Source of the DNA: the human T2T-CHM13v2.0 reference genome, Homo sapiens
Reading direction: 5' to 3'
Assembly (NCBI GenBank): GCA_009914755.4
Contig: CP068257.2
Span: forward strand, 43,776,001-43,840,000
DNA length: 64,000 bases
Positions 1 through 64,000 of the stretch are shown in pieces. Made by a program: the position numbers and the translations under genes. Under the pieces are notes generated by a model. The model was not told where the DNA came from. It worked only from the letters and a program-made list of their open reading frames with translations, and did not search any database. Positions within the stretch are counted from its first letter, which is position 1; the number at the start of each line of letters is the position of its first letter.

Positions 1-1299
1 CATGGTGGCAGATGGGGTCACCTCGCCACCTCGGGGCTGATCCCCTGTGGGGCCCCTCGTTCCCACAGGAGCCTTGTGATGGGCAGGGCAGGCACCAGCA
101 CCAGGCTGGGTGGCGGTTTGGCTCTCACCACGCCGGCTTCCAGAAGGCCAGCAGGCTTGCGAGTGGGCACACGCTGGTGCTGGGGCCGGGCACTGGTGGG
201 GGGTCAAGGGCTGACCCCTGCGGGGACCCCTGCAGACAGACACTGGGCCAGAGCCACAGGCAGGAAGGCCAATGGGAACGGCAGGAGGAGGGAGCGTGAT
301 TGGTTACGGTGGCGGAGCTCGCACCCACCCCCGCAGCCGTTTGTTCGTTTGCTCATTTATTTTTGGTCTGAAGTCCATGCTTTTGTATTTCCCCACCGTT
401 CCGTTGAGCAGCTTCAACATTTGCCGCAGTTAGGCCTCTCTGGAATCTGTGCTTAGAGATTGTGAGACAGGGTCAAGTTTCAGCAGCTCGGACTCCTCTG
501 TCTGCAGAGAACCTGCCAGCACAGCTGCTCCTGGGGGCAGGAGAGGCACTGTCTGTTTTGGGGTGACGTGAGCTGATGGGAAAGCCAGGCTGGACATAGC
601 TCCTGGGCCGGCAGCCCATCTTGGTGGCGGCTTCACGCCGTCTGGCATCTCCGGTCCTGGAGCATGAGGGCTCAGGAAGAGCCTCTGATTCGGCTGCTCT
701 GGAGGCCTCGTCTGGACACACCTGGGCAGGCCCGAGTCCACACACCCTATGGCCTCAGGAACCGAGAGAGACCTTCCTTCCATGTTTCAACTTAGACAAC
801 AGGAGACTTTGTTTTGGGAGGAATCACTCAATTCAGGTGGACGCTGCAGCTGGGCGGGACATCTGGCCTCTCCCTGTGGCAGGGAGGGGCATGGGAGAGA
901 CAGGGGTAGTGTCCCAGGAACTCCGTGGGCCTGTGGCGAAGTCCCAGCCCTGCAGCTGCCAGTGCAGGGTGTTATCCAGGGGCAGGACATCGTCTGCAGT
1001 GGCTCTGCCTTCCCCGATGCCAGGTGACCCCATGGAGCCAGTGTCTGTGACCTCTTCCATGCTGGGGCTAAAGAGGCCAGCAGGATTGGGGGCTGGCATT
1101 AGTGGAGAACCTCAGAGCCCAGGGCTGTGGGCTGATGGGTGGCGAGGCCCCCGCCAGCTGCTTGGGGATAGCCCAGCCACTGTTCTTGGTCCACCCGGCC
1201 TTTGATTCCTTTTTCCTGTGTGCATTTTTGAGCACCTTCTGTGTGCGAGAGGCCGTGCCTGCCCGAGAAGAGAAGGAAACACCACAATGAGCCTCGGAC

Positions 1300-1480
1300 A
1301 CCCACAGTCTGAAGGGCCCGGAGTAAGCCTCAGACGCCCACAGTCTGGAGGGCCCGGCGCTGTGAACGAGCAGTCACAGGGAACAGCGTGCCCTTATCGC
1401 TGACACAGGCTCTGGAGGGCCCGGCGCTGTGAGTGAGCAGTCATAGGGAACAGTGCACCCTTATCGCTGACACAGGCGAG
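1300..1480. repeat. Tandem duplication, about 67 bp unit x 2 plus a partial copy (ctggagggcccggcgctgtga[a/g][c/t]gagcagtca[c/t]agggaacag...cccttatcgctgacacaggc)
   Basis: Two near-identical adjacent copies are read directly (1345-1411 and 1412-1478), with a degenerate partial copy upstream. Confidence 0.8.
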
Positions 1481-1541
1481 GGCTTCGTCTTCTCACAGCT
1501 CTTATCTTGGGTGTCACCCCAGCCAGAGTCAGGGCTGATGG

Positions 1542-1559
1542 CGGGGGGTGGGGGGGGGC
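1542..1559 (+). repeat. G-run (gcggggggtgggggggggg), potential G-quadruplex
   Basis: Direct reading; four or more G-tracts of at least three Gs. Confidence 0.6.
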
Positions 1560-1922
1560 AGGCTGTGGTCAGGGACCTGCAGGAGAGGGGAGGGCCTCGC
1601 TTCTGATGGGCGACGTTCATTTACACACAGCTCTGCGGCCCAAACGGCCAGGCTGGATCCTGTCTTTTAAAAACCTTGCTAATTTGGTTGATGGAAAATA
1701 TCATCTCAGAGTTCTGTTTTGTGAGTCCCCATTGCCATGCGGGCAAACATTTTCATCCACTAAGGGGCCGTCGTGTTTCTCTGGGAACGTGGCGTTCACC
1801 GTGTGGGTGAACTTTTTCACGCACTAAGGGGCCGTCGTGCTTCTCTGGGAATGCCGGGTTTGTGGCTCGTGCCCACTGCCCTGCAGGTGCATTCTCTTTC
1901 CCCGTAGCTTTTTGTCTGTTGA

Positions 1923-2378
<456 letters not shown>

Positions 2379-5300
2379 TAGAGATGGCACCCTGGAGTGG
2401 CCAGCAGAGCTCAGGGGCCTGCGGCCCAGGCACACAGACAATGGAGCTGGCCCTGCCACTTTGCTCATCTGTGGTGCAGGTCTGCTGAGGGGCCGTGAGG
2501 GTCCTGCAAGTGAAGGTGCTTGAGGCCTCAGTGCCTGTGGGGAGGCCACGTGGCACCTGTCAGCTGTTAGCGTCTTGACTCTGCCTTTGTGGATATGGAA
2601 TTAGAGATGCTTCTCACAGTAGTGGCTAAACTGTCAGGAAGCCTGGCCGTCATCTATGGTCCTCTTTGCCCTCATGGGTGGGATGCCGCCTAGTGTGATG
2701 GCTGAGAGCTCAGGCTGTGACCCTGAGTGTGTGTGGCCACGGGCAGGCTGCTCACCCTCTCCGTGTCTTGGTCTCTAATCTGTGCCTGGGGATGGTGGAG
2801 CGTCATGGGGCCATACAGGAAGGATGGGACATCACACATCGGCTTCCTGGGGTGTGTCCTGCTGACAGCCCTCTGAGGCCAGCCGGTCCTGAGGCTCTAG
2901 GGGGGACGCCACAGTGGAGAGAGGGCTCCATCCCCACCCTTAGGGCAGAGCCCCGTAGGAGGGACTGGTTTGCAACGTGAGTAAAATGGGTCCCCGTGAG
3001 CAGACACAGCTTTTGTGCTGCTTCTTACTGAGCCCCGCGCTGTGCCTGCTGAACTGAAAGATGTGTATTAGAGAGGGCAGCCATTCCCACCTCCTCCAGC
3101 CGCGCTACGTGTCCGCAGGCCAGGGCGCCTGCACCATGACAGGCTTCAACGCCCCTGTCGCGGGGACCCAGGGAACACCTGTCTCCTCCACTTGCTGGAT
3201 TTGTGACTGGGCGGCAAACATTTTCTAAAGTCTCCCGCTACGACCCCTCGGCTGTCAGGAGACTTCTGAGAAAGCCGGGCCTCTTTTGCCCCAGCGAGGA
3301 GCTTTCTTGTGAAGAGGCAGTTCCCGGAGGGAGGCGTCTGTGCTTTGTAAAGTTTAGCCTCATGTGCTGCCTCTGAGGAGGAGTTCAGAGAACATCCGCT
3401 TCCTTTCTGTTATCATCTCAGCCTTCCAGCCAGAAAGAAGGAAGCGTCCATGGATCCCGTCCACGCTAACCTTGGGGTCCCTCTGCCAGCCCTGCACATC
3501 CTTGTCCCTGGGCACTGAGGGAAGCAAAGGCCCCGCCAGCCATGCCCAGCACTTGTGCCTTTGCAGAGGCTAGAGGCAGGGTAGAGGATGGAGAGGGTTT
3601 AAAAGGCAGGTTCCCAGGAAATTCCCTAGGTGTGGGATTGGAGGGGTGCTGAGGGAGGTGGCGGACCCTCAGGGGCAGGAGCCTTATGGAGTGAGCTGGT
3701 CCATGGAGCTGGGAGGCGTCTTCTAGTATAAATTCTCATTTCAGCTAAACAGCTTGCCCTCTCCAAGCCCGTGTGCACCTGAACCATCTCTGCTCTCTGA
3801 GCCTTGGTCCCTTGGAGGAGCAGGAGGAGGTGGAGGAGGAGGATCGGGAGGAGGAGGGGGAGGCCCTTTCTGTATTGGATGCACCGCCTGGCCCCAGGCC
3901 CTCCTGCCCAGCCTTGTGGCTCTGGCCGTCAATCAGCTCCCTTCTCCTGGCTTTGCTGCTGCCCTGCCTCTTGCTAGGAGGCCATGGTGTGCCTGTGCCT
4001 GGCAGGCAGTGTTGCTGCTGACCTCTCATCTGTTTTGGGTCCCCAAATCTCAGCCCTGTCTCCCTTTCGGGGGCACATCTTGATGCGGGGTCTCTGATCC
4101 CCTCGGGGCAGCAGGACATCCCTGTTTTCCAGCTGAAATGAGACTTCACCCCCAAAGGAATGGGCTCCAGTGCGACCTACTCAGGTTGTTAGTCACACGT
4201 TTCTATTGTGAAAATGACTGAGAATGTTGTGGGAGGTTTGGAAACCAGGAAGACCACCTGTCCCAATTCAGCCTTTCCTGTCATCACAGGGGACGTCTGG
4301 CATTTTAACAGACCTGGGCGGCCTCCTGCAGACAAGGCTCGGACCCTGCGGCCGACTCTGCCCCAGGCCTGGCCCCTGCTGATGGCCATGCTCCGGGCAT
4401 GTGGCCTGAGGGCCTCACGGACAGCCAGCCTCCCAGACCAGAAAACAGCCCTGCCCGCCAGTGAGAGGGCAGACAGATGGACACTAATGTCCCCGAACCT
4501 AAGAAACAAAACCCAAAACCCTCATTTATGCTTCCACTTCCGATCACACGCATAGAAGGCCGAATACTGACCCCGAGCTGACCACCCCGGCCTGTGGGAC
4601 CCGTGAGTATGGCCTGTGTGTGGGATGAGGCTCAGGATCAGGTGCAGATGACCCTGGATTATCAGGTGGGCCCCGCGTCATTACGAGGGTCCTTATAGAG
4701 AAGGGGCAGGACAGGGAGAGGAGGGGATGATGGAGATGGAGCCGCTGGGGAGGGCATGAGAAGACCAGGAAGTGGGTTCCCCCTGGAGCCTCCAGAGGAC
4801 CCCTGCGGGCACCGTGACTTCTGACTTCCAGTCTCCTGAGCTCTGAGGGATGCCTGTGTTGCTTTAAGACACTGACTGACTTGTCCCAGCAGCCAGAGGT
4901 GACAGTGCGGCGTGGTGTTGGTTCACCGAAGGGGTGGCATTAGTGACCATGGGAATAAGGGCCTCTCACCTGCGAAGGGCCACTCCGTGGGGCAGGAAGT
5001 CTTGGATGTGTGCCGGCTTCAGCAGGACCCTCAAGGCTGCTGGGGGTCAGAATATGAGCACTTCCTGCACACCCAGGGCCACCCCAGGCTGCAGGCTTTG
5101 TGGAGACTTAAAGATGAGTCCTCGGCCTTCGGAATCTCCTGACTCAATGGAACCTCTGGTCTTCAGGTCCCCAGGATGACCTCCCAACAGGCCCAGGGCA
5201 GCAGCCAGGAGCTGGACACCCGGGGCTCAGAGCTCAGGACCGGCTGCCACGGGTGGGGCAGGAGGAGGGGCAGGACCATGCGCAGGGGCGGCGGAGCGGG

Positions 5301-6099
5301 GCTGTGAATGGAGCCCCCCTTCCGGAAGATGGATGCAGGTGGGAACCAGCGTGGTGTGGAGTTGAGAGCGGGGGTGCGGCAGGCGGCCGGGGCAGGCCCC
5401 GGACGGGAAAGTGCAGGCGGTGCCATTGATCAGACCCTGGCTGGGGGCCTGGGGTTCACGCCTTGCCTGGCCTTCAGAGAGGTGCGAGCTCTACTTTTGG
5501 AGAATGAGGCAAAGGCGCAGAAGCACTCCCGGAAAGTGCCATCCAGCCCAGTGCCTGGCGCTGCAGCCGGGTGGAGCCCCAGGTGGTGCTCACGCAGCCA
5601 GGCGGGCATGGTGTGTTGGGGGTTTTCATAAAGAAAAGCTGACCAGGCACGTGCCAAGCAGGCCCTCAGCCCTGAGGGTACTTGCCGGGGGCCGGGAGAG
5701 TGTGGGCCCCCGCTTATCCAGAACACTGCGTGGGCCCTCGGCTATCTGGAATGCCTTGCCGGGCCTTTCAATTATCCAGAACACACAGCCAGACCCCTTC
5801 TGTTATCCGGACTGCCCAGCAACACCGGGCAGGTATGCCTCTGTGACCCTGACCCAGCTGAGTTGGGAACGTGGCCACACCGGCCCTTCCTGTGGGGCCC
5901 GTGAAACCTGTGAATCACGCCTCTCATTGGCATCTGGATCGTGGCTCCCTAGACCCGGCTTTTTAAACCTATTCTTGGGGAATGGGGACCTTCTCTGAGG
6001 TCCATCTTGGTCAGGAGCAGTAGGGCCGGCCAGCCTGGATCTCTGTCCTGCAGCCCACTTTCTGGCCAGGAGACTGGGGCAGCACACATAGTCTTGCCA

Positions 6100-6245
6100 T
6101 GCCCAGTGTCCTTTGTGAACTGGGGCCGGTGTGGGGGTGGCCGGGGCACAGTCTCCCCACGCCTGGTGTCCTTTGTGAACTGGGGGTGGTGTGGGGACCG
6201 CGAGGCTCCGCACTGGTGTGGGGGTGGCCGGGGCAGGGCGGTGTT
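6100..6245. repeat. Tandem repeat, about 62 bp x about 2.3 (ccagtgtcctttgtgaactggggccggtgtgggggtggccggggcacagtctccccacgc)
   Basis: Direct reading of adjacent copies. Confidence 0.75.
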
Positions 6246-6279
6246 TGCTTGGATTCAGAAATCCAGGCCCCTAGGTGTT

Positions 6280-6430
6280 GAACCTGAGGACAGTGTGCTC
6301 TCCTGGGCCTCGGTCCGTCCTCTGTGACCTGGTCACCCAGCATCTCTTAGATTTCCTCTGAGGACAGTGTGCTCTCCTGGACCGCGGTCCGTCCTCTGTG
6401 ACCTGGTCACCCGGCATCTCTTAGATTCCA
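6280..6430. repeat. Tandem duplication, about 75 bp x 2 (aacctgaggacagtgtgctctcctgggcctcggtccgtcctctgtgacctggtcacccagcatctcttagatt)
   Basis: Two copies at about 6280-6355 and 6358-6430 with a few mismatches. Confidence 0.8.
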
Positions 6431-6612
6431 GCTTAGGCTCAGCAGGTGCTAAATATTATTCAGATTGGAGCTGCATGCTGACTAGCACACAGTTTCTAGT
6501 TGAACTCCAGAGGTGCAGCCTCGACTCTCCCACTTGATTGGAAGCAGCACAGCTCACTTTGCCTGGGTCTTTTATCCCCAGCCCCAGCGCCCGCCCCTGA
6601 CAACTCTTCCCT

Positions 6613-6665
6613 TCCCTCGTTCTGCATATGCTCGTTCTGCATATCCTCGTTCTGCATTTCCTCGT
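6613..6665. repeat. Short tandem repeat (ctcgttctgcatatc)x3
   Basis: Direct reading. Confidence 0.7.
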
Positions 6666-8437
6666 CTGAATTGCAAGCTGGTCTTGCTCTCGAGAGAGTG
6701 ACAGTGCTTTCAGTGTCAGGTATGTTTTCTTGTTCCGTGAGTTTTCAGATATTTGGAAGCAGCTAATTTGATCTTTACCCTTCTGTTTTCAGCAGAAATA
6801 ATTCTAGTTCCCTAAGTTATTTTTGTTAAAGGGCTTTTCTGACTGTCGGTGTTCTTGGTTGCTTTTGGTTGTGGCGGGTTGCTGTTTAGATAATGTGTGT
6901 TTTGGGAAATGATCTTCCCAAAGGTGGTGCTGGGATCCCGGAGAGCCCGCCCAGATTCCCCAGGAGCAGCTCCTACCCTCACTGCCAGACCCTGCTGGTT
7001 TTTGTATTTCACGTGGACTCACCTCCTGGCTTGTCAGGGCCTTGTGGGATTCTTAGCCTCTTAATGGATACGAATGGCACCGGCTTGCCTTACCTCCTTC
7101 TGGCGCTTGCTTCTCTGTGCTTGTGGGCTGTTCCACTGTAGTCTCTGGATTGGCCCCCGAACGTGCCTGCCTGCTGTGCAGGGATCCCTGGGTTCCCCGG
7201 GGCTTGGGGCCCTTTCACCTGCAGGTTCCCTGTCCTGCGGTCTGTGGCTTGCTCAGTGTCCTCAGGTGTCCTCTTCCGACTCGAGGGTCTCACGGGTGCC
7301 CCCGCCCTGCCTGGCCCAGCTGCCCTCTCTGTGGCATTTCTAGGACCGCGGTCTCTCTGGCATTCTGTGTGCCAACTTCTGCTCCCTCCAGCTCCCTGAT
7401 GGGCTTTTCAGCACATCCCAGGACCTGTGCACCAGGCCTGTTAATAACAACAGACTGTGGGGTGACCGCTCTCGGCCGGGGGATGTGGTTTGGCCCAAAT
7501 CCTCTGCATCCGTTGTTGTAGCCACTGTGGTCTGGGCAGAGCTGGGCCCTCCATCCTGGGTGCCACTCCCGTGAAGTGGTGAAGGAGGTGCTGCTCTGTG
7601 GAAAACGCTAAGGGTGGGGAGAATTGCACCGTAGGGAAGAGAGAAAAGGGGGTTCTGGCCTCCAACCTCCTTCCCCAGGCCCCACCCACAGCGCAGCTGG
7701 CAGCACTCTGTGTCTCCGGCCTCTTCCATCTCCCCAGACCCGTCTTTCCTGGGAGGTGGCCTTGGCATGGCCAGTCCTGCTGCCGCAGGAACCGAGAAGG
7801 GCAGGTGCCTGTTCGTTAACGTGTGCCGCCCCCGGAGCGCTGGCTGTGAGTGGGGGCGCCTGGCGTGGGGCTGGACGGCCAGGGCCTGCTGTCTAGATGT
7901 GCAGTGACAAGACCCTTCCCTTCCAGGGGAGCCGGCTCTGACTCCGAGCTCTTTGTGGGCTGCATCTGCAGATTGAGGACAGCGCTGAGCGGAGCTGGCC
8001 GGGTGCTCATCCCTGGTGGGGGCAGAGGGGTCTGCATCCCGGCCCCCGGCTGCCGAAGTGGTAGGGTGGGCGTGCCCTTCCCACGCCTGCCCGCCAGCAT
8101 CGCTGAGGGTCCCCGAGCTGGGGAGGGATGTCTCTGGCAGGGCAGCTCAGTGCTGGGCTCATTCTTCCCACGTCAAGGCAGCCGTCCCTTCTTGGTGGTT
8201 TCCCTTGCTTTGTGGCAGGAGCTGGTGGCCTGGGAACAGCTGCCGGGTGTTTAGATGAATTCCCGGGCTGGCTCTGGGGCGGCGCTTGCCCGGTCACTTG
8301 TCTGCTGCGATCACTGCAGAGGCTGCCTCCTTGCTGAGCCTCAGGGTGCTCACCGGCGGTTCCCACCTGCTCTGCACAGCCCGCCTCGTGCACCTGCTGA
8401 CCCCACCGTGTCCACAGCCCGCCCTCCTTGGCTCACA

Positions 8438-8615
8438 TCTCTTCCTGGGGTCTCAGGGAAGCGGCACCTCCTCAGGGGCCTCCCAGCCACCTCACGTCAC
8501 TTCCTGGGGTCTCAGGGAAGCGGCACCTCCTCAGGGGCCTCCCAGCCACCTCACGTCACTTCCTGGGGTCTCAGGGAAGCGGCACCTCCTCAGGGGCCTC
8601 CAAGGCTGTCTCTGC
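8438..8615. repeat. Minisatellite, about 60 bp x 3 (cttcctggggtctcagggaagcggcacctcctcaggggcctcccagccacctcacgtca)
   Basis: Three adjacent, nearly identical copies. They also produce the repeated peptide LTSLPGVSGKRHLLRGL in overlapping ORFs, a translation artefact. Confidence 0.85.
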
Positions 8616-8974
8616 TTTAGCATCGGGTTCCCGGGTCCCTCCCACCCCGACCTCCTGTGCCTGCGGCCCTGCGAGGCGTGATGGCCAATACACACCCTCT
8701 AGAGGGGCTTGTGTCATGTGGAACCAGCCAGACCCCCCGGACGGCTTGCAGGCAGGGAGATGGAGAAGCAACCCCTCCATGGGGCAGACAGTGCCATAGT
8801 CTTCACCGCCTCAGTCTGGGGGCATCAGGGCTGCAGGTCAGCTCTTCCCTGTCTTCAGTAAAGGATGGACGCGAGGACCAGGGTCCCCAGTGTCAGTGGC
8901 GGGTCAGGGATGCCAAAGTGCTGAGCAGAAGTTGGCCAGCCCTTGCCAGAGGCTCTGGAGCTGGGCCCTGACAC

Positions 8975-9245
8975 ACGATGCCGTGTGTAGTGACATGCAA
9001 TTCCATGTAGTGACGTGATTCCGTGTAGTAAGGCGATGCCGTGTGTGGTGACGTGCAGTTCCGTGTAGTGACGTGATGCCGTGTGTGGTGACATGCAGTT
9101 CCGTGTAGTGACGTGATGCCGGGTAGTGACGTGATGCCGTGTAGTGACGCAATGCCGTGTAGTTACATGATGCTGTGTGTAGTGATGCGCGATGCCGTGT
9201 GTGGTGACACGATGCCGTGTGTGGTGACACTTAATGTCATGTAGT
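8975..9245. repeat. Minisatellite of degenerate about 20-40 bp units (gtagtgacgtgatgccgtgtgtggtgacatgcagttccgt)
   Basis: Direct reading. The ORFs across it translate to repetitive HVTTRH peptides. Confidence 0.8.
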
Positions 9246-11799
9246 GACACGCTCGCAGGATCGCCAAGGCCAGGCTGGCTCCAAAGGCTTGGGTCCGGCT
9301 TCCTGGGGCCACTGGGTGCTCTCTGAGGCCGCCCATCACTGTTCGGGCCCTGGGGTGGGAGCTGGGCTGCAAAGTGGCCTGGACTTTATGTCCTGCCAGG
9401 TACAGTGTTTCCCTCAGCAGATTTATCAGGCGTTTTGGGTGTAAATGCCAGGAAGCCTGGCTGGCGCTGAAGGACCCTCCTCAAAGCCACGGATGGGCAC
9501 CATGCTTAGGGGAGGACCTGGGGCCACTTGGTTGCATTGTGAAATTTTCATGATTTTTAAACAGTTTTATTTTTTAAAATTACTGAAGTCCAACAGGAGC
9601 ATTATTCAGCATTTGAGGCCCCAGCCAGTACAGCGCTGCCTGGAATAAAAAGTAAAATGTCCCCCGGAACCCCAGCCCTCAGTTCTCCCTCCCTGGACCC
9701 CCCTCCTGAGAATCTTCTCACAACCTTGGCTTACTGACTCCACATTACGGCCGTGTCCCCGCTCTGTGGCCCGGTGGACGCAGGTAGCTTTGACTCAAAA
9801 CAGGAATTTGTTTCCATCCTTTCACGGTCACAAATAATAAAAAGCAGCTTCTGGACAACAATGAAGTTGAGATAAATACCAGGACCAGACCGGCCACGGG
9901 AGCCGTGGGTGAGCCGAGGGTCCCCCTCAGGACCCCTGCATCCTGCCTGAGTGTGCAGCAGCTCCCCCCGACAGGAGCGTCAGGGCCGGTCTCCTCCGAG
10001 TCTCCTGGCAGAGGCGTTGCTGTCGCAGCTGGCACTGTGCATGGCTGGCAGCAGAAGTCTGTGCTTGGCAGCCCTCGACACCTGCTGGATGTGTTTGCAG
10101 GGCTGGGCAGGCACCTGTCCCACGGCCCAGCCCCGAGGGTCTCGTGGCACCAGCCTGGCAGGACGGGCAGCAGGGAGTTAACGGGAGCCACTGCGAGGAC
10201 ACTGTGATCTCAGAGCTGCGTCATCGCTGATGGAAGAGGTGACGTCCCCTCCACAGAAAGCGCCTTTGTGGGCGACCCTGGCTCGTCCCCCTGCAGCCCC
10301 CACGCAGGTAGTGGGCTGCCCTCTCCCTCTCCCGGAGTCCCCTCGGGGCACCGAGAACAGACCCCTCCTTCATCCCTGCTGTCAGCTCATGACACCGGAC
10401 AATTTGGGTCCCAATTATATCTAGAGAACCAGGGGAAAGGTCACGTTGTCTAGACATTAATCCAGCACTGTGGCATTTTTTCCTGGGCCTGTATCCTGGC
10501 AACAGGAGGGCGAGTGGGGGCCCCAGCTCCTCCCCTCCTCAGAACCTTCTGGGGCTGGAGGTGTGGCATGTGCAGGGAAGGCAGCCTGGAGAAGGCGGTG
10601 CCCTTGGGCTGGGCCTGCAGTGGGCAGCCATGCAGGACTCCATGGGAGGAGAAACCACAGCTCTCGGCTGTGCTGGGGTGGGGTGAACAGTGGCGGGGAA
10701 CCTTGGGGAGCTGTGGATGGCCCAACCTCATTGGAAGCTGTGCGTGGCCAAGCTCAGGCACCTGCTCTGCCTCTCCCAGTCCTGCCTGTGTCTGTCCTGG
10801 TCACGGATTCCTACCTCTGTCCCAGGAGGGTGTGAGGACAGTCTGTGCCACTCACCCGTGTCTGCTCCGAGCCAGGAGACTCTGGCCACCCCCACCCCAC
10901 CCAGCCCTGCCTCGAGGTCCTGCACTGGTCCCTGCCCGGTACCGGGTCAGCTGGTGCCTGCCTGTCCTGCCCTGCACTCCTCAGGCTCCTCAAGGACAGA
11001 CGGACAGACAGGCACTCTAGAGAAGGGACCTTGGCCAGACGGCTTTGCCGCCCCCACCCCCATAGGTGCTTGCTTTGAGCCCCTTGCAAAGGTGAAGCCA
11101 GATCTGGGATCCCAGGGCCTGGTGCGGCTGGACATGGGAGGAGGGCCACGGTCACGCTTGCACGGGGCAGAGACTCCCAGAACCACAGGCCTCAGGAGAG
11201 CTGGGAAGGGAAGGAGAGGGCACTGCGGTGCCTGGAGAGCCAGAGTCCGCCCGTGTGGAAGTGTTGGGGGCTGTGTTGCAGTGACAGCCCTGGCGTCTCA
11301 GGAGCGGAGCAGGACACCGCGTTTCTGGCTGTGCAAGGCTCCACGCGGGTCAGCAGCCCATCCTGGCTTGTCATGCTGTTAATTAGATTGGAAAACCTCG
11401 GCCTTCCATTTCTTAAATTGCTCACTCCTGCAGTCCTCTTCTCTTGCCTGCAGGCCTGGAAGGTGTGGAGCGGGTCAGGTGGCTGGCAGGTTGCCAGGAA
11501 GGAAGCTCACACTGTTTCAGGGTTGGCCGGGTACTTGCCGTGCCTGCCTGGCACAGAGACCCTCATTCCTGCCACCTCCCAGGCAGTAGGCAGCCAGGTG
11601 GACCACCGAGTGGAGAGAACCTTTGAACACCTCAGCACCTGAGGCTCAGGGCCCTGTGACAGGACACAGCCCGGGGTCCCCCAGGGCCAGTTGCACCCCT
11701 CTGGAATTCCTGAGCACTGTGACTGTGACCTGTGTCATATGTGCGGCCTCTCAGCTTGCAACCCTCCATTCCTGCCTGTGGTGTGGTGCCATCTTCACC

Positions 11800-12055
11800 C
11801 CATTCCATGCCAACACACTCACACAGACACACGCTCGGGCCGATACGCACACATGGCTGTCACACACACAGGTTCACAGACACACAGGCTCACGCACACA
11901 CAGGTTCACATATACACAGCTCACACAAGCTCTCACACACACACGTTCACACACACAGGCTCACACATACAGGTTCACATACACATGGCTCACACACATG
12001 GGCTCACACACACACACACACATGCAGGCACACACAGGCTCACTGTGAGGTTTAA
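11800..12055. repeat. CA-rich low-complexity / degenerate tandem repeat (cacacaggctcac / cacacaggttcac)
   Basis: Direct reading. The ORF translations are HTHTH-type. Confidence 0.8.
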
Positions 12056-12110
12056 TCTCAGCAAAGTCTGAGCACCTGGACTTGGCTCAGGGACCCTGGC
12101 ACACCCGCTT

Positions 12111-12190
12111 GCTCTCTGTCTGTAGAGGGGCAGGAGGCCCTGGGTTTGGTGGGCTCTGTCTGTAGAGGGGCAGGAGGCCCTGGGCTTGGT
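12111..12190. repeat. Tandem duplication, 40 bp x 2 (ctctgtctgtagaggggcaggaggccctgggtttggtggg)
   Basis: Direct reading. Confidence 0.8.
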
Positions 12191-12545
12191 GGGCAGGCAT
12201 TTGGAGTGCGATGGCGGGGCCTCGCCTGTGGGCACTGAGGGTCTCACCTCTTCCTGCAGCTTTTGAAGGGATGGGAGGCTCCAGGATAGAGTTGCAGGAC
12301 AGAATAGATGGCAGAAGCCAGGAGCCGGGGCCTTTGCGTGGCTGCCTGGCCTGACGCACCTCGCGCCGTGCCAGGACCCGGGCAGGGCAGCAAAAGGCAT
12401 CTGTGAGTCGCCGTCCTGTGCGGGTCTCAGGGCACAGTGGGTGGCACGGGCTCTCCCAGCCGTCGGTTGGTGAAAAACGGGGCCTCCGCCCAGCACCCTG
12501 CCAAGGAAAGGGGAGGTAGCGGCCCCAGGTCAGGCCACTGGGTGA

Positions 12546-12949
<404 letters not shown>

Positions 12950-13317
12950 GAAGTGGTTTTAATGTCCCCACTTTTGACCACTTCTCCTTCTCCATAGGGC
13001 AAATCAAGCTTGGAAATGGTGTCCTGGAGCTTAAGGGAGTTGGAAACCATGGCTTATGTTCCATGGTGACATGGTTCTTGAGGGTTAGCTGGTCCAGTTC
13101 CCGCGTGTTGGCCGGTCTGGTCCCTGAGTGTTGGCTGGTCCACTTCCTGAGCGTTGGCCAGCTGCCCTTGCTGTGCTGGGGTACATTCCCCGAGCTTCCA
13201 CAGTTTCCCTTTCCTTGCTGCTGTATTCAGTGATTTGCAGAGAGAAAGGCGTGGAGCTCCACAAGCACCTCGGACGGCAGCAGGACCCTCCCAAAGCTGT
13301 GTCCACACACAGCTGGG

Positions 13318-13345
13318 CGCCCGCCCCCCGCCCCCCGCCCCCCGG
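13318..13345. repeat. (CCCCCCG)3-4 microsatellite
   Basis: cgccccccgccccccgccccccgg read directly. Confidence 0.7.
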
Positions 13346-15794
13346 AGGGCCCGGCTCCAAGGGTCATATGAGTGGATCTGGAGGTCGGCCTCTCTTGAAT
13401 CCCAGCCTCCTCGGGGTCAGCCCAGGTTGTCCCCACCCCCACCTGAGTTACTGCGGAACCAAGGGGCTCATGGCCATTGAGTGACTCCAGTTAATGCTGA
13501 ATTAGGTACCTCAGGCTTGAGTCAAATATTAACAGAGGAGGCCGGCCAGAGCTCCCCAGTGTTTGGAGGATAGCTTGGTTTTCTCCCTGAGTGCATTGCC
13601 CATACCGGGTGGAGGCAGTTCCGTCCTGCAGACTCCGTGGTTCTGAGTTGGAGCCCTTACTGGCCAGTTTAAGACCCTCTTGGAGCAGGGTTCTGCAGTG
13701 TCCTGGGGGCAGAGGCCTGACGCACTCAGCTGCTCGCCCAGGGCCCTCCTGTTGGGCATTTGGATTTGGAATCTGAGGCTGTAGGAGCAGCTGCCTCCCA
13801 GTGAATTCTGATGCACAGACAGGGGCCTGTCCTGCCAGCAGGTCCTGCAGACGGAGCCGGGCCAGGGTGCTGGGCAGTGCTGCGGGGCCCTGGTGGAAAC
13901 AGTCCCTGCAGAGGGTCCCGGGCACTGGTGCTGGGGGGAGGGTAGGGCTTAAGGAGGCCTCATGTCGGGACCCTGGCAGGCCACCCCACCTCCCGCAGTG
14001 CCCGGTCCGCCATCCACAGTGACACAGGGACACCTTCTCAGGTGGAGGAGGTGGCAGTCACGGCAATTCAGGAGCAAACCCAGGCTTCCTGTGCCTCTGT
14101 GGTGGGCCCTGGTGGTGTTGGCAGGCCCAGGGCACAGGCAGGCTCAGGGCTCTGCTGGGGAGCAGTGGGAGGCCCTCTCTGCAGGGCGGAGAGCCAGGTG
14201 AGGAGGTGTGTGGCGCAGGTAAACACGCCTGGAGCGCAGCTCTGCTGTGGGTTAGCCGTGGGTCTCTGGGCGAGGGTTCCCGGGATACAGACACCTGCCC
14301 CAAGGTGCCCCACAGAGGATGACCCCCAGGGCAGCCGTGCCTGAGCCTGCGTGGTCACCTCCCACAGTGCCAAGGCGCTCCCCCAAGGCCCCTGCGGCCC
14401 ACCTGACCAGTGGAGAACTCGCGAGCACTCGGCCAGTGGTGCCTCCAATTTGCAGCCTCCAATCCCTGGTCAGAGGTGTGACCTGACCCTGGACCAGAGC
14501 GCTGGGCCAGGTCCTGGTGGCTTCTGCCCTTCAGCTTGGAAGCTCCTGAAAACCGGCTCCCTTCCGGGGCAGCCCTTGGCCCCCACTGACCCTCCCTCAG
14601 TCCTAGGTGTGCAGTGGCGTGGGGACCCTGGGAGGCCCGTGGCGCAGCCCCTTCCCGCCTCCTGCCCGTCGGTTTCCATTGCTCAGGCACTGCCTCGCCC
14701 GCGCCTCTTTCTCCCAGACCTGAGCCACCGCTGCCAGGATCCTTCCCCAGCTGGTTTTCCTTCTCTTTGATGTGTTTCCACTGAGGGTCCAAACCGGTCC
14801 AGGCGCGGGTTCCAGAACTTTCTTCAGATCTCTCGCACCTGAAAATTTCCTCTGTAGCCATTCGCAGGAGGTTTCTCAGATGCCCCGGGCTCGGGGGCCA
14901 GTCAGTCTCATGAGGACGGGGTGGGTCTGACTTGTGGCATCGCGGCCTCTCCATCGGTGCTGCTGGGCCTGTGAGCCAATGGGTGGGCAGCACCACCCAC
15001 CGCCTCCTTCCTCACACCAGTCTTGGGCTGCGCAGAGCCCCAGCCATGTGTGTGCTGAGTGCAGTGTGACCGCGTCCGCCCGTCTCCCCGGACACGCCTG
15101 TTGGAGCCCCGGCCGTGTGTGTGTGTGTGCTGTGAGTGCAGTGTGACCGCGTCCACCTGTCTCCCTGGACACGCCTGTCAGAGCCCCAGACTGGGCTCCC
15201 CTGGAGGACCCTGGTGCTGACACAGAGTCAGCGGGTCCCTGGGGTCCCTGCAACTGTCCCCCAAGAGGTGTGCATGGAGGTGGACCCCCTGCCTCACCCT
15301 CGGGTGGCCCAAGGCCTCTGAAAACCGTCACGGCAGGGGTCACAACCCCACTCACCCACACCCTCCTGCATGAACACTGCACAGCTACCTCCCGTGGGCT
15401 GCCCTGTGAGGTGTGGAGCTGGGCTGCAGACTTGCACAAGGTGGGGTCCTGTGTCTGGAGTCAGAGGGTCCCTCTCGTCGTCCAGCCTCCCCGGCTCCTC
15501 AGGGGGAGGTTCGGGGCCTTTGGTCTCTGGACTTGGGCAGCAGAAAGGAAACATCCCTGGGGGCCTGTGGTGACCCCCATCCTCCCCAGGGTGGTCTGGC
15601 AGGGGACACTGTTTTCCAAAGCAAAGCCAGAGCGCCAAGGGCTCTCGGGATTCACGAGATCCACATTTATCCCAAGTTAGAACAGCACATCTGTGCGTGC
15701 AAACTTCATTCTGACTTCGGCCGGCTGTCCTTCTTGCCCAAAGCACCGTGAGGCCTCATCCCTGCATCCCTGTTGCTTCTTTCATGTGGGATGA

Positions 15795-16649
<855 letters not shown>

Positions 16650-18650
16650 TGAGGGGTCTGGGAGGGAGGCCTTGGAGGGTACCCATGCTGCTGGGACTGA
16701 TGCTCCCCGCGGTGGAAGGAGCTGCCTCTTGAACAGCAGGGGGCTGAGCAGAGGGGAGGGGATGCGGGGGTGCCGTGCACACAGGTGCTCTCAGGACGCA
16801 GGGGCTTCTCAGCCCTGCTGTCCCAGGGCTGCACTCCAGCAGGGCAGACTCCTGAGGTGCAGACACCCCAGCTTCACGCTCACACTTCTGGAAGGCGATG
16901 TCTGTGCGTTTGCTTTCTGCTGCAGTTTAAAAAGCCGGGCTCTCTCCGGAGCGTGTGTAGGGCCTGGTCACTGGAATATCTGGACTCAGTGTTAATGGCA
17001 GCCACGCTGGGGGCTGGGCCCAGCTTTCTGTTCTCCGTGTGGGTGCCATATCCACCTCCATCGCAGCCCTTTCTCTCTCGACCTTTTAAATCACAGTGTC
17101 ACCTCCCCCTGCTGTCCTGCCAGTGGCCCCTGGAGGCTTCTCCCCACCCCTTTCTTCTGGGGCAATTCTTAAGGCTGGCATTGAATCAGGAGGCCAGATG
17201 TGGCCCCTAGTAACTCACCAGCAGTCCCTGAGGCTTCTGGCTCCCCTGGCCCACCAGCCTCCCATGTCTGCCTCAGGCCTCTTGACCCGCCTGGCACTGA
17301 CCAGACTGTGTGCCCGGGTGCCGTGCCCATGGGCTCCGCCTCCCCCAGGCAGGCCCCCTCTTGCTCCGCGGCCACCCCTGCTCTTGACCTCACACCTCTG
17401 CGGTGTGTCTGGACACACCAGCACCACGGCGGGCGGGGAGCGGAATTCTCCAGGTGGGGTGGGCAGGCCGGCGGGTGTTGAGGTCTCTGTGCATGCTTGT
17501 GCGTACCCTGGACTTTGCCGTGAGGGGTGGCCAGTGCTCTGGGTGCCTTTGCCAGACAACTGGTCTGCCGGGCCGAGCATTCATGCTGGTCGCCATCACG
17601 TGACTCCCATGCGCCCTGGCCCTGGGGTTGGGTCTGCAGGACTGAGAACCAGCGGAAGGGGGGCGAGGCCTCGGGAATGCGCCGGCAACTGGCGATGAGC
17701 TCAGGCCTGACTAATGAGCCCAGGTGACTCATACACCCGGGGCCTGGATGAGTCTGACTGGGTCAGGACTTCCCTGCTTGTTCTGTCCTGGGAGATGTTG
17801 TCCCTGGCCCTGCAGAGCCGGGAGGACACGAGGCCTCCTGGGTCACAGCCAACGCAGCCTACTCCTGCCCACTGCTCGCGCCGGCCAAGGCCCGTCGGCA
17901 CCACCTCCTCCATGAAGCCTTCCTGACTGCCCCCATCCCTCTGTGGGCAGCTCGAGTGTGCATCTTGAGTGCTGTGCAGGTTGGGGTCCGGCGCTCCTGC
18001 AGGCAGGCGGCGTCTGGGCCTGGGGGCTCTCAGAGTTTGAGGAGCGTGTGGTGAGGGTGGCCTCGGGCCTCAAAGACGCAGCGCTGTGGGAACCGGGAGA
18101 CTGGCTGAGCCCGCTCTGAGGAAGGTGGGGCCAGGGGCACCCTCAGCTGACCCGGCGTGCAGGGGTGACCAGCCAGGCGTGGCCAAGGATGGGGTCTCTG
18201 GGATCAGGAGACTTCAGTAGCAGCCAGGACCGAGGCCACCAGTTTCCACCCTGGCATTTTCCATCTTTTGAAGGACTGGAAACGATTGGATTCTTTAACT
18301 TTTTTAAGTTGAGGTGAAATTCACAACGCATAAAATTAACCATCTTAAAGCGAACAATTCGGTGACATTTAGTACAGCCAGAAGGCTGTGCAGCCATCAC
18401 CACTGCCCAACTCTAGAACATTCACACGCCGGAGAGAGGGAGCCCTGGGCCATCACGCAGCCACCGCCCGGCCCCAAGAACCTGCGAGTCCACTTTCCAC
18501 CTCTGGATCAGCGGTTCTGGACGTTCATGCAGGTGGTTCCCGCAGTGCGAGGCCTTTTGTTTCGGGCTCCTCTCACAAGCCTCACGTTTCCAGGTACGTC
18601 GTGGTGTTGTGCAGACCCACAATTCATCCCTTTTCATGGGTGTGTAATAG

Positions 18651-19046
<396 letters not shown>

Positions 19047-19714
19047 CTTTCTTTAACTGCATCCCTGGAGGGATCTGAGAGTCTCTTTCCCTGTCTCCTT
19101 TCCTTTGGAAAACATTTCAGCCAGGGCTCCCCAAGATGAAAGGCCAGAGTCCCAGGCATGGGCGTTGCAGGTGCACAGTTGCCACGGGGAGCTGTGGGTG
19201 ATGGTCGCTGTCAGCGATGGCTGCTGCAGGTCCCTGTGAGGAAGGGGCAGTGCCCACAGCAGGAGGAGAGGGAGTCAGCGGACGTTGATTGGCAGTGCCC
19301 GCCCATTCCATCATTCAGTCACCCACTGTGCACCCAGCACCCAGGCTCGGCTGCATAGAACATGGCCCAGGAAGGCTCCACTTCCTGTCTCCTCTTCTCC
19401 CCTCTCCAGTCTCATGATGGGGCTGGAGGCATCTTCTAGTTTTGAGTTCTGAGCTAATGAACATGCTCATGAGCAGGCGGCAGGATCCCAGGACGGTGGA
19501 GCTGGGAGCCTGACTGCGGGTGACGGACAGGCTCTGGCAGCCCCTGTCAGCATCCTCTCCAGGGCATGTGAAAGCCAGTGTGTCCTCAGCTGCCAGTGCC
19601 CCCTCCCCACCTCCTCTGGGCCCATGTGCACGGGACCTGGGCTCCCCCAACCAAGCCTGCCCGCCTTGGTTCAGCAGAACGGCTCCTGTCTCTACAGCGG
19701 TGCCAGGCCAGGAG

Positions 19715-20140
19715 TGCTGTGTCTGTGAAGCGGGGTCATGGTTTTGGGGCCCTCATCTCCCTCGCGCCCTCTCATTGGGGACCCCCCGTCTCCCTAGCGC
19801 CCTCTCGTCCTCTCCTGCATGTGCTGTGTCTGTGAAGCGGGGTCATGGTTTTGGGGCCCCCCGTCTCCCTAGCGTTCTCTCGCCCTCTCCAGCATGTGAA
19901 GTGGGGTCATGGTTTGGGGGCCCCCATCTCCCTAGCGCCCTCTCGTTGGGGACCCCCCGTCTCCCTAGCGCCCTCTCGCCCTCGCCTGCATGTGCTGTGT
20001 CCATGAAGTGGGGTCATGGTTTGGGGGCCCCCTATCTTTCTAGCACCCTCTCGCCCTCTCCTGTATGTGAAGTGGGGTCATGGTTTGGGGGCCGCCATCT
20101 TTCTAGCGCCCTCTCGCCTTCTCCTGAGCGTGTGGAACTC
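19715..20140. repeat. VNTR/minisatellite, about 72 bp x about 6 (gtgctgtgtctgtgaagcggggtcatggttttggggcccc...gtctccctagcgccctctcgccctctcctgcat)
   Basis: Direct reading of repeated units. The 212-aa ORF across it is internally repetitive. Confidence 0.85.
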
Positions 20141-21175
20141 TGTGGTGGTCAGAGCTAAGGTTCTGAATAGGTCGAAGCACCTCCCCGGTGCCTCTCACCC
20201 TGAATGCTCTGGGAGGACACAGCCTTTTCATAGGCTACGACTGACATGGCAGGAGGGGCCTGCCTGCCACCCGGGTCCTCTGCTGCCTGCTGCTTGCTGG
20301 GGAGGGGGCTCGAGACTGGGATCCTGGGCTTCTGCTCCAGCTGTGCCCAAGGGAGCTGCTGAGGAGGGACCGGGTGGGGCATCCACTCTGGGCAGGTTCA
20401 GGGTCATTCTTGGTGACCCCGGGTCCGGTTACAAAGGCTGATGGAGCGCGTGGGTGGCTGCCTAAGTCTCTGGAAGCCCAAGAATGTGGAGATGGCGCGT
20501 CTCGGCCCGGGGTCTCGTGGCTGGTCTGGGAGAACTTGCCTTTATTTCTAGGCAGGAGGCTGCACTGCAAGGGAGCGTCAGTGGCCCGGCTGGCTTTCCC
20601 CGGCCCTCAGCCCGCACTCGTCCACCAAAGCAAGCTCCTTTGTGGGGCTGCCCTGGGAAGCCGGGATCACGAGGCTCTGCCGGCCGTGGTCACCCCATGA
20701 GGCAGGGTCAGCTCGGGAGCAAGGCGGATCAGATGGAACAGAACACGTAGACCACCTCGCCCGCCCTTAGTCAGCTGGGCCATTGAAAATCAAGTCCGTA
20801 GAAAGACCTAGAAATAAGTCCCGGGGTGCCCTTGCCTGTTGACGGGCGGGCCGAGCAGGACTGTTCTCAGGCAGGCACTGGTCTCTTGGCTTCCAGGTGG
20901 TTTGTTTGCTGGTTTGAGGCTGGGGGTGACGCTCCTGTGCGGGAGGAGGTCGCATTCCATTCATAGCGGCTTATCTGGGCTGTCAGGCAGGCCTGGGAGG
21001 GAGCCTGCCTCTGTGCTCTCCAAGGGTGGGCGACGGACAGACAGGGTGTCCCACCCCTTCTGGGCCAAGGACAGAGGGTCAGTGTTTGCAGAGACCTGGG
21101 GAGGCCCAGGTGACCTCCACCGAGCACCTGCTGTGTGCAGGGCCAGTGCTGGCTGCAGAGACAGCGGAGCGTGTG

Positions 21176-21425
21176 TGGACCCGGCGGCCCAGGGGAGGGG
21201 GGCAGGCAGGACCCGGCGGCCCAGGGGAGGGGGGCAGGCAGGACCCGGCGGCCCAGGGGAGGTGGGCAGGCAGGACCCGGCGGCCCAGGGGAGGGGGGCA
21301 GGCAGGACCCGGCGGCCCAGGGGAGGGGGCAGGCAGGACCCGGCGGCCCAGGGGAGGGGGGCAGGCAGGACTCGGCGGCCCAGGGGAGGGGGGCAGGCAG
21401 GACCAGGCGGCCCTGGGGGTCAGGG
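21176..21425. repeat. G-rich minisatellite, about 33 bp x about 7.5 (acccggcggcccaggggaggggggcaggcagg)
   Basis: Direct reading. Its translation gives the artefactual 'GRTRRPRGGGQAGPGGPGE' repeats seen in the ORF track. Confidence 0.9.
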
Positions 21426-23584
21426 GTGGAGGCCAGGCCTAGACGGCCCACAGGAGGGTGGACTCATTCTGACCGATTCCTGGAAGCCCCCGGAAAGTGG
21501 TGATGTTCTGGAGGGCCCAGCAGACCCCAAGGCCCCCAAGACAATCCCAGCTGGCTCTCTGCGGCTCTCGGTGTCTGCCATTTGAGACAATTTGGGCACA
21601 GGCAGGGCAGGCCGTCGCGGACGGTCTAAGCCGCGCGCATTGGTGGGGGCAGCAGAGCCCCTGCTCTCAGCTCCTCGGGGTACAGCGGGGGTACCAGGCG
21701 GGTGAGTGGGTGGGTGGTCACTGCTCCTGCCAAGGGCAGCCCTGGTTTGGTTTGCACTTGCTGCCCTGGTGACGGCTGCTCTCATTCCTGCCCCATTGCT
21801 AACAAGGGTGTCATAAGCTACTTTCCCGGCCCACATCCTATTAAGCCCATGGAGACCCTCCCACAGCTGAGCCTGCTGTGGGCTGCAGGCCCTGGGCGGT
21901 GCCCACCTCGGTCCCCACTGGCCTCCTTCCAGCACTTTAGAGCAGACACAGGTTGGAGATAAGGAAAGTTCCAGAGCACAGACTGGAACAAGCCCCAGGC
22001 CTCTCCCTGCCCCAGCAGGGCCTCCCTGGATTTGGGGGACAGGTGCCCTCATGGGGGGTCCTGAAGGTCAGAGCTGGGGCTGGGGCTGGGCTGGCGGAGG
22101 TGGCCTTGGCGGAGGCCACATTCCAGGGTCTCAGTGAGAGTCTGTGGCAGGCAGCCTTGCAGATGCCGCTGAGGGACCCCCCACTTCATGTTGTGGGTGA
22201 TGTGGTCCATTGATTGCCTCCAGGTTTAAATCAGGTGGATATTTACCTAGCGGCCTCCTCTCCCTCTGCACAGGGCCTGGAGTGGGATGGACTGGGGTGC
22301 TCAGCTGGAGGCTCTGCAGACACAGCCCCCTGGGCTATGCAGGCCCTGCTGGGAGCCACATTGCCATTTTTCATCACCCACTTTTTGGGTGAGAACCCCC
22401 TCGAGTCCTAACATCTGCCGCATCTCAGAGCCTGTGGCTCCAGTCAGAGCGTCTGGACCATACTGCTGGGGTCAGAGCGCGGCAGGACAATGGCCAGTTT
22501 CTGTGTGATTGCTGGCGGGAATCTTGAGCCATTCCGTGGGTCCGTGGGCTGGGATCTGGAAGCTTCCTTGAAATGTCTCTGGGCACGTGGCTCTGTGGGT
22601 CAGGGTGGGACATGGCCCCGTAGCAGGCTGTCCTACAGCAAAAGCCTGCTCTGTGAGCCAGCCCTGTGCAGGCCTCCCTCGGTACAGCCGGGAGGGGCCT
22701 CACCCTCCACCCACAGAAATCAAGGCTGCAGAAGACAGATGCCTGTGCCAACCCCTCCGGCAGAGTTATGCCAAATGTCCCACTAAATTCACCCCTCTAG
22801 GGAGAGGTGCCTCCTGCATCTACTTTTCCTAGAATAAGTATGAGAAACCCCAAATAGGTTCTAGAAAAAACAGCAGTGTACACAGATGTTAATCCTCTTC
22901 GAAACTTGACTGAGTCATTTAGCCAAAGAAAACAGCAACAATGGCTTCATTTCGAGAGGGTCACGGACACCCTTTCATGTTTGATTCCTTCTGACCTTGT
23001 GAGTTTATAGAAGGACAAGGAGAGAGGGACGTGCTGGGTTTGTTCAGATGTGGACAGAAAGTTTGGATGATAGGACAGAACATTTAGTTCAATCTTTCCA
23101 CTTATGGCTCTTAAAAGCCCTTTATTTTTATAGGTAACATGCTTTAAACAAACTTTAAAATTTGAGGTTGCTAGTACCCATTGTGTGTGGATTGGACCAG
23201 CTCCATGAGAGTGGAGCCCGGGAGCCTCTCTGGTCGTCTTTGTGTGCGTCTGTGCCTGTGCCTGGTAGTAGTTCTGTCTGGAAGGTGAGCAGGGCCACAG
23301 AGCACCAAGAAAATACCAGGGACTTTGCAGGTCTCGGGTGGATTCAGGTTGATCCAACAGATGCCGGCCCAGGGCCTGCAAGGAGGCTCCTTTCGCGTGG
23401 CTGCCGTGGCCCCTGTGAGCTGGGCTTGTCCTATGAGAAGAGCTCCTGCAAGAACACCTTTTGAAGTCACCCCTGGGGGAGATGAGCTGGATGGCATTTG
23501 GAGCCCCCAGCAGCTCACATTCCTGAGCTCTTGGTCCCATGTGGGATTCGATAATTTTCTTTACACTGACAGGCAGCATCTCTT

Positions 23585-23680
23585 TGGCCAGCCGTGTGAC
23601 TGTTGGGTCATGTGTCTTCTCTGTGCCTCAGTTTTTCTCCCCTGCAAATGGGTTCACTGAAAGCACTGGCCAGGGGAGGG
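23585..23680 (+). mobile_element. MIR SINE fragment
   Basis: Matches the MIR core as I recall it: ...tcttctctgtgcctcagtttttctcccctgcaaatggg... Confidence 0.55.
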
Positions 23681-23854
23681 GCTGTGGCATGGCATGACAG
23701 GCTGAGGGGCACTGAGCAGGTGCCAGGAGCCAGGTGGTGTCAGGTGAGCCCCCCAGGAACCCCAGTTTTTGTGCACGGTGGGAAAGAGACCATCAGGGGC
23801 GGAGGGGAATGAACACCCACCCTTTGGGGGCTCAGGTGCCAAACAGATGTGTGT

Positions 23855-24040
23855 GCAGGTGCATGAGCCAGGTGTGTGAGCAGGTGCATGGGCCAGGTGT
23901 GTGAGCAGGTGCATGGGCCAGATGTGTGAGCAGGTGCATGGGCCAGGTGTGTGAGCAGGTGCATGGGCCAGGTGTGTGAGCAGGTGCATGGGCCAGATGT
24001 GTGAGCAGGTGCATGGGCCAGGTGTGTGAGCAGACACTTC
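23855..24040. repeat. Minisatellite, 25 bp x about 7 (gcaggtgcatgggccaggtgtgtga)
   Basis: Direct reading. Confidence 0.9.
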
Positions 24041-25094
24041 CTGTGCAAGCCTGTGCTCCTGTGGCTCATGGGTGCATGATCCAGAAACCCAGAGGCAGTG
24101 GCTTCACCGGGGTTGGTGATATTCAAGCTCTTGCAGGAGGGGGTTGTGGCAGGGCAGGACAGAAGCATCTGACCAGAGGGTGCAGGGCCACAGCATTTCT
24201 GCCCTCGGGGACAGGCGGCCCGTGCTGGGACGGGCGCAGGAGCTCCTGAAACCTCTGTTCTCAGTTCAGAAACCAGGTACCTTTCCCATCTGACCCCCCA
24301 GGCAGCCATTAACAGGTCCAGGTGAGAGAGTCTGTGCATGAGACCTACTTTCCTTGCTCTCTCCGGGGGGGTTTGCAGCAGTTCTGAGCATCAGGCCAGA
24401 GGCTGGGACTCCCTGCCTGAGTCGGGGTGAGGGCTTCCCGTGGCTCTGTGAGCTTCAGAGGCTTGGCATGTACAAGCAGGGCTGTTACAACAGCCTTTAA
24501 AAAATCATGGAGAAGAACCCAGTGCATCTTCTCCTCAGAGGGTGGCAGAGGCTGAATGAATTTGCATCTGGACGTTCCACTTCCACCTCCTTCCTAACCA
24601 AAGACTGTATATGCAGGTGGTTCGTGGATGTATCTGGGCTGACTGGCAGTGGGGAGATGGGGGCTCCCCCACGTCTTGGCGGGGGTCCCGGTGGGTTGCA
24701 GCCCCCAGAGCCGGGCTTCCCGGAAAGGGGCATCGCTTCTCTCTTTTGGGCTGTGCTGGGGTCTCTCTGGTGAGGGGTGACCCAGGGCCTTTGAACAGCC
24801 GGTCCTAGACCAGGCCCTGGTTCCTGTGATGCTGACAGGCTGTGGCTTGAGAGCCTGGGTCAGGAAAGCCCAGTCAGAGGGGAAGCCGGGGGCTGGTTCT
24901 GACCCTGCATGGTTTCCTGAGGGACGTGCTCAGTGGGATTTGTCCCTGGAGCACCAAGGGCTGAAGGAAAGCCACTGCCCTGCTTTCTCGCAGCCCTGGT
25001 CCCCATTCTTCTGTGGGTGCAGGTGGGGATGGTGGGGTGAACCCGCCCTCCTGGGGACAGATATAGGGATGCCGGGATGCCGCACTGCAGGTGT

Positions 25095-25245
25095 GAGTCC
25101 TGGGAAGTGGGTAGGGGGTCGATGGGAGGAAGAGAGGAAGGTGGGGTGGGGGCGGGAGGAGAGAAGAGGAAGAAGGGGGTGGGGGGAGGGAGGAAGGAAG
25201 AGGAGGAAGGTGGGGTGGGGGTGGGCGGAGGGAGGAGGAGGAAGT
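25095..25245 (+). repeat. Purine-only (GA/GGA-rich) tract of about 150 bp; candidate H-DNA/triplex-forming mirror repeat
   Basis: gggaggaagagaggaaggtggggtgggggcgggaggagagaagaggaagaaggggg... is almost entirely purines on the + strand. Confidence 0.7.
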
Positions 25246-26559
25246 GGGGGCGTCCCCATCAGAGACCTCCTGCAGACCTCCAGCTGTTTGGTCCATGGGT
25301 GGGTTGGTTAGGTCTGGGTTCAGAAGCCCCTTCAGTGTAGGTGCTCAGCTGGGCCATGGAGTCCTGGCCTTCCCTCTGAGCACAGACCCACCGGGAATGG
25401 GCAGCCCGTTCTTAGTGACCCTGGGGGCTGGGGAGCACCCACCCTCTGAGCCCCAGCTCGGCCTCCATGTGTCAGGTGGGAGGCACGGGCAGGGCCAGGC
25501 TGTGGGAGTCCGGGAGGGAGTCAGAGGTTGGCTGGGGCAGAGGTGGGGTCAGGGAGCAGGAAGTGAGCGTTTGCCCACTGGGGTAGACGCTGGGTGGATG
25601 GGGAGCTGGGAGTCCTATAGGGTGAAGGGTCTGCCGTGGGCTGAGGCATGTTGGGGCATCCCGAGTACCTATGGGCCCCTTGGACGTCCCCCCGGCGCTC
25701 CCTGGCACAGGTCTGCTCGGAGGGTGTCGGCCTCCTCTGCATTCAGGATCGTGGGTCTGTCAATTGGGACACCTATGAACAAATGCTCTTCCCATCAGTA
25801 ACTCCGTGTGCCCCTCTCTTGAGCCCCTGTGAGATGCACCCTGGGGTCCCAGCCTCACCCACTATCCTTCACAGCAGAGCTGTGGGTCCATGGCCCAGGC
25901 AGGGTGGCCAATTCCTGCCCACTGCAGTCGGCAAGGGGGACACTGGGGCCTCAGGCTCATCTTCTGGGTGCGTTTATAAAGCCAGCACAATGTGCAGCGT
26001 TTGCAGACAGTATCCTCTGTGAGCAAGAGCATGTTTAAAGGGGGCTCATTTGAAACCCTACCTACAGGGCTGCCATCCCTCTGGTGAATGCCCACGTGGG
26101 TGACAGTGATTCTAGCCCTTGATTTCCTTGAGCTGATGGTGGGCCCCTGGGCTGAGGAGACCCTCAGCCAGGAGGTCCCAGGCCCAGGGATGAGTGAGCT
26201 GTACAGCAGTGTCACAGCAAAGCAGCCACCCTCACCCGGGGCCCATCCAGCGTGTGCAGTGGGCAGAAGCCTGCGTGAGCTGGGCAGGGACGAGGGACTG
26301 TGCCGCCGCCCCATTGTGAATCTGTGTTCATTTTCCTGACTTCCTTCATTTCTTGTGATTTTAAAGCTGGGGAGTGGAGATTCTACTTCCTGCTCTATCT
26401 GGAAGGAGAGGGCTTTCGGTTCGGCAAAAAAGTCGTCTTTGTGGGCGCCTGTGCCTCAGGCCACGTGGAGGCCACATGGAACTCCCATTGGGGAGGGGAC
26501 CATGGGACTGGATGGCGGGAAAGTGCCCCACCCCTGCAGCCCTGGAACTGTGGCTGGGG

Positions 26560-26930
26560 TGGGGCTGAGGCTGGGGGAGGGGGTCTGGTGGGGAGGGAGC
26601 TGAGGCTGCTCAGGGGACTGCTGGTGGGGGGCCCTAGAAGGAGGGAGCCGTGGCTGTGGGGTCCCTGATGGGAGGGAGATGTGGCTTGGCGGGGAAGCTG
26701 TGGAGGGAGGGAGCTGTGGCTACTGGGGAGCTGTGGCTGGGGGAGTGCCGTGCCTGGGGGTCTGTGACTGGGGAGTTGCTGGCTGGGGGGCAGCCATGGC
26801 TGGGGGAACCCTGGCTAGGGAGGGGCTGGCTAGGGGCGAGCCGGGCTGCGCGGGGCCCTGGCTGGGGAGCAGCTGGCTGTGGCAGGAGCTGTGGCTGGGG
26901 CTTCTGCTGTCTGCATCCGTTCCTGTACAT
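26560..26930. repeat. G-rich minisatellite of about 30-35 bp units (gggagggagctgtggctgggg / ctgctggtgggggg variants)
   Basis: Direct reading. Confidence 0.8.
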
Positions 26931-26984
26931 AGTGAAGGTGGGTTCTATTGCCAAGGTTCTGCAGGTGAGGGTGTGTGCTGTTCA

Positions 26985-28195
26985 CACCACAGCATCACAC
27001 AGGCACTCTCCTGCACACACACACTCACACACACACTCAGACACACAGGCACTCTCCTGCACACACACTCACACTCAGACACAGGCACTCTCCTGCACAC
27101 ACACTCACACTCACAGACACACAGGCACTCTCCTGCACACACACACACAGACACAGGCACTCTCCTGTACACACACACTCACACACTCAGACACACAGGC
27201 ACTCTCCTGCACACACACACACTCACACAGGCACTCTCCTGCACACACACACACACTCAGACACACAGGCACTCTCCTGCGCGCACACACACACACTCAG
27301 ACACACAGGCACTCTCCTGCACACACACACTCACACTCAGACACACAGGCACTCTCCTGCACACACACACTCACTCACAGACAGACACACAGGCACTCTC
27401 CTGCACACACTCACACTCACAGACAGGCACTCTCCTGCACACACTCACACTCACAGACAGGCACTCTCCTGCACACACTCACACTCACACACAGGCACTC
27501 TCCTGCACACACACACTCAGACACACAGGCACTCTCCTGCACACACACACTCACACTCAGACACAGGCACTCTCCTGCACACACACACACACAGACACAG
27601 GCACTCTCCTGTACACACACACACTCACACACTCAGACACACAGGCACTCTCCTGCACACACACACACTCACACAGGCACTCTCCTGCACACACACACAC
27701 TCAGACACACAGGCACTCTCCTGCACACACACACACACACACAGGCACTCTCCTGCACACACACTCACACTCAGACACACAGGCACTCTCCTGCACACAC
27801 ACACACTCACTCACACACAGACACACAGGCACTCTCCTGCACACACTCACACTCACACTCAGACAAGCACTCTCCTGCACACACTCACACTCACACTCAG
27901 ACACACAGGCACTCTCCTGCACACACACTCACTCAGACACAGGCACTCTCCTGCATACACACACTCACACTCAGACACACAGGCACTCTCCTGCACACAC
28001 ACACTCACACACTCAGACACACAGGCACTCTCCTGCACACACACACACTCACACACTCAGACACACAGGCACTCTCCTGCACACACACACACTCAGACAC
28101 ACAGGCACTCTCCTGCACACACACACACTCACACACTCACTCAGACACACAGGCACTCTCCTGCACACACACACACTCACACACTCAGACCCTCA
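26985..28195. repeat. Large VNTR, about 1.2 kb, units of about 37-41 bp (cacacaggcactctcctgcacacacac[tc]acac[tc]cagacac), about 30 copies
   Basis: Direct reading. It accounts for the three overlapping 480-608 aa '[15 protein letters not shown]' ORFs, which are artefacts. Confidence 0.95.
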
Positions 28196-29039
28196 CACTC
28201 CAGGGCTGGGCAGGGGACCCCGGACCTGGCCTCTGGAGCTCATCCCTGGGTGCCTGGGCAGGGAGTGCCGGTCACACTGTGCACCCATCCTTGTTTTCTC
28301 GATGTTGGGTTTACTTTTCCTGCCGGCTGCACGGCCTGCCCTTCTCAGGGCTTTGGGCTACTCTGCAGGGCTGGTGTTCAGGGCAGGAAAGGGGAAGGGG
28401 CAGTGGAGAGGGAGTGTGTGCTGTAGAGGCTAAGACCCCATTTGCACTGAGCCCTTCCATGGCTGTTCAACTCTGACGGGAGTCCACTGAGGCTCAGGAC
28501 GCCTCTGCAGGGTGCCAGGGCCACGCAAGCTCCACAGCACGTGGACAAAGGCGCATCTAATCCTTGCAGGCAGAGTGGCTTATTAGACACGTTAGCAGGT
28601 CTGTCTGTGCAGCCGGAAGGAAGAAAGTGAAGTTAGATGCCCACATGTGACTTGGCATCCAGAGGCACATTCCAGATGGCGACCCGGGGCTCCCTGGTGT
28701 GGTCTGGGGGCCGGTGGGGGCCGAGGGGCTGCTGTGGGTCTGTGTGGAGATGGATACCGAAAGCCACAGGACGTGCTTAGGGACTTGCATGGCAATTTGG
28801 CAGGGCCGTTCCCAGCGCAAAGAAAGGCTGTCGGAGGTGCAGGCCACGCTCATCACCCGCATCTGACCCCACCAGGCATCCCACAAATGTGACCCTTATG
28901 TGTCTGTTAAAAACTACACTTAACGTTTTTTAATTCGAGAAAACCTATCTGTTGCTGTTATGTACAGTGCTGTAATCAGCAAACGTGTTCCTTGGTCATT
29001 TCCGCAACAGAACACAGTGGGAGGGGCCTGCTCTTCCGC

Positions 29040-29560
29040 AGCACCCCAGGCAGGCCTGGACCGCCCGAGTGGCCGTGGTCCAGGGGCGCGGAGGGCGCAG
29101 CGCGTTCCGTTTCGGCTCCTCTGGTGCGTGCCTCGTGTGCGTGTGAGCAGAGGCCGTGTGGATGCCGGGCGCCCGCCGGTCACGGGCTGGTGGGCAGAGA
29201 GGTCATGACCTTTTACTTTCTAGGCCTTTACGTATCGCAACGTGTGCGTTACGTTCATCATAAAAACGTCCGACGAAACCAAGAGCAAAGTGAACTTCTT
29301 GGTGAAAGTTGCCATTGGGACTTCGGTGCCTGCTGAGAAATGCCTGGGCCTCTGGCTCCCCCTGGCGGCCGGTCCCTGGCTTGACGGAAGCGCGTCGCGC
29401 GGGCTCCAGACGTCCTGGGCCAAGTCCTGTGCGCGGGGCCTCCGGGTCTGCGAGCTGCGGCCGTGTTCAGAGCGTGTTTTGCCCGGAGCTGCTGCCAGCC
29501 TGGGCGGCTTTGGGCGCGTGCAGCAAGCAGGGTTTGGATTTGGAAGTGCAGCTCGTCCTG
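29040..29560. promoter_or_regulatory. Intragenic CpG island (about 47 CpG in about 520 bp, observed/expected about 0.9), within COL18A1 intron 2
   Basis: CpG count made by hand. The flanks are GC-rich but CpG-depleted. There are many CpGs even in an AT-rich context (acgtatcgcaacgtgtgcgttacgttcatcataaaaacgtccgacgaaacc). No coding ORF with a recognisable product. Confidence 0.6.
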
Positions 29561-30242
29561 GCGCCAAGCACAGAGCCTGGCCTCTAAGATGCTCGAGAAA
29601 TGCCGCTCTCTGCGCCCCTGAGTGCTCAGTGCGAGCCTGTGAAGTCCATTACAGTCTCCGGCTGTGAATGTAGCAAGGAGTGGGAACTAGGCCTGGGAGA
29701 TGGGAGTGTTTGTCTGATGACTTCCTGAGCGAAAGCAAACTGGGAAATCTCGGGCTGCGCGCTGGTGCCCCGACTCCGCACCTCCTACCCCTTCTGTGGG
29801 GCCAGCACCCAGAAAGCGCCAGCGGAGGCTGGCAGGCCGTGGGCCGCATGGGCGGAGGGGCCGGTCCTCCGATGATGGGGCAAACGTCTCCGGCCTAGCC
29901 CCCGACGCTCGGGGATGTAAGGGCAAGGGCTGCGGGGTCGGAACGTCGGCTGTGGCTGTGGCTGTGTGACTGCTCCGCACCAGCTCAGCTTCCTCACCTG
30001 TGCACACAGGCTCCCGCTGGAATTTGCTGCGTTCTCCAAGCTCTGCAAGATTCAGAAGCAGAGGCCTCCCTGGGCTCTCACAGCCCCTTAGCTTCTTGCC
30101 CACCCACGGAGAGGGTCCAGAGCTGCCCCTTGCTGTCTGTGAGGAAAGCGGGTGCTTCAGGCCTGCCAGGGGTCCACTGGGAGTTGCTGGGTGGGCTCCT
30201 CAGGCCCTGCCCAGGGCTGACCCCTGGCTCCAGGTCCTGGGC

Positions 30243-30620
30243 CTCCGTGCCATGTTCCCCGCAAGCAGTCGGGGCCTGCTGGGGTTTGAGCCACGTTCCC
30301 CGGAAGCAGTCGGGGCCTGCTGGGGTTTGAGCCACGTTCCCCGGAAGCAGTCGGGGCCTGCTGGGGTTTGAGCCACGTTCCCCGGAAGCAGTCGGGGCCT
30401 GCTGGGGTTTGAGCCACGTTCCCCGGAAGCAGTCGGGGCCTGCTGGGGTTTGAGCCACGTTCCCCGGAAGCAGTCGGGGCCTGCTGGGGTTTGAGCCACG
30501 TTCCCCGGAAGCAGCTGGGGCCTGCTGGGGTTTGAGCCACGTTCCCCGGAAGCAGTCGGGGCCTGCTGGGGTTTGAACCACGTTCCCCGGAAGCAGTCAG
30601 GGCCTGCGGGGGTTTATGTC
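30243..30620. repeat. Minisatellite, 42 bp x about 9 (gagccacgttccccggaagcagtcggggcctgctggggttt)
   Basis: Direct reading. It produces the repetitive 99-167 aa minus-strand ORFs. Confidence 0.95.
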
Positions 30621-32424
30621 ACACCCTGGCTGCACGTGGGGATCGTGTCTAAGCTTTTTGGAAATGTCGATGCCGGACTCCGCCCCAGACCTGGAGCTAG
30701 GAACTGGCCCCTGGCCGTGGGCCCAGGCAGGGTGAGGTTTCCCAGCACCCTGGGTGATCTGAACTTGGGAGCAGGGCTGGAACCTGGGGGCAAGATCAGC
30801 ACTTCTAGGACGTTATCGTGCGTGGGAACCACGGGACGCTCACTCATAGGAGGCTCAGCAGTTCTCTCGCTGTGCCGAGGCTGATGGAGACCTCACTGCT
30901 TGCCCCCGGGATGCAAACCCCGGGGACACCCGCCTTTCCGCTCCAAGCTCTGCCCACCGCCTCACATGGCCCTGGGAATTACAACAGACTTTCCCATCTC
31001 CCCACTATGGGCGGAATCTGCTGCAGCTGCCCAGACCTGGGGTCTTGCAGGTTCTGGACACCACAGCTCCCCTACACACAGAGGCTGCTCCTGCGTGGCC
31101 CTGGTCCCTCACCTCTACTTCTGGCACACGCTCCTCCACCTGCTGCCCTTCAGGGTTCATCGAGGTCTTATTTTGGTTCTGTACTGGGAGAGGGGGAAGC
31201 AATGGGGCAAGACGCTGCCCCTACTGTCCCCAGAAGATGAGGGACAGCACAGATGCCCAGGTAGAGTTTTCCTGTGTTAAATCATAAAACCCCCACATGC
31301 CCATCCCAGGTGCCCCACCTGCCCCAGCAGCTGCCTCCAGGCCTCGGGACGCTTGAACCCACCTCGAGGGCTGCCAGCTCCTGGCCTGGAGGTGCCCCCA
31401 CCGGGTCCTCCAGTCCTGCTGCCCGGTGGCTCTGGCCATGGTTCCCGTCCCGGGCTGTTCATGTTCCCCCTGCTCCTCTCCGTGATCTGCCATCTCTGCT
31501 TCACCAGCCGGCGCCTTCTACAGAACACGGCCGTGAGCTTCCCATGTTCTGCCGCTGGCTCTTCACGCCAACAGGTCTCCTCTGAGCAGGGCCAGCTTAT
31601 GGCATGGCGCCGGGTCAGCTCTCACCTGTCCCCCTCAGACGCCCACCTCTGATATGCAACTATTTCCAGCAGAAAATGTCCCATGTCCTTAAAGGATGGA
31701 GCACGCTGCTGGGAACACGGCTCTCTCCATAAAGGAGGGACTCCCCATGCCACTCCCAAGGCCACGGGAGGCCGCCCTCAGCACAGGGTCCATGGGGTCT
31801 CGGGGTCTCCCTGCCAAAGCACAGGCCTGGTGACCCCCTGGGACCCTCACTCCAGGGAGAGGACTGTGCATCTTGTGTGCTTCTCACAATCACTGTGTGG
31901 GGTTCAGCCCAGGGGAGGTCACCTCGCCCTCATCCACGCAGTCCTGCGGGGAGGCCCATTTGCCCTGACTGCACAGTCCTGCAGCTCGGCTGTGCCCTTG
32001 AGTGGGTGGCGCTGCCCTGTTGCCCACCGTAGCTGCTGTGGGGCCACAGCCTTGAGCCTGGACACTGGCCATGACTGGATACCACCGGTGCACAGGGTGC
32101 ACGTGAGGAAACCCTAACCGTTCTGTGCCCGTGCCTTGCTTTTTCTCCTTTAAATCCCACCTGTGAGTTTTATTTTTGTAACTGCAGAGCATGATGAAAA
32201 CCGTGAAGCCACAGAGGCACACGTCGTGTCTGTGGGGAGGGCCCCTCACTCTCTGGCTGCACATCACCCATGTGTCTCACTCACCATGGGTGTCCCTGCC
32301 CCTGAGCCCACCCTCACCTCTGTCAGCTGGGCAGGCGCTGCCCTGTCAGCCTCTGCCTCCACTTCCTCCACTCCTGGACATCGTAGTCTCTGTCGCCGGG
32401 TAGTAGCAGGGCCGGACCCCTTCG

Positions 32425-32900
32425 GATGAGCACGCCCAGGCCCAAGAGTGGCAGTCCTGGTGTGGGCGGTGGTGCTGGTGTGGGCGGCGGTCCTGGTGTG
32501 GGCAGCGGGGCTGGTGTGGGCAGCGGTGCTGGTGTGGGCGGCGGTCCTGGTGTGGGCGGTGGTGGTGCTGGTGTGGGCGGAGGTCCTGGTGTGGGCGGCG
32601 GTCCTGGTGTGGGCGGAGGTCCTGGTGTGGGCGGTGGTGGTGCTGGTGTGGGCAGCGGTGCTGATGTGGGTGGTGGTGCTGGTGTGGGCGGTGGTGGTGC
32701 TGGTGTGGGCAGCGGTGCTGATGTGGGTGGTGGTGCTGGTGTGGGTGGCGGTGCTGGTGTGGGCGGCGGTGCTGATGTGGGTGGTGGTGGTGCTGATGTG
32801 GGCGGCGGTGCTGGTGTGGGCGGTGGTGGTGCTGGTGTGGGTGGTGGTGGTGCTGATGTGGGCGGCGGTGCTGGTGTGGGCGGCGGTGCTGGTGTGGGTG
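32425..32900. repeat. Minisatellite, 18 bp x about 26 (ggtgctggtgtgggcggc variants)
   Basis: Direct reading. The translations, GVGGGAGVGGG on the plus strand and PTPAPPP on the minus strand, are artefacts. Confidence 0.95.
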
Positions 32901-34689
32901 GATTCCTGGAGGACAGCTGGGTCTTGCATCCAGCACAGGTCCTGGTGCCTGGGAGGTGCTTACCCCATGGCCCCAACCGGCACAAGTGTGGCTGTCACAG
33001 CTGGGGTCTGGGTAGGTCTGGCAGCCCCATGGGAACCTGGCTGTGTGAGCCTGCCCTGGGGCCTTCCATGAGAAAACCCAGTTAAGGAGCAACCTGGTAA
33101 ACCCTTGAAAACCAAGTGGGCCTTCACCAGCTTGAAAGGCCGCCCGTGCCTTTCCTCCTTGGCCCTCACAGCCCAGCTCGGCATCGCAGCAGAGTCCCGG
33201 TGGTGGAGATGCTTTGCCACTGGCCACCCAGAGCTAGGAGCCTCGGCCAAGGGCTCCCTCCTTGCACTGTGGTCTCTCGGGACCTAGGAGGTCCCGGGGT
33301 GTGGACTGTGCTGAACTGTTCTCCGACAGGCGGCCCTTTTTCTCCCACGTGGGCGAAAAGTGAAGCCTCTGGGTGGTCCTGTACCTGTCTGTCACATCCC
33401 GGGCTGCAGCCGGGTCCCCAGGGAGGCCTCCGTGAAAACACAAATCAAGTGCCAATTTCCTGGTGAAGAGTCTTTATGAGAGCAATGCGGCCCCGTGCCC
33501 CTTTACGCGGCTCTGCTGGTGGAGAGGAATAGCTGAGCTGCAGCACTAAGGAGAGATGCCTGCTGCATGATCCCCTAGATGCGTCCGAGGGACACTGGAC
33601 ATCTGGTGGCCCTCCAGACTCCTAGGAAGGGGACCGTCCTCCCAGTGGCAGCCAGGACTGCCTGTCCTCTTTTGGGTGGCCAGGATGTCACAGGGCGAGT
33701 AGGTGTCTGGCCCTACCACTGGGGGGCCATGTTGCCACGCAAGAATTCAGTGTCCCTCTGTGGGGAACGTGCTTCCCGGCTGCCACGCTGTCGCTCTCTC
33801 TTGTCTTCTGTTCGGCCCCTTCCCCGTTGCACATCCTGGCCTGGCGTGGTCGTCCCGTGGCGTCCTCTACCCTTTCCCATGTGACACATTCGCTCCATGG
33901 TACCTCCTGCCTCCCGAAATCACCTCTAAGTTCACTTTGTGCCAGGTTTTGTTCTCCAGCGCATCTTCAGTGCTGCGAGCAGGCTGGGCTTGCAGCAGGA
34001 GCACGGGTGTGCGTGTGGAGTGAATGAAGGGCCGTGTGCCCGAGTAGGTGGCGTGCAGGGGTGTAGTGAGGTGCGTGCAGGGGTGTAGTGAGGTGTGGGA
34101 TGTGCAGAGTGAATGAAGGACGTTGTGCTCGTGTGGGTGATGTGCGGGGTTGTGGTGAGGCGTAGGGCTGGGGTCGGCTGGTCGTCCGGACTTTTGGTTT
34201 TCTGGCTGTAAAATGCACATGCCAGGATAGTTGTGAGGTGCACGCTCACTCGTGCATGGAGGGTGGTTCCACAGTGCTGTGGACAGAGGAGCCCTCGATA
34301 AATGCCAGCTGCGAGCACCGGGGGCCAGCACGAGAGCAGCTCTGAGAGCCTGGGTCGTGCAGGGCGAGAGAGGCTCCGGGGAGTGGAGGCTGTGAGCCAG
34401 GGAGGAAACACTACTCCACGTGTTAGGAGGAAGCCACGTGCTCCTCGAACATGCTGGTACTAGGTTTGAAAACCAACATTAGCAGCAAAGATGACTCCGT
34501 GTCCATACCCTAGTTTTTAAAAGTTGATATAGCCCCTCTAAAAATGAGTTTGAAAGCACAGGAATTTATAAGAGAAAAACTTTCATCAAATACATGAAAA
34601 AAATCAATCTCACTCAAAATGGAATTAATAAGAAATCAAGCAGCATTAAGGATTGCGTGGTTTGGAAAATGTGATGTGGGTCTCCCTTG

Positions 34690-36120
34690 ATTGTTTTGAA
34701 CGGCTTTATTGAGATGTAATTCACATTCCGTGCAATTCACTCGAAGTGTACAATCCAGTGGTTTTCAGTATATTCAAAAATCTATGCCACCATCATCCCC
34801 ATCGACCGTGGAACATTTCATCACTCCAGAGAGAAGCCTTTCCGCCGCCCTCCCTCCCTCCAGTCCTGGCCACCGGTCATCTCCTTTCTGTCCCTGGGTT
34901 CCGTCTTCTGAGCTTCCATACGAATTAAACCATGGAACGTGTGGTCGTTTCTGTCTGGCTTCTTCCCCTCGGCGTGTGGTTTCCGGGTTCGTCCGTGTTG
35001 CACCCTGTCCCAGGGCTTCATTCCTTGCTGTCACTGAATAATGTCCCACCAGGTGGAGGCACCATGCTGTGCTTATGGATTCAGCATTTGGTGGACTTCT
35101 GAGCGGTGTCCACCTTTTAGCTGTGATGAACGGTGCTGTTGTGAACACTTGTGTACAAGTTTCAGTGTGGACATGTGTCTTCGTTTCTCTCGGGTATATA
35201 CCTAAGGTGGAATCACTGGGACTATGGTAACTGTGTTTACTCATTTGAGCAGCCGCCAGCCTGCTTTCCCAAGTGTCTGCACCATCTCACGTCCCTTCCT
35301 GCAGCCTTGGGAGTTCTGATTTCGCCACATCTTTGCCATCACTTGTTTTTCTCTGACTTTTTGTTTCCAGCCCATGTTGGGTGTAAAGCAGTGTCTTGTG
35401 GTTTTCATTTGCATTTTCATGATGACTGATAATGTTGAACATCTTTTTTTGTCTTTCTTGGCGATCTGTATTTCTTCTTTGGAGAAATGTCTATTCCGAT
35501 TCTTGCCCACTTTTAGTTGGATTATTGTCTTTTTGTTGTTGATTTATGAGTTCTTTACATCATCTAGATAGAAGTGCTTCCTCACATATATGATTCGCAA
35601 ATATCTTCTCCCATTCTGTGAGATGTCATTTCACTTTCTTGATGGTGTCCTTTGAGGCACAAAACTTTTAAGTTTTTACGAAGTCCAATTTATTTTTCTT
35701 TTGTCACTTGGGCTTTTGCTGTCATATGTAAGAATCTTTTGCCAAATCCAAGGTTATGAAAAAGAAAACCTTCAAAAGTTTTTTTATTTTAGCTCTTTTA
35801 TTTAAGAGCTAAAATAAAAATTTTAATAGCTGCATGTGGTGTGAAGTAGGGATCCAGCTTCGCCCTTTTGCGTGTATCTGTTCGTTGGCCCAGCACCGTT
35901 TGTTGAAGGCTGCTCTTTCCTCACTGAACAGTCTCGACATTCTTGTCAAACATGAGTTGCCCGTAGGTTATGAGTTTATTCCAGAACCCTCAGTTCCACT
36001 GCACCGATGCGTGTGTCTGTCCTTGCGCCACTCCCACACTGTCCTGTTACCATCGCATTGTAAGTCTTAAAACTGGGAATGTAAGTCCTTTGACTTTTTT
36101 CTAATCCAATACTATGAACA
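34690..36120 (-). mobile_element. L1 LINE fragment, antisense: 3' UTR plus the C-terminal part of ORF2 of an older L1 subfamily (L1PB/L1MA-like)
   Basis: Reverse-complement L1 3'-end motifs appear in the right order: ctttattgagatgtaattcacat..., ...tctcgggtatatacctaaggtggaatcactggg..., ...cttctttggagaaatgtctattc..., ...gtgtgaagtagggatccagcttc...cccagcaccgtttgttgaagg. It is heavily substituted. Confidence 0.85.
35782..35819. repeat. Perfect 16-bp-arm palindrome/hairpin (ttttattttagctctt-ttattt-aagagctaaaataaaa) inside the L1
   Basis: Read directly. It replaces the L1 consensus sequence here (my recollection of the consensus is approximate). Confidence 0.8.
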
Positions 36121-37440
36121 AAATAGATGGCAGATGAAATTGAAAATTTCCTAGAAAGGTGCAAACTACTCAAACTGATTCAACAAGAAATAGACAATGT
36201 GAATAGATATATAACAAGTGAAGAGGTTGAATTAGTAATCCAAAAACACCCATAAAGAAAAGCCAAGGACCAGAGAGCTTCCCAGCTAAATTCTACCAAG
36301 CATTTAAAGAATTAAAACCAATTCTCACAAACTCTTTCAAAAGACTAGGAGAGTGGGAAATGCTTCTCAATTCATTTTATGAGACCAATATTACTCTGAT
36401 ACCATAATCAGACAAAGACATTGCCAAAAAAAGAAAATTGCAGACTAGTTTATCTTACGAATTATGGACACAGAAATCCTTGGTAGACTACTAGTAAATA
36501 AAATCCAGCAACATATAAAAAAAATTCACCATGGCTAAGTGGGATTTATCCCAGGAATTCAAGGTTGGTTTAACACTTGAAAATCAATGTAATACATCAT
36601 ATCAATAGAATAAAATATTAAAAACACCCAATCATCTCAATAGATGCAGAGAAAGTATTGGACAAAATTCAACACCATTCATGAAAAACACTTAACAAGC
36701 TGGTAAAGAGCATCTGTGACAGAGCCCACAGCTGACACCGTGCTTGTGGTGGAGGAGCGAATGCTTTCCTCCTAAGATCAGGAGCAAGACAAGGACGTTC
36801 CCTATTGCGCCTTCTGTTTAACATTGTACTGGAGGTTCTAGCCACGAAAGTTAGGCAAGAAGAAATAAAAGACATCCAGATTGGAAAGGAACAAGTAAAA
36901 CTGTATTTTTAGAGGCCAGATCTTATATATATATATATCATATATCATATATATCATATATCATATGTATATTTAAAAGTAAAAGTTCTAACCTCTAAAA
37001 AGTTTTTTATTGTTCCTCTAAAATTACAGTTTTTTCTAAGTAATCCACAAAAAAACTATTAGAACCAATAAATGAGCTCAACAAGGTTGCAGGGTATAAA
37101 ATCAGTATAGAAAAATCTATTGTATTTATTTTGCAATGAACAATCCAAAAATGAAATTAAGAAAGAAAAATCTGTTTACAACAGCATCAACAAGAACTTA
37201 TACTCTGAAAACTACAAAGCAACATTGAAAGTAATTAAGGAAGATCTAAATAAATGGAAAGTTATCCCATGTTTATGGATTGGAAGACAGAATACTCCCT
37301 AAATCAACTAGAGTCCACACAACTCCTGCCAGAATCCCCACTGGCTATAGAAATTGTCAAAGTGACCCCAATACTTAAATTGAATTTCAAGGAACCCAGA
37401 GTGGCCAAAGCAATCCTGGAGAAGAACAAAATCGGGGGAC
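36120..37440 (+). mobile_element. L1 LINE fragment, sense: ORF2 endonuclease/RT region, abutting the antisense L1 piece (twin-priming / 5'-inversion configuration)
   Basis: Plus-strand L1 ORF2 motifs: ...ccaggaccagagagcttcccagctaaattctaccaag..., ...cattttatgagaccaatattactctgataccataatcagacaaagacattgcc..., ...ttatcccaggaattcaaggttggtttaacacttgaaaatcaatgtaatacatcatatcaatag..., ...aaatggaaagttatcccatgtttatggattggaagac... Confidence 0.9.
36924..36967. repeat. (TA)n / (TATATCATA)n microsatellite inside L1 ORF2
   Basis: Direct reading. Confidence 0.85.
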
Positions 37441-37974
37441 CTCTTGGCTCTCGAACTTCTTAGAGTCTTTGAAAATATCTGCTTTGTTTTGGGTAGAGCA
37501 TGGATGGTTCCCTTAGAGCCTATAGAGCACATTGAGGTCTTTTGGTTCGCCCTCAGTGAACTTTATCACATCAAGCAGGAGATGTCGGTGAGCCTCGCTG
37601 CCCTGCTGTGCTCCACCCATTGGCCCCCCTTGCAGCAGCATTCAGGAGAAGACAGAGGCAGCGTCTTCTGCCAGCCTCCTCGGACTGGAAGGAGTAACAA
37701 GGCTTTGAAGGCATGCAGGAATAACACCCACACAGAGCCCCAGGGGACATGGATCGAGGTCTGAAAAGCATTTCTTCCCACCCTCTGCTGAGTCACCTGG
37801 ACTGCCAGAGGTAGAGCTGGCATAGGGAGTTTGCCAGAAGACATCAGGAAGAAACCTCTATTTTCTCTACAAACATCCTTTGAGAACATTTCAAACCTGC
37901 ATTGACGTTGATACGATGATCAGAAAACGCTCATACACACCTTCCATTCGACTCACAAGCAAACACTTGCCACA

Positions 37975-38335
37975 TTTTTCCCAGGCACTCCCTTTCTCTC
38001 CATCTGTGTCCATATCCACACACACGCATATCCACATGCACAGGTATCCATGCGTGTGCACACAAGAATATCTACATGCACCTCCACATGCGTACATATC
38101 CGCACACATCCGTGATGCATATCCATGTGTGCACATGTACATACCCATGCACACATTCACACATGCTCATCTGTATGCACACATAATCCACATGCAGTCC
38201 ACACACACAGATATCCATGCATGCATGTATCCATATCCACACATCCGTGTACACGCACACACGTGTGCTTCTGCATACCCACATGCAAGTACAGACGCTC
38301 GCTGAGGTGAGCCGCAGCATCTCCACACATTGCCC
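37975..38335. repeat. CA-rich degenerate tandem repeat (catgcacacat / atccacatgcac units)
   Basis: Direct reading. It is the complement type of the TG-rich array at 41990-43150. Confidence 0.8.
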
Positions 38336-41300
38336 TGTAGATGCACTTCTGTGTGCGTGTCCCAAGAACAAGGACATTCTCCCACAGAGCCACAGTGTCA
38401 TTGTCACGCCTGAGAAGTTTACAATCATTCTGTCCGTCCTCCTGTGAACAGGTCGTCTTCAGATGCGCTCCATAATGTCCTTTGCCCCACTGGCCTGCGT
38501 ATCTTTTGGGCAGTCCCAGAGCCGTCAGGGACCACGTGTTGCATTAGTGTCCTGCTCTGTAGTCTGTTGACTCTGGAGCAGCCCTGCCCGCCCCCGCTGC
38601 CCCACCGCCTTCTTCCTAACGTGGCAGTCCAGCTGGGTTTCTATGGGGGTGTCTGACCCGCAGCCTGGACTCACCCACCTGCCTGCTCGTGTTTAGGTGC
38701 AGGCTTTGTGGAGAGCCATGGCAGGGGACTGTGTGTCCTCCCCGTGGCCTCCTGTCAGGGGCAGAGGTGGCAGCTGTCCCTGGGAAGATGTCTAAAGTGT
38801 CTTTTCCCTGCGGCGCTTTGATCCTCTTGCTGCTCCTGCCTCAGGCCCCGCTGCCCGGCTCATGACCCTTCACCAGTGATCCATCTCCTGTGTCTCTGGC
38901 GGCCTTCCCAAGGGTGGGCCCTGGGGCTGCGGTGGAGGTTGCACCAAGCCCGAGGGGAGGGCCTGGCTCACATGGGCTTCCAGCTGCCGCCGGCCAGGTG
39001 CGGGGAGAAGAGGCAGGCTGCCCGCTGAGCGCCAGGCTGTGCTTGGCATTAATTTAGGAGCCAAGAAGGCTCCCACCACTCGTGATCACCCAGTGGAGGA
39101 TTGGGGTTGAAGACCTCAGGCTCCCCACCTCATAGTCCCCAGGCTCTGCCGAGCGGTCAGAGGGACACCAGAGCCTGGGGAGGGACACGGCTGAGTCCAG
39201 GAATGTACATCCAGGGAAGAGCTAAGAGAAGCCTCGTCGTGGAATCGGGGGACAGAAGCCTCCACCCTGCCCCCACCGTGGGGGAGAGAATGGGCTTATG
39301 GGGCACCCTGAGCACTGAGCAGCGGGGGAAAGAGGCTGTAAGCTGGGGGTGGGTGTTAGACAGGGTGTGGCCACACTCCCTCTGCTACCGTAGGTCTTCA
39401 GGTCCATGTGTTTGGTGACAGGGGAGTGCCCTCCAGGGACCTGGACCCAGGCCTGGCCACCCGGCCCTCTCACTGTGCGGCCACCTCCAGCCACTGAATC
39501 TGCAGGTGGCGGCAGCTGGTCATGCCGCTGGCCGGGTTGTGCCCGGTGGCCAGGTCTGGTGAGAGGTCCCGGCCAAGCAGCAGAGATGTCAGGGGGCACT
39601 CTGGAAGTGCCATGATAAAGCTGCCTTTATCATCGTGGTTTGAAAAAGTAGCCACAAAATGCAGAGCCCAGGAAGCACGTTCAGAGACTTCAGACAATCA
39701 TAAACTAGTTGCGCCACAGAAAGATGAAAAGTCATGTTTTCATTTCAAAAGGGCTGGAGACGTGTCTGCGGCATCCAAACCTTGACTGGCTGTGCCTGCC
39801 TGGGGGCGTGCCCATGGGCAGTGGGTACTGGGACCTCAGGGCCCAGGTTTCGCTCCCTGGAATCTCCAGGAGCCTGCCTGGGCCTGTCCTTGGACAGTCT
39901 CTGGTCCCTGGGGAAGGAGGGGAGGGAGGCCACACCTGAGGGGTCTCTGCAGGACATTCTGGGCTCGGGCGAGCATCTGGGGGCAAGGACAAGCTCAGGG
40001 AATGAAGAGGGTGGCTCAGGTGGGGTCTGCCCTGCTCCCTCATCCCTGTCATCCTCCCCCAGCCTTCAGGGTCGAGGTGTGGGAGACCCGCGGAGAGGCA
40101 GCCCAGAGCCACCCGCCACGGGCTGAGGCCTAGGGTGGCCAGAAGCAGGAGGGACGCCTCTGACGATTGAACAGCCCGGAGCCTCAAAGCTACGGTTGGG
40201 GCCTTCAGCCCGGAAATGAGCCCCCCTCTTTGCCCCCTGATGAACCAGTTTCCCCTGTTCACGTGTGGATGTTTGTACCTTTTTAAAAAAAGAAAATAAA
40301 AGACCACACTATTTAGGAATTTAAACCAGACAGGCCAACAAGACAGGACAAACCCTGGCTCGGGGCAGGGCAGAGACAGTGGGAGGGTGGAACCTTCCCG
40401 AAGACCAGATGGGGTGCAGGGAGTGGGGAGGCTCAGTTCTTGGCACCTGTGTTCATGGTGGGTGGTCTCCCTCGTCCTCTGAAACTGCAGCCAGTGCATG
40501 TGACCTCCCCACCGCATCTCAGGCCTCCCTCCCGGTGTGCCCACCCTGCACCCCACAGCCAGCTGCTTCAACGTTTGGAGCCCGTGGCTGGCGTGGCAGT
40601 GGTGAGCCCTCGATGGCTGTGCGGACACCAGAGGCTGAGGGAGGACACACACTCCATGGTGGGACAGCACCCCCGGGTCCACCAAGGCCAGGTGGACGCT
40701 TAGGCTCCAGGGCCCTCGTGGCTGCTCCGGCGGTGCCATCACCTCTGGAGACAGGGCCCGACTCTGCAGGACGGCACCAGTGGGGGACAGCAGGTCCTCT
40801 GGGGGGTGTGAGGTTCTGAGCTGTTAGCCTCAGGCTCCTCAGGAGCGGGCAGGTCATGATAACAAGAGTGGCTGCGTGCGGGTAGCCCATGGCTACAGCT
40901 TCCAACGGGCATTTCTAGTGCCCTGGCCAGATGGCCGGCCAGCGGGGGCCATGGTACCACAGCACTGTAGCCTAGCAACAGAGGAGACCCATTTTCTCAT
41001 CAGGGATAGAGCAGGGAGTCAACCCAAGGTCAAACTCCACACGCACTGGGACAGGCTGTGATGATGTGCAACCCAGCAGCTGGGTCAGCTTGGCTTCCAG
41101 GAAGGGAGCCCCTTGGCCCTCCTGTTGTCATAACTGAGAGCCAGAGAAAGGGGCCCCACAGGCTCTGGGGCCCTGGGGACACAGCTGGGTGGCTGTGTTG
41201 TGGGGTGCCGCCTTTCCGGGATCCCACGGGGTTGGCGAGCCATGCTCTTCCCCAGCTCCTCGCTGGCCTTCACAGGGATGATGCATTTGTCTGCGTGGGG

Positions 41301-41989
41301 TTTGCTGAGGGAGTTTGTGGTTAACGTTGCCTTTGTTGAGTCGAATGAGGACGCCACGTTCTGCACTCAGCAGCAGGAGCGCTCAGAGGGGAAGGCGGTG
41401 GGATTTGAAGGCTGCTTCCTCTATGAAGTCAGACTGGGAAGGTCGATCTCAGGCCTCAAGGCAATAGGGTGGGGGCACTTCAGACTGGGGCACTCTCCTG
41501 TGTCACCCAGGTCCTGTGCACCCCCAGGGAGGGGTCTCACCTGTCCTGTCAACTCTGCTCCATCGGGATCCATGGGCCCTCTTCCTCCTTGGCTGGGGTC
41601 ATCTCCAGTGAGCTCCATCATGGGCCTCCCAGCCGCCCCATCAGAGCCAAGTGGTTCCTGCCTTCCTGCAGACCCCAAGGTCCCTCATGACGACACGTGT
41701 GTCCTCTGTCTCTGGCAGGCCTGAGGCCGCACTCACCCCAGGAGGCACCGAGGAGCCGCAGGGAAACTGCCAACTGCTGCTCCTTGTGCCTCAGCTTCTC
41801 TGCTCCCTCCACCAAGGGGAAGAGGCCATGCCGAAACCCTGGTCCGCACTGCTCATGGTGCCATCTGGGCACCCAGATCCTGGAACGAGCCACAGTCGGG
41901 CCCTTTACACAGAGCTGGGCAGGGGCTGGGAAGGAGGCCTGGATCCCTGGCCATGCTGCTAGCAGGACTTGGGCAACACCAGGGTGCTT

Positions 41990-43150
41990 TCTGAGAGTGC
42001 AAGTACATGGTGAGTGTGCTTGCCTGTGTGCGTGTGTGTGTGAGCATGCATGGCAGAGCTGAGCATGCATATGCACTCTGTGACATGTGTAAGCATGTAT
42101 GTGAGCTTGTGTATGCATGTATTCATGTGTGACGTGTGTGTATATATGTGAGCTTGTGTATGCATGTGAGTACTCACGTGTGACATGTGAGCATATATGT
42201 ACGTGTGTGTTTCTGTATGCATGTGTGTATTCACGTGACGTGAGCATGCATGTACATATGTGATTGTGTATGCATGTGAGCATTCATGTGACACATGTAA
42301 GCATGTATGTACATGTGGGGGCTTGTGTATGCATGTGAGCATTTGTATCTGACATGTAAGCATGTGTGTGTGAGCTTGTGTATGCATGTATTCATGTGTG
42401 ACATGTGTGAGCATGTATGTGAGTTTGTGTATGCATGAATATTCACATGTGACGTGTGAGCATATATGTACGTGTGATTGTGTATGCATGTGAGTATTCA
42501 CTGACGTGTGAGCATGCATGTACATATGTGATTGTGTATGCATGTGAGCATGTATGACATGTGTAAACATGTATGTATGTGGGGCTTGTGTATGCATGTG
42601 AGTATTCACATGTGACATGTGAGCATGTATGTACATGTGTGTGAGTATTCACATGTGACATGTGAGCATGTATGTACATGTGTGACCTTGTGTGTGCATG
42701 AGTATTCACATGTGACATGTGAGCCTATATGTATGTGTGTGATTGCGAGTATTCATGTGTGACATGTAAGCATGTATGTACATGTGTGAGCTTGTGTATG
42801 CATGTGAGCATTCATGTATGACATGTAAGCATTATGTATGTGTGTGGGCTTGTGTATGCGAGTATTCACATGTGACATGTGTGAGCATGTATGTGTGTGT
42901 GATTGTGTATGCATGTATTCATGTGTGACATGTGAGCATGTATGTACATGTGTGTGCTTGTGTATGCATATGAGCATTCATGTCTGGCACGTACGCTTAT
43001 ATGTACATGTGTGGGGGCTTGTGTATGTGAGTATTCACATGTGACATATGGCATAGCTAAGCATGCATGTGCATGTGTTCATGCATGAGCAGGAGTGAGC
43101 ATACATATATGTGTGCATATGTGGGTGTTCGTGTGTGAGCATGTGCGTAC
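41990..43150. repeat. Large degenerate minisatellite, about 1.1 kb (gtgtatgcatgtgagcattcatgtgacatgtgagcatgtatgtacatgtgt units of about 50-60 bp)
   Basis: Direct reading. It accounts for the HMH/THT-rich ORFs on both strands. Confidence 0.9.
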
Positions 43151-44289
43151 ACATGCGTGCGTTTGAGTGATGATGTGAGGAGGCTTATGTAGTAGCCACC
43201 CTTGCCAGGTGCTTCCTGGTGGGAACCAGATCCCGGGGGCTGAGCTGTGGAGCCGTGGCAGAGCCGCACTAGGATTTCCAGGAGGTTAAACGTGCGATGC
43301 TGTGGAGGTGCTTGGAGGTGAGGGAACCCCAATGGTGGACAGGAAGCTCTCAAAGCACTTAGAGGTGGAGGAGTCCTGGACAGTGGGCAGGAAGGGTGGG
43401 GTCAGGAATGGAGTGGGCAGGGGAAGGGTGGAGGGAGCTGGGCACCCTGCAGATGGCAGGGTGGGTGCTCAGTGCCATGGGGCTGCCACCATCCTCCAAG
43501 TGTGGCCCCGAGGGCCGGAGCTGCTCTCCCTCCATTGCTAGGCGTAATCAGTTCCTTGTGCCTGGCTCTGCCCAGGAGGTGTATATTGGGGGGCATGAAT
43601 GTAGGGCCAGCCCAGCTGGCCAGTGACCCTCTGAGCACAGAGCCTTCGGGATGGGGCTGGGGGTGTCCCCCACAACAGAGTTCCCTTCCTGAGATGCGCT
43701 GGTGGAGGAGGGGGCAGTCTCTGGAATTTCTGTTTGGAGACTTTCCGGAGGCGTGTTCAGACATAAAATCACAGCAGCAGCAGTCAGTTTTCAAGCAAAG
43801 AGACTTCTCTGGGCATCTCTGAGACGAGTTTGAGCAGTGTGGGGATTCGTTTTGGGAGCACGGCCTCACTGACATGCAGATGTTTGCTTGTGGAATGCCT
43901 GCGCCTGCCCTCGAGAAGGAGGTGGCACTCAGCTGCTTGAAACAAGGCTGGGTCCCAAGCAGCCCAGCCCTGCCCTGTGGACAGCAATCGACCGATGGCT
44001 ACAGCATGTCCTGACCTGGGGACAGCTGGGGACAGGTTGTGGGGCTGTTTCGTCACAGCTGCTGTCACATTAACTGACCCCAGCCCTGGGGGAGGGTGGC
44101 TGCAACCCCAGCCGCACAGCCTGGAGGAGGCAGGGTGACGAGGGACTCCAGCTGGGGGAGCTGGCGTGCAGAGCACTGAGGGGGTGGGTGGATTGTGGGG
44201 TGAAACCTGGGTGTGTGCGTGTGAGGATGCACATGTGTGAACGTGTGTGTGAGTGAGCACGCCTGTGTAAACTGCCTGGCTCCACCTCT

Positions 44290-44370
44290 GATGGGCTCCG
44301 TGATCTTGAGCGGGGTCACCAGGCTCATGCCTCAGTTTTCTTCATCTGTGAAATGGGCCGATGGCCAGGC
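44290..44370 (+). mobile_element. MIR SINE fragment
   Basis: ...gggtcaccaggctcatgcctcagttttcttcatctgtgaaatggg... matches the MIR core as I recall it. Confidence 0.55.
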
Positions 44371-45038
44371 TGCACACAGGTCCTCAGAGGGCATAAGGCA
44401 CACTCAGCACCCACTGCTGTGCCTGGGCAGCTGGCGGGGGGGCACAGCAGCCACTCACATGCCACTCACATCCCTGTGGGTTACCGGCTGCCTGGAATGT
44501 TCCAGTCTAACCGGATCCTTTTGTGGACGGGGAGACTGAGGCCGGGAAGGAGGATGCATTCCTGCCCTGGTCCCGGGCTCCGTCTCTGCTGGGTCTCCTG
44601 GGCAGAAGGTCAGGAAGGGCTGAGAGGGACACAGTCCAAGGCAGGTAAAGCCCCAGCTTTGAGGGGAGGCACAGCAGCTCTGAGAGGGTCTGAGCCCCTC
44701 GAGACCCTCCCCGGGATGTTTAACGACTTGGGCAGCCATTGCAACAGTGGAATTGGCACTGCAGCAAGCTGAGCATTTTTTCGGTTCCAAGTTTCCCACA
44801 ACACAATGGCTCCAGGCCAGGCGCCTCTGGGCGTTCCAGGTCAGAGGGGGAGCAGGGGCTGGGGGCCGCTGCCTCAGTGCTTCTGGGATGGGGTCCTGGC
44901 TTGGAGCCCCAATCCAGAGACTCAGCAGCCCTGCCCCGGCAGAGCCTAGCGGAGCACGTTGGGAACCCTGTGGACACTGCACACAGCACCCTCTGTCCTC
45001 ACGGAGCCTGGGGCTGCTGCAGGGCCGTGGGAAAGAAG

Positions 45039-45046
45039 TTATAAAT
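45039..45046 (+). promoter_or_regulatory. COL18A1: Candidate TATA box (ttataaat), about 207 bp upstream of the exon-3 ATG; possible core of COL18A1 promoter 2
   Basis: The motif is read directly and lies the right distance upstream of the first exon of the medium/long isoforms. The TSS itself cannot be determined from sequence. Confidence 0.35.
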
Positions 45047-45252
45047 CCTTGGGTGCTGGAACCCCCGGGTGCTGGGCACCTTGATTCCAAGGCTGGTGCC
45101 TTCTTTCCTTCTGCAAGAGTGGGGGGTGGAAGACAGCCGGCCAGAGGCTGGGAAGCCTGCACAGGGGAGGGCAGGAGGGCGTGAGCCTGGCTAGCCCCAC
45201 CTCCAGGCACAGAGGCCCTCCCGCCGCCCGCAGCTCCAGCCGCACTGCCCCG

Positions 45253-46603
45253 ATGGCTCCCTACCCCTGTGGCTGCCACATCCTGCTGCTGCTCTTCTGC
45301 TGCCTGGCGGCTGCCCGGGCCAACCTGCTGAACCTGAACTGGCTTTGGTTCAATAATGAGGACACCAGCCACGCAGCTACCACGATCCCTGAGCCCCAGG
45401 GGCCCCTGCCTGTGCAGCCCACAGCAGATACCACCACACACGTGACCCCCCGGAATGGTTCCACAGAGCCAGCGACAGCCCCTGGCAGCCCTGAGCCACC
45501 CTCAGAGCTGCTGGAAGATGGCCAGGACACCCCCACTTCTGCCGAGAGCCCGGACGCGCCAGAGGAGAACATTGCCGGTGTCGGAGCCGAGATCCTGAAC
45601 GTGGCCAAAGGCATCCGGAGCTTCGTCCAGCTGTGGAATGACACTGTCCCCACTGAGAGCTTGGCCAGGGCGGAAACCCTGGTCCTGGAGACTCCTGTGG
45701 GCCCCCTTGCCCTCGCTGGGCCTTCCAGCACCCCCCAGGAGAATGGGACCACTCTCTGGCCCAGCCGTGGCATTCCTAGCTCTCCGGGCGCCCACACAAC
45801 CGAGGCTGGCACCTTGCCTGCACCCACCCCATCGCCTCCCTCCCTGGGCAGGCCCTGGGCACCACTCACGGGGCCCTCAGTGCCACCACCGTCTTCAGGT
45901 AGAGCTTCTCTCTCCTCCTTGCTGGGCGGGGCCCCTCCCTGGGGAAGCCTGCAGGACCCAGACAGCCAAGGACTCTCGCCTGCCGCAGCCGCTCCCAGCC
46001 AGCAGCTCCAACGCCCTGACGTCCGCCTGCGCACGCCACTTCTGCACCCCCTGGTGATGGGCTCCCTGGGCAAGCACGCGGCCCCCTCCGCCTTCTCCTC
46101 TGGGCTCCCGGGCACACTGTCTCAGGTCGCAGTCACCACTTTAACCAGGGACAGCGGTGCTTGGGTCTCCCACGTGGCTAACTCTGTGGGGCCGGGTCTT
46201 GCTAATAACTCTGCCCTGCTCGGGGCTGACCCCGAGGCCCCCGCCGGTCGCTGCCTGCCCCTGCCACCCTCCCTGCCAGTCTGCGGCCACCTGGGCATCT
46301 CACGCTTCTGGCTGCCCAACCACCTCCACCACGAGAGCGGCGAGCAGGTGCGGGCCGGGGCACGGGCGTGGGGGGGCCTGCTGCAGATGCACTGCCACCC
46401 CTTCCTCGCCTGGTTCTTCTGCCTGCTGCTGGTCCCCCCATGCGGCAGCGTCCCGCCGCCCGCCCCGCCACCCTGCTGCCAGTTCTGCGAGGCCCTGCAG
46501 GATGCGTGTTGGAGCCGCCTGGGCGGGGGCCGGCTGCCCGTCGCCTGTGCCTCGCTCCCGACCCAGGAGGATGGGTACTGTGTGCTCATTGGGCCGGCTG
46601 CAG
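45253..46603 (+). CDS. COL18A1: COL18A1 'exon 3' coding part: first coding exon of the promoter-2 (medium/long) isoforms. It encodes the signal peptide (MAPYPCGCHILLLLFCCLAAARA), an acidic/Ser-Pro-rich region and the frizzled-type cysteine-rich domain (CRD). It ends at the GT donor at 46604. An internal alternative donor lies at 45898/45899.
   Basis: An open frame of 450 codons plus one base runs from the ATG at 45253 (the ORF track extends upstream only because it accepts a GTG start). It ends ...LIGPAAG|gtaactgg in phase 1. The translation matches my recollection of the collagen XVIII long-isoform N-terminus, including the 10-Cys frizzled CRD (CLPLPPSLPVCGHLGISRFWLPNH...CCQFCEALQDACWSRLGGGRLPVACASLPTQEDGYCV). 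Both the terminal donor and the internal donor cag|gtagag are in phase 1, compatible with the next exon. Confidence 0.9.
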
Positions 46604-46859
46604 GTAACTGGCCGGCCCCGATCTCCCCACCCTTTCCTTTTTGCCTTGCCAGGTAAGTGTGGGCGGGGCTGACGTGAGCCTGGTACAGGTTCCCCCCACA
46701 TCGAATCTCTACGTTCAGGGGCCCGTGGCCCTCGGGAGGTGGGAGAGCTGGGAGTGAGGCCTCCTGTGTGGGGAGGAGGCCGGCGTCTGGACAGGAAGAG
46801 GGCTGGATGAACCGCAGCCGATGTGTCCAGGTGCCACCTGGGCCTGGAGCTCCCTGAGC

Positions 46860-47040
46860 ATTTTAGCGCATTTAGTCCTCAGCACGGTCCCGAGATACCC
46901 TGCCATGCCCCGAGTCACAGAGGGGAAACTGAGGCGTGGGGCAGTGGCGTGACTCACCCCAGGGAGCCGAGATTCCCGCTCAGGTGTGGCTGCATCGACC
47001 TTGCTCCGGTCACTAAGCTGCACGGTTCGATGCGCTTCCT
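46860..47040 (-). mobile_element. MIR SINE fragment, antisense
   Basis: ...cacagaggggaaactgaggcgtggggcagtggcgtgactcaccccaggg... is the reverse complement of the MIR core. Confidence 0.55.
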
Positions 47041-47950
47041 GGGAGCCCCAGCGTGCTCGGGCCAAGGGTGCTGCCGCGTGGGCAGTGCAGAGACCCTACC
47101 AGCGTGGGGACCAGGGAGGTCTGCAGGGCCCGTCCTGAGAGGGAGCCTTTCATGTCCCCCTCCCCATCCTGAAGCACACAGCCTCCCTGCCACAGTGGGG
47201 GCCGCTTCTGGGCCCAGGGGACGTTGCCCCATCACCGTGTGGCCTGGCCTTGTTGCTGGCTGGACAGTTGGGGGCAGGAAGAGGAGGGAAAGGGGGACTC
47301 TTTAACCTCCTGGGGGCAGGGGCAGCCCAGAAAGGACCCCAGCAGATCCCTCCTCTGTGTCCGGGAGTAGACGGGGCCCCTGAGCTGTGCCTGCCCCATT
47401 CAGATTCTGCTTGCTATGTGCACCTGGCAGCCTTGGCCCAGAGGCCCTATCCCCGCAGGGTGAGGTGCTCTGTCCTCCTCTGCTGTCCTCCCCATAGTGC
47501 CGAGGGGAAGCAGCCTTGCTGTTTGCTCTTTGGGCTTTGGGACAGGGTTGGTGGGGGTTAGCAGCTGTGCCGGACCTGGAGGTGGGGGTGCCTGCAGTGG
47601 AAATTCTGGTGGACGCCCACCCACCAGGCTCCGTGAGGGATGACGAGCTTGGTGATTCCCCTTGAGTTTCAGGCCAGTGACCGTTTCTCTCAGCAAAGCC
47701 CAGAGCCTCTGCAGACCCTGTGTGGGGCCTGGGGAGTGGCCGGGGGGCCACAGACAGGGCAGGGACAAGTGCTGACAACAGGTGGTCCCAGGAGTAAAGC
47801 CCACGTGGGCTGGAATGGAGGGGCAGGGAGGGAGGGAGGGAGGGAGGGCTGCAGCGGGGCCTGGCTGAGCCTGAGGGGGGCACAGGAACTGCGCTGGGGG
47901 GGCCTGGTGTGTGCAGGAGTGGGGGCCCTTGTGGATGCGCCCCAGAAGCA

Positions 47951-48160
47951 TAGGGCTGGAGCTCTCCGAGGCAGGGGCCGTGCCCGCGGCTGTTGGCATC
48001 TCGTAGGGCTGGAGCTCTCCCAGGCAGGGACCGTGCCCACGGCTGTTGGCATCTCGTAGGGCTGGAGCTCTCTGAGGCAGGGGCCGTGCCCACGGCTGTT
48101 GGCATCTCATAGGGCTGGAGCTCTCTGAGGCAGGGGCTGTGCCCGCGAATGTTGGCATCT
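47951..48160. repeat. Minisatellite, about 54 bp x 4 (tagggctggagctctc[ct]gaggcaggggccgtgcccgcggctgttggcatctcg)
   Basis: Direct reading. It lies in the COL18A1 intron downstream of exon 3. Confidence 0.9.
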
Positions 48161-49739
48161 CAGGGCTTAGATGTCACCCCCAGGGCAGCTGGCACTGCCA
48201 CAAGCAGCCAGATTCCTGGGTCCCACTCATCCTCCGTCCCTGGAACACCCAAATGCCCAGCAAGCACCAGCCGCCTTGCAGGCAACCCCCCCGGAGCCAC
48301 ACCCCACCTGGCTACTGTTCCCCACCAAGCATGTGGGTAGGGCAGCCTTGCAGGAGCCGTACTGACTGGAGGGACCCGGGTCCGGTGTCCTGGAGCCCCG
48401 GGAGGCTCCAGCACAGCCCACCTTGTCCTCCACTGCAAGCCCACGGAGGCAGACAGGACAGCGGTGGGCTGGGAGGGCTGCAGCCTGTGGGAGGGGAAAC
48501 GCCAGGCCTGCACACCTGACCCTGCCCTAGCCCTGCCAGCCCGAGACTGTCTGGGATCAGCTGAGCACTGTGAGCAAGCTTCAGCCTCAGGGAAGGTGCC
48601 GGTCTCCTGGGAGTTGGGGCACAGCTGCATGGCTTGGGGGCTGGGGTCCGAGTGGGGCTGTGAGGGCGAGGAATTTCTGCAACTGCAGCTGGCCCGGTCG
48701 GTGGCACAGCCTGATGGGGACTTTTCACTGAACATCTGGACAGCTTGGTAGCGTCCCCGTGCGAGGGAGGCCGTGTCCCGTGCAGGGTCCTGGGGGACTC
48801 CATCAGCGTTCCTGGCCTGCATTGCCTCTGGCCAGGGGTGGGCCTCAAGCTTTATCAAGGAGCCCCTTCCCAGGTGTGGCCTGGCCGGGAGGGTCCTGCC
48901 CCCTCTTCTGGCCTCTCAGCTCCTCCCCAGCCCAGGCTCCTCTTGGGTTAGCCCCAACTCCTGCCGGACCCCTATGTTGGGCTGGACACTCCCAGCCCTG
49001 GGTGAGGGGCAGGAGGAGGAGGGGGAGCCCAGCCTGACCCCTCGGGCAGACTTCGAGGCCCCGAAAGTGGGGGTGCTGGGCTGTGATCCGGGCACCAGAA
49101 CAGAGCCCTCGAGGCCCACAGAGGTCCCTGGCTGCATCTCCAGGGATCAGGGAGTATGTGCCCCTGAGGGGAGGGGAGCTGGAGGGGTCCTGCTGCCTCC
49201 TGCCCGGCTCCATCTCCAGCGCCCCCTCCACCTCGTCCTGGGCACTGCCCTGTGTGTCCACCCCGCCGGCCCACCTCGAGGAGAGTGTGGGGGACAGTGC
49301 AGCCGTGCTGGGGCGTGGGGGGCGCTCAAAGGGAGGGTGAACCCTGTGGTCAGCACACAAGCAGGGACCCTGTGGAGGGTTTTGCTGTGTTGTGGGCTTG
49401 TCCCTCAGGTCCACGAGGAAGGGAGTGAGGCCCCCTCACACGGGAGGGCCGGGGTGGGGTAGGGAGGCTCCCTTGCTGCAGCTGCCAAGAGTGAGGGAGC
49501 GGGGCTTGGGCTTGGGCTGCCCGGGACACTGCCTCCAGGAAGCCCCCTGGGCTGTCTCAGTGGGACTCTGTGAGTGACACATGGAGCTCAGGTCACAAGG
49601 GCTGTGGGAGTGTCACCCCACAACAGCAACGGGTGCCTGGCCCTCTGGACTTTGCTCTCTACACCCCTCCTGAGCTCTCACAAACCCTGGCCCCTGGGAC
49701 CGGAGGCAGGTGATGTTTCCAAGGAGTCCTACAGGCAAG

Positions 49740-50050
49740 CATCCTCTGACCTGGGAGCTGCGTATTGTTCCCGTTTACAGGTGAGAAACTGAGGCCTAGG
49801 AAGGACAGACACGTGTGCGTGCCGCAAGTGTGGCTAGCAAGGAGGGAGCCTGGAGGAGGGCCCAGCAGCCTGGCCCCAGAGCGCTCTTCAGCATCGCAGC
49901 AGATGCAGGACAAGCAAGCTCCCAGCCGGGGAGCACCAGGAGACCAGCAGGCATCCACCCTCGTGGTGCAGGCCATCTGATGAGGGCAGGGACCAGTGCC
50001 GGGATGGATAGTGCCTGTGCACAGAGTGGGGCGCAACTGGGCACAGCTGC
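49740..50050 (+). repeat. Left copy of an about 300-bp inverted duplication (partner at 51096-51400); it contains a MIR-like tail at 49740-49800
   Basis: The reverse complement of this segment aligns along its whole length with 51096-51400 with roughly 10-15% mismatches. It is also visible as paired ORFs: 49659-50102 (-) ...CAQLRPTLCTGTIHPGTGPCPHQMACTTRVDACWSPGAP... versus 51004-51387 (+) ...CAPLHPTLCMGTVHPAPVPTPYQMACTIRVDTCWSPGAP... Confidence 0.85.
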
Positions 50051-50739
50051 CACCGGGGTGCTCGGGAGGCAGGTCCACACACACGCCGGCCAAGTCGCTC
50101 ATCTCAAATGCACGAGTCCCGTGATCTTGGAAAGTGGTGCACAGGCCCCTGGGCTGGGGCTTCCTCTGCCTCCACCCCCATCACTGGACATTCGGAGGTC
50201 AGTGGGAGGCCACGGGAGTGCACGTGAAGGTCATGTCACCATGATGGCCCCGAGGGGCTGCTCCTTCATCGCTCCTCCCTACCCCATGGGCCAGCCACTG
50301 GCACACAGGTGTCCTTATATGGTGCTTACCTCTTGCTCCTTTAGTCAAATGCAGAATTTGAGAAAATGTCCCTTCTCCTTAAAATGCTTTGATTTGTTTG
50401 ATGTTTCCATGTAACTTTGGTTTAAGAAGGGAGAAGACCACTCTGGGAAATAACTCATGCTTATCTCTCACCGCTTGGCAACCTACAAATATTTTTTCGA
50501 TGATGCTGGCTAAGCTTCTCGTAAATTCTCCATGCCTCTTAGATGCACCAAGAGTGACTCAGCATTTAACTCCTACTGGAGTGTCAAGGGCCCAGTGCAT
50601 TGGGTGCAGTTGTCTGTGGGTACAAGATCTTGTGTGATTCTGAACTAAGCACAGACAGAATGAAAAGCACAGCACTCCAAACAGGGCTTCCTGCAGGTCC
50701 TTTTACGTATATTTGGGTTTTTGTATATATCTAAGGTCA

Positions 50740-50960
50740 AGCTAGTGGACATCTATCACTTCAACCAGTTACCGTTGTGAGTGTGGTGAGAAAACTTAAG
50801 ATCTACTCAAGTTTGAAGTGCCATATGCGATACAGTATTCTAGCTGTAATCACCATGTGTACATTAGACCTCTAGAACTTACTTTTCCTGCATAACTGAA
50901 ACTTTGTACCCTTCGACCAACAGTCACATTTCCTCTTCTCTGTGGGCTGGCCTCGGCTGT
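50740..50960 (-). mobile_element. L1 3'-terminal fragment, antisense
   Basis: gtggtgagaaaacttaagatctactcaagtttgaagtgccatatgcgatacagtattctagctgtaatcaccatgtgtacattagacctctagaacttac... is the reverse complement of the L1 3'-end consensus as I recall it. Confidence 0.8.
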
Positions 50961-50964
50961 GCCC

Positions 50965-51075
50965 TGTTAGCATTCCCAGATAAACAAAAGCTAAGGGGGT
51001 TAATTGCCACTAGACCTTCCCTGCAGGAAATGGTCCAGTAGTCCAACAGGCGAAATGAAAGGACACTACTCAGTA
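50965..51075 (+). mobile_element. Short L1 ORF1-end fragment in sense orientation, an inverted copy of 51590-51700
   Basis: cattcccagataaacaaaagctaagggggttaattgccactagaccttccctgcaggaaatgg matches the L1 ORF1 C-terminus and is the reverse complement of the sequence at about 51640-51700. Confidence 0.75.
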
Positions 51076-51095
51076 ACAGTAAGTCAAGGAGGCCC

Positions 51096-51400
51096 CCGTT
51101 GCCTATGCACAGAGTGGGGTGGCAGCTGTGCCCCATTGCACCCCACTCTGTGCATGGGCACCGTCCATCCGGCACCAGTCCCTACCCCTTATCAGATGGC
51201 CTGCACCATTAGGGTGGACACCTGCTGGTCTCCTGGTGCCCCCCTGCAGGGCTCTTCCTTGTCCTGCATCTGCTGCAATGCTGAAGAGCAGTCTGGAGCC
51301 AGGCTGCTGGGCCCCCCTCGAGGCTTCCTTGCTAGCCACATCTGTGGCACACACGCATATTTGTCCTTCCTAGACCTCAGCCCCTGACAACCACCATTCT
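51096..51400 (-). repeat. Right (inverted) copy of the 49740-50050 segment, inserted inside an L1 3' UTR; it has a snap-back palindrome at its left end (51100-51165)
   Basis: See the left-copy entry. The copy begins with about 20 bp in direct orientation (tgcctatgcacagagtgggg) and then continues as the reverse complement (tggcagctgtgccccattgcaccccactctgtgcatgggcac...). This forms a hairpin-like junction. Confidence 0.8.
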
Positions 51401-52650
51401 ACTCTGCTCCTATGAATGTGACTTTTTTAGATCCCACATGTGAGATCATGCAGTATTTGCTTCTATGCCTGCCTTATTTCCTTTAGTTTAATATCCTCCA
51501 GGTTCATTCATAAAAAGTGCAGTTACAAACTGTTGTTGCAATACCAGCTTTTATAATTGCCCATGTATTTACCTTTATTGAGATCTTCATTTCTTCATGT
51601 GACTTACTGTTATTGACTAGTGTCCTTTCATTTTACCTGCTGGACTCCCTGGACCATTTTCTGCAGGGCAGGTCTAGTGGCAATTAACTCCCTTAGCTTT
51701 TGTTTATCTGGGAATGCCAATTTCTCCCTCACTTTTGAAGGACAGTTTTACTGGATATAGGACTCTTGGTTAACAGTTTTTTTTTTCTTTTAGTACATTG
51801 AATATATTGGTCCACTGCCTTTTGGCTTCCAAAGTTTCTGTGACAAATCTGCTGATAATCTTATTAAGAAGCCCTTGGATGTGATCAGTTGCTTTTCTCT
51901 TGCTGCTTTCCAGATTCTCTCTCTGTTTTTGAAAGTTTGATGATAATGTAACTTGGTGTGAGTCTCTTTGAGTTTACCTTACTTGGAGTTCCCTGAGCTC
52001 TTAACTGTTTATATTCATGTCTCCCAACAAATTTGAGAAGCTTTCAGCCATTATTTCTTCAGATAGTCTCTCTGCACCTTTCTTTTTCTCTTCTGTTTGC
52101 AGCTTCCACGGCATGCATGCTTCCTTGTCTCTTGATGGTGGCCACAAGCCCCTTAGGCTCTTTTCACCTTTCTTTCATCTTTTGTCTTTGAAAATTTCCA
52201 TTATCTTATCTTCAAGCTCATTAATTTATTCTTTTGTCTGCTCAAATCACCTTCAGATTCCTCTAGTGATGTTTTCAATTTCAGCTATTGTACTTTTCAG
52301 TTCTGTAATTTCTTTCTGGTTTCTTTCAAGGTTTTTATATTGATATTTCCATGTTGTTCATACATCACTTTCTTGACTTTCTCCACACCTTCCTGTAGTT
52401 CTTTGAGCATCTTTAAGACAGTCATTTTAAAGTCTTTGTCTAGTAGATCTGCCATCAGGTCTTTTGCAGAGACAGCTTCTGTTAATTTATTTTTCTCCTT
52501 TGAATGTGCTATATTTTCTTATTGCTTTGTGTGCCTTGTGATTTTGTGTTAAAAAGTGAACATTTGAACTCAGTAATGTGGCTCTTGAATTTTGCCCTTC
52601 ACCAGCGTTCGCTTTTTTTTGTTACTTTTTAAAAAATGTTTTGTGTCTGT
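51390..52650 (-). mobile_element. L1 LINE, antisense: the remainder of the 3' UTR joined to ORF1 by an internal deletion of most of ORF2. It may continue rightwards as diverged L1 5' sequence.
   Basis: RC L1 3'UTR motifs (ccctgacaaccaccattctactct...tttttagatcccacatgtgagatcatgcagtatttg...cctccaggttcattcat) are followed by RC ORF1 (cagggcaggtctagtggcaattaactcccttagcttttgtttatctgggaatg...; ...gctcattaatttattcttttgtctgctcaaatc...tctagtgatgttttcaatttcagctattgtacttttcag...). Confidence 0.8.
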
Positions 52651-53337
52651 GCCAGAAATCTCCCTTAGGTGTGAACTTCAGGTCTTCTCAGGTCTTTTCT
52701 GAGCCTGTCCCTTTCCCTGGGTGTGTGCAGCCACTTTCTAATTTTCCTCTTACATGCTGCTGTTTTTCAATGTCCCGTTCTTTCATGTTTGGCTCCCAAA
52801 GGAGGAATAAGATAAAAATGAGGGAGAAAAAACAGTGCCAGCCCTCTAAATCCCCTTCAAGTCACTTCAGCTGGAAGGGGCAGCTTGCAACAACAGAGGG
52901 AGTGTAAAACAATGGCCCCACCTCCCTGTCTGCACATCTGTGATCCCAGGCAACCTGATCAGAGCACAGGTTCTCGATGTCTGCAGGACAGGGTCCTTTT
53001 TGCCGTCCTGTTTCCCACAAGCTGTGTGGCTGCTGCTCCAGGAACTCGTGCATGGCACCTGCTATGGGAATGGGGGTGGAGGATGGATGTGTGGCTGCTA
53101 TTGTGCCAAGAGCTGGGGTTTAGCTAAATTAACCACCCGTTACCGTCCAAGCCTTCCTGTGGACATTGCAAGCTTTCAGTAGACTCCAGAGTTCCAAAAG
53201 AGTTCTAAGACAAATTCTGCCCATGCACTTGTTAATTAGTTGGGGAGATGGATTCCTGGCGCTTTCCATCTGCCATTTACCAGAGTACTCCAGAATCATT
53301 TTCAAACACGTTTCTTTCTGTCAAGAAATCAAGTCTT

Positions 53338-53644
<307 letters not shown>

Positions 53645-54179
53645 TCAAGTCTTGAGGCATCATCATTGTTATATCATGTGCAGGTGTCTAGCCTGGATGC
53701 CACCCAGCTATGCCAAATGCGGGGAGAAACTCCCTATGGGCACTGTGGCTGGGTCCAGAGCTCAGAGGCTGGAGCTTTGAGAACTGGGCTGGAGCCAAAC
53801 CATGATGGAAGCCTCTAGCTCTCAGGAAGAGACACACATCTGCGGGGGCAGAGTGACCACATTTCCAGGTTGCCCAGCCCTCGGGAGTAGCACAGTGCCC
53901 AGGCACTGGGGCAGAGGTGGATCCCGTAGTCCCTCGGTGGGAGCTCCAAAGCCTCCCGTTTTCATCTCTTCCTCTTCCCAGGATGGGATTTTGGGGATGA
54001 GATCTTCCTGGTGGGCTGGAGTCTGTCCCAGAAGTCAACAGCCCAACCTGGGGCCAAAAAAGACCCTCTTAGATAAGGCAGGCCCTCGGCAAGACTCCAG
54101 CCACACATGAGAGGGTGGAACAGAGCTCCTGAGTCCCACTAACCACGGCCACCTGCAGTGGTCAGGTGGGGGCACCGTG

Positions 54180-54690
54180 TCCATCCCCCCATGGGTTTGT
54201 GCCAATTTGCATATAGGTATGTAGCTTCCTATTGGCGACTGTAAGAAATTGCCACAAATTCAGTGGCTTAAACCAACACAGCTGTCTTACCTTTCAGTTT
54301 TGGAGGTCAGAGTCTGAAACCAGTTCACTGGGCTGAAACCAAGGTGTTGTCAGGGCTGGGTCCCTCTGGGACTCTGGAGGAGAATCTGTTTTCTTGACTT
54401 TTCCAGCCTCTAGAGGCTGCCGCTTCCCTTCGCTCAAAGCCCCTTCTTCCCCCTTCAAAGCCAACGGTGTTGGACAAGTCCTCATGGTGCCATCTTTTGT
54501 CCTTCGATTTTAAGGCTTTGTGTGGTTAGATGTGGATCATCTCCCATCTCCAGGTCCACAGCCTGAGTCCCAGCTGCAGCATCCCCTTGCCACGTAAAAT
54601 TACGCTTGTGGGTTCCAGCTGTTGTGCCGTGGACATCCTTGGGGCCATGGCTCTGCCCACCACAGTTTGTCCATGTGCACGGCTGCACAT
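54180..54690. mobile_element. Probable ancient interspersed repeat (MER-type DNA-transposon-like relic; subfamily not assigned)
   Basis: It contains the motif family ...aaattgccacaaattcagtggcttaaaccaacacag...tttggaggtcagagtctgaaac...ttttccagcctctagaggctgcc..., which I recall from a dispersed human repeat. No TSD was identified. Confidence 0.4.
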
Positions 54691-57600
54691 GTGTACATAT
54701 GCATGGGAGTCTTACTTTGCATTAATGGGATTGCCCTGTGTCTGAAAGTTCCTCTTTCCTTTATCCTGCATCTCAGGAGTCTCCATAACTCCAGGGAGAT
54801 GCTCTGCTCTTCGTGTTGTTCTGGTCTTTTCCTCAGCCCTTCCTGACTGAAGCACTCGCAGGTATTTCTGCTTCTCTGTATAACAGATGACCCTGCAGAC
54901 ACCTGCTCAGCCCCGACTGGCGGGTTCATCGCACAGCCTCGCCTTTGTTTATCAGACACCAGCTGAGCCACCCCACCTGTGCCTGGCGTGGGTTTTGGGT
55001 CAGCGCTGACGGTGGAGAGATTGAATGTTGTAAACGTGTCCGAGTGTCAACAGGAAGTCTCCACCCGGGGACAGGGGCCCGTTTCTTAGGTTGTTTTTAG
55101 CCTTCCGTGGGGGCTCTGCAGCCTTGGGATTTGGTGGAGGTGTTTGTTCTGAGGCCGTTTTTCTTTGATGCCAAGATGTCCCCCCGGGCACTTCACTGCG
55201 TAAGTGCTATGGTGTGATGGAGTGATGATGGTGGCGCACTCTTCAAGCTCTGGATCAGGTTCCGGAAGCTCTGTGTGAGTCTTACTGAGGTGGTTATTTT
55301 CTCTTTTCCCTGGAAAGTGGGCTGAGAGCACTCCATGTGGGCACGAGCGGCCCTGGCTCTGCAGGACTGGAGGGGGCTGTGCTGGAGGGCGGGGGGCTGG
55401 CCAGGCAGCCTTGGATCTTGTCCTCAGGAGCCCTTCAAAGGGGCAGCAGAGACTCCAGGCCCTGTGCCCCGAGGAGTCAGGCTGGGCTGGTTCTGGGGAG
55501 TGTCTGGAGCACCTGATGCTGAGCACAGGCGGGCGTCCGTGGAGTGCACGTGTCTGAGGGTCTCTGAGGGGTTTGCCCTTTTCTTCGGAGCCACGGTGGC
55601 CGTGAGGGATGCAGGACATTGGGTGTGGCCCTCGAGGACTGGCCTGTCTGGAGCCCACTCCCCCGTGGGTGAACGCGGCTCTTGGTGGAGAGCCCAGTTT
55701 GGGGAGAAGGGACGGTCTTGTCCTGGGAGGTGTCAGACAAAGCCGAGCATGGGACTCACAGGAGACCCCCAGTCAGGCCGTGTCAGGGTGAGGCTGGGAG
55801 TGAGGGTCCTGGAAAGTCCGGCTTCTGGGAGAGGGCGCTTTGGCTCAGAGGCTGCCACTGCAGAAGGGATGGACGTCCCCGGTCCCCTAAGATAAGGGAC
55901 CCAAGGGGAGGGGCGGGGACGTTCCACACTGGTGTGAGAACAGCGGAGAGTCCCAGCCAGAGGTACCCGCTGCTCTCCTGCGGGGAGGATGCTGGCTGCA
56001 CTGTCTGTCCTGGGCATATTTAAAGGGGCCTCTGTTAACACACACAGGCCTCCAGAACCATCCACACTTCTGGCTGGCCTGATTCCTGAGGGGGAAATGG
56101 TCTTTAAAGAAGCAAGCACCTTGATCCAAAGGGAGGTGGTCCAGCAGGAGGGGCCGCCCCACCATACCCAGGAAGGTTGAGCTCTCGCACCCGGGAAGGC
56201 TGAGCTCTCGCACCCGGGAAGGCTGAGCTCTCGAAATGGGGTTCAGGCATTTGCTGTTTGATTCCAGGACATCTGAGACAGCTGGGCCTGTACCTCGGGG
56301 AGTGGAGGCTGCGCCATTCTCTGCCCATCCAGCATCTTAGGGCCGGGCATTTGGAAGCTGGCTTCTGAAGGGAGCCCCCAGGAGCTTCGTGGAGAGGAGA
56401 CGGGACAGCTTTGGAAAGGGCGTTGCTGTCACTGGGGTCCCTGGGGCCGCCGGTGTAGCGTGCTGGTACCCTCCAGCCCAGGAAGGTGGCAGCTGCCGCA
56501 TCTTGCTTTCCCAATGACGGAATGTTCTAGGAAGGGTGGTGGGAGGTTTCTCCAAGGTGAACGCGGGGGCAGCTGGGTGGCTGGCACGGCCTCTGGCCCC
56601 CAGGCCGAGTCCTGTTTCCTGATCTTATCACAGCCCCAGCTTGGACATGTGGGACCAGGCACTTCTTATGAGAAAAAGGATCATTGTAACAGCTGCCATC
56701 TGGATGGACGATCATTGTAACAGCTGCCATCTGGGTGGACGGCGGCCTCTGTCTGAGGGGGATGTGACCGCTGGCCCCCAGAGCCCAGGCTCAGCCCGTT
56801 GGGACCCCTCTGCCCCTGGCCCAGACTGTGGCTGCAAAGCCCGGGCTCTGCCTGGCACGGCAGGTGTGCTGGGAAGTCACTCTGAGCAGGGTCTGCCCTT
56901 GAGTGGGTGCTGCCCCCCTCCCGTGGGCAGGAAACGAGGTGTGAGAACTCTGGGCACCGGGGCTGCGTCCTGGCTTGGGCTCCCTGGGCGAGGGATGGAC
57001 AGGGCTCCTTCTGACCCTGGGCTACTGAGTCGAAGTGAAGTCAAGCTCCGCCTGGGCAGGAATGAGTGGAGTGAGTCACCCGGCGCTGTGGGGCATTTGC
57101 ACGGAGCAGCGGGGCTGGTGGGGAGACTGTGGCACGTTGGCAGGTACGTCAGGCATGCAGCCCCTCCAAGGGGTGATTGTGGCCCCGAGGGGAATCAGCA
57201 TGGGGGGGATGGGGAGATACAGCTTGTCCTTGCCACATGAAGCACCTGGCCCAGCAGGTGAGCCGGTGACCGACAGCGCTGGGTGAAATCCCGCACCGTG
57301 TCCTCAGATGCCACGTGGAACCCCAGCTGAGGCAGCCACTCTGGGCGACGCCCCGTAGCCGAGGCTTCGAAGAACACTGGGGTGTGGGGTCAGCCTCCCT
57401 CCTTCCCTGTGGTGGAACTGTGGCTTCACAGTGGAGGCCAGGCTGGGGTGCCGGCCTGGGCTGCTCCAGCAGGGTCAGAGTGGGCGGGCAGGGCACAGGG
57501 CCGGGCGGGAAGGCTGCCAGCCCCAGCCCCTCACAGCTCCTTGCCCCAGCGGGGGTGCCGGCCAGTCCCTGGTCCCTTCTCCCCACTGGCTCTGCCCATC

Positions 57601-57779
57601 AATGCTCAAAGCATGGAAGGGGAAGCCTGTGGACACCATGTCTGCTGTGCCCATCCCTGCTCAAAGCATGGAAGGGGGCCTGTGGACACCATGTCCCGTG
57701 CAGACACCATGTCTCCTGCAGACACCATGTCCCCTGCACACAGGTTTCTGCATGGAGCCTGCCTGTCGTTTGGGAATGA

Positions 57780-58868
<1,089 letters not shown>

Positions 58869-60172
58869 TGACCCCGTGACCCAGAGACACCCCCAGGCCT
58901 GTGCCAAGCCCTGTGGTGAAGTGGGGCTCCCGGCCTCTGACCGGCCGGTCGGGTAAGTGGGGACCGAGTCCAGGCCCAGCCACACGCCTCGTGGCCCCAT
59001 GCAGAATGAAAGCTGGGGTCCTTGTTGAAAACGATGAACGATCCAAAGCTGGCGGCAGCAGGGTGTTGATCCCAGCAGGGTTCTCCTGTGGTAGCTGCAC
59101 ACCCGCTGGGACCAGGGGCTCAGGGCGGCCCTGCAGGTCAGCACCTTTAACAAAGGGTGCAGCAACCCACGCCTGTGAGACTCCACTTTGGAGCACGTGG
59201 TGGGAGTCCCCCAGCGGTGAACGCACGTGGCCGCCTCCACCTGAGTCTCCGGGAAGTCCCTCCAGTGGGCCTTCATTTCTTGGGGTTGGGGGGGTGGACA
59301 GATCCCTAAACCCATGTGGGGTCTGTGTCCAAAGCCCCTGCATTTCTGGGAACCTTTGGCTGGGAACAGCCACATGGGTGACCTCAGCTGGCACTGTCTC
59401 ACAAGTCCCTGAATTCTAGCATTCAAGCTGGCCTGCAGCTGGACGCCCCTGCCCTGGCGGGCCGCAGGGGACAGAAGGTTAATTATTGCCCAGACAAGGG
59501 CTGTTTGTTTGAAGTTGTTCTAAGTCCTGGTGTCTGGGGGTTCTGAAAGCTGACTTTTCACCTTTGGCAGGAACTTTTAACCCTCAGAGCTCAGGAGCCG
59601 CTAGGACGTTGACACCAAACTGGGCCTCTTTGTTTTCCTCTTGATCACAAACATGATTACCGGGAAAGAAGTCAGAGTCACCCCCTCCAGTGAGAGGCAA
59701 TTTGTTGTGTGAGTCCCCAGCCGTTTCTTGGTGGAATAAAGTGGCCCACAAGTGCCGTACATCTTTAACACTGTTAGGAAAAGCGGCTGAGTGCCGAGAG
59801 CTCGGTACGTGGGTGCACAGCTGTGCCCCGATGGTGCTAGGGAGAGCCGGGCCACCGCCCTGCGGTGAGGGCCTCCTCATCAGCGAAGTCCCGTGTGTAG
59901 GAAGAGGGGGTCTGGGTGTTTAATTTTGCATTTCTTGGACTGTGAAGATAGACTTTCATTTTGTCACTTGTTTATTGTCTGTTTGTATTTCTTCCTTTGT
60001 GACTGACCGGTTTATGTTCTTTGTGGTTTTCAATGGGCCCAACTCTCAGTGATTTATACAAACTCCTTATCTTTAAAAGAAACTTCTCTTTGGTTTTGCA
60101 TGCTGCAGATTTTATTTCTACCATGTCATTTGCCTTTTTACCTTGTCTTTTTTTTTTTTTTTTTTTTTTTGA

Positions 60173-60509
<337 letters not shown>

Positions 60510-60654
60510 TGGGATTTGATGTGTTTATGTGGTTAAATCTGGCCTGGAGAAGACACCATGACTTACAACAGCCCAGTGAAACCTTGGAAGGTCAGAGAGC
60601 TGGAACAGGAGGGAGCTAGAGGGCCCTGGGTCTGGCCCTGGGCTGGGGCTGGGG

Positions 60655-60945
60655 CCCTGCTGGGCGTGGGTGGCGTGCAGCAGGCCGTGTGCTGCTGGGC
60701 GTGGGTGGCGCGCTACAGGCTTCGTGCTGCTGGGCCTGGGTGGCGTGCTACGGGCTTGTGCTGCTGGGTGTGGGTGGCGCGCTACGGGCCTTGTGCTGCT
60801 GGGCCTGGGTGGCGCGCTACGGGCCGTGTGCTGCTGGGCCTGGGTGGCGCACTACGGGCCTTGTGCTGCTGGGCGTGGGTGGCGTGCAGCAGGCCGTGTG
60901 CTGCTGGGCGTGGGTGGCGCGCTATGGGCCGTGTGCTGAGGGCTG
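60655..60945. repeat. Minisatellite, about 36 bp x about 8 (tgctgctgggcgtgggtggcgcgctacgggccgtg) in the COL18A1 intron
   Basis: Direct reading. It accounts for the CCWAWVARYG-type ORFs. Confidence 0.9.
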
Positions 60946-61442
60946 TGTTGGTTGATCTCTGTGTCAGGTCCCTGCAGGCCTCAGGTGTCAGGAACTTTCT
61001 CTTTGGGTCTTAGATGAGATTCCAGCTGGGGAGAGGAGAAGCATGCTTGTGTGGTAGAAAAGAAGACAGACTTGTTCAGCACAAGATTTTCTCAGACTTC
61101 TGAATTGAGATACTTGGGAAAGAAACATTCAAGTTGTGTGACTCATAATTTTTGGCAGAAACAAGCACAGAGCTTTGGGAGCAGGGAGGAAACCGAGGCT
61201 TCCTCCTCCTCAGCCTCTCCACAAGACTGCATCGACCCTGGCGCTGCCACAGATGGTGCCTGGGACCCCCGGCCGCAGCTGGGTCCAACAGAGCCCTCCG
61301 GAGCATTGGTTGTGTTCCTCGTCCTAAGAGTCCTTGGGCGTTGTTGGTCTTTTCAGGTTCACTTTCTTGAGTCAGGTTTGTCAGTGGTCGTCTCCCGGGA
61401 AATCATGCACCCCTCCCAGCTGCTGCCGTTGCCTTGAACGTC

Positions 61443-61505
61443 ATTTCCAGCTGTGTCCTGATTTCCAGCTGTGTCCTGATTTCCAGCTGTGTCCTGATTT
61501 CCAGG
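61443..61505. repeat. Short tandem repeat, 19 bp x about 3.3 (tttccagctgtgtcctgat)
   Basis: Direct reading. Confidence 0.85.
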
Positions 61506-61654
61506 GCGCTGAGGCTGCAGCGTGTCGGGAAGCATTTTACATGCTCTTCCCTCACAGAATTCCTGTGAGCTCTGTTTCAGGTGTCTCCGGATTTCATAAC
61601 TTTCAGTCCGAAGTCCCTTAAATATTTACAATGGGCCTGTGGCTTTTGCACTAG

Positions 61655-62240
<586 letters not shown>

Positions 62241-63624
62241 GAAGCGCAGTTTTCTAGAATTCAACCCCAGCTCCTCCCTGGGCCTGACCTGGGGGCTCCT
62301 GAATGTGAAGGCTCAGCTGCTGGGCTGCTGCCCCACCCCCACGCAGTAGGTCCTGGTGGACGGTGGACCCTGGACCCCACGGTGCTGCCCCTGGCCGACC
62401 TGGGGGCACTGTAGGCAACGCCCTCCCCCGCAGTGTGACACTGAGAGCCGCTGGTGCGCTCTGTGAGGCTGAGAACCGCTGGTGCGTTTTGTGGGAAACC
62501 TGTGGGAAACCCAGGGGGCCCACAGGGTCCACACCCCCCCACGCATGAGCTCACACGCGTGCATACGTGATCTCATGTTTGCACACATGTGTCCATGCAG
62601 ATGCATGCTCTCACGCACATGTGCCCACACACTCAGCACTCACACCCCGTCCTGCAGGCTCAGCCCCACTCCTGAGCCACCTGCCTGGGCTTTGGGGGCC
62701 CAGCCGGCATGGGGAGCCCCAGGCTCCAGCTGGCCTCGCTTGGCTCTGAAATCTAGGCCAGGATGCAGAACCCGCAGTGCGGCCAGTGGAGCCCCTGGTA
62801 CTGTGCGCAGCCCCCACCTGGCAGCCCCTTTTCCTGTCAAAGCCCCTCCCAGCGTCCTCTCCCCACCAGGCAAGCTGCCCGCTTGAGGCTTAGGACGTTG
62901 CGCCCTCCTGTGTCCTTGCCCAGCATCCCCGGCCTGCATCTCACCAGGCACCGCCGGCCGCGCCAGGGCCCGAGAGGGCAGGGTCAGGCACCCTGGCACT
63001 CAGCCCAGGACTGAAGATGCCAGAGGGAGCGGTGGGTAGGTGGGTGAGTGAGTGAGATTGGGTCCGGACGGAATGGGCGCAGAGATCCAGGAAACTCCCC
63101 CACATCTGCGGCGTTTCTGTCCTTGGCTTCTGGGTTTTGTTTTTGATGAAAAGGTGAAGTTCAAAGAAAGCAAAGCCATGGTGCCACCTCGGTTGGTCCG
63201 AGTCGGGAGATGAGGCCGCCTGGTGCTTGCGTAAAGCTCCCGGGACTTGGGGTTGGGGGACTTGACCTGCAGCCCCTCGAATCTGCCCGCCCTCCCAGGC
63301 CTTGGATCGAGCCACACCTGCTGTGGTTCTAAACCCGTAGCCCTCAGGTGGCCCATCAGCTGCCTCAGATGAGCCAAGTCTGAGGGAGCAGCCTCCGCCC
63401 AGCCGGGTGCTTTCCACATGAAAGCGCCCAGGACGCCCCTGGGTCTCACCACTTCTTCCTACCATGAGGCATACCGCACCCCCAGGGAGGCTGCCCGAGA
63501 CCCCTTCCCTCTCCGAGACTCTCCTGCCCTTTGTGGGCCCCCCGAAATCTGGAGCTCAAGCAGCACCGGGGTTGCCACTGCCACCTCAGGACCGCTGGTG
63601 ACCCCTTTCTCTGTCTGCATTTAG

Positions 63625-63711
63625 GGGGTGATCGCTGAGCTGAAGGTGCGCAGGGACCCCCAGGTGAGCCCCATGCACTGCCTGGACGAGGAAGGCGATG
63701 ACTCAGATGGG
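63625..63711 (+). CDS. COL18A1: COL18A1 small exon ('exon 5') encoding [29 protein letters not shown]
   Basis: The acceptor ctgcatttag|GGGGTG lies at 63624/63625 in phase 0, continuing ...DKFQ|GVIAEL. The exon is 87 nt and ends GATGGG|gtgagtgac. The peptide matches my recollection of collagen XVIII immediately after the TSPN domain. Confidence 0.85.
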
Positions 63712-63982
63712 GTGAGTGACATCTGGGGCACGGGTGGGGTCTCCCCTCAATCCCTGGCACGCGGAGTTCAGGGCCAAGGTCTATGACAGGAAAAGTCCCA
63801 AAATATACCACTTGGGGCACTGGGAAGCTGCGATACCATTTCTGTGCTCTCCTGTAGCACCTCAGAGCCCTTCCTTGCCCTGAACTTTCCCATAAAAACA
63901 AATACAAAGCATGATATAAACACCAGAAACCACCCTCCATGGCAGCTGGTGAGACAGAGGATGTGAGGCAGCTCAGCAAAGT

Positions 63983-64000
63983 GTGTGTGTGTGTGTCTGT
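63983..64000. repeat. (GT)n microsatellite at the window edge
   Basis: gtgtgtgtgtgtgtgtctgt read directly. Confidence 0.6.

What the first reader, a model, noticed from the sequence alone, without database searches (positions are those of the whole stretch)
29040..29560. Sharply delimited orphan CpG island deep in the intron, about 16 kb upstream of exon 3
Although the whole window is GC-rich, CpG is depleted almost everywhere, as expected for methylated intronic DNA. This about 520-bp block is the exception: about 47 CpGs, observed/expected near 0.9, including CpGs embedded in AT-rich sequence (acgtatcgcaacgtgtgcgttacgttcatcataaaaacgtccgacg). That is the signature of constitutively unmethylated DNA. 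It has no recognisable coding potential. It could be an unannotated or antisense lncRNA promoter, or an alternative or enhancer-type regulatory element for COL18A1. I faintly recall antisense transcripts annotated in this intron but cannot place them by coordinate.
Basis: seen in the sequence. Interest (0 to 1): 0.6.

Follow-up and report, generated by a model that had tools for sequence, protein, structure and literature searches.

The report
Conserved intragenic CpG island in COL18A1
This is a real CpG island about 1 kb long, non-coding and also present in an Old World monkey, lying inside the long intron of the human collagen XVIII gene; it is an ordinary example of the thousands of "orphan" CpG islands, and what it regulates could not be tested here.

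Summary
Window 29,040-29,560 has 49 CpGs, GC 64.7% and observed/expected 0.91, against 0.37 for the whole window. It is the top-ranked block of that size in the 64 kb.

The island is larger than reported: about 28,896-29,960 (1,065 bp, 82 CpGs, o/e 0.82). Its right edge near 30,000 is sharp and its left edge is gradual.

It is unique sequence. It is not a tandem repeat or an in-window repeat, matches no Rfam family or tRNA, shows no stable RNA fold, and is not coding.

The gene is COL18A1: the exon-3 ORF carries DUF959 and Fz domains, with its ATG at 45,253. Published COL18A1-AS1 primers and siRNAs map exactly to the minus strand at 9.7-14.9 kb. The window is therefore human, and the island is not the promoter of that antisense RNA.

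African green monkey (Vero) contigs contain the same island: 41-42 CpGs in the core (o/e 0.72) against flanks of 0.1-0.3. CpG retention between species is 62% in the island and 27-38% in the flanks, compared with about 86% if CpGs changed like other bases. This indicates partial, long-term germline hypomethylation.

The best CTCF-like motif in the window sits at the island centre and is conserved. Promoter, CTCF or enhancer function could not be tested. The kind is well known, so interest is low to moderate.

The parts
28896..29960 (.). Full CpG-rich domain (the island as I would delimit it): 1,065 bp, GC 0.615, 82 CpGs, o/e 0.82
   Evidence: sliding windows, CpG per 100 bp, Takai-Jones union 28,642-30,004. 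The orthologous domain in the monkey contigs also stands out from its flanks.
29040..29560 (.).
   Evidence: The ortholog has 41-42 CpGs here with o/e 0.72.
29040..29190 (.). Left GC-rich lobe: GC 0.75, 19 CpGs. It varies in length between species (the monkey has extra GTGGCCGTGGTCCAG copies).
29191..29345 (.). AT-rich core that keeps its CpGs: GC 0.47, 9 CpGs, o/e 1.05.
   Evidence: Non-CpG identity to monkey is 0.911, no higher than the flanks, so there is no sign of special constraint. No RNA fold signal.
29200..29211 (.). Perfect 12-bp palindrome AGGTCATGACCT: two nuclear-receptor half-sites with no spacer (thyroid/retinoid response element type, identified from memory)
   Evidence: Only match in the window even with one mismatch allowed; 21 of 100 shuffles give at least one such match. 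Identical in the monkey.
29346..29560 (.). Right GC-rich lobe: GC 0.70, 21 CpGs, 14 of them conserved in monkey
29353..29371 (-). CTCF-type motif CGGCCGCCAGGGGGAGCCA, the best-scoring site in the whole 64-kb window (16.0 bits). A CpG falls within the core of the motif.
   Evidence: using a matrix recalled from memory, so this is a lead and not a test. 0.25% of dinucleotide-preserving shuffles of the domain reach this score, but about 0.8 such sites are expected per shuffled window. The block 29,351-29,372 is identical in monkey.
29561..29960 (.). Right shoulder of the island: 28 CpGs, o/e 0.69. It ends sharply near 30,000.
   Evidence: 15 of 21 human CpGs in 29,561-29,900 are conserved in monkey.

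Best explanation
This is a genuine, evolutionarily maintained intragenic ("orphan") CpG island of about 1.07 kb. It lies in the long intron of human COL18A1, between the upstream promoter and the exon-3 promoter.

Shown here:
- The CpG excess is real and is the strongest in the window.
- It lies in unique, non-coding sequence with no recognisable RNA gene.
- It is present at the same place, with the same contrast to its flanks, in an Old World monkey.
- Its CpGs have decayed more slowly than flanking CpGs since the two lineages split.

Inferred:
- The DNA has been at least partly unmethylated in the germ line over that time.

Likely mechanism, from general knowledge of CpG islands and not tested here:
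- Unmethylated, CpG-dense DNA binds CXXC-domain proteins, acquires H3K4me3 and stays nucleosome-poor.
- It then serves as a weak or tissue-restricted start site for non-coding transcription, and as a regulatory contact point for the COL18A1 promoters.
- The conserved CTCF-type motif at its centre may add methylation-sensitive CTCF binding.
- The strand and the tissue of any transcript are unknown.
For: - Composition: 49 CpGs with o/e 0.91 in the core and 82 CpGs with o/e 0.82 in the domain, against 0.37 for the window. It is the top-ranked block, with P = 3e-8. TpG and CpA excess is lower inside the island than in the flanks.
- Not a repeat: it belongs to no in-window repeat family and no tandem array covers 28,192-30,248.
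- Not an RNA gene and not coding: no Rfam or tRNA hit, fold z-scores of -0.2 and -0.6, no Pfam hit, and no protein relatives beyond the monkey ORF.
- Ortholog: twelve Logan contigs (L001-L012) from monkey runs align at about 86%. One run is documented as Vero E6 cells (PMC12867005). In these contigs the island has o/e 0.55-0.84 against flanks of 0.07-0.45.
- CpG retention: 51/82 in the island against 48/125 in the flanks, p = 0.001. Leaving out a second CpG-rich patch, the flanks give 16/60, p = 4e-5.
- Motif: the best CTCF-type match in the window is at the island centre and is conserved.
- RNA: one contig over the island (L004) comes from a total-RNA library.
- Background: about half of mammalian CpG islands are orphans, and many show transcription initiation (PMC2944787).
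Against: - CpG retention of 62% is clearly below the roughly 86% expected for fully protected CpGs, so protection is incomplete or the island is eroding.
- Non-CpG identity inside the island (0.926-0.935) is the same as in the flanks (0.92-0.94). There is no sign of purifying selection on the sequence itself.
- The ACGT-rich string is not well conserved in monkey.
- Only one outgroup lineage could be obtained, so losses and gains cannot be told apart.
- The RNA evidence is weak. Flanking intron sequence is assembled on as many monkey contigs (12-14) as the island (about 16). The RNA-derived contig may therefore be COL18A1 pre-mRNA or DNA carry-over.
- No methylation, CAGE, chromatin or CTCF occupancy data could be consulted.
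- The CTCF matrix was recalled from memory.
Confidence: 0.5

Rival explanations
1. The island is already the annotated promoter or first exon of a known non-coding gene, for example COL18A1-AS2 or another GENCODE lncRNA. In that case it is not an orphan at all.
For: COL18A1-AS1 lies in this same intron on the minus strand at 9.7-14.9 kb, so antisense transcription units do occur here. A second antisense gene name, COL18A1-AS2, appears in the literature, but I could not place it. On the minus strand there is an ATTAAA at 28,929-28,934 and a strong splice-donor match at 29,997.
Against: No paper in the searched library gives coordinates or sequence for COL18A1-AS2. Searches for COL18A1 together with the estimated genome coordinates found nothing relevant. 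The annotation itself could not be consulted.
Confidence: 0.2
2. The island is mainly a CTCF-bound boundary or loop anchor that separates the domains of the two COL18A1 promoters. It stays unmethylated because CTCF occupies it, and it has no promoter activity of its own.
For: The best CTCF-type motif in the 64 kb lies at the centre of the island and is identical in monkey. A CpG falls within the core of the motif, and from memory of CTCF structural work a CpG there can make binding methylation-sensitive.
Against: The matrix was recalled from memory. About 0.8 sites of this score are expected by chance per window of this composition. A single CTCF site does not normally explain a CpG-rich domain of 1 kb. 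Occupancy is untested.
Confidence: 0.15
3. The island is a by-product with no function. In this GC-rich region with many minisatellites, GC-biased gene conversion or a decaying ancestral island leaves a CpG-rich patch that is methylated in most cells.
For: Island CpGs are lost faster than other bases: 62% are retained against about 86% expected. Non-CpG divergence is no lower than in the flanks. Minisatellites flank the island at 26,995-28,190, 30,249-30,615 and 32,457-32,900. A weaker CpG-rich patch also exists at about 33.7-34.5 kb.
Against: The AT-rich core keeps o/e 1.05, which GC-biased conversion would not produce. The same sharp contrast with the flanks is present in the monkey. CpG retention is significantly higher than in the flanks.
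Confidence: 0.15
4. The island is the CpG-island component of a poised, Polycomb-marked enhancer. It helps a nearby enhancer communicate with the CpG-rich upstream COL18A1 promoter.
For: Orphan CpG islands have been shown to do this at developmental genes (bioRxiv 10.1101/2020.08.05.237768). A conserved nuclear-receptor-type palindrome lies inside the island. From memory, Kague et al. 2010 (Dev Biol 337:496) found tissue-specific enhancers in human COL18A1 non-coding sequence. That paper could not be read here.
Against: There is no chromatin data. Whether the upstream COL18A1 promoter is CpG-rich was not examined, because it lies outside the window. No evidence links this block to the elements tested by Kague et al.
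Confidence: 0.1
5. The block is a coding exon, a structured RNA gene, a young transposable element, or a tandem repeat.
For: Mechanical ORFs of 82-141 aa overlap the block. One monkey ORF (P0001) was called as a gene in public assemblies.
Against: - There are no Pfam hits.
- Human and monkey align only across two frame shifts and stop codons.
- An exhaustive HMMER search found only the query itself and a spurious repetitive bacterial protein.
- No Rfam or tRNA hits and no fold signal.
- No repeat family or tandem array in the window.
- No similarity to a MIR consensus recalled from memory beyond shuffle level.
- The block predates the human-monkey split, so a methylated transposable element would by now have lost its CpGs as the flanks have.
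Confidence: 0.02

Closest known systems
Orphan (intragenic) CpG islands as defined by Illingworth et al. 2010 (PMC2944787)
   Same: It is CpG-dense, GC-rich, unique sequence remote from the promoters located here: 15.7 kb from the exon-3 start codon and about 14 kb from COL18A1-AS1. Its position is conserved in another primate, and it lies inside a gene body.
   Different: That class was defined biochemically, by CXXC capture of unmethylated DNA, and by H3K4me3 and RNA polymerase marks. None of these could be checked. Cross-species CpG retention here is only intermediate, which suggests weaker protection than at typical promoter islands.
The CpG-rich promoter of COL18A1-AS1 described in PMC9253045
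   Same: It is in the same intron of the same gene and is a CpG-rich patch. That promoter is reported to be silenced by methylation in kidney cancer.
   Different: It is a different element. COL18A1-AS1 primers and siRNA targets map to 9,711-14,873 on the minus strand. The CpG patch there (14,651-14,950, o/e 0.64) is much weaker than the island studied here.
Orphan CpG islands attached to poised enhancers (Pachano et al., bioRxiv 10.1101/2020.08.05.237768)
   Same: It is a distal CpG island inside the regulatory domain of a developmentally regulated gene, with candidate transcription-factor motifs inside it.
   Different: There is no evidence of enhancer or Polycomb marks, and the target promoter was not examined.
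Methylation-sensitive CTCF sites, such as those of the H19/IGF2 imprinting control region (from memory)
   Same: A good CTCF-type motif containing a CpG sits inside otherwise CpG-dense DNA.
   Different: It is a single motif rather than a cluster. There is no evidence of occupancy, allele-specific methylation or imprinting.

Membership tests
CpG island (sequence definition: Gardiner-Garden and Frommer 1987; Takai and Jones 2002) | Length at least 200 bp, or at least 500 bp under the stricter definition | tested here: met
   The core is 521 bp and the domain 1,065 bp. The union of Takai-Jones windows is 28,642-30,004.
CpG island (sequence definition: Gardiner-Garden and Frommer 1987; Takai and Jones 2002) | G+C at least 50% (strict: 55%) and CpG observed/expected at least 0.6 (strict: 0.65) | tested here: met
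   Core: GC 0.647 and o/e 0.91. Domain: GC 0.615 and o/e 0.82.
CpG island (sequence definition: Gardiner-Garden and Frommer 1987; Takai and Jones 2002) | Not explained by an Alu or other repeat | tested here: inconclusive
   The block shares nothing with the Alu copies or any other repeat family in the window and contains no tandem array. No genome-wide repeat library was available, so an old single-copy transposable-element fragment cannot be excluded.
CpG island (biological definition) | Unmethylated in germ line or early embryo | not testable with these tools
   Only indirect evidence is available. CpG retention between human and monkey is 62% in the island against 27-38% in the flanks, with a neutral expectation of about 86%. 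This is consistent with partial hypomethylation.
Orphan CpG island promoter (Illingworth et al. 2010) | Remote from any annotated transcription start | tested here: inconclusive
   It is 15.7 kb from the exon-3 ATG and about 14 kb from COL18A1-AS1. Other annotated lncRNAs, such as COL18A1-AS2, could not be placed.
Orphan CpG island promoter (Illingworth et al. 2010) | Evidence of transcription initiation (CAGE, RNA polymerase II, H3K4me3) | not testable with these tools
   One orthologous contig comes from a total-RNA library of Vero E6 cells. Flanking intron sequence is assembled just as often, so this does not show initiation.
Orphan CpG island promoter (Illingworth et al. 2010) | Conserved position in other mammals | tested here: met
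   The island is present at the orthologous place in African green monkey contigs, with the same contrast to the flanks. No species beyond Old World monkeys could be obtained.
CTCF binding site or insulator | Match to the CTCF core motif | tested here: met
   A 16.0-bit match at 29,353-29,371 on the minus strand is the best in the window and is conserved in monkey. The matrix was recalled from memory, so this is a lead.
CTCF binding site or insulator | CTCF and cohesin occupancy, and insulating activity | not testable with these tools
   No ChIP-seq or Hi-C data were available.
Structured non-coding RNA gene (snoRNA, miRNA, tRNA and others) | Match to a covariance model, or a fold more stable than shuffles | tested here: not met
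   No Rfam match reaches its gathering score anywhere in the window. Only matches with E-values of 0.27-6.3 fall near the island. No tRNA was found. Fold z-scores are -0.19 and -0.55.
Protein-coding exon | Reading frame conserved between species, or similarity to a known protein | tested here: not met
   No Pfam hit. Human and monkey align only across frame shifts and stop codons. No relatives were found among 5.8 billion protein clusters or 1.84 billion representatives.

The most novel reading that the evidence does not exclude
The island is a methylation-sensitive CTCF-bound switch, with its own weak non-coding start site. It sits between the two COL18A1 promoters and helps decide whether a tissue makes the short (upstream promoter) or long (exon-3 promoter, liver-type) collagen XVIII isoforms. 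Its methylation state could then matter for endostatin precursor levels or for Knobloch-syndrome-like regulatory variants.
Probability: 0.08. Interest if true: 0.5.

Novelty: already known. Interest (0 to 1): 0.22.

Why it matters
COL18A1 has two promoters that produce tissue-specific isoforms of the endostatin precursor, and loss of the gene causes Knobloch syndrome. A conserved unmethylated element between the two promoters is a reasonable candidate regulator of isoform choice, and a plausible site for disease- or cancer-associated methylation changes.

As a kind of feature it is routine. Intragenic orphan CpG islands number in the thousands. This block passes the standard sequence criteria comfortably, so any genome browser's CpG-island track will list it. 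The useful results here are:
- The sequence signal is real.
- The island is about twice as long as first described.
- It predates the human-Old World monkey split.
- It is not the COL18A1-AS1 promoter.

Tried and rejected
1. Structured RNA gene. Rfam at gathering thresholds over the whole window, and at E up to 10 over 28.4-30.4 kb, gave only chance-level hits. ARAGORN found nothing, and fold z-scores were near zero.

2. Coding exon or pseudogene. No Pfam hits. The protein searches returned only the monkey ORF P0001. The exhaustive representative search added only a spurious repetitive bacterial protein.

3. More distant orthologs:
- The profile of human plus monkey translations found nothing new.
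- The six-frame concatenated query returned nothing, not even P0001, probably because low-complexity candidates filled the candidate cap. That search was wasted.
- Both metagenome scans were empty.
- Exact look-ups of human ORFs found nothing.
- Cluster members gave more contigs, all from the same monkey lineage.

4. Discrete transcript idea. Three monkey contigs end within 42 bp of each other at the island's left edge (window 28,922-28,964), and one of them comes from a total-RNA library. I considered that this marks a transcript end. I rejected it as evidence for three reasons:
- Contigs were selected for containing an ORF inside the island.
- Other contigs end at 29,068 and 29,425, or run through the position.
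- Flanking ORFs are found on as many contigs as island ORFs.

5. The 1.86-kb gap in the monkey contigs (window 30,258-32,118) as a spliced intron. There is no GT-AG at the junction, so it is a genomic insertion or deletion that starts at the 41-bp repeat array.

6. COL18A1-AS1 promoter. The primers and siRNAs place that gene 14 kb away.

7. Literature. Searches for COL18A1 with the estimated genome coordinates, and for COL18A1 with CpG island and intron, found nothing about this block. Kague et al. 2010 is not held in the library.

8. MIR-element origin. Alignment to a consensus recalled from memory scored at shuffle level.

Full report
**Observation.** I read window 28,500-30,200 and recounted. 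The reported block 29,040-29,560 is 521 bp with GC 0.647, 49 CpGs and observed/expected (o/e) 0.91. The whole 64-kb window has GC 0.586 and o/e 0.37, with TpG and CpA in excess at 1.36 and 1.46, as expected for methylated DNA. Among all 521-bp windows, the highest o/e (0.97, start 28,896) and the highest CpG count (50, start 28,998) both overlap the finding. At the background o/e only 20 CpGs are expected, giving Poisson P = 3e-8. The AT-rich string with embedded CpGs is at 29,230-29,276. The AT-rich core 29,191-29,345 has GC 0.47, 9 CpGs and o/e 1.05.

**Boundaries.** The reported boundaries are not correct. CpG density stays at 4-9 per 100 bp from 29,600 to about 30,000 and then falls to 2 per 100 bp. 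On the left it rises gradually from about 28,500. I delimit the island as 28,896-29,960 (1,065 bp, GC 0.615, 82 CpGs, o/e 0.82). The union of windows meeting the Takai-Jones criteria is 28,642-30,004.

**Context.**
- The ORF 45,181-46,656 on the plus strand carries Pfam DUF959 (E = 4e-53) and Fz (E = 1.5e-15). This is the architecture of the long collagen XVIII N-terminus. The MAPYPCGC start codon is at 45,253, so the island lies 15.7 kb upstream of exon 3.
- Alu copies are present in the window.
- Published human qPCR primers for COL18A1-AS1 (PMC9253045, supplementary table 3) match 20 of 20 bases at 14,854-14,873 (minus strand) and 12,462-12,481 (plus strand). The three siRNA targets match the minus strand at 11,364, 10,199 and 9,711.
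- The window is therefore human. COL18A1-AS1 runs on the minus strand over at least 9.7-14.9 kb, and the island is not its promoter.
- COL18A1 qPCR primers map at 58,120 (plus) and 58,389 (minus), which confirms the gene's orientation.

**What the block is not.**
- Not a repeat within the window. No repeat family or tandem array covers 28,192-30,248. It is, however, flanked by minisatellites at 26,995-28,190, 30,249-30,615 and 32,457-32,900.
- Not a known RNA family. No Rfam match reaches its gathering score anywhere in the window, only chance-level matches lie near the island, and no tRNA was found.
- The AT-rich core folds no better than shuffles on either strand, with z-scores of -0.19 and -0.55.
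- Not coding. The overlapping ORFs have no Pfam match. The only relative among 5.8 billion protein clusters is a 238-aa ORF (P0001) called on orthologous monkey contigs. Human aligns to it only through two frame shifts and stop codons. An exhaustive HMMER search of 1.84 billion representatives added only a spurious repetitive bacterial protein.

**Ortholog.**
- P0001 and its cluster members led to twelve Logan contigs, L001-L012.
- Eleven of them are 99.7-99.98% identical to one another. L005 differs by about 1.3-1.6%.
- One source run, SRR36445422, is documented as a TruSeq stranded total-RNA library of a virus grown in Vero E6 cells (PMC12867005).
- The species is therefore African green monkey or a very close relative. 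The non-CpG identity to human of 92-94% fits an Old World monkey.
- The contigs align to window 28,164-30,257 at about 86% identity and resume at 32,119. They lack 30,258-32,118, and the junction has no GT-AG, so this is a genomic insertion or deletion.

**Conservation of the island.**
- In the monkey the core has 41-42 CpGs with o/e 0.72.
- Along the 6-kb contig, the island windows have o/e 0.55-0.84 against 0.07-0.45 elsewhere. The exception is a second small patch that corresponds to human 33.7-34.5 kb.
- Of the 82 human CpGs in the domain, 51 (62%) are CpG in the monkey and 16 are TpG or CpA.
- In the flanks 48 of 125 (38%) are conserved, Fisher p = 0.001. Without the second CpG-rich patch the flanks give 16 of 60 (27%), p = 4e-5.
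- If CpGs evolved like other sites, about 0.93 squared, or 86%, would be conserved. The island's CpGs are therefore protected relative to the flanks, but not fully.
- Non-CpG identity in the island (0.926-0.935) equals that of the flanks. The sequence itself shows no extra constraint at this evolutionary distance. The ACGT-rich string in particular has several changes in the monkey.
- Comparing the two monkey lineages with human as outgroup gives 2 recent CpG losses in the island against 5 in the flanks. That is the expected direction but is not significant, p = 0.24.

**Candidate functional motifs (leads only).**
- With a CTCF matrix recalled from memory, the best site in the whole window on either strand is CGGCCGCCAGGGGGAGCCA at 29,353-29,371 (minus strand, 16.0 bits). 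It sits in the middle of the island, in a block identical in the monkey.
- Only 0.25% of dinucleotide-preserving shuffles of the domain reach that score. About 0.8 such sites are expected per shuffled window, so the site's existence is not remarkable. Its position and conservation are mildly suggestive.
- A perfect palindrome of nuclear-receptor half-sites, AGGTCATGACCT, lies at 29,200-29,211. It is unique in the window and conserved in the monkey, but it was noticed after the fact.
- On the minus strand there is an ATTAAA at 28,929-28,934 and a strong splice-donor match at 29,997. No AATAAA or ATTAAA occurs on the plus strand between 27 and 33 kb.
- G-over-C skew on the plus strand across the island is weak, 0.07-0.16.
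- None of these settles whether a transcript starts here or on which strand.

**Transcription evidence.** One contig over the island (L004, window about 28,890-30,041) comes from a total-RNA library. I first thought that the clustered left ends of three contigs (28,922, 28,927 and 28,964) marked a transcript boundary. Three points argue against this. The contigs were found because they contain an ORF inside the island. Other contigs end at 29,068 and 29,425, or run from 28,164 to beyond 34 kb. ORFs in the flanks are seen on 12-14 contigs, similar to about 16 for island ORFs. The data therefore show only that RNA, or carried-over DNA, from this intron is present in Vero cultures. They do not show that the island has its own transcript.

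**Interpretation.** The block is a true intragenic CpG island that predates the human-Old World monkey split, and its CpGs have been partly shielded from methylation-driven decay. The most likely reading is an orphan CpG island of the kind described by Illingworth et al. (PMC2944787). About half of mammalian CpG islands fall in that class, and many show transcription initiation and developmental methylation. By analogy, unmethylated CpG-dense DNA would recruit CXXC-domain proteins and H3K4me3 here. It would then act as a weak or tissue-restricted non-coding start site and regulatory contact point, possibly with CTCF bound at its centre. These steps are inferred and were not shown here.

**Rival readings.**
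- The island is already the promoter of an annotated lncRNA such as COL18A1-AS2, which I could not place.
- It is a pure CTCF boundary.
- It is the CpG-island part of a poised enhancer (bioRxiv 10.1101/2020.08.05.237768).
- It is a functionless, slowly eroding CpG-rich patch in a GC-rich region with many minisatellites.

**Novelty and interest.** The kind is well known. This block passes the standard criteria by a wide margin, so it will already be in routine CpG-island annotation. I found no paper dealing with it specifically. It is a sensible candidate regulator between the two COL18A1 promoters, but nothing here would surprise a specialist. Public methylation, CAGE and ChIP tracks would settle its status within minutes.

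Noticed in passing
window 9,711-14,873 (minus strand): COL18A1-AS1 can be placed exactly. Published qPCR primers match at 14,854-14,873 and 12,462-12,481, and the siRNA targets match at 11,364, 10,199 and 9,711. A weak CpG-rich patch at 14,651-14,950 (o/e 0.64) sits at its 5' end.
   Followed up: yes
window 30,249-30,615 and 30,258-32,118: A 41-bp unit is repeated 9 times at 97% identity immediately to the right of the island. This array and the following 1.5 kb are absent from all green monkey contigs, and the junction has no splice-site signature. It is either a human-lineage insertion or expansion, or a monkey deletion.
   Followed up: partly
window 26,995-28,190: A CA-rich complex minisatellite of 1.2 kb (units of about 34-40 bp, about 30 copies) with very strong C-over-G skew. 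Five of the twelve monkey contigs break at its edge (window 28,164).
   Followed up: no
window 32,457-32,900: A G-rich 18-bp minisatellite (CTGGTGTGGGCGGCGGTG, about 24 copies) with strong G-over-C skew and o/e of about 0.64-0.70. It is an example of a repeat-driven CpG-rich block, in contrast to the unique-sequence island.
   Followed up: no
window 33,728-34,532: A second, weaker CpG-rich patch (o/e about 0.65) that just meets the strict island criteria. It is also visible in the monkey contig (o/e about 0.7). CpG retention across 32,860-34,409 is 49%, between the island and the other flanks.
   Followed up: partly
window 8,901-9,350: A CpG-rich block (o/e 0.77) made of degenerate units of about 20 bp (GTGTAGTGACGTGATGCC and similar). 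It lies just beyond the most 3' COL18A1-AS1 siRNA target mapped here (9,711).
   Followed up: no
window 49,843-50,054 and 51,118-51,329: An inverted repeat with 212-nt arms, 83% complementary and 1,063 bp apart. Further nested inverted pairs lie at 50,967-51,720. It may be a transposon remnant in the intron downstream of exon 3.
   Followed up: no
window 42,090-43,060: A TG-rich minisatellite of about 1 kb (GTGTATGCATGTGAG-type units of 49-59 bp), about 2 kb upstream of exon 3.
   Followed up: no
window 28,673-28,685: CAGATGGCGAC resembles a YY1-type motif (recognised from memory). It lies about 220 bp to the left of the island domain.
   Followed up: no
L006 (SRR12653367), last 20 bases: The contig ends in an Illumina adapter sequence (AGATCGGAAGAGCGTCGTGT), so adapter read-through was assembled into this public contig. 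The end of the contig is not genomic.
   Followed up: no
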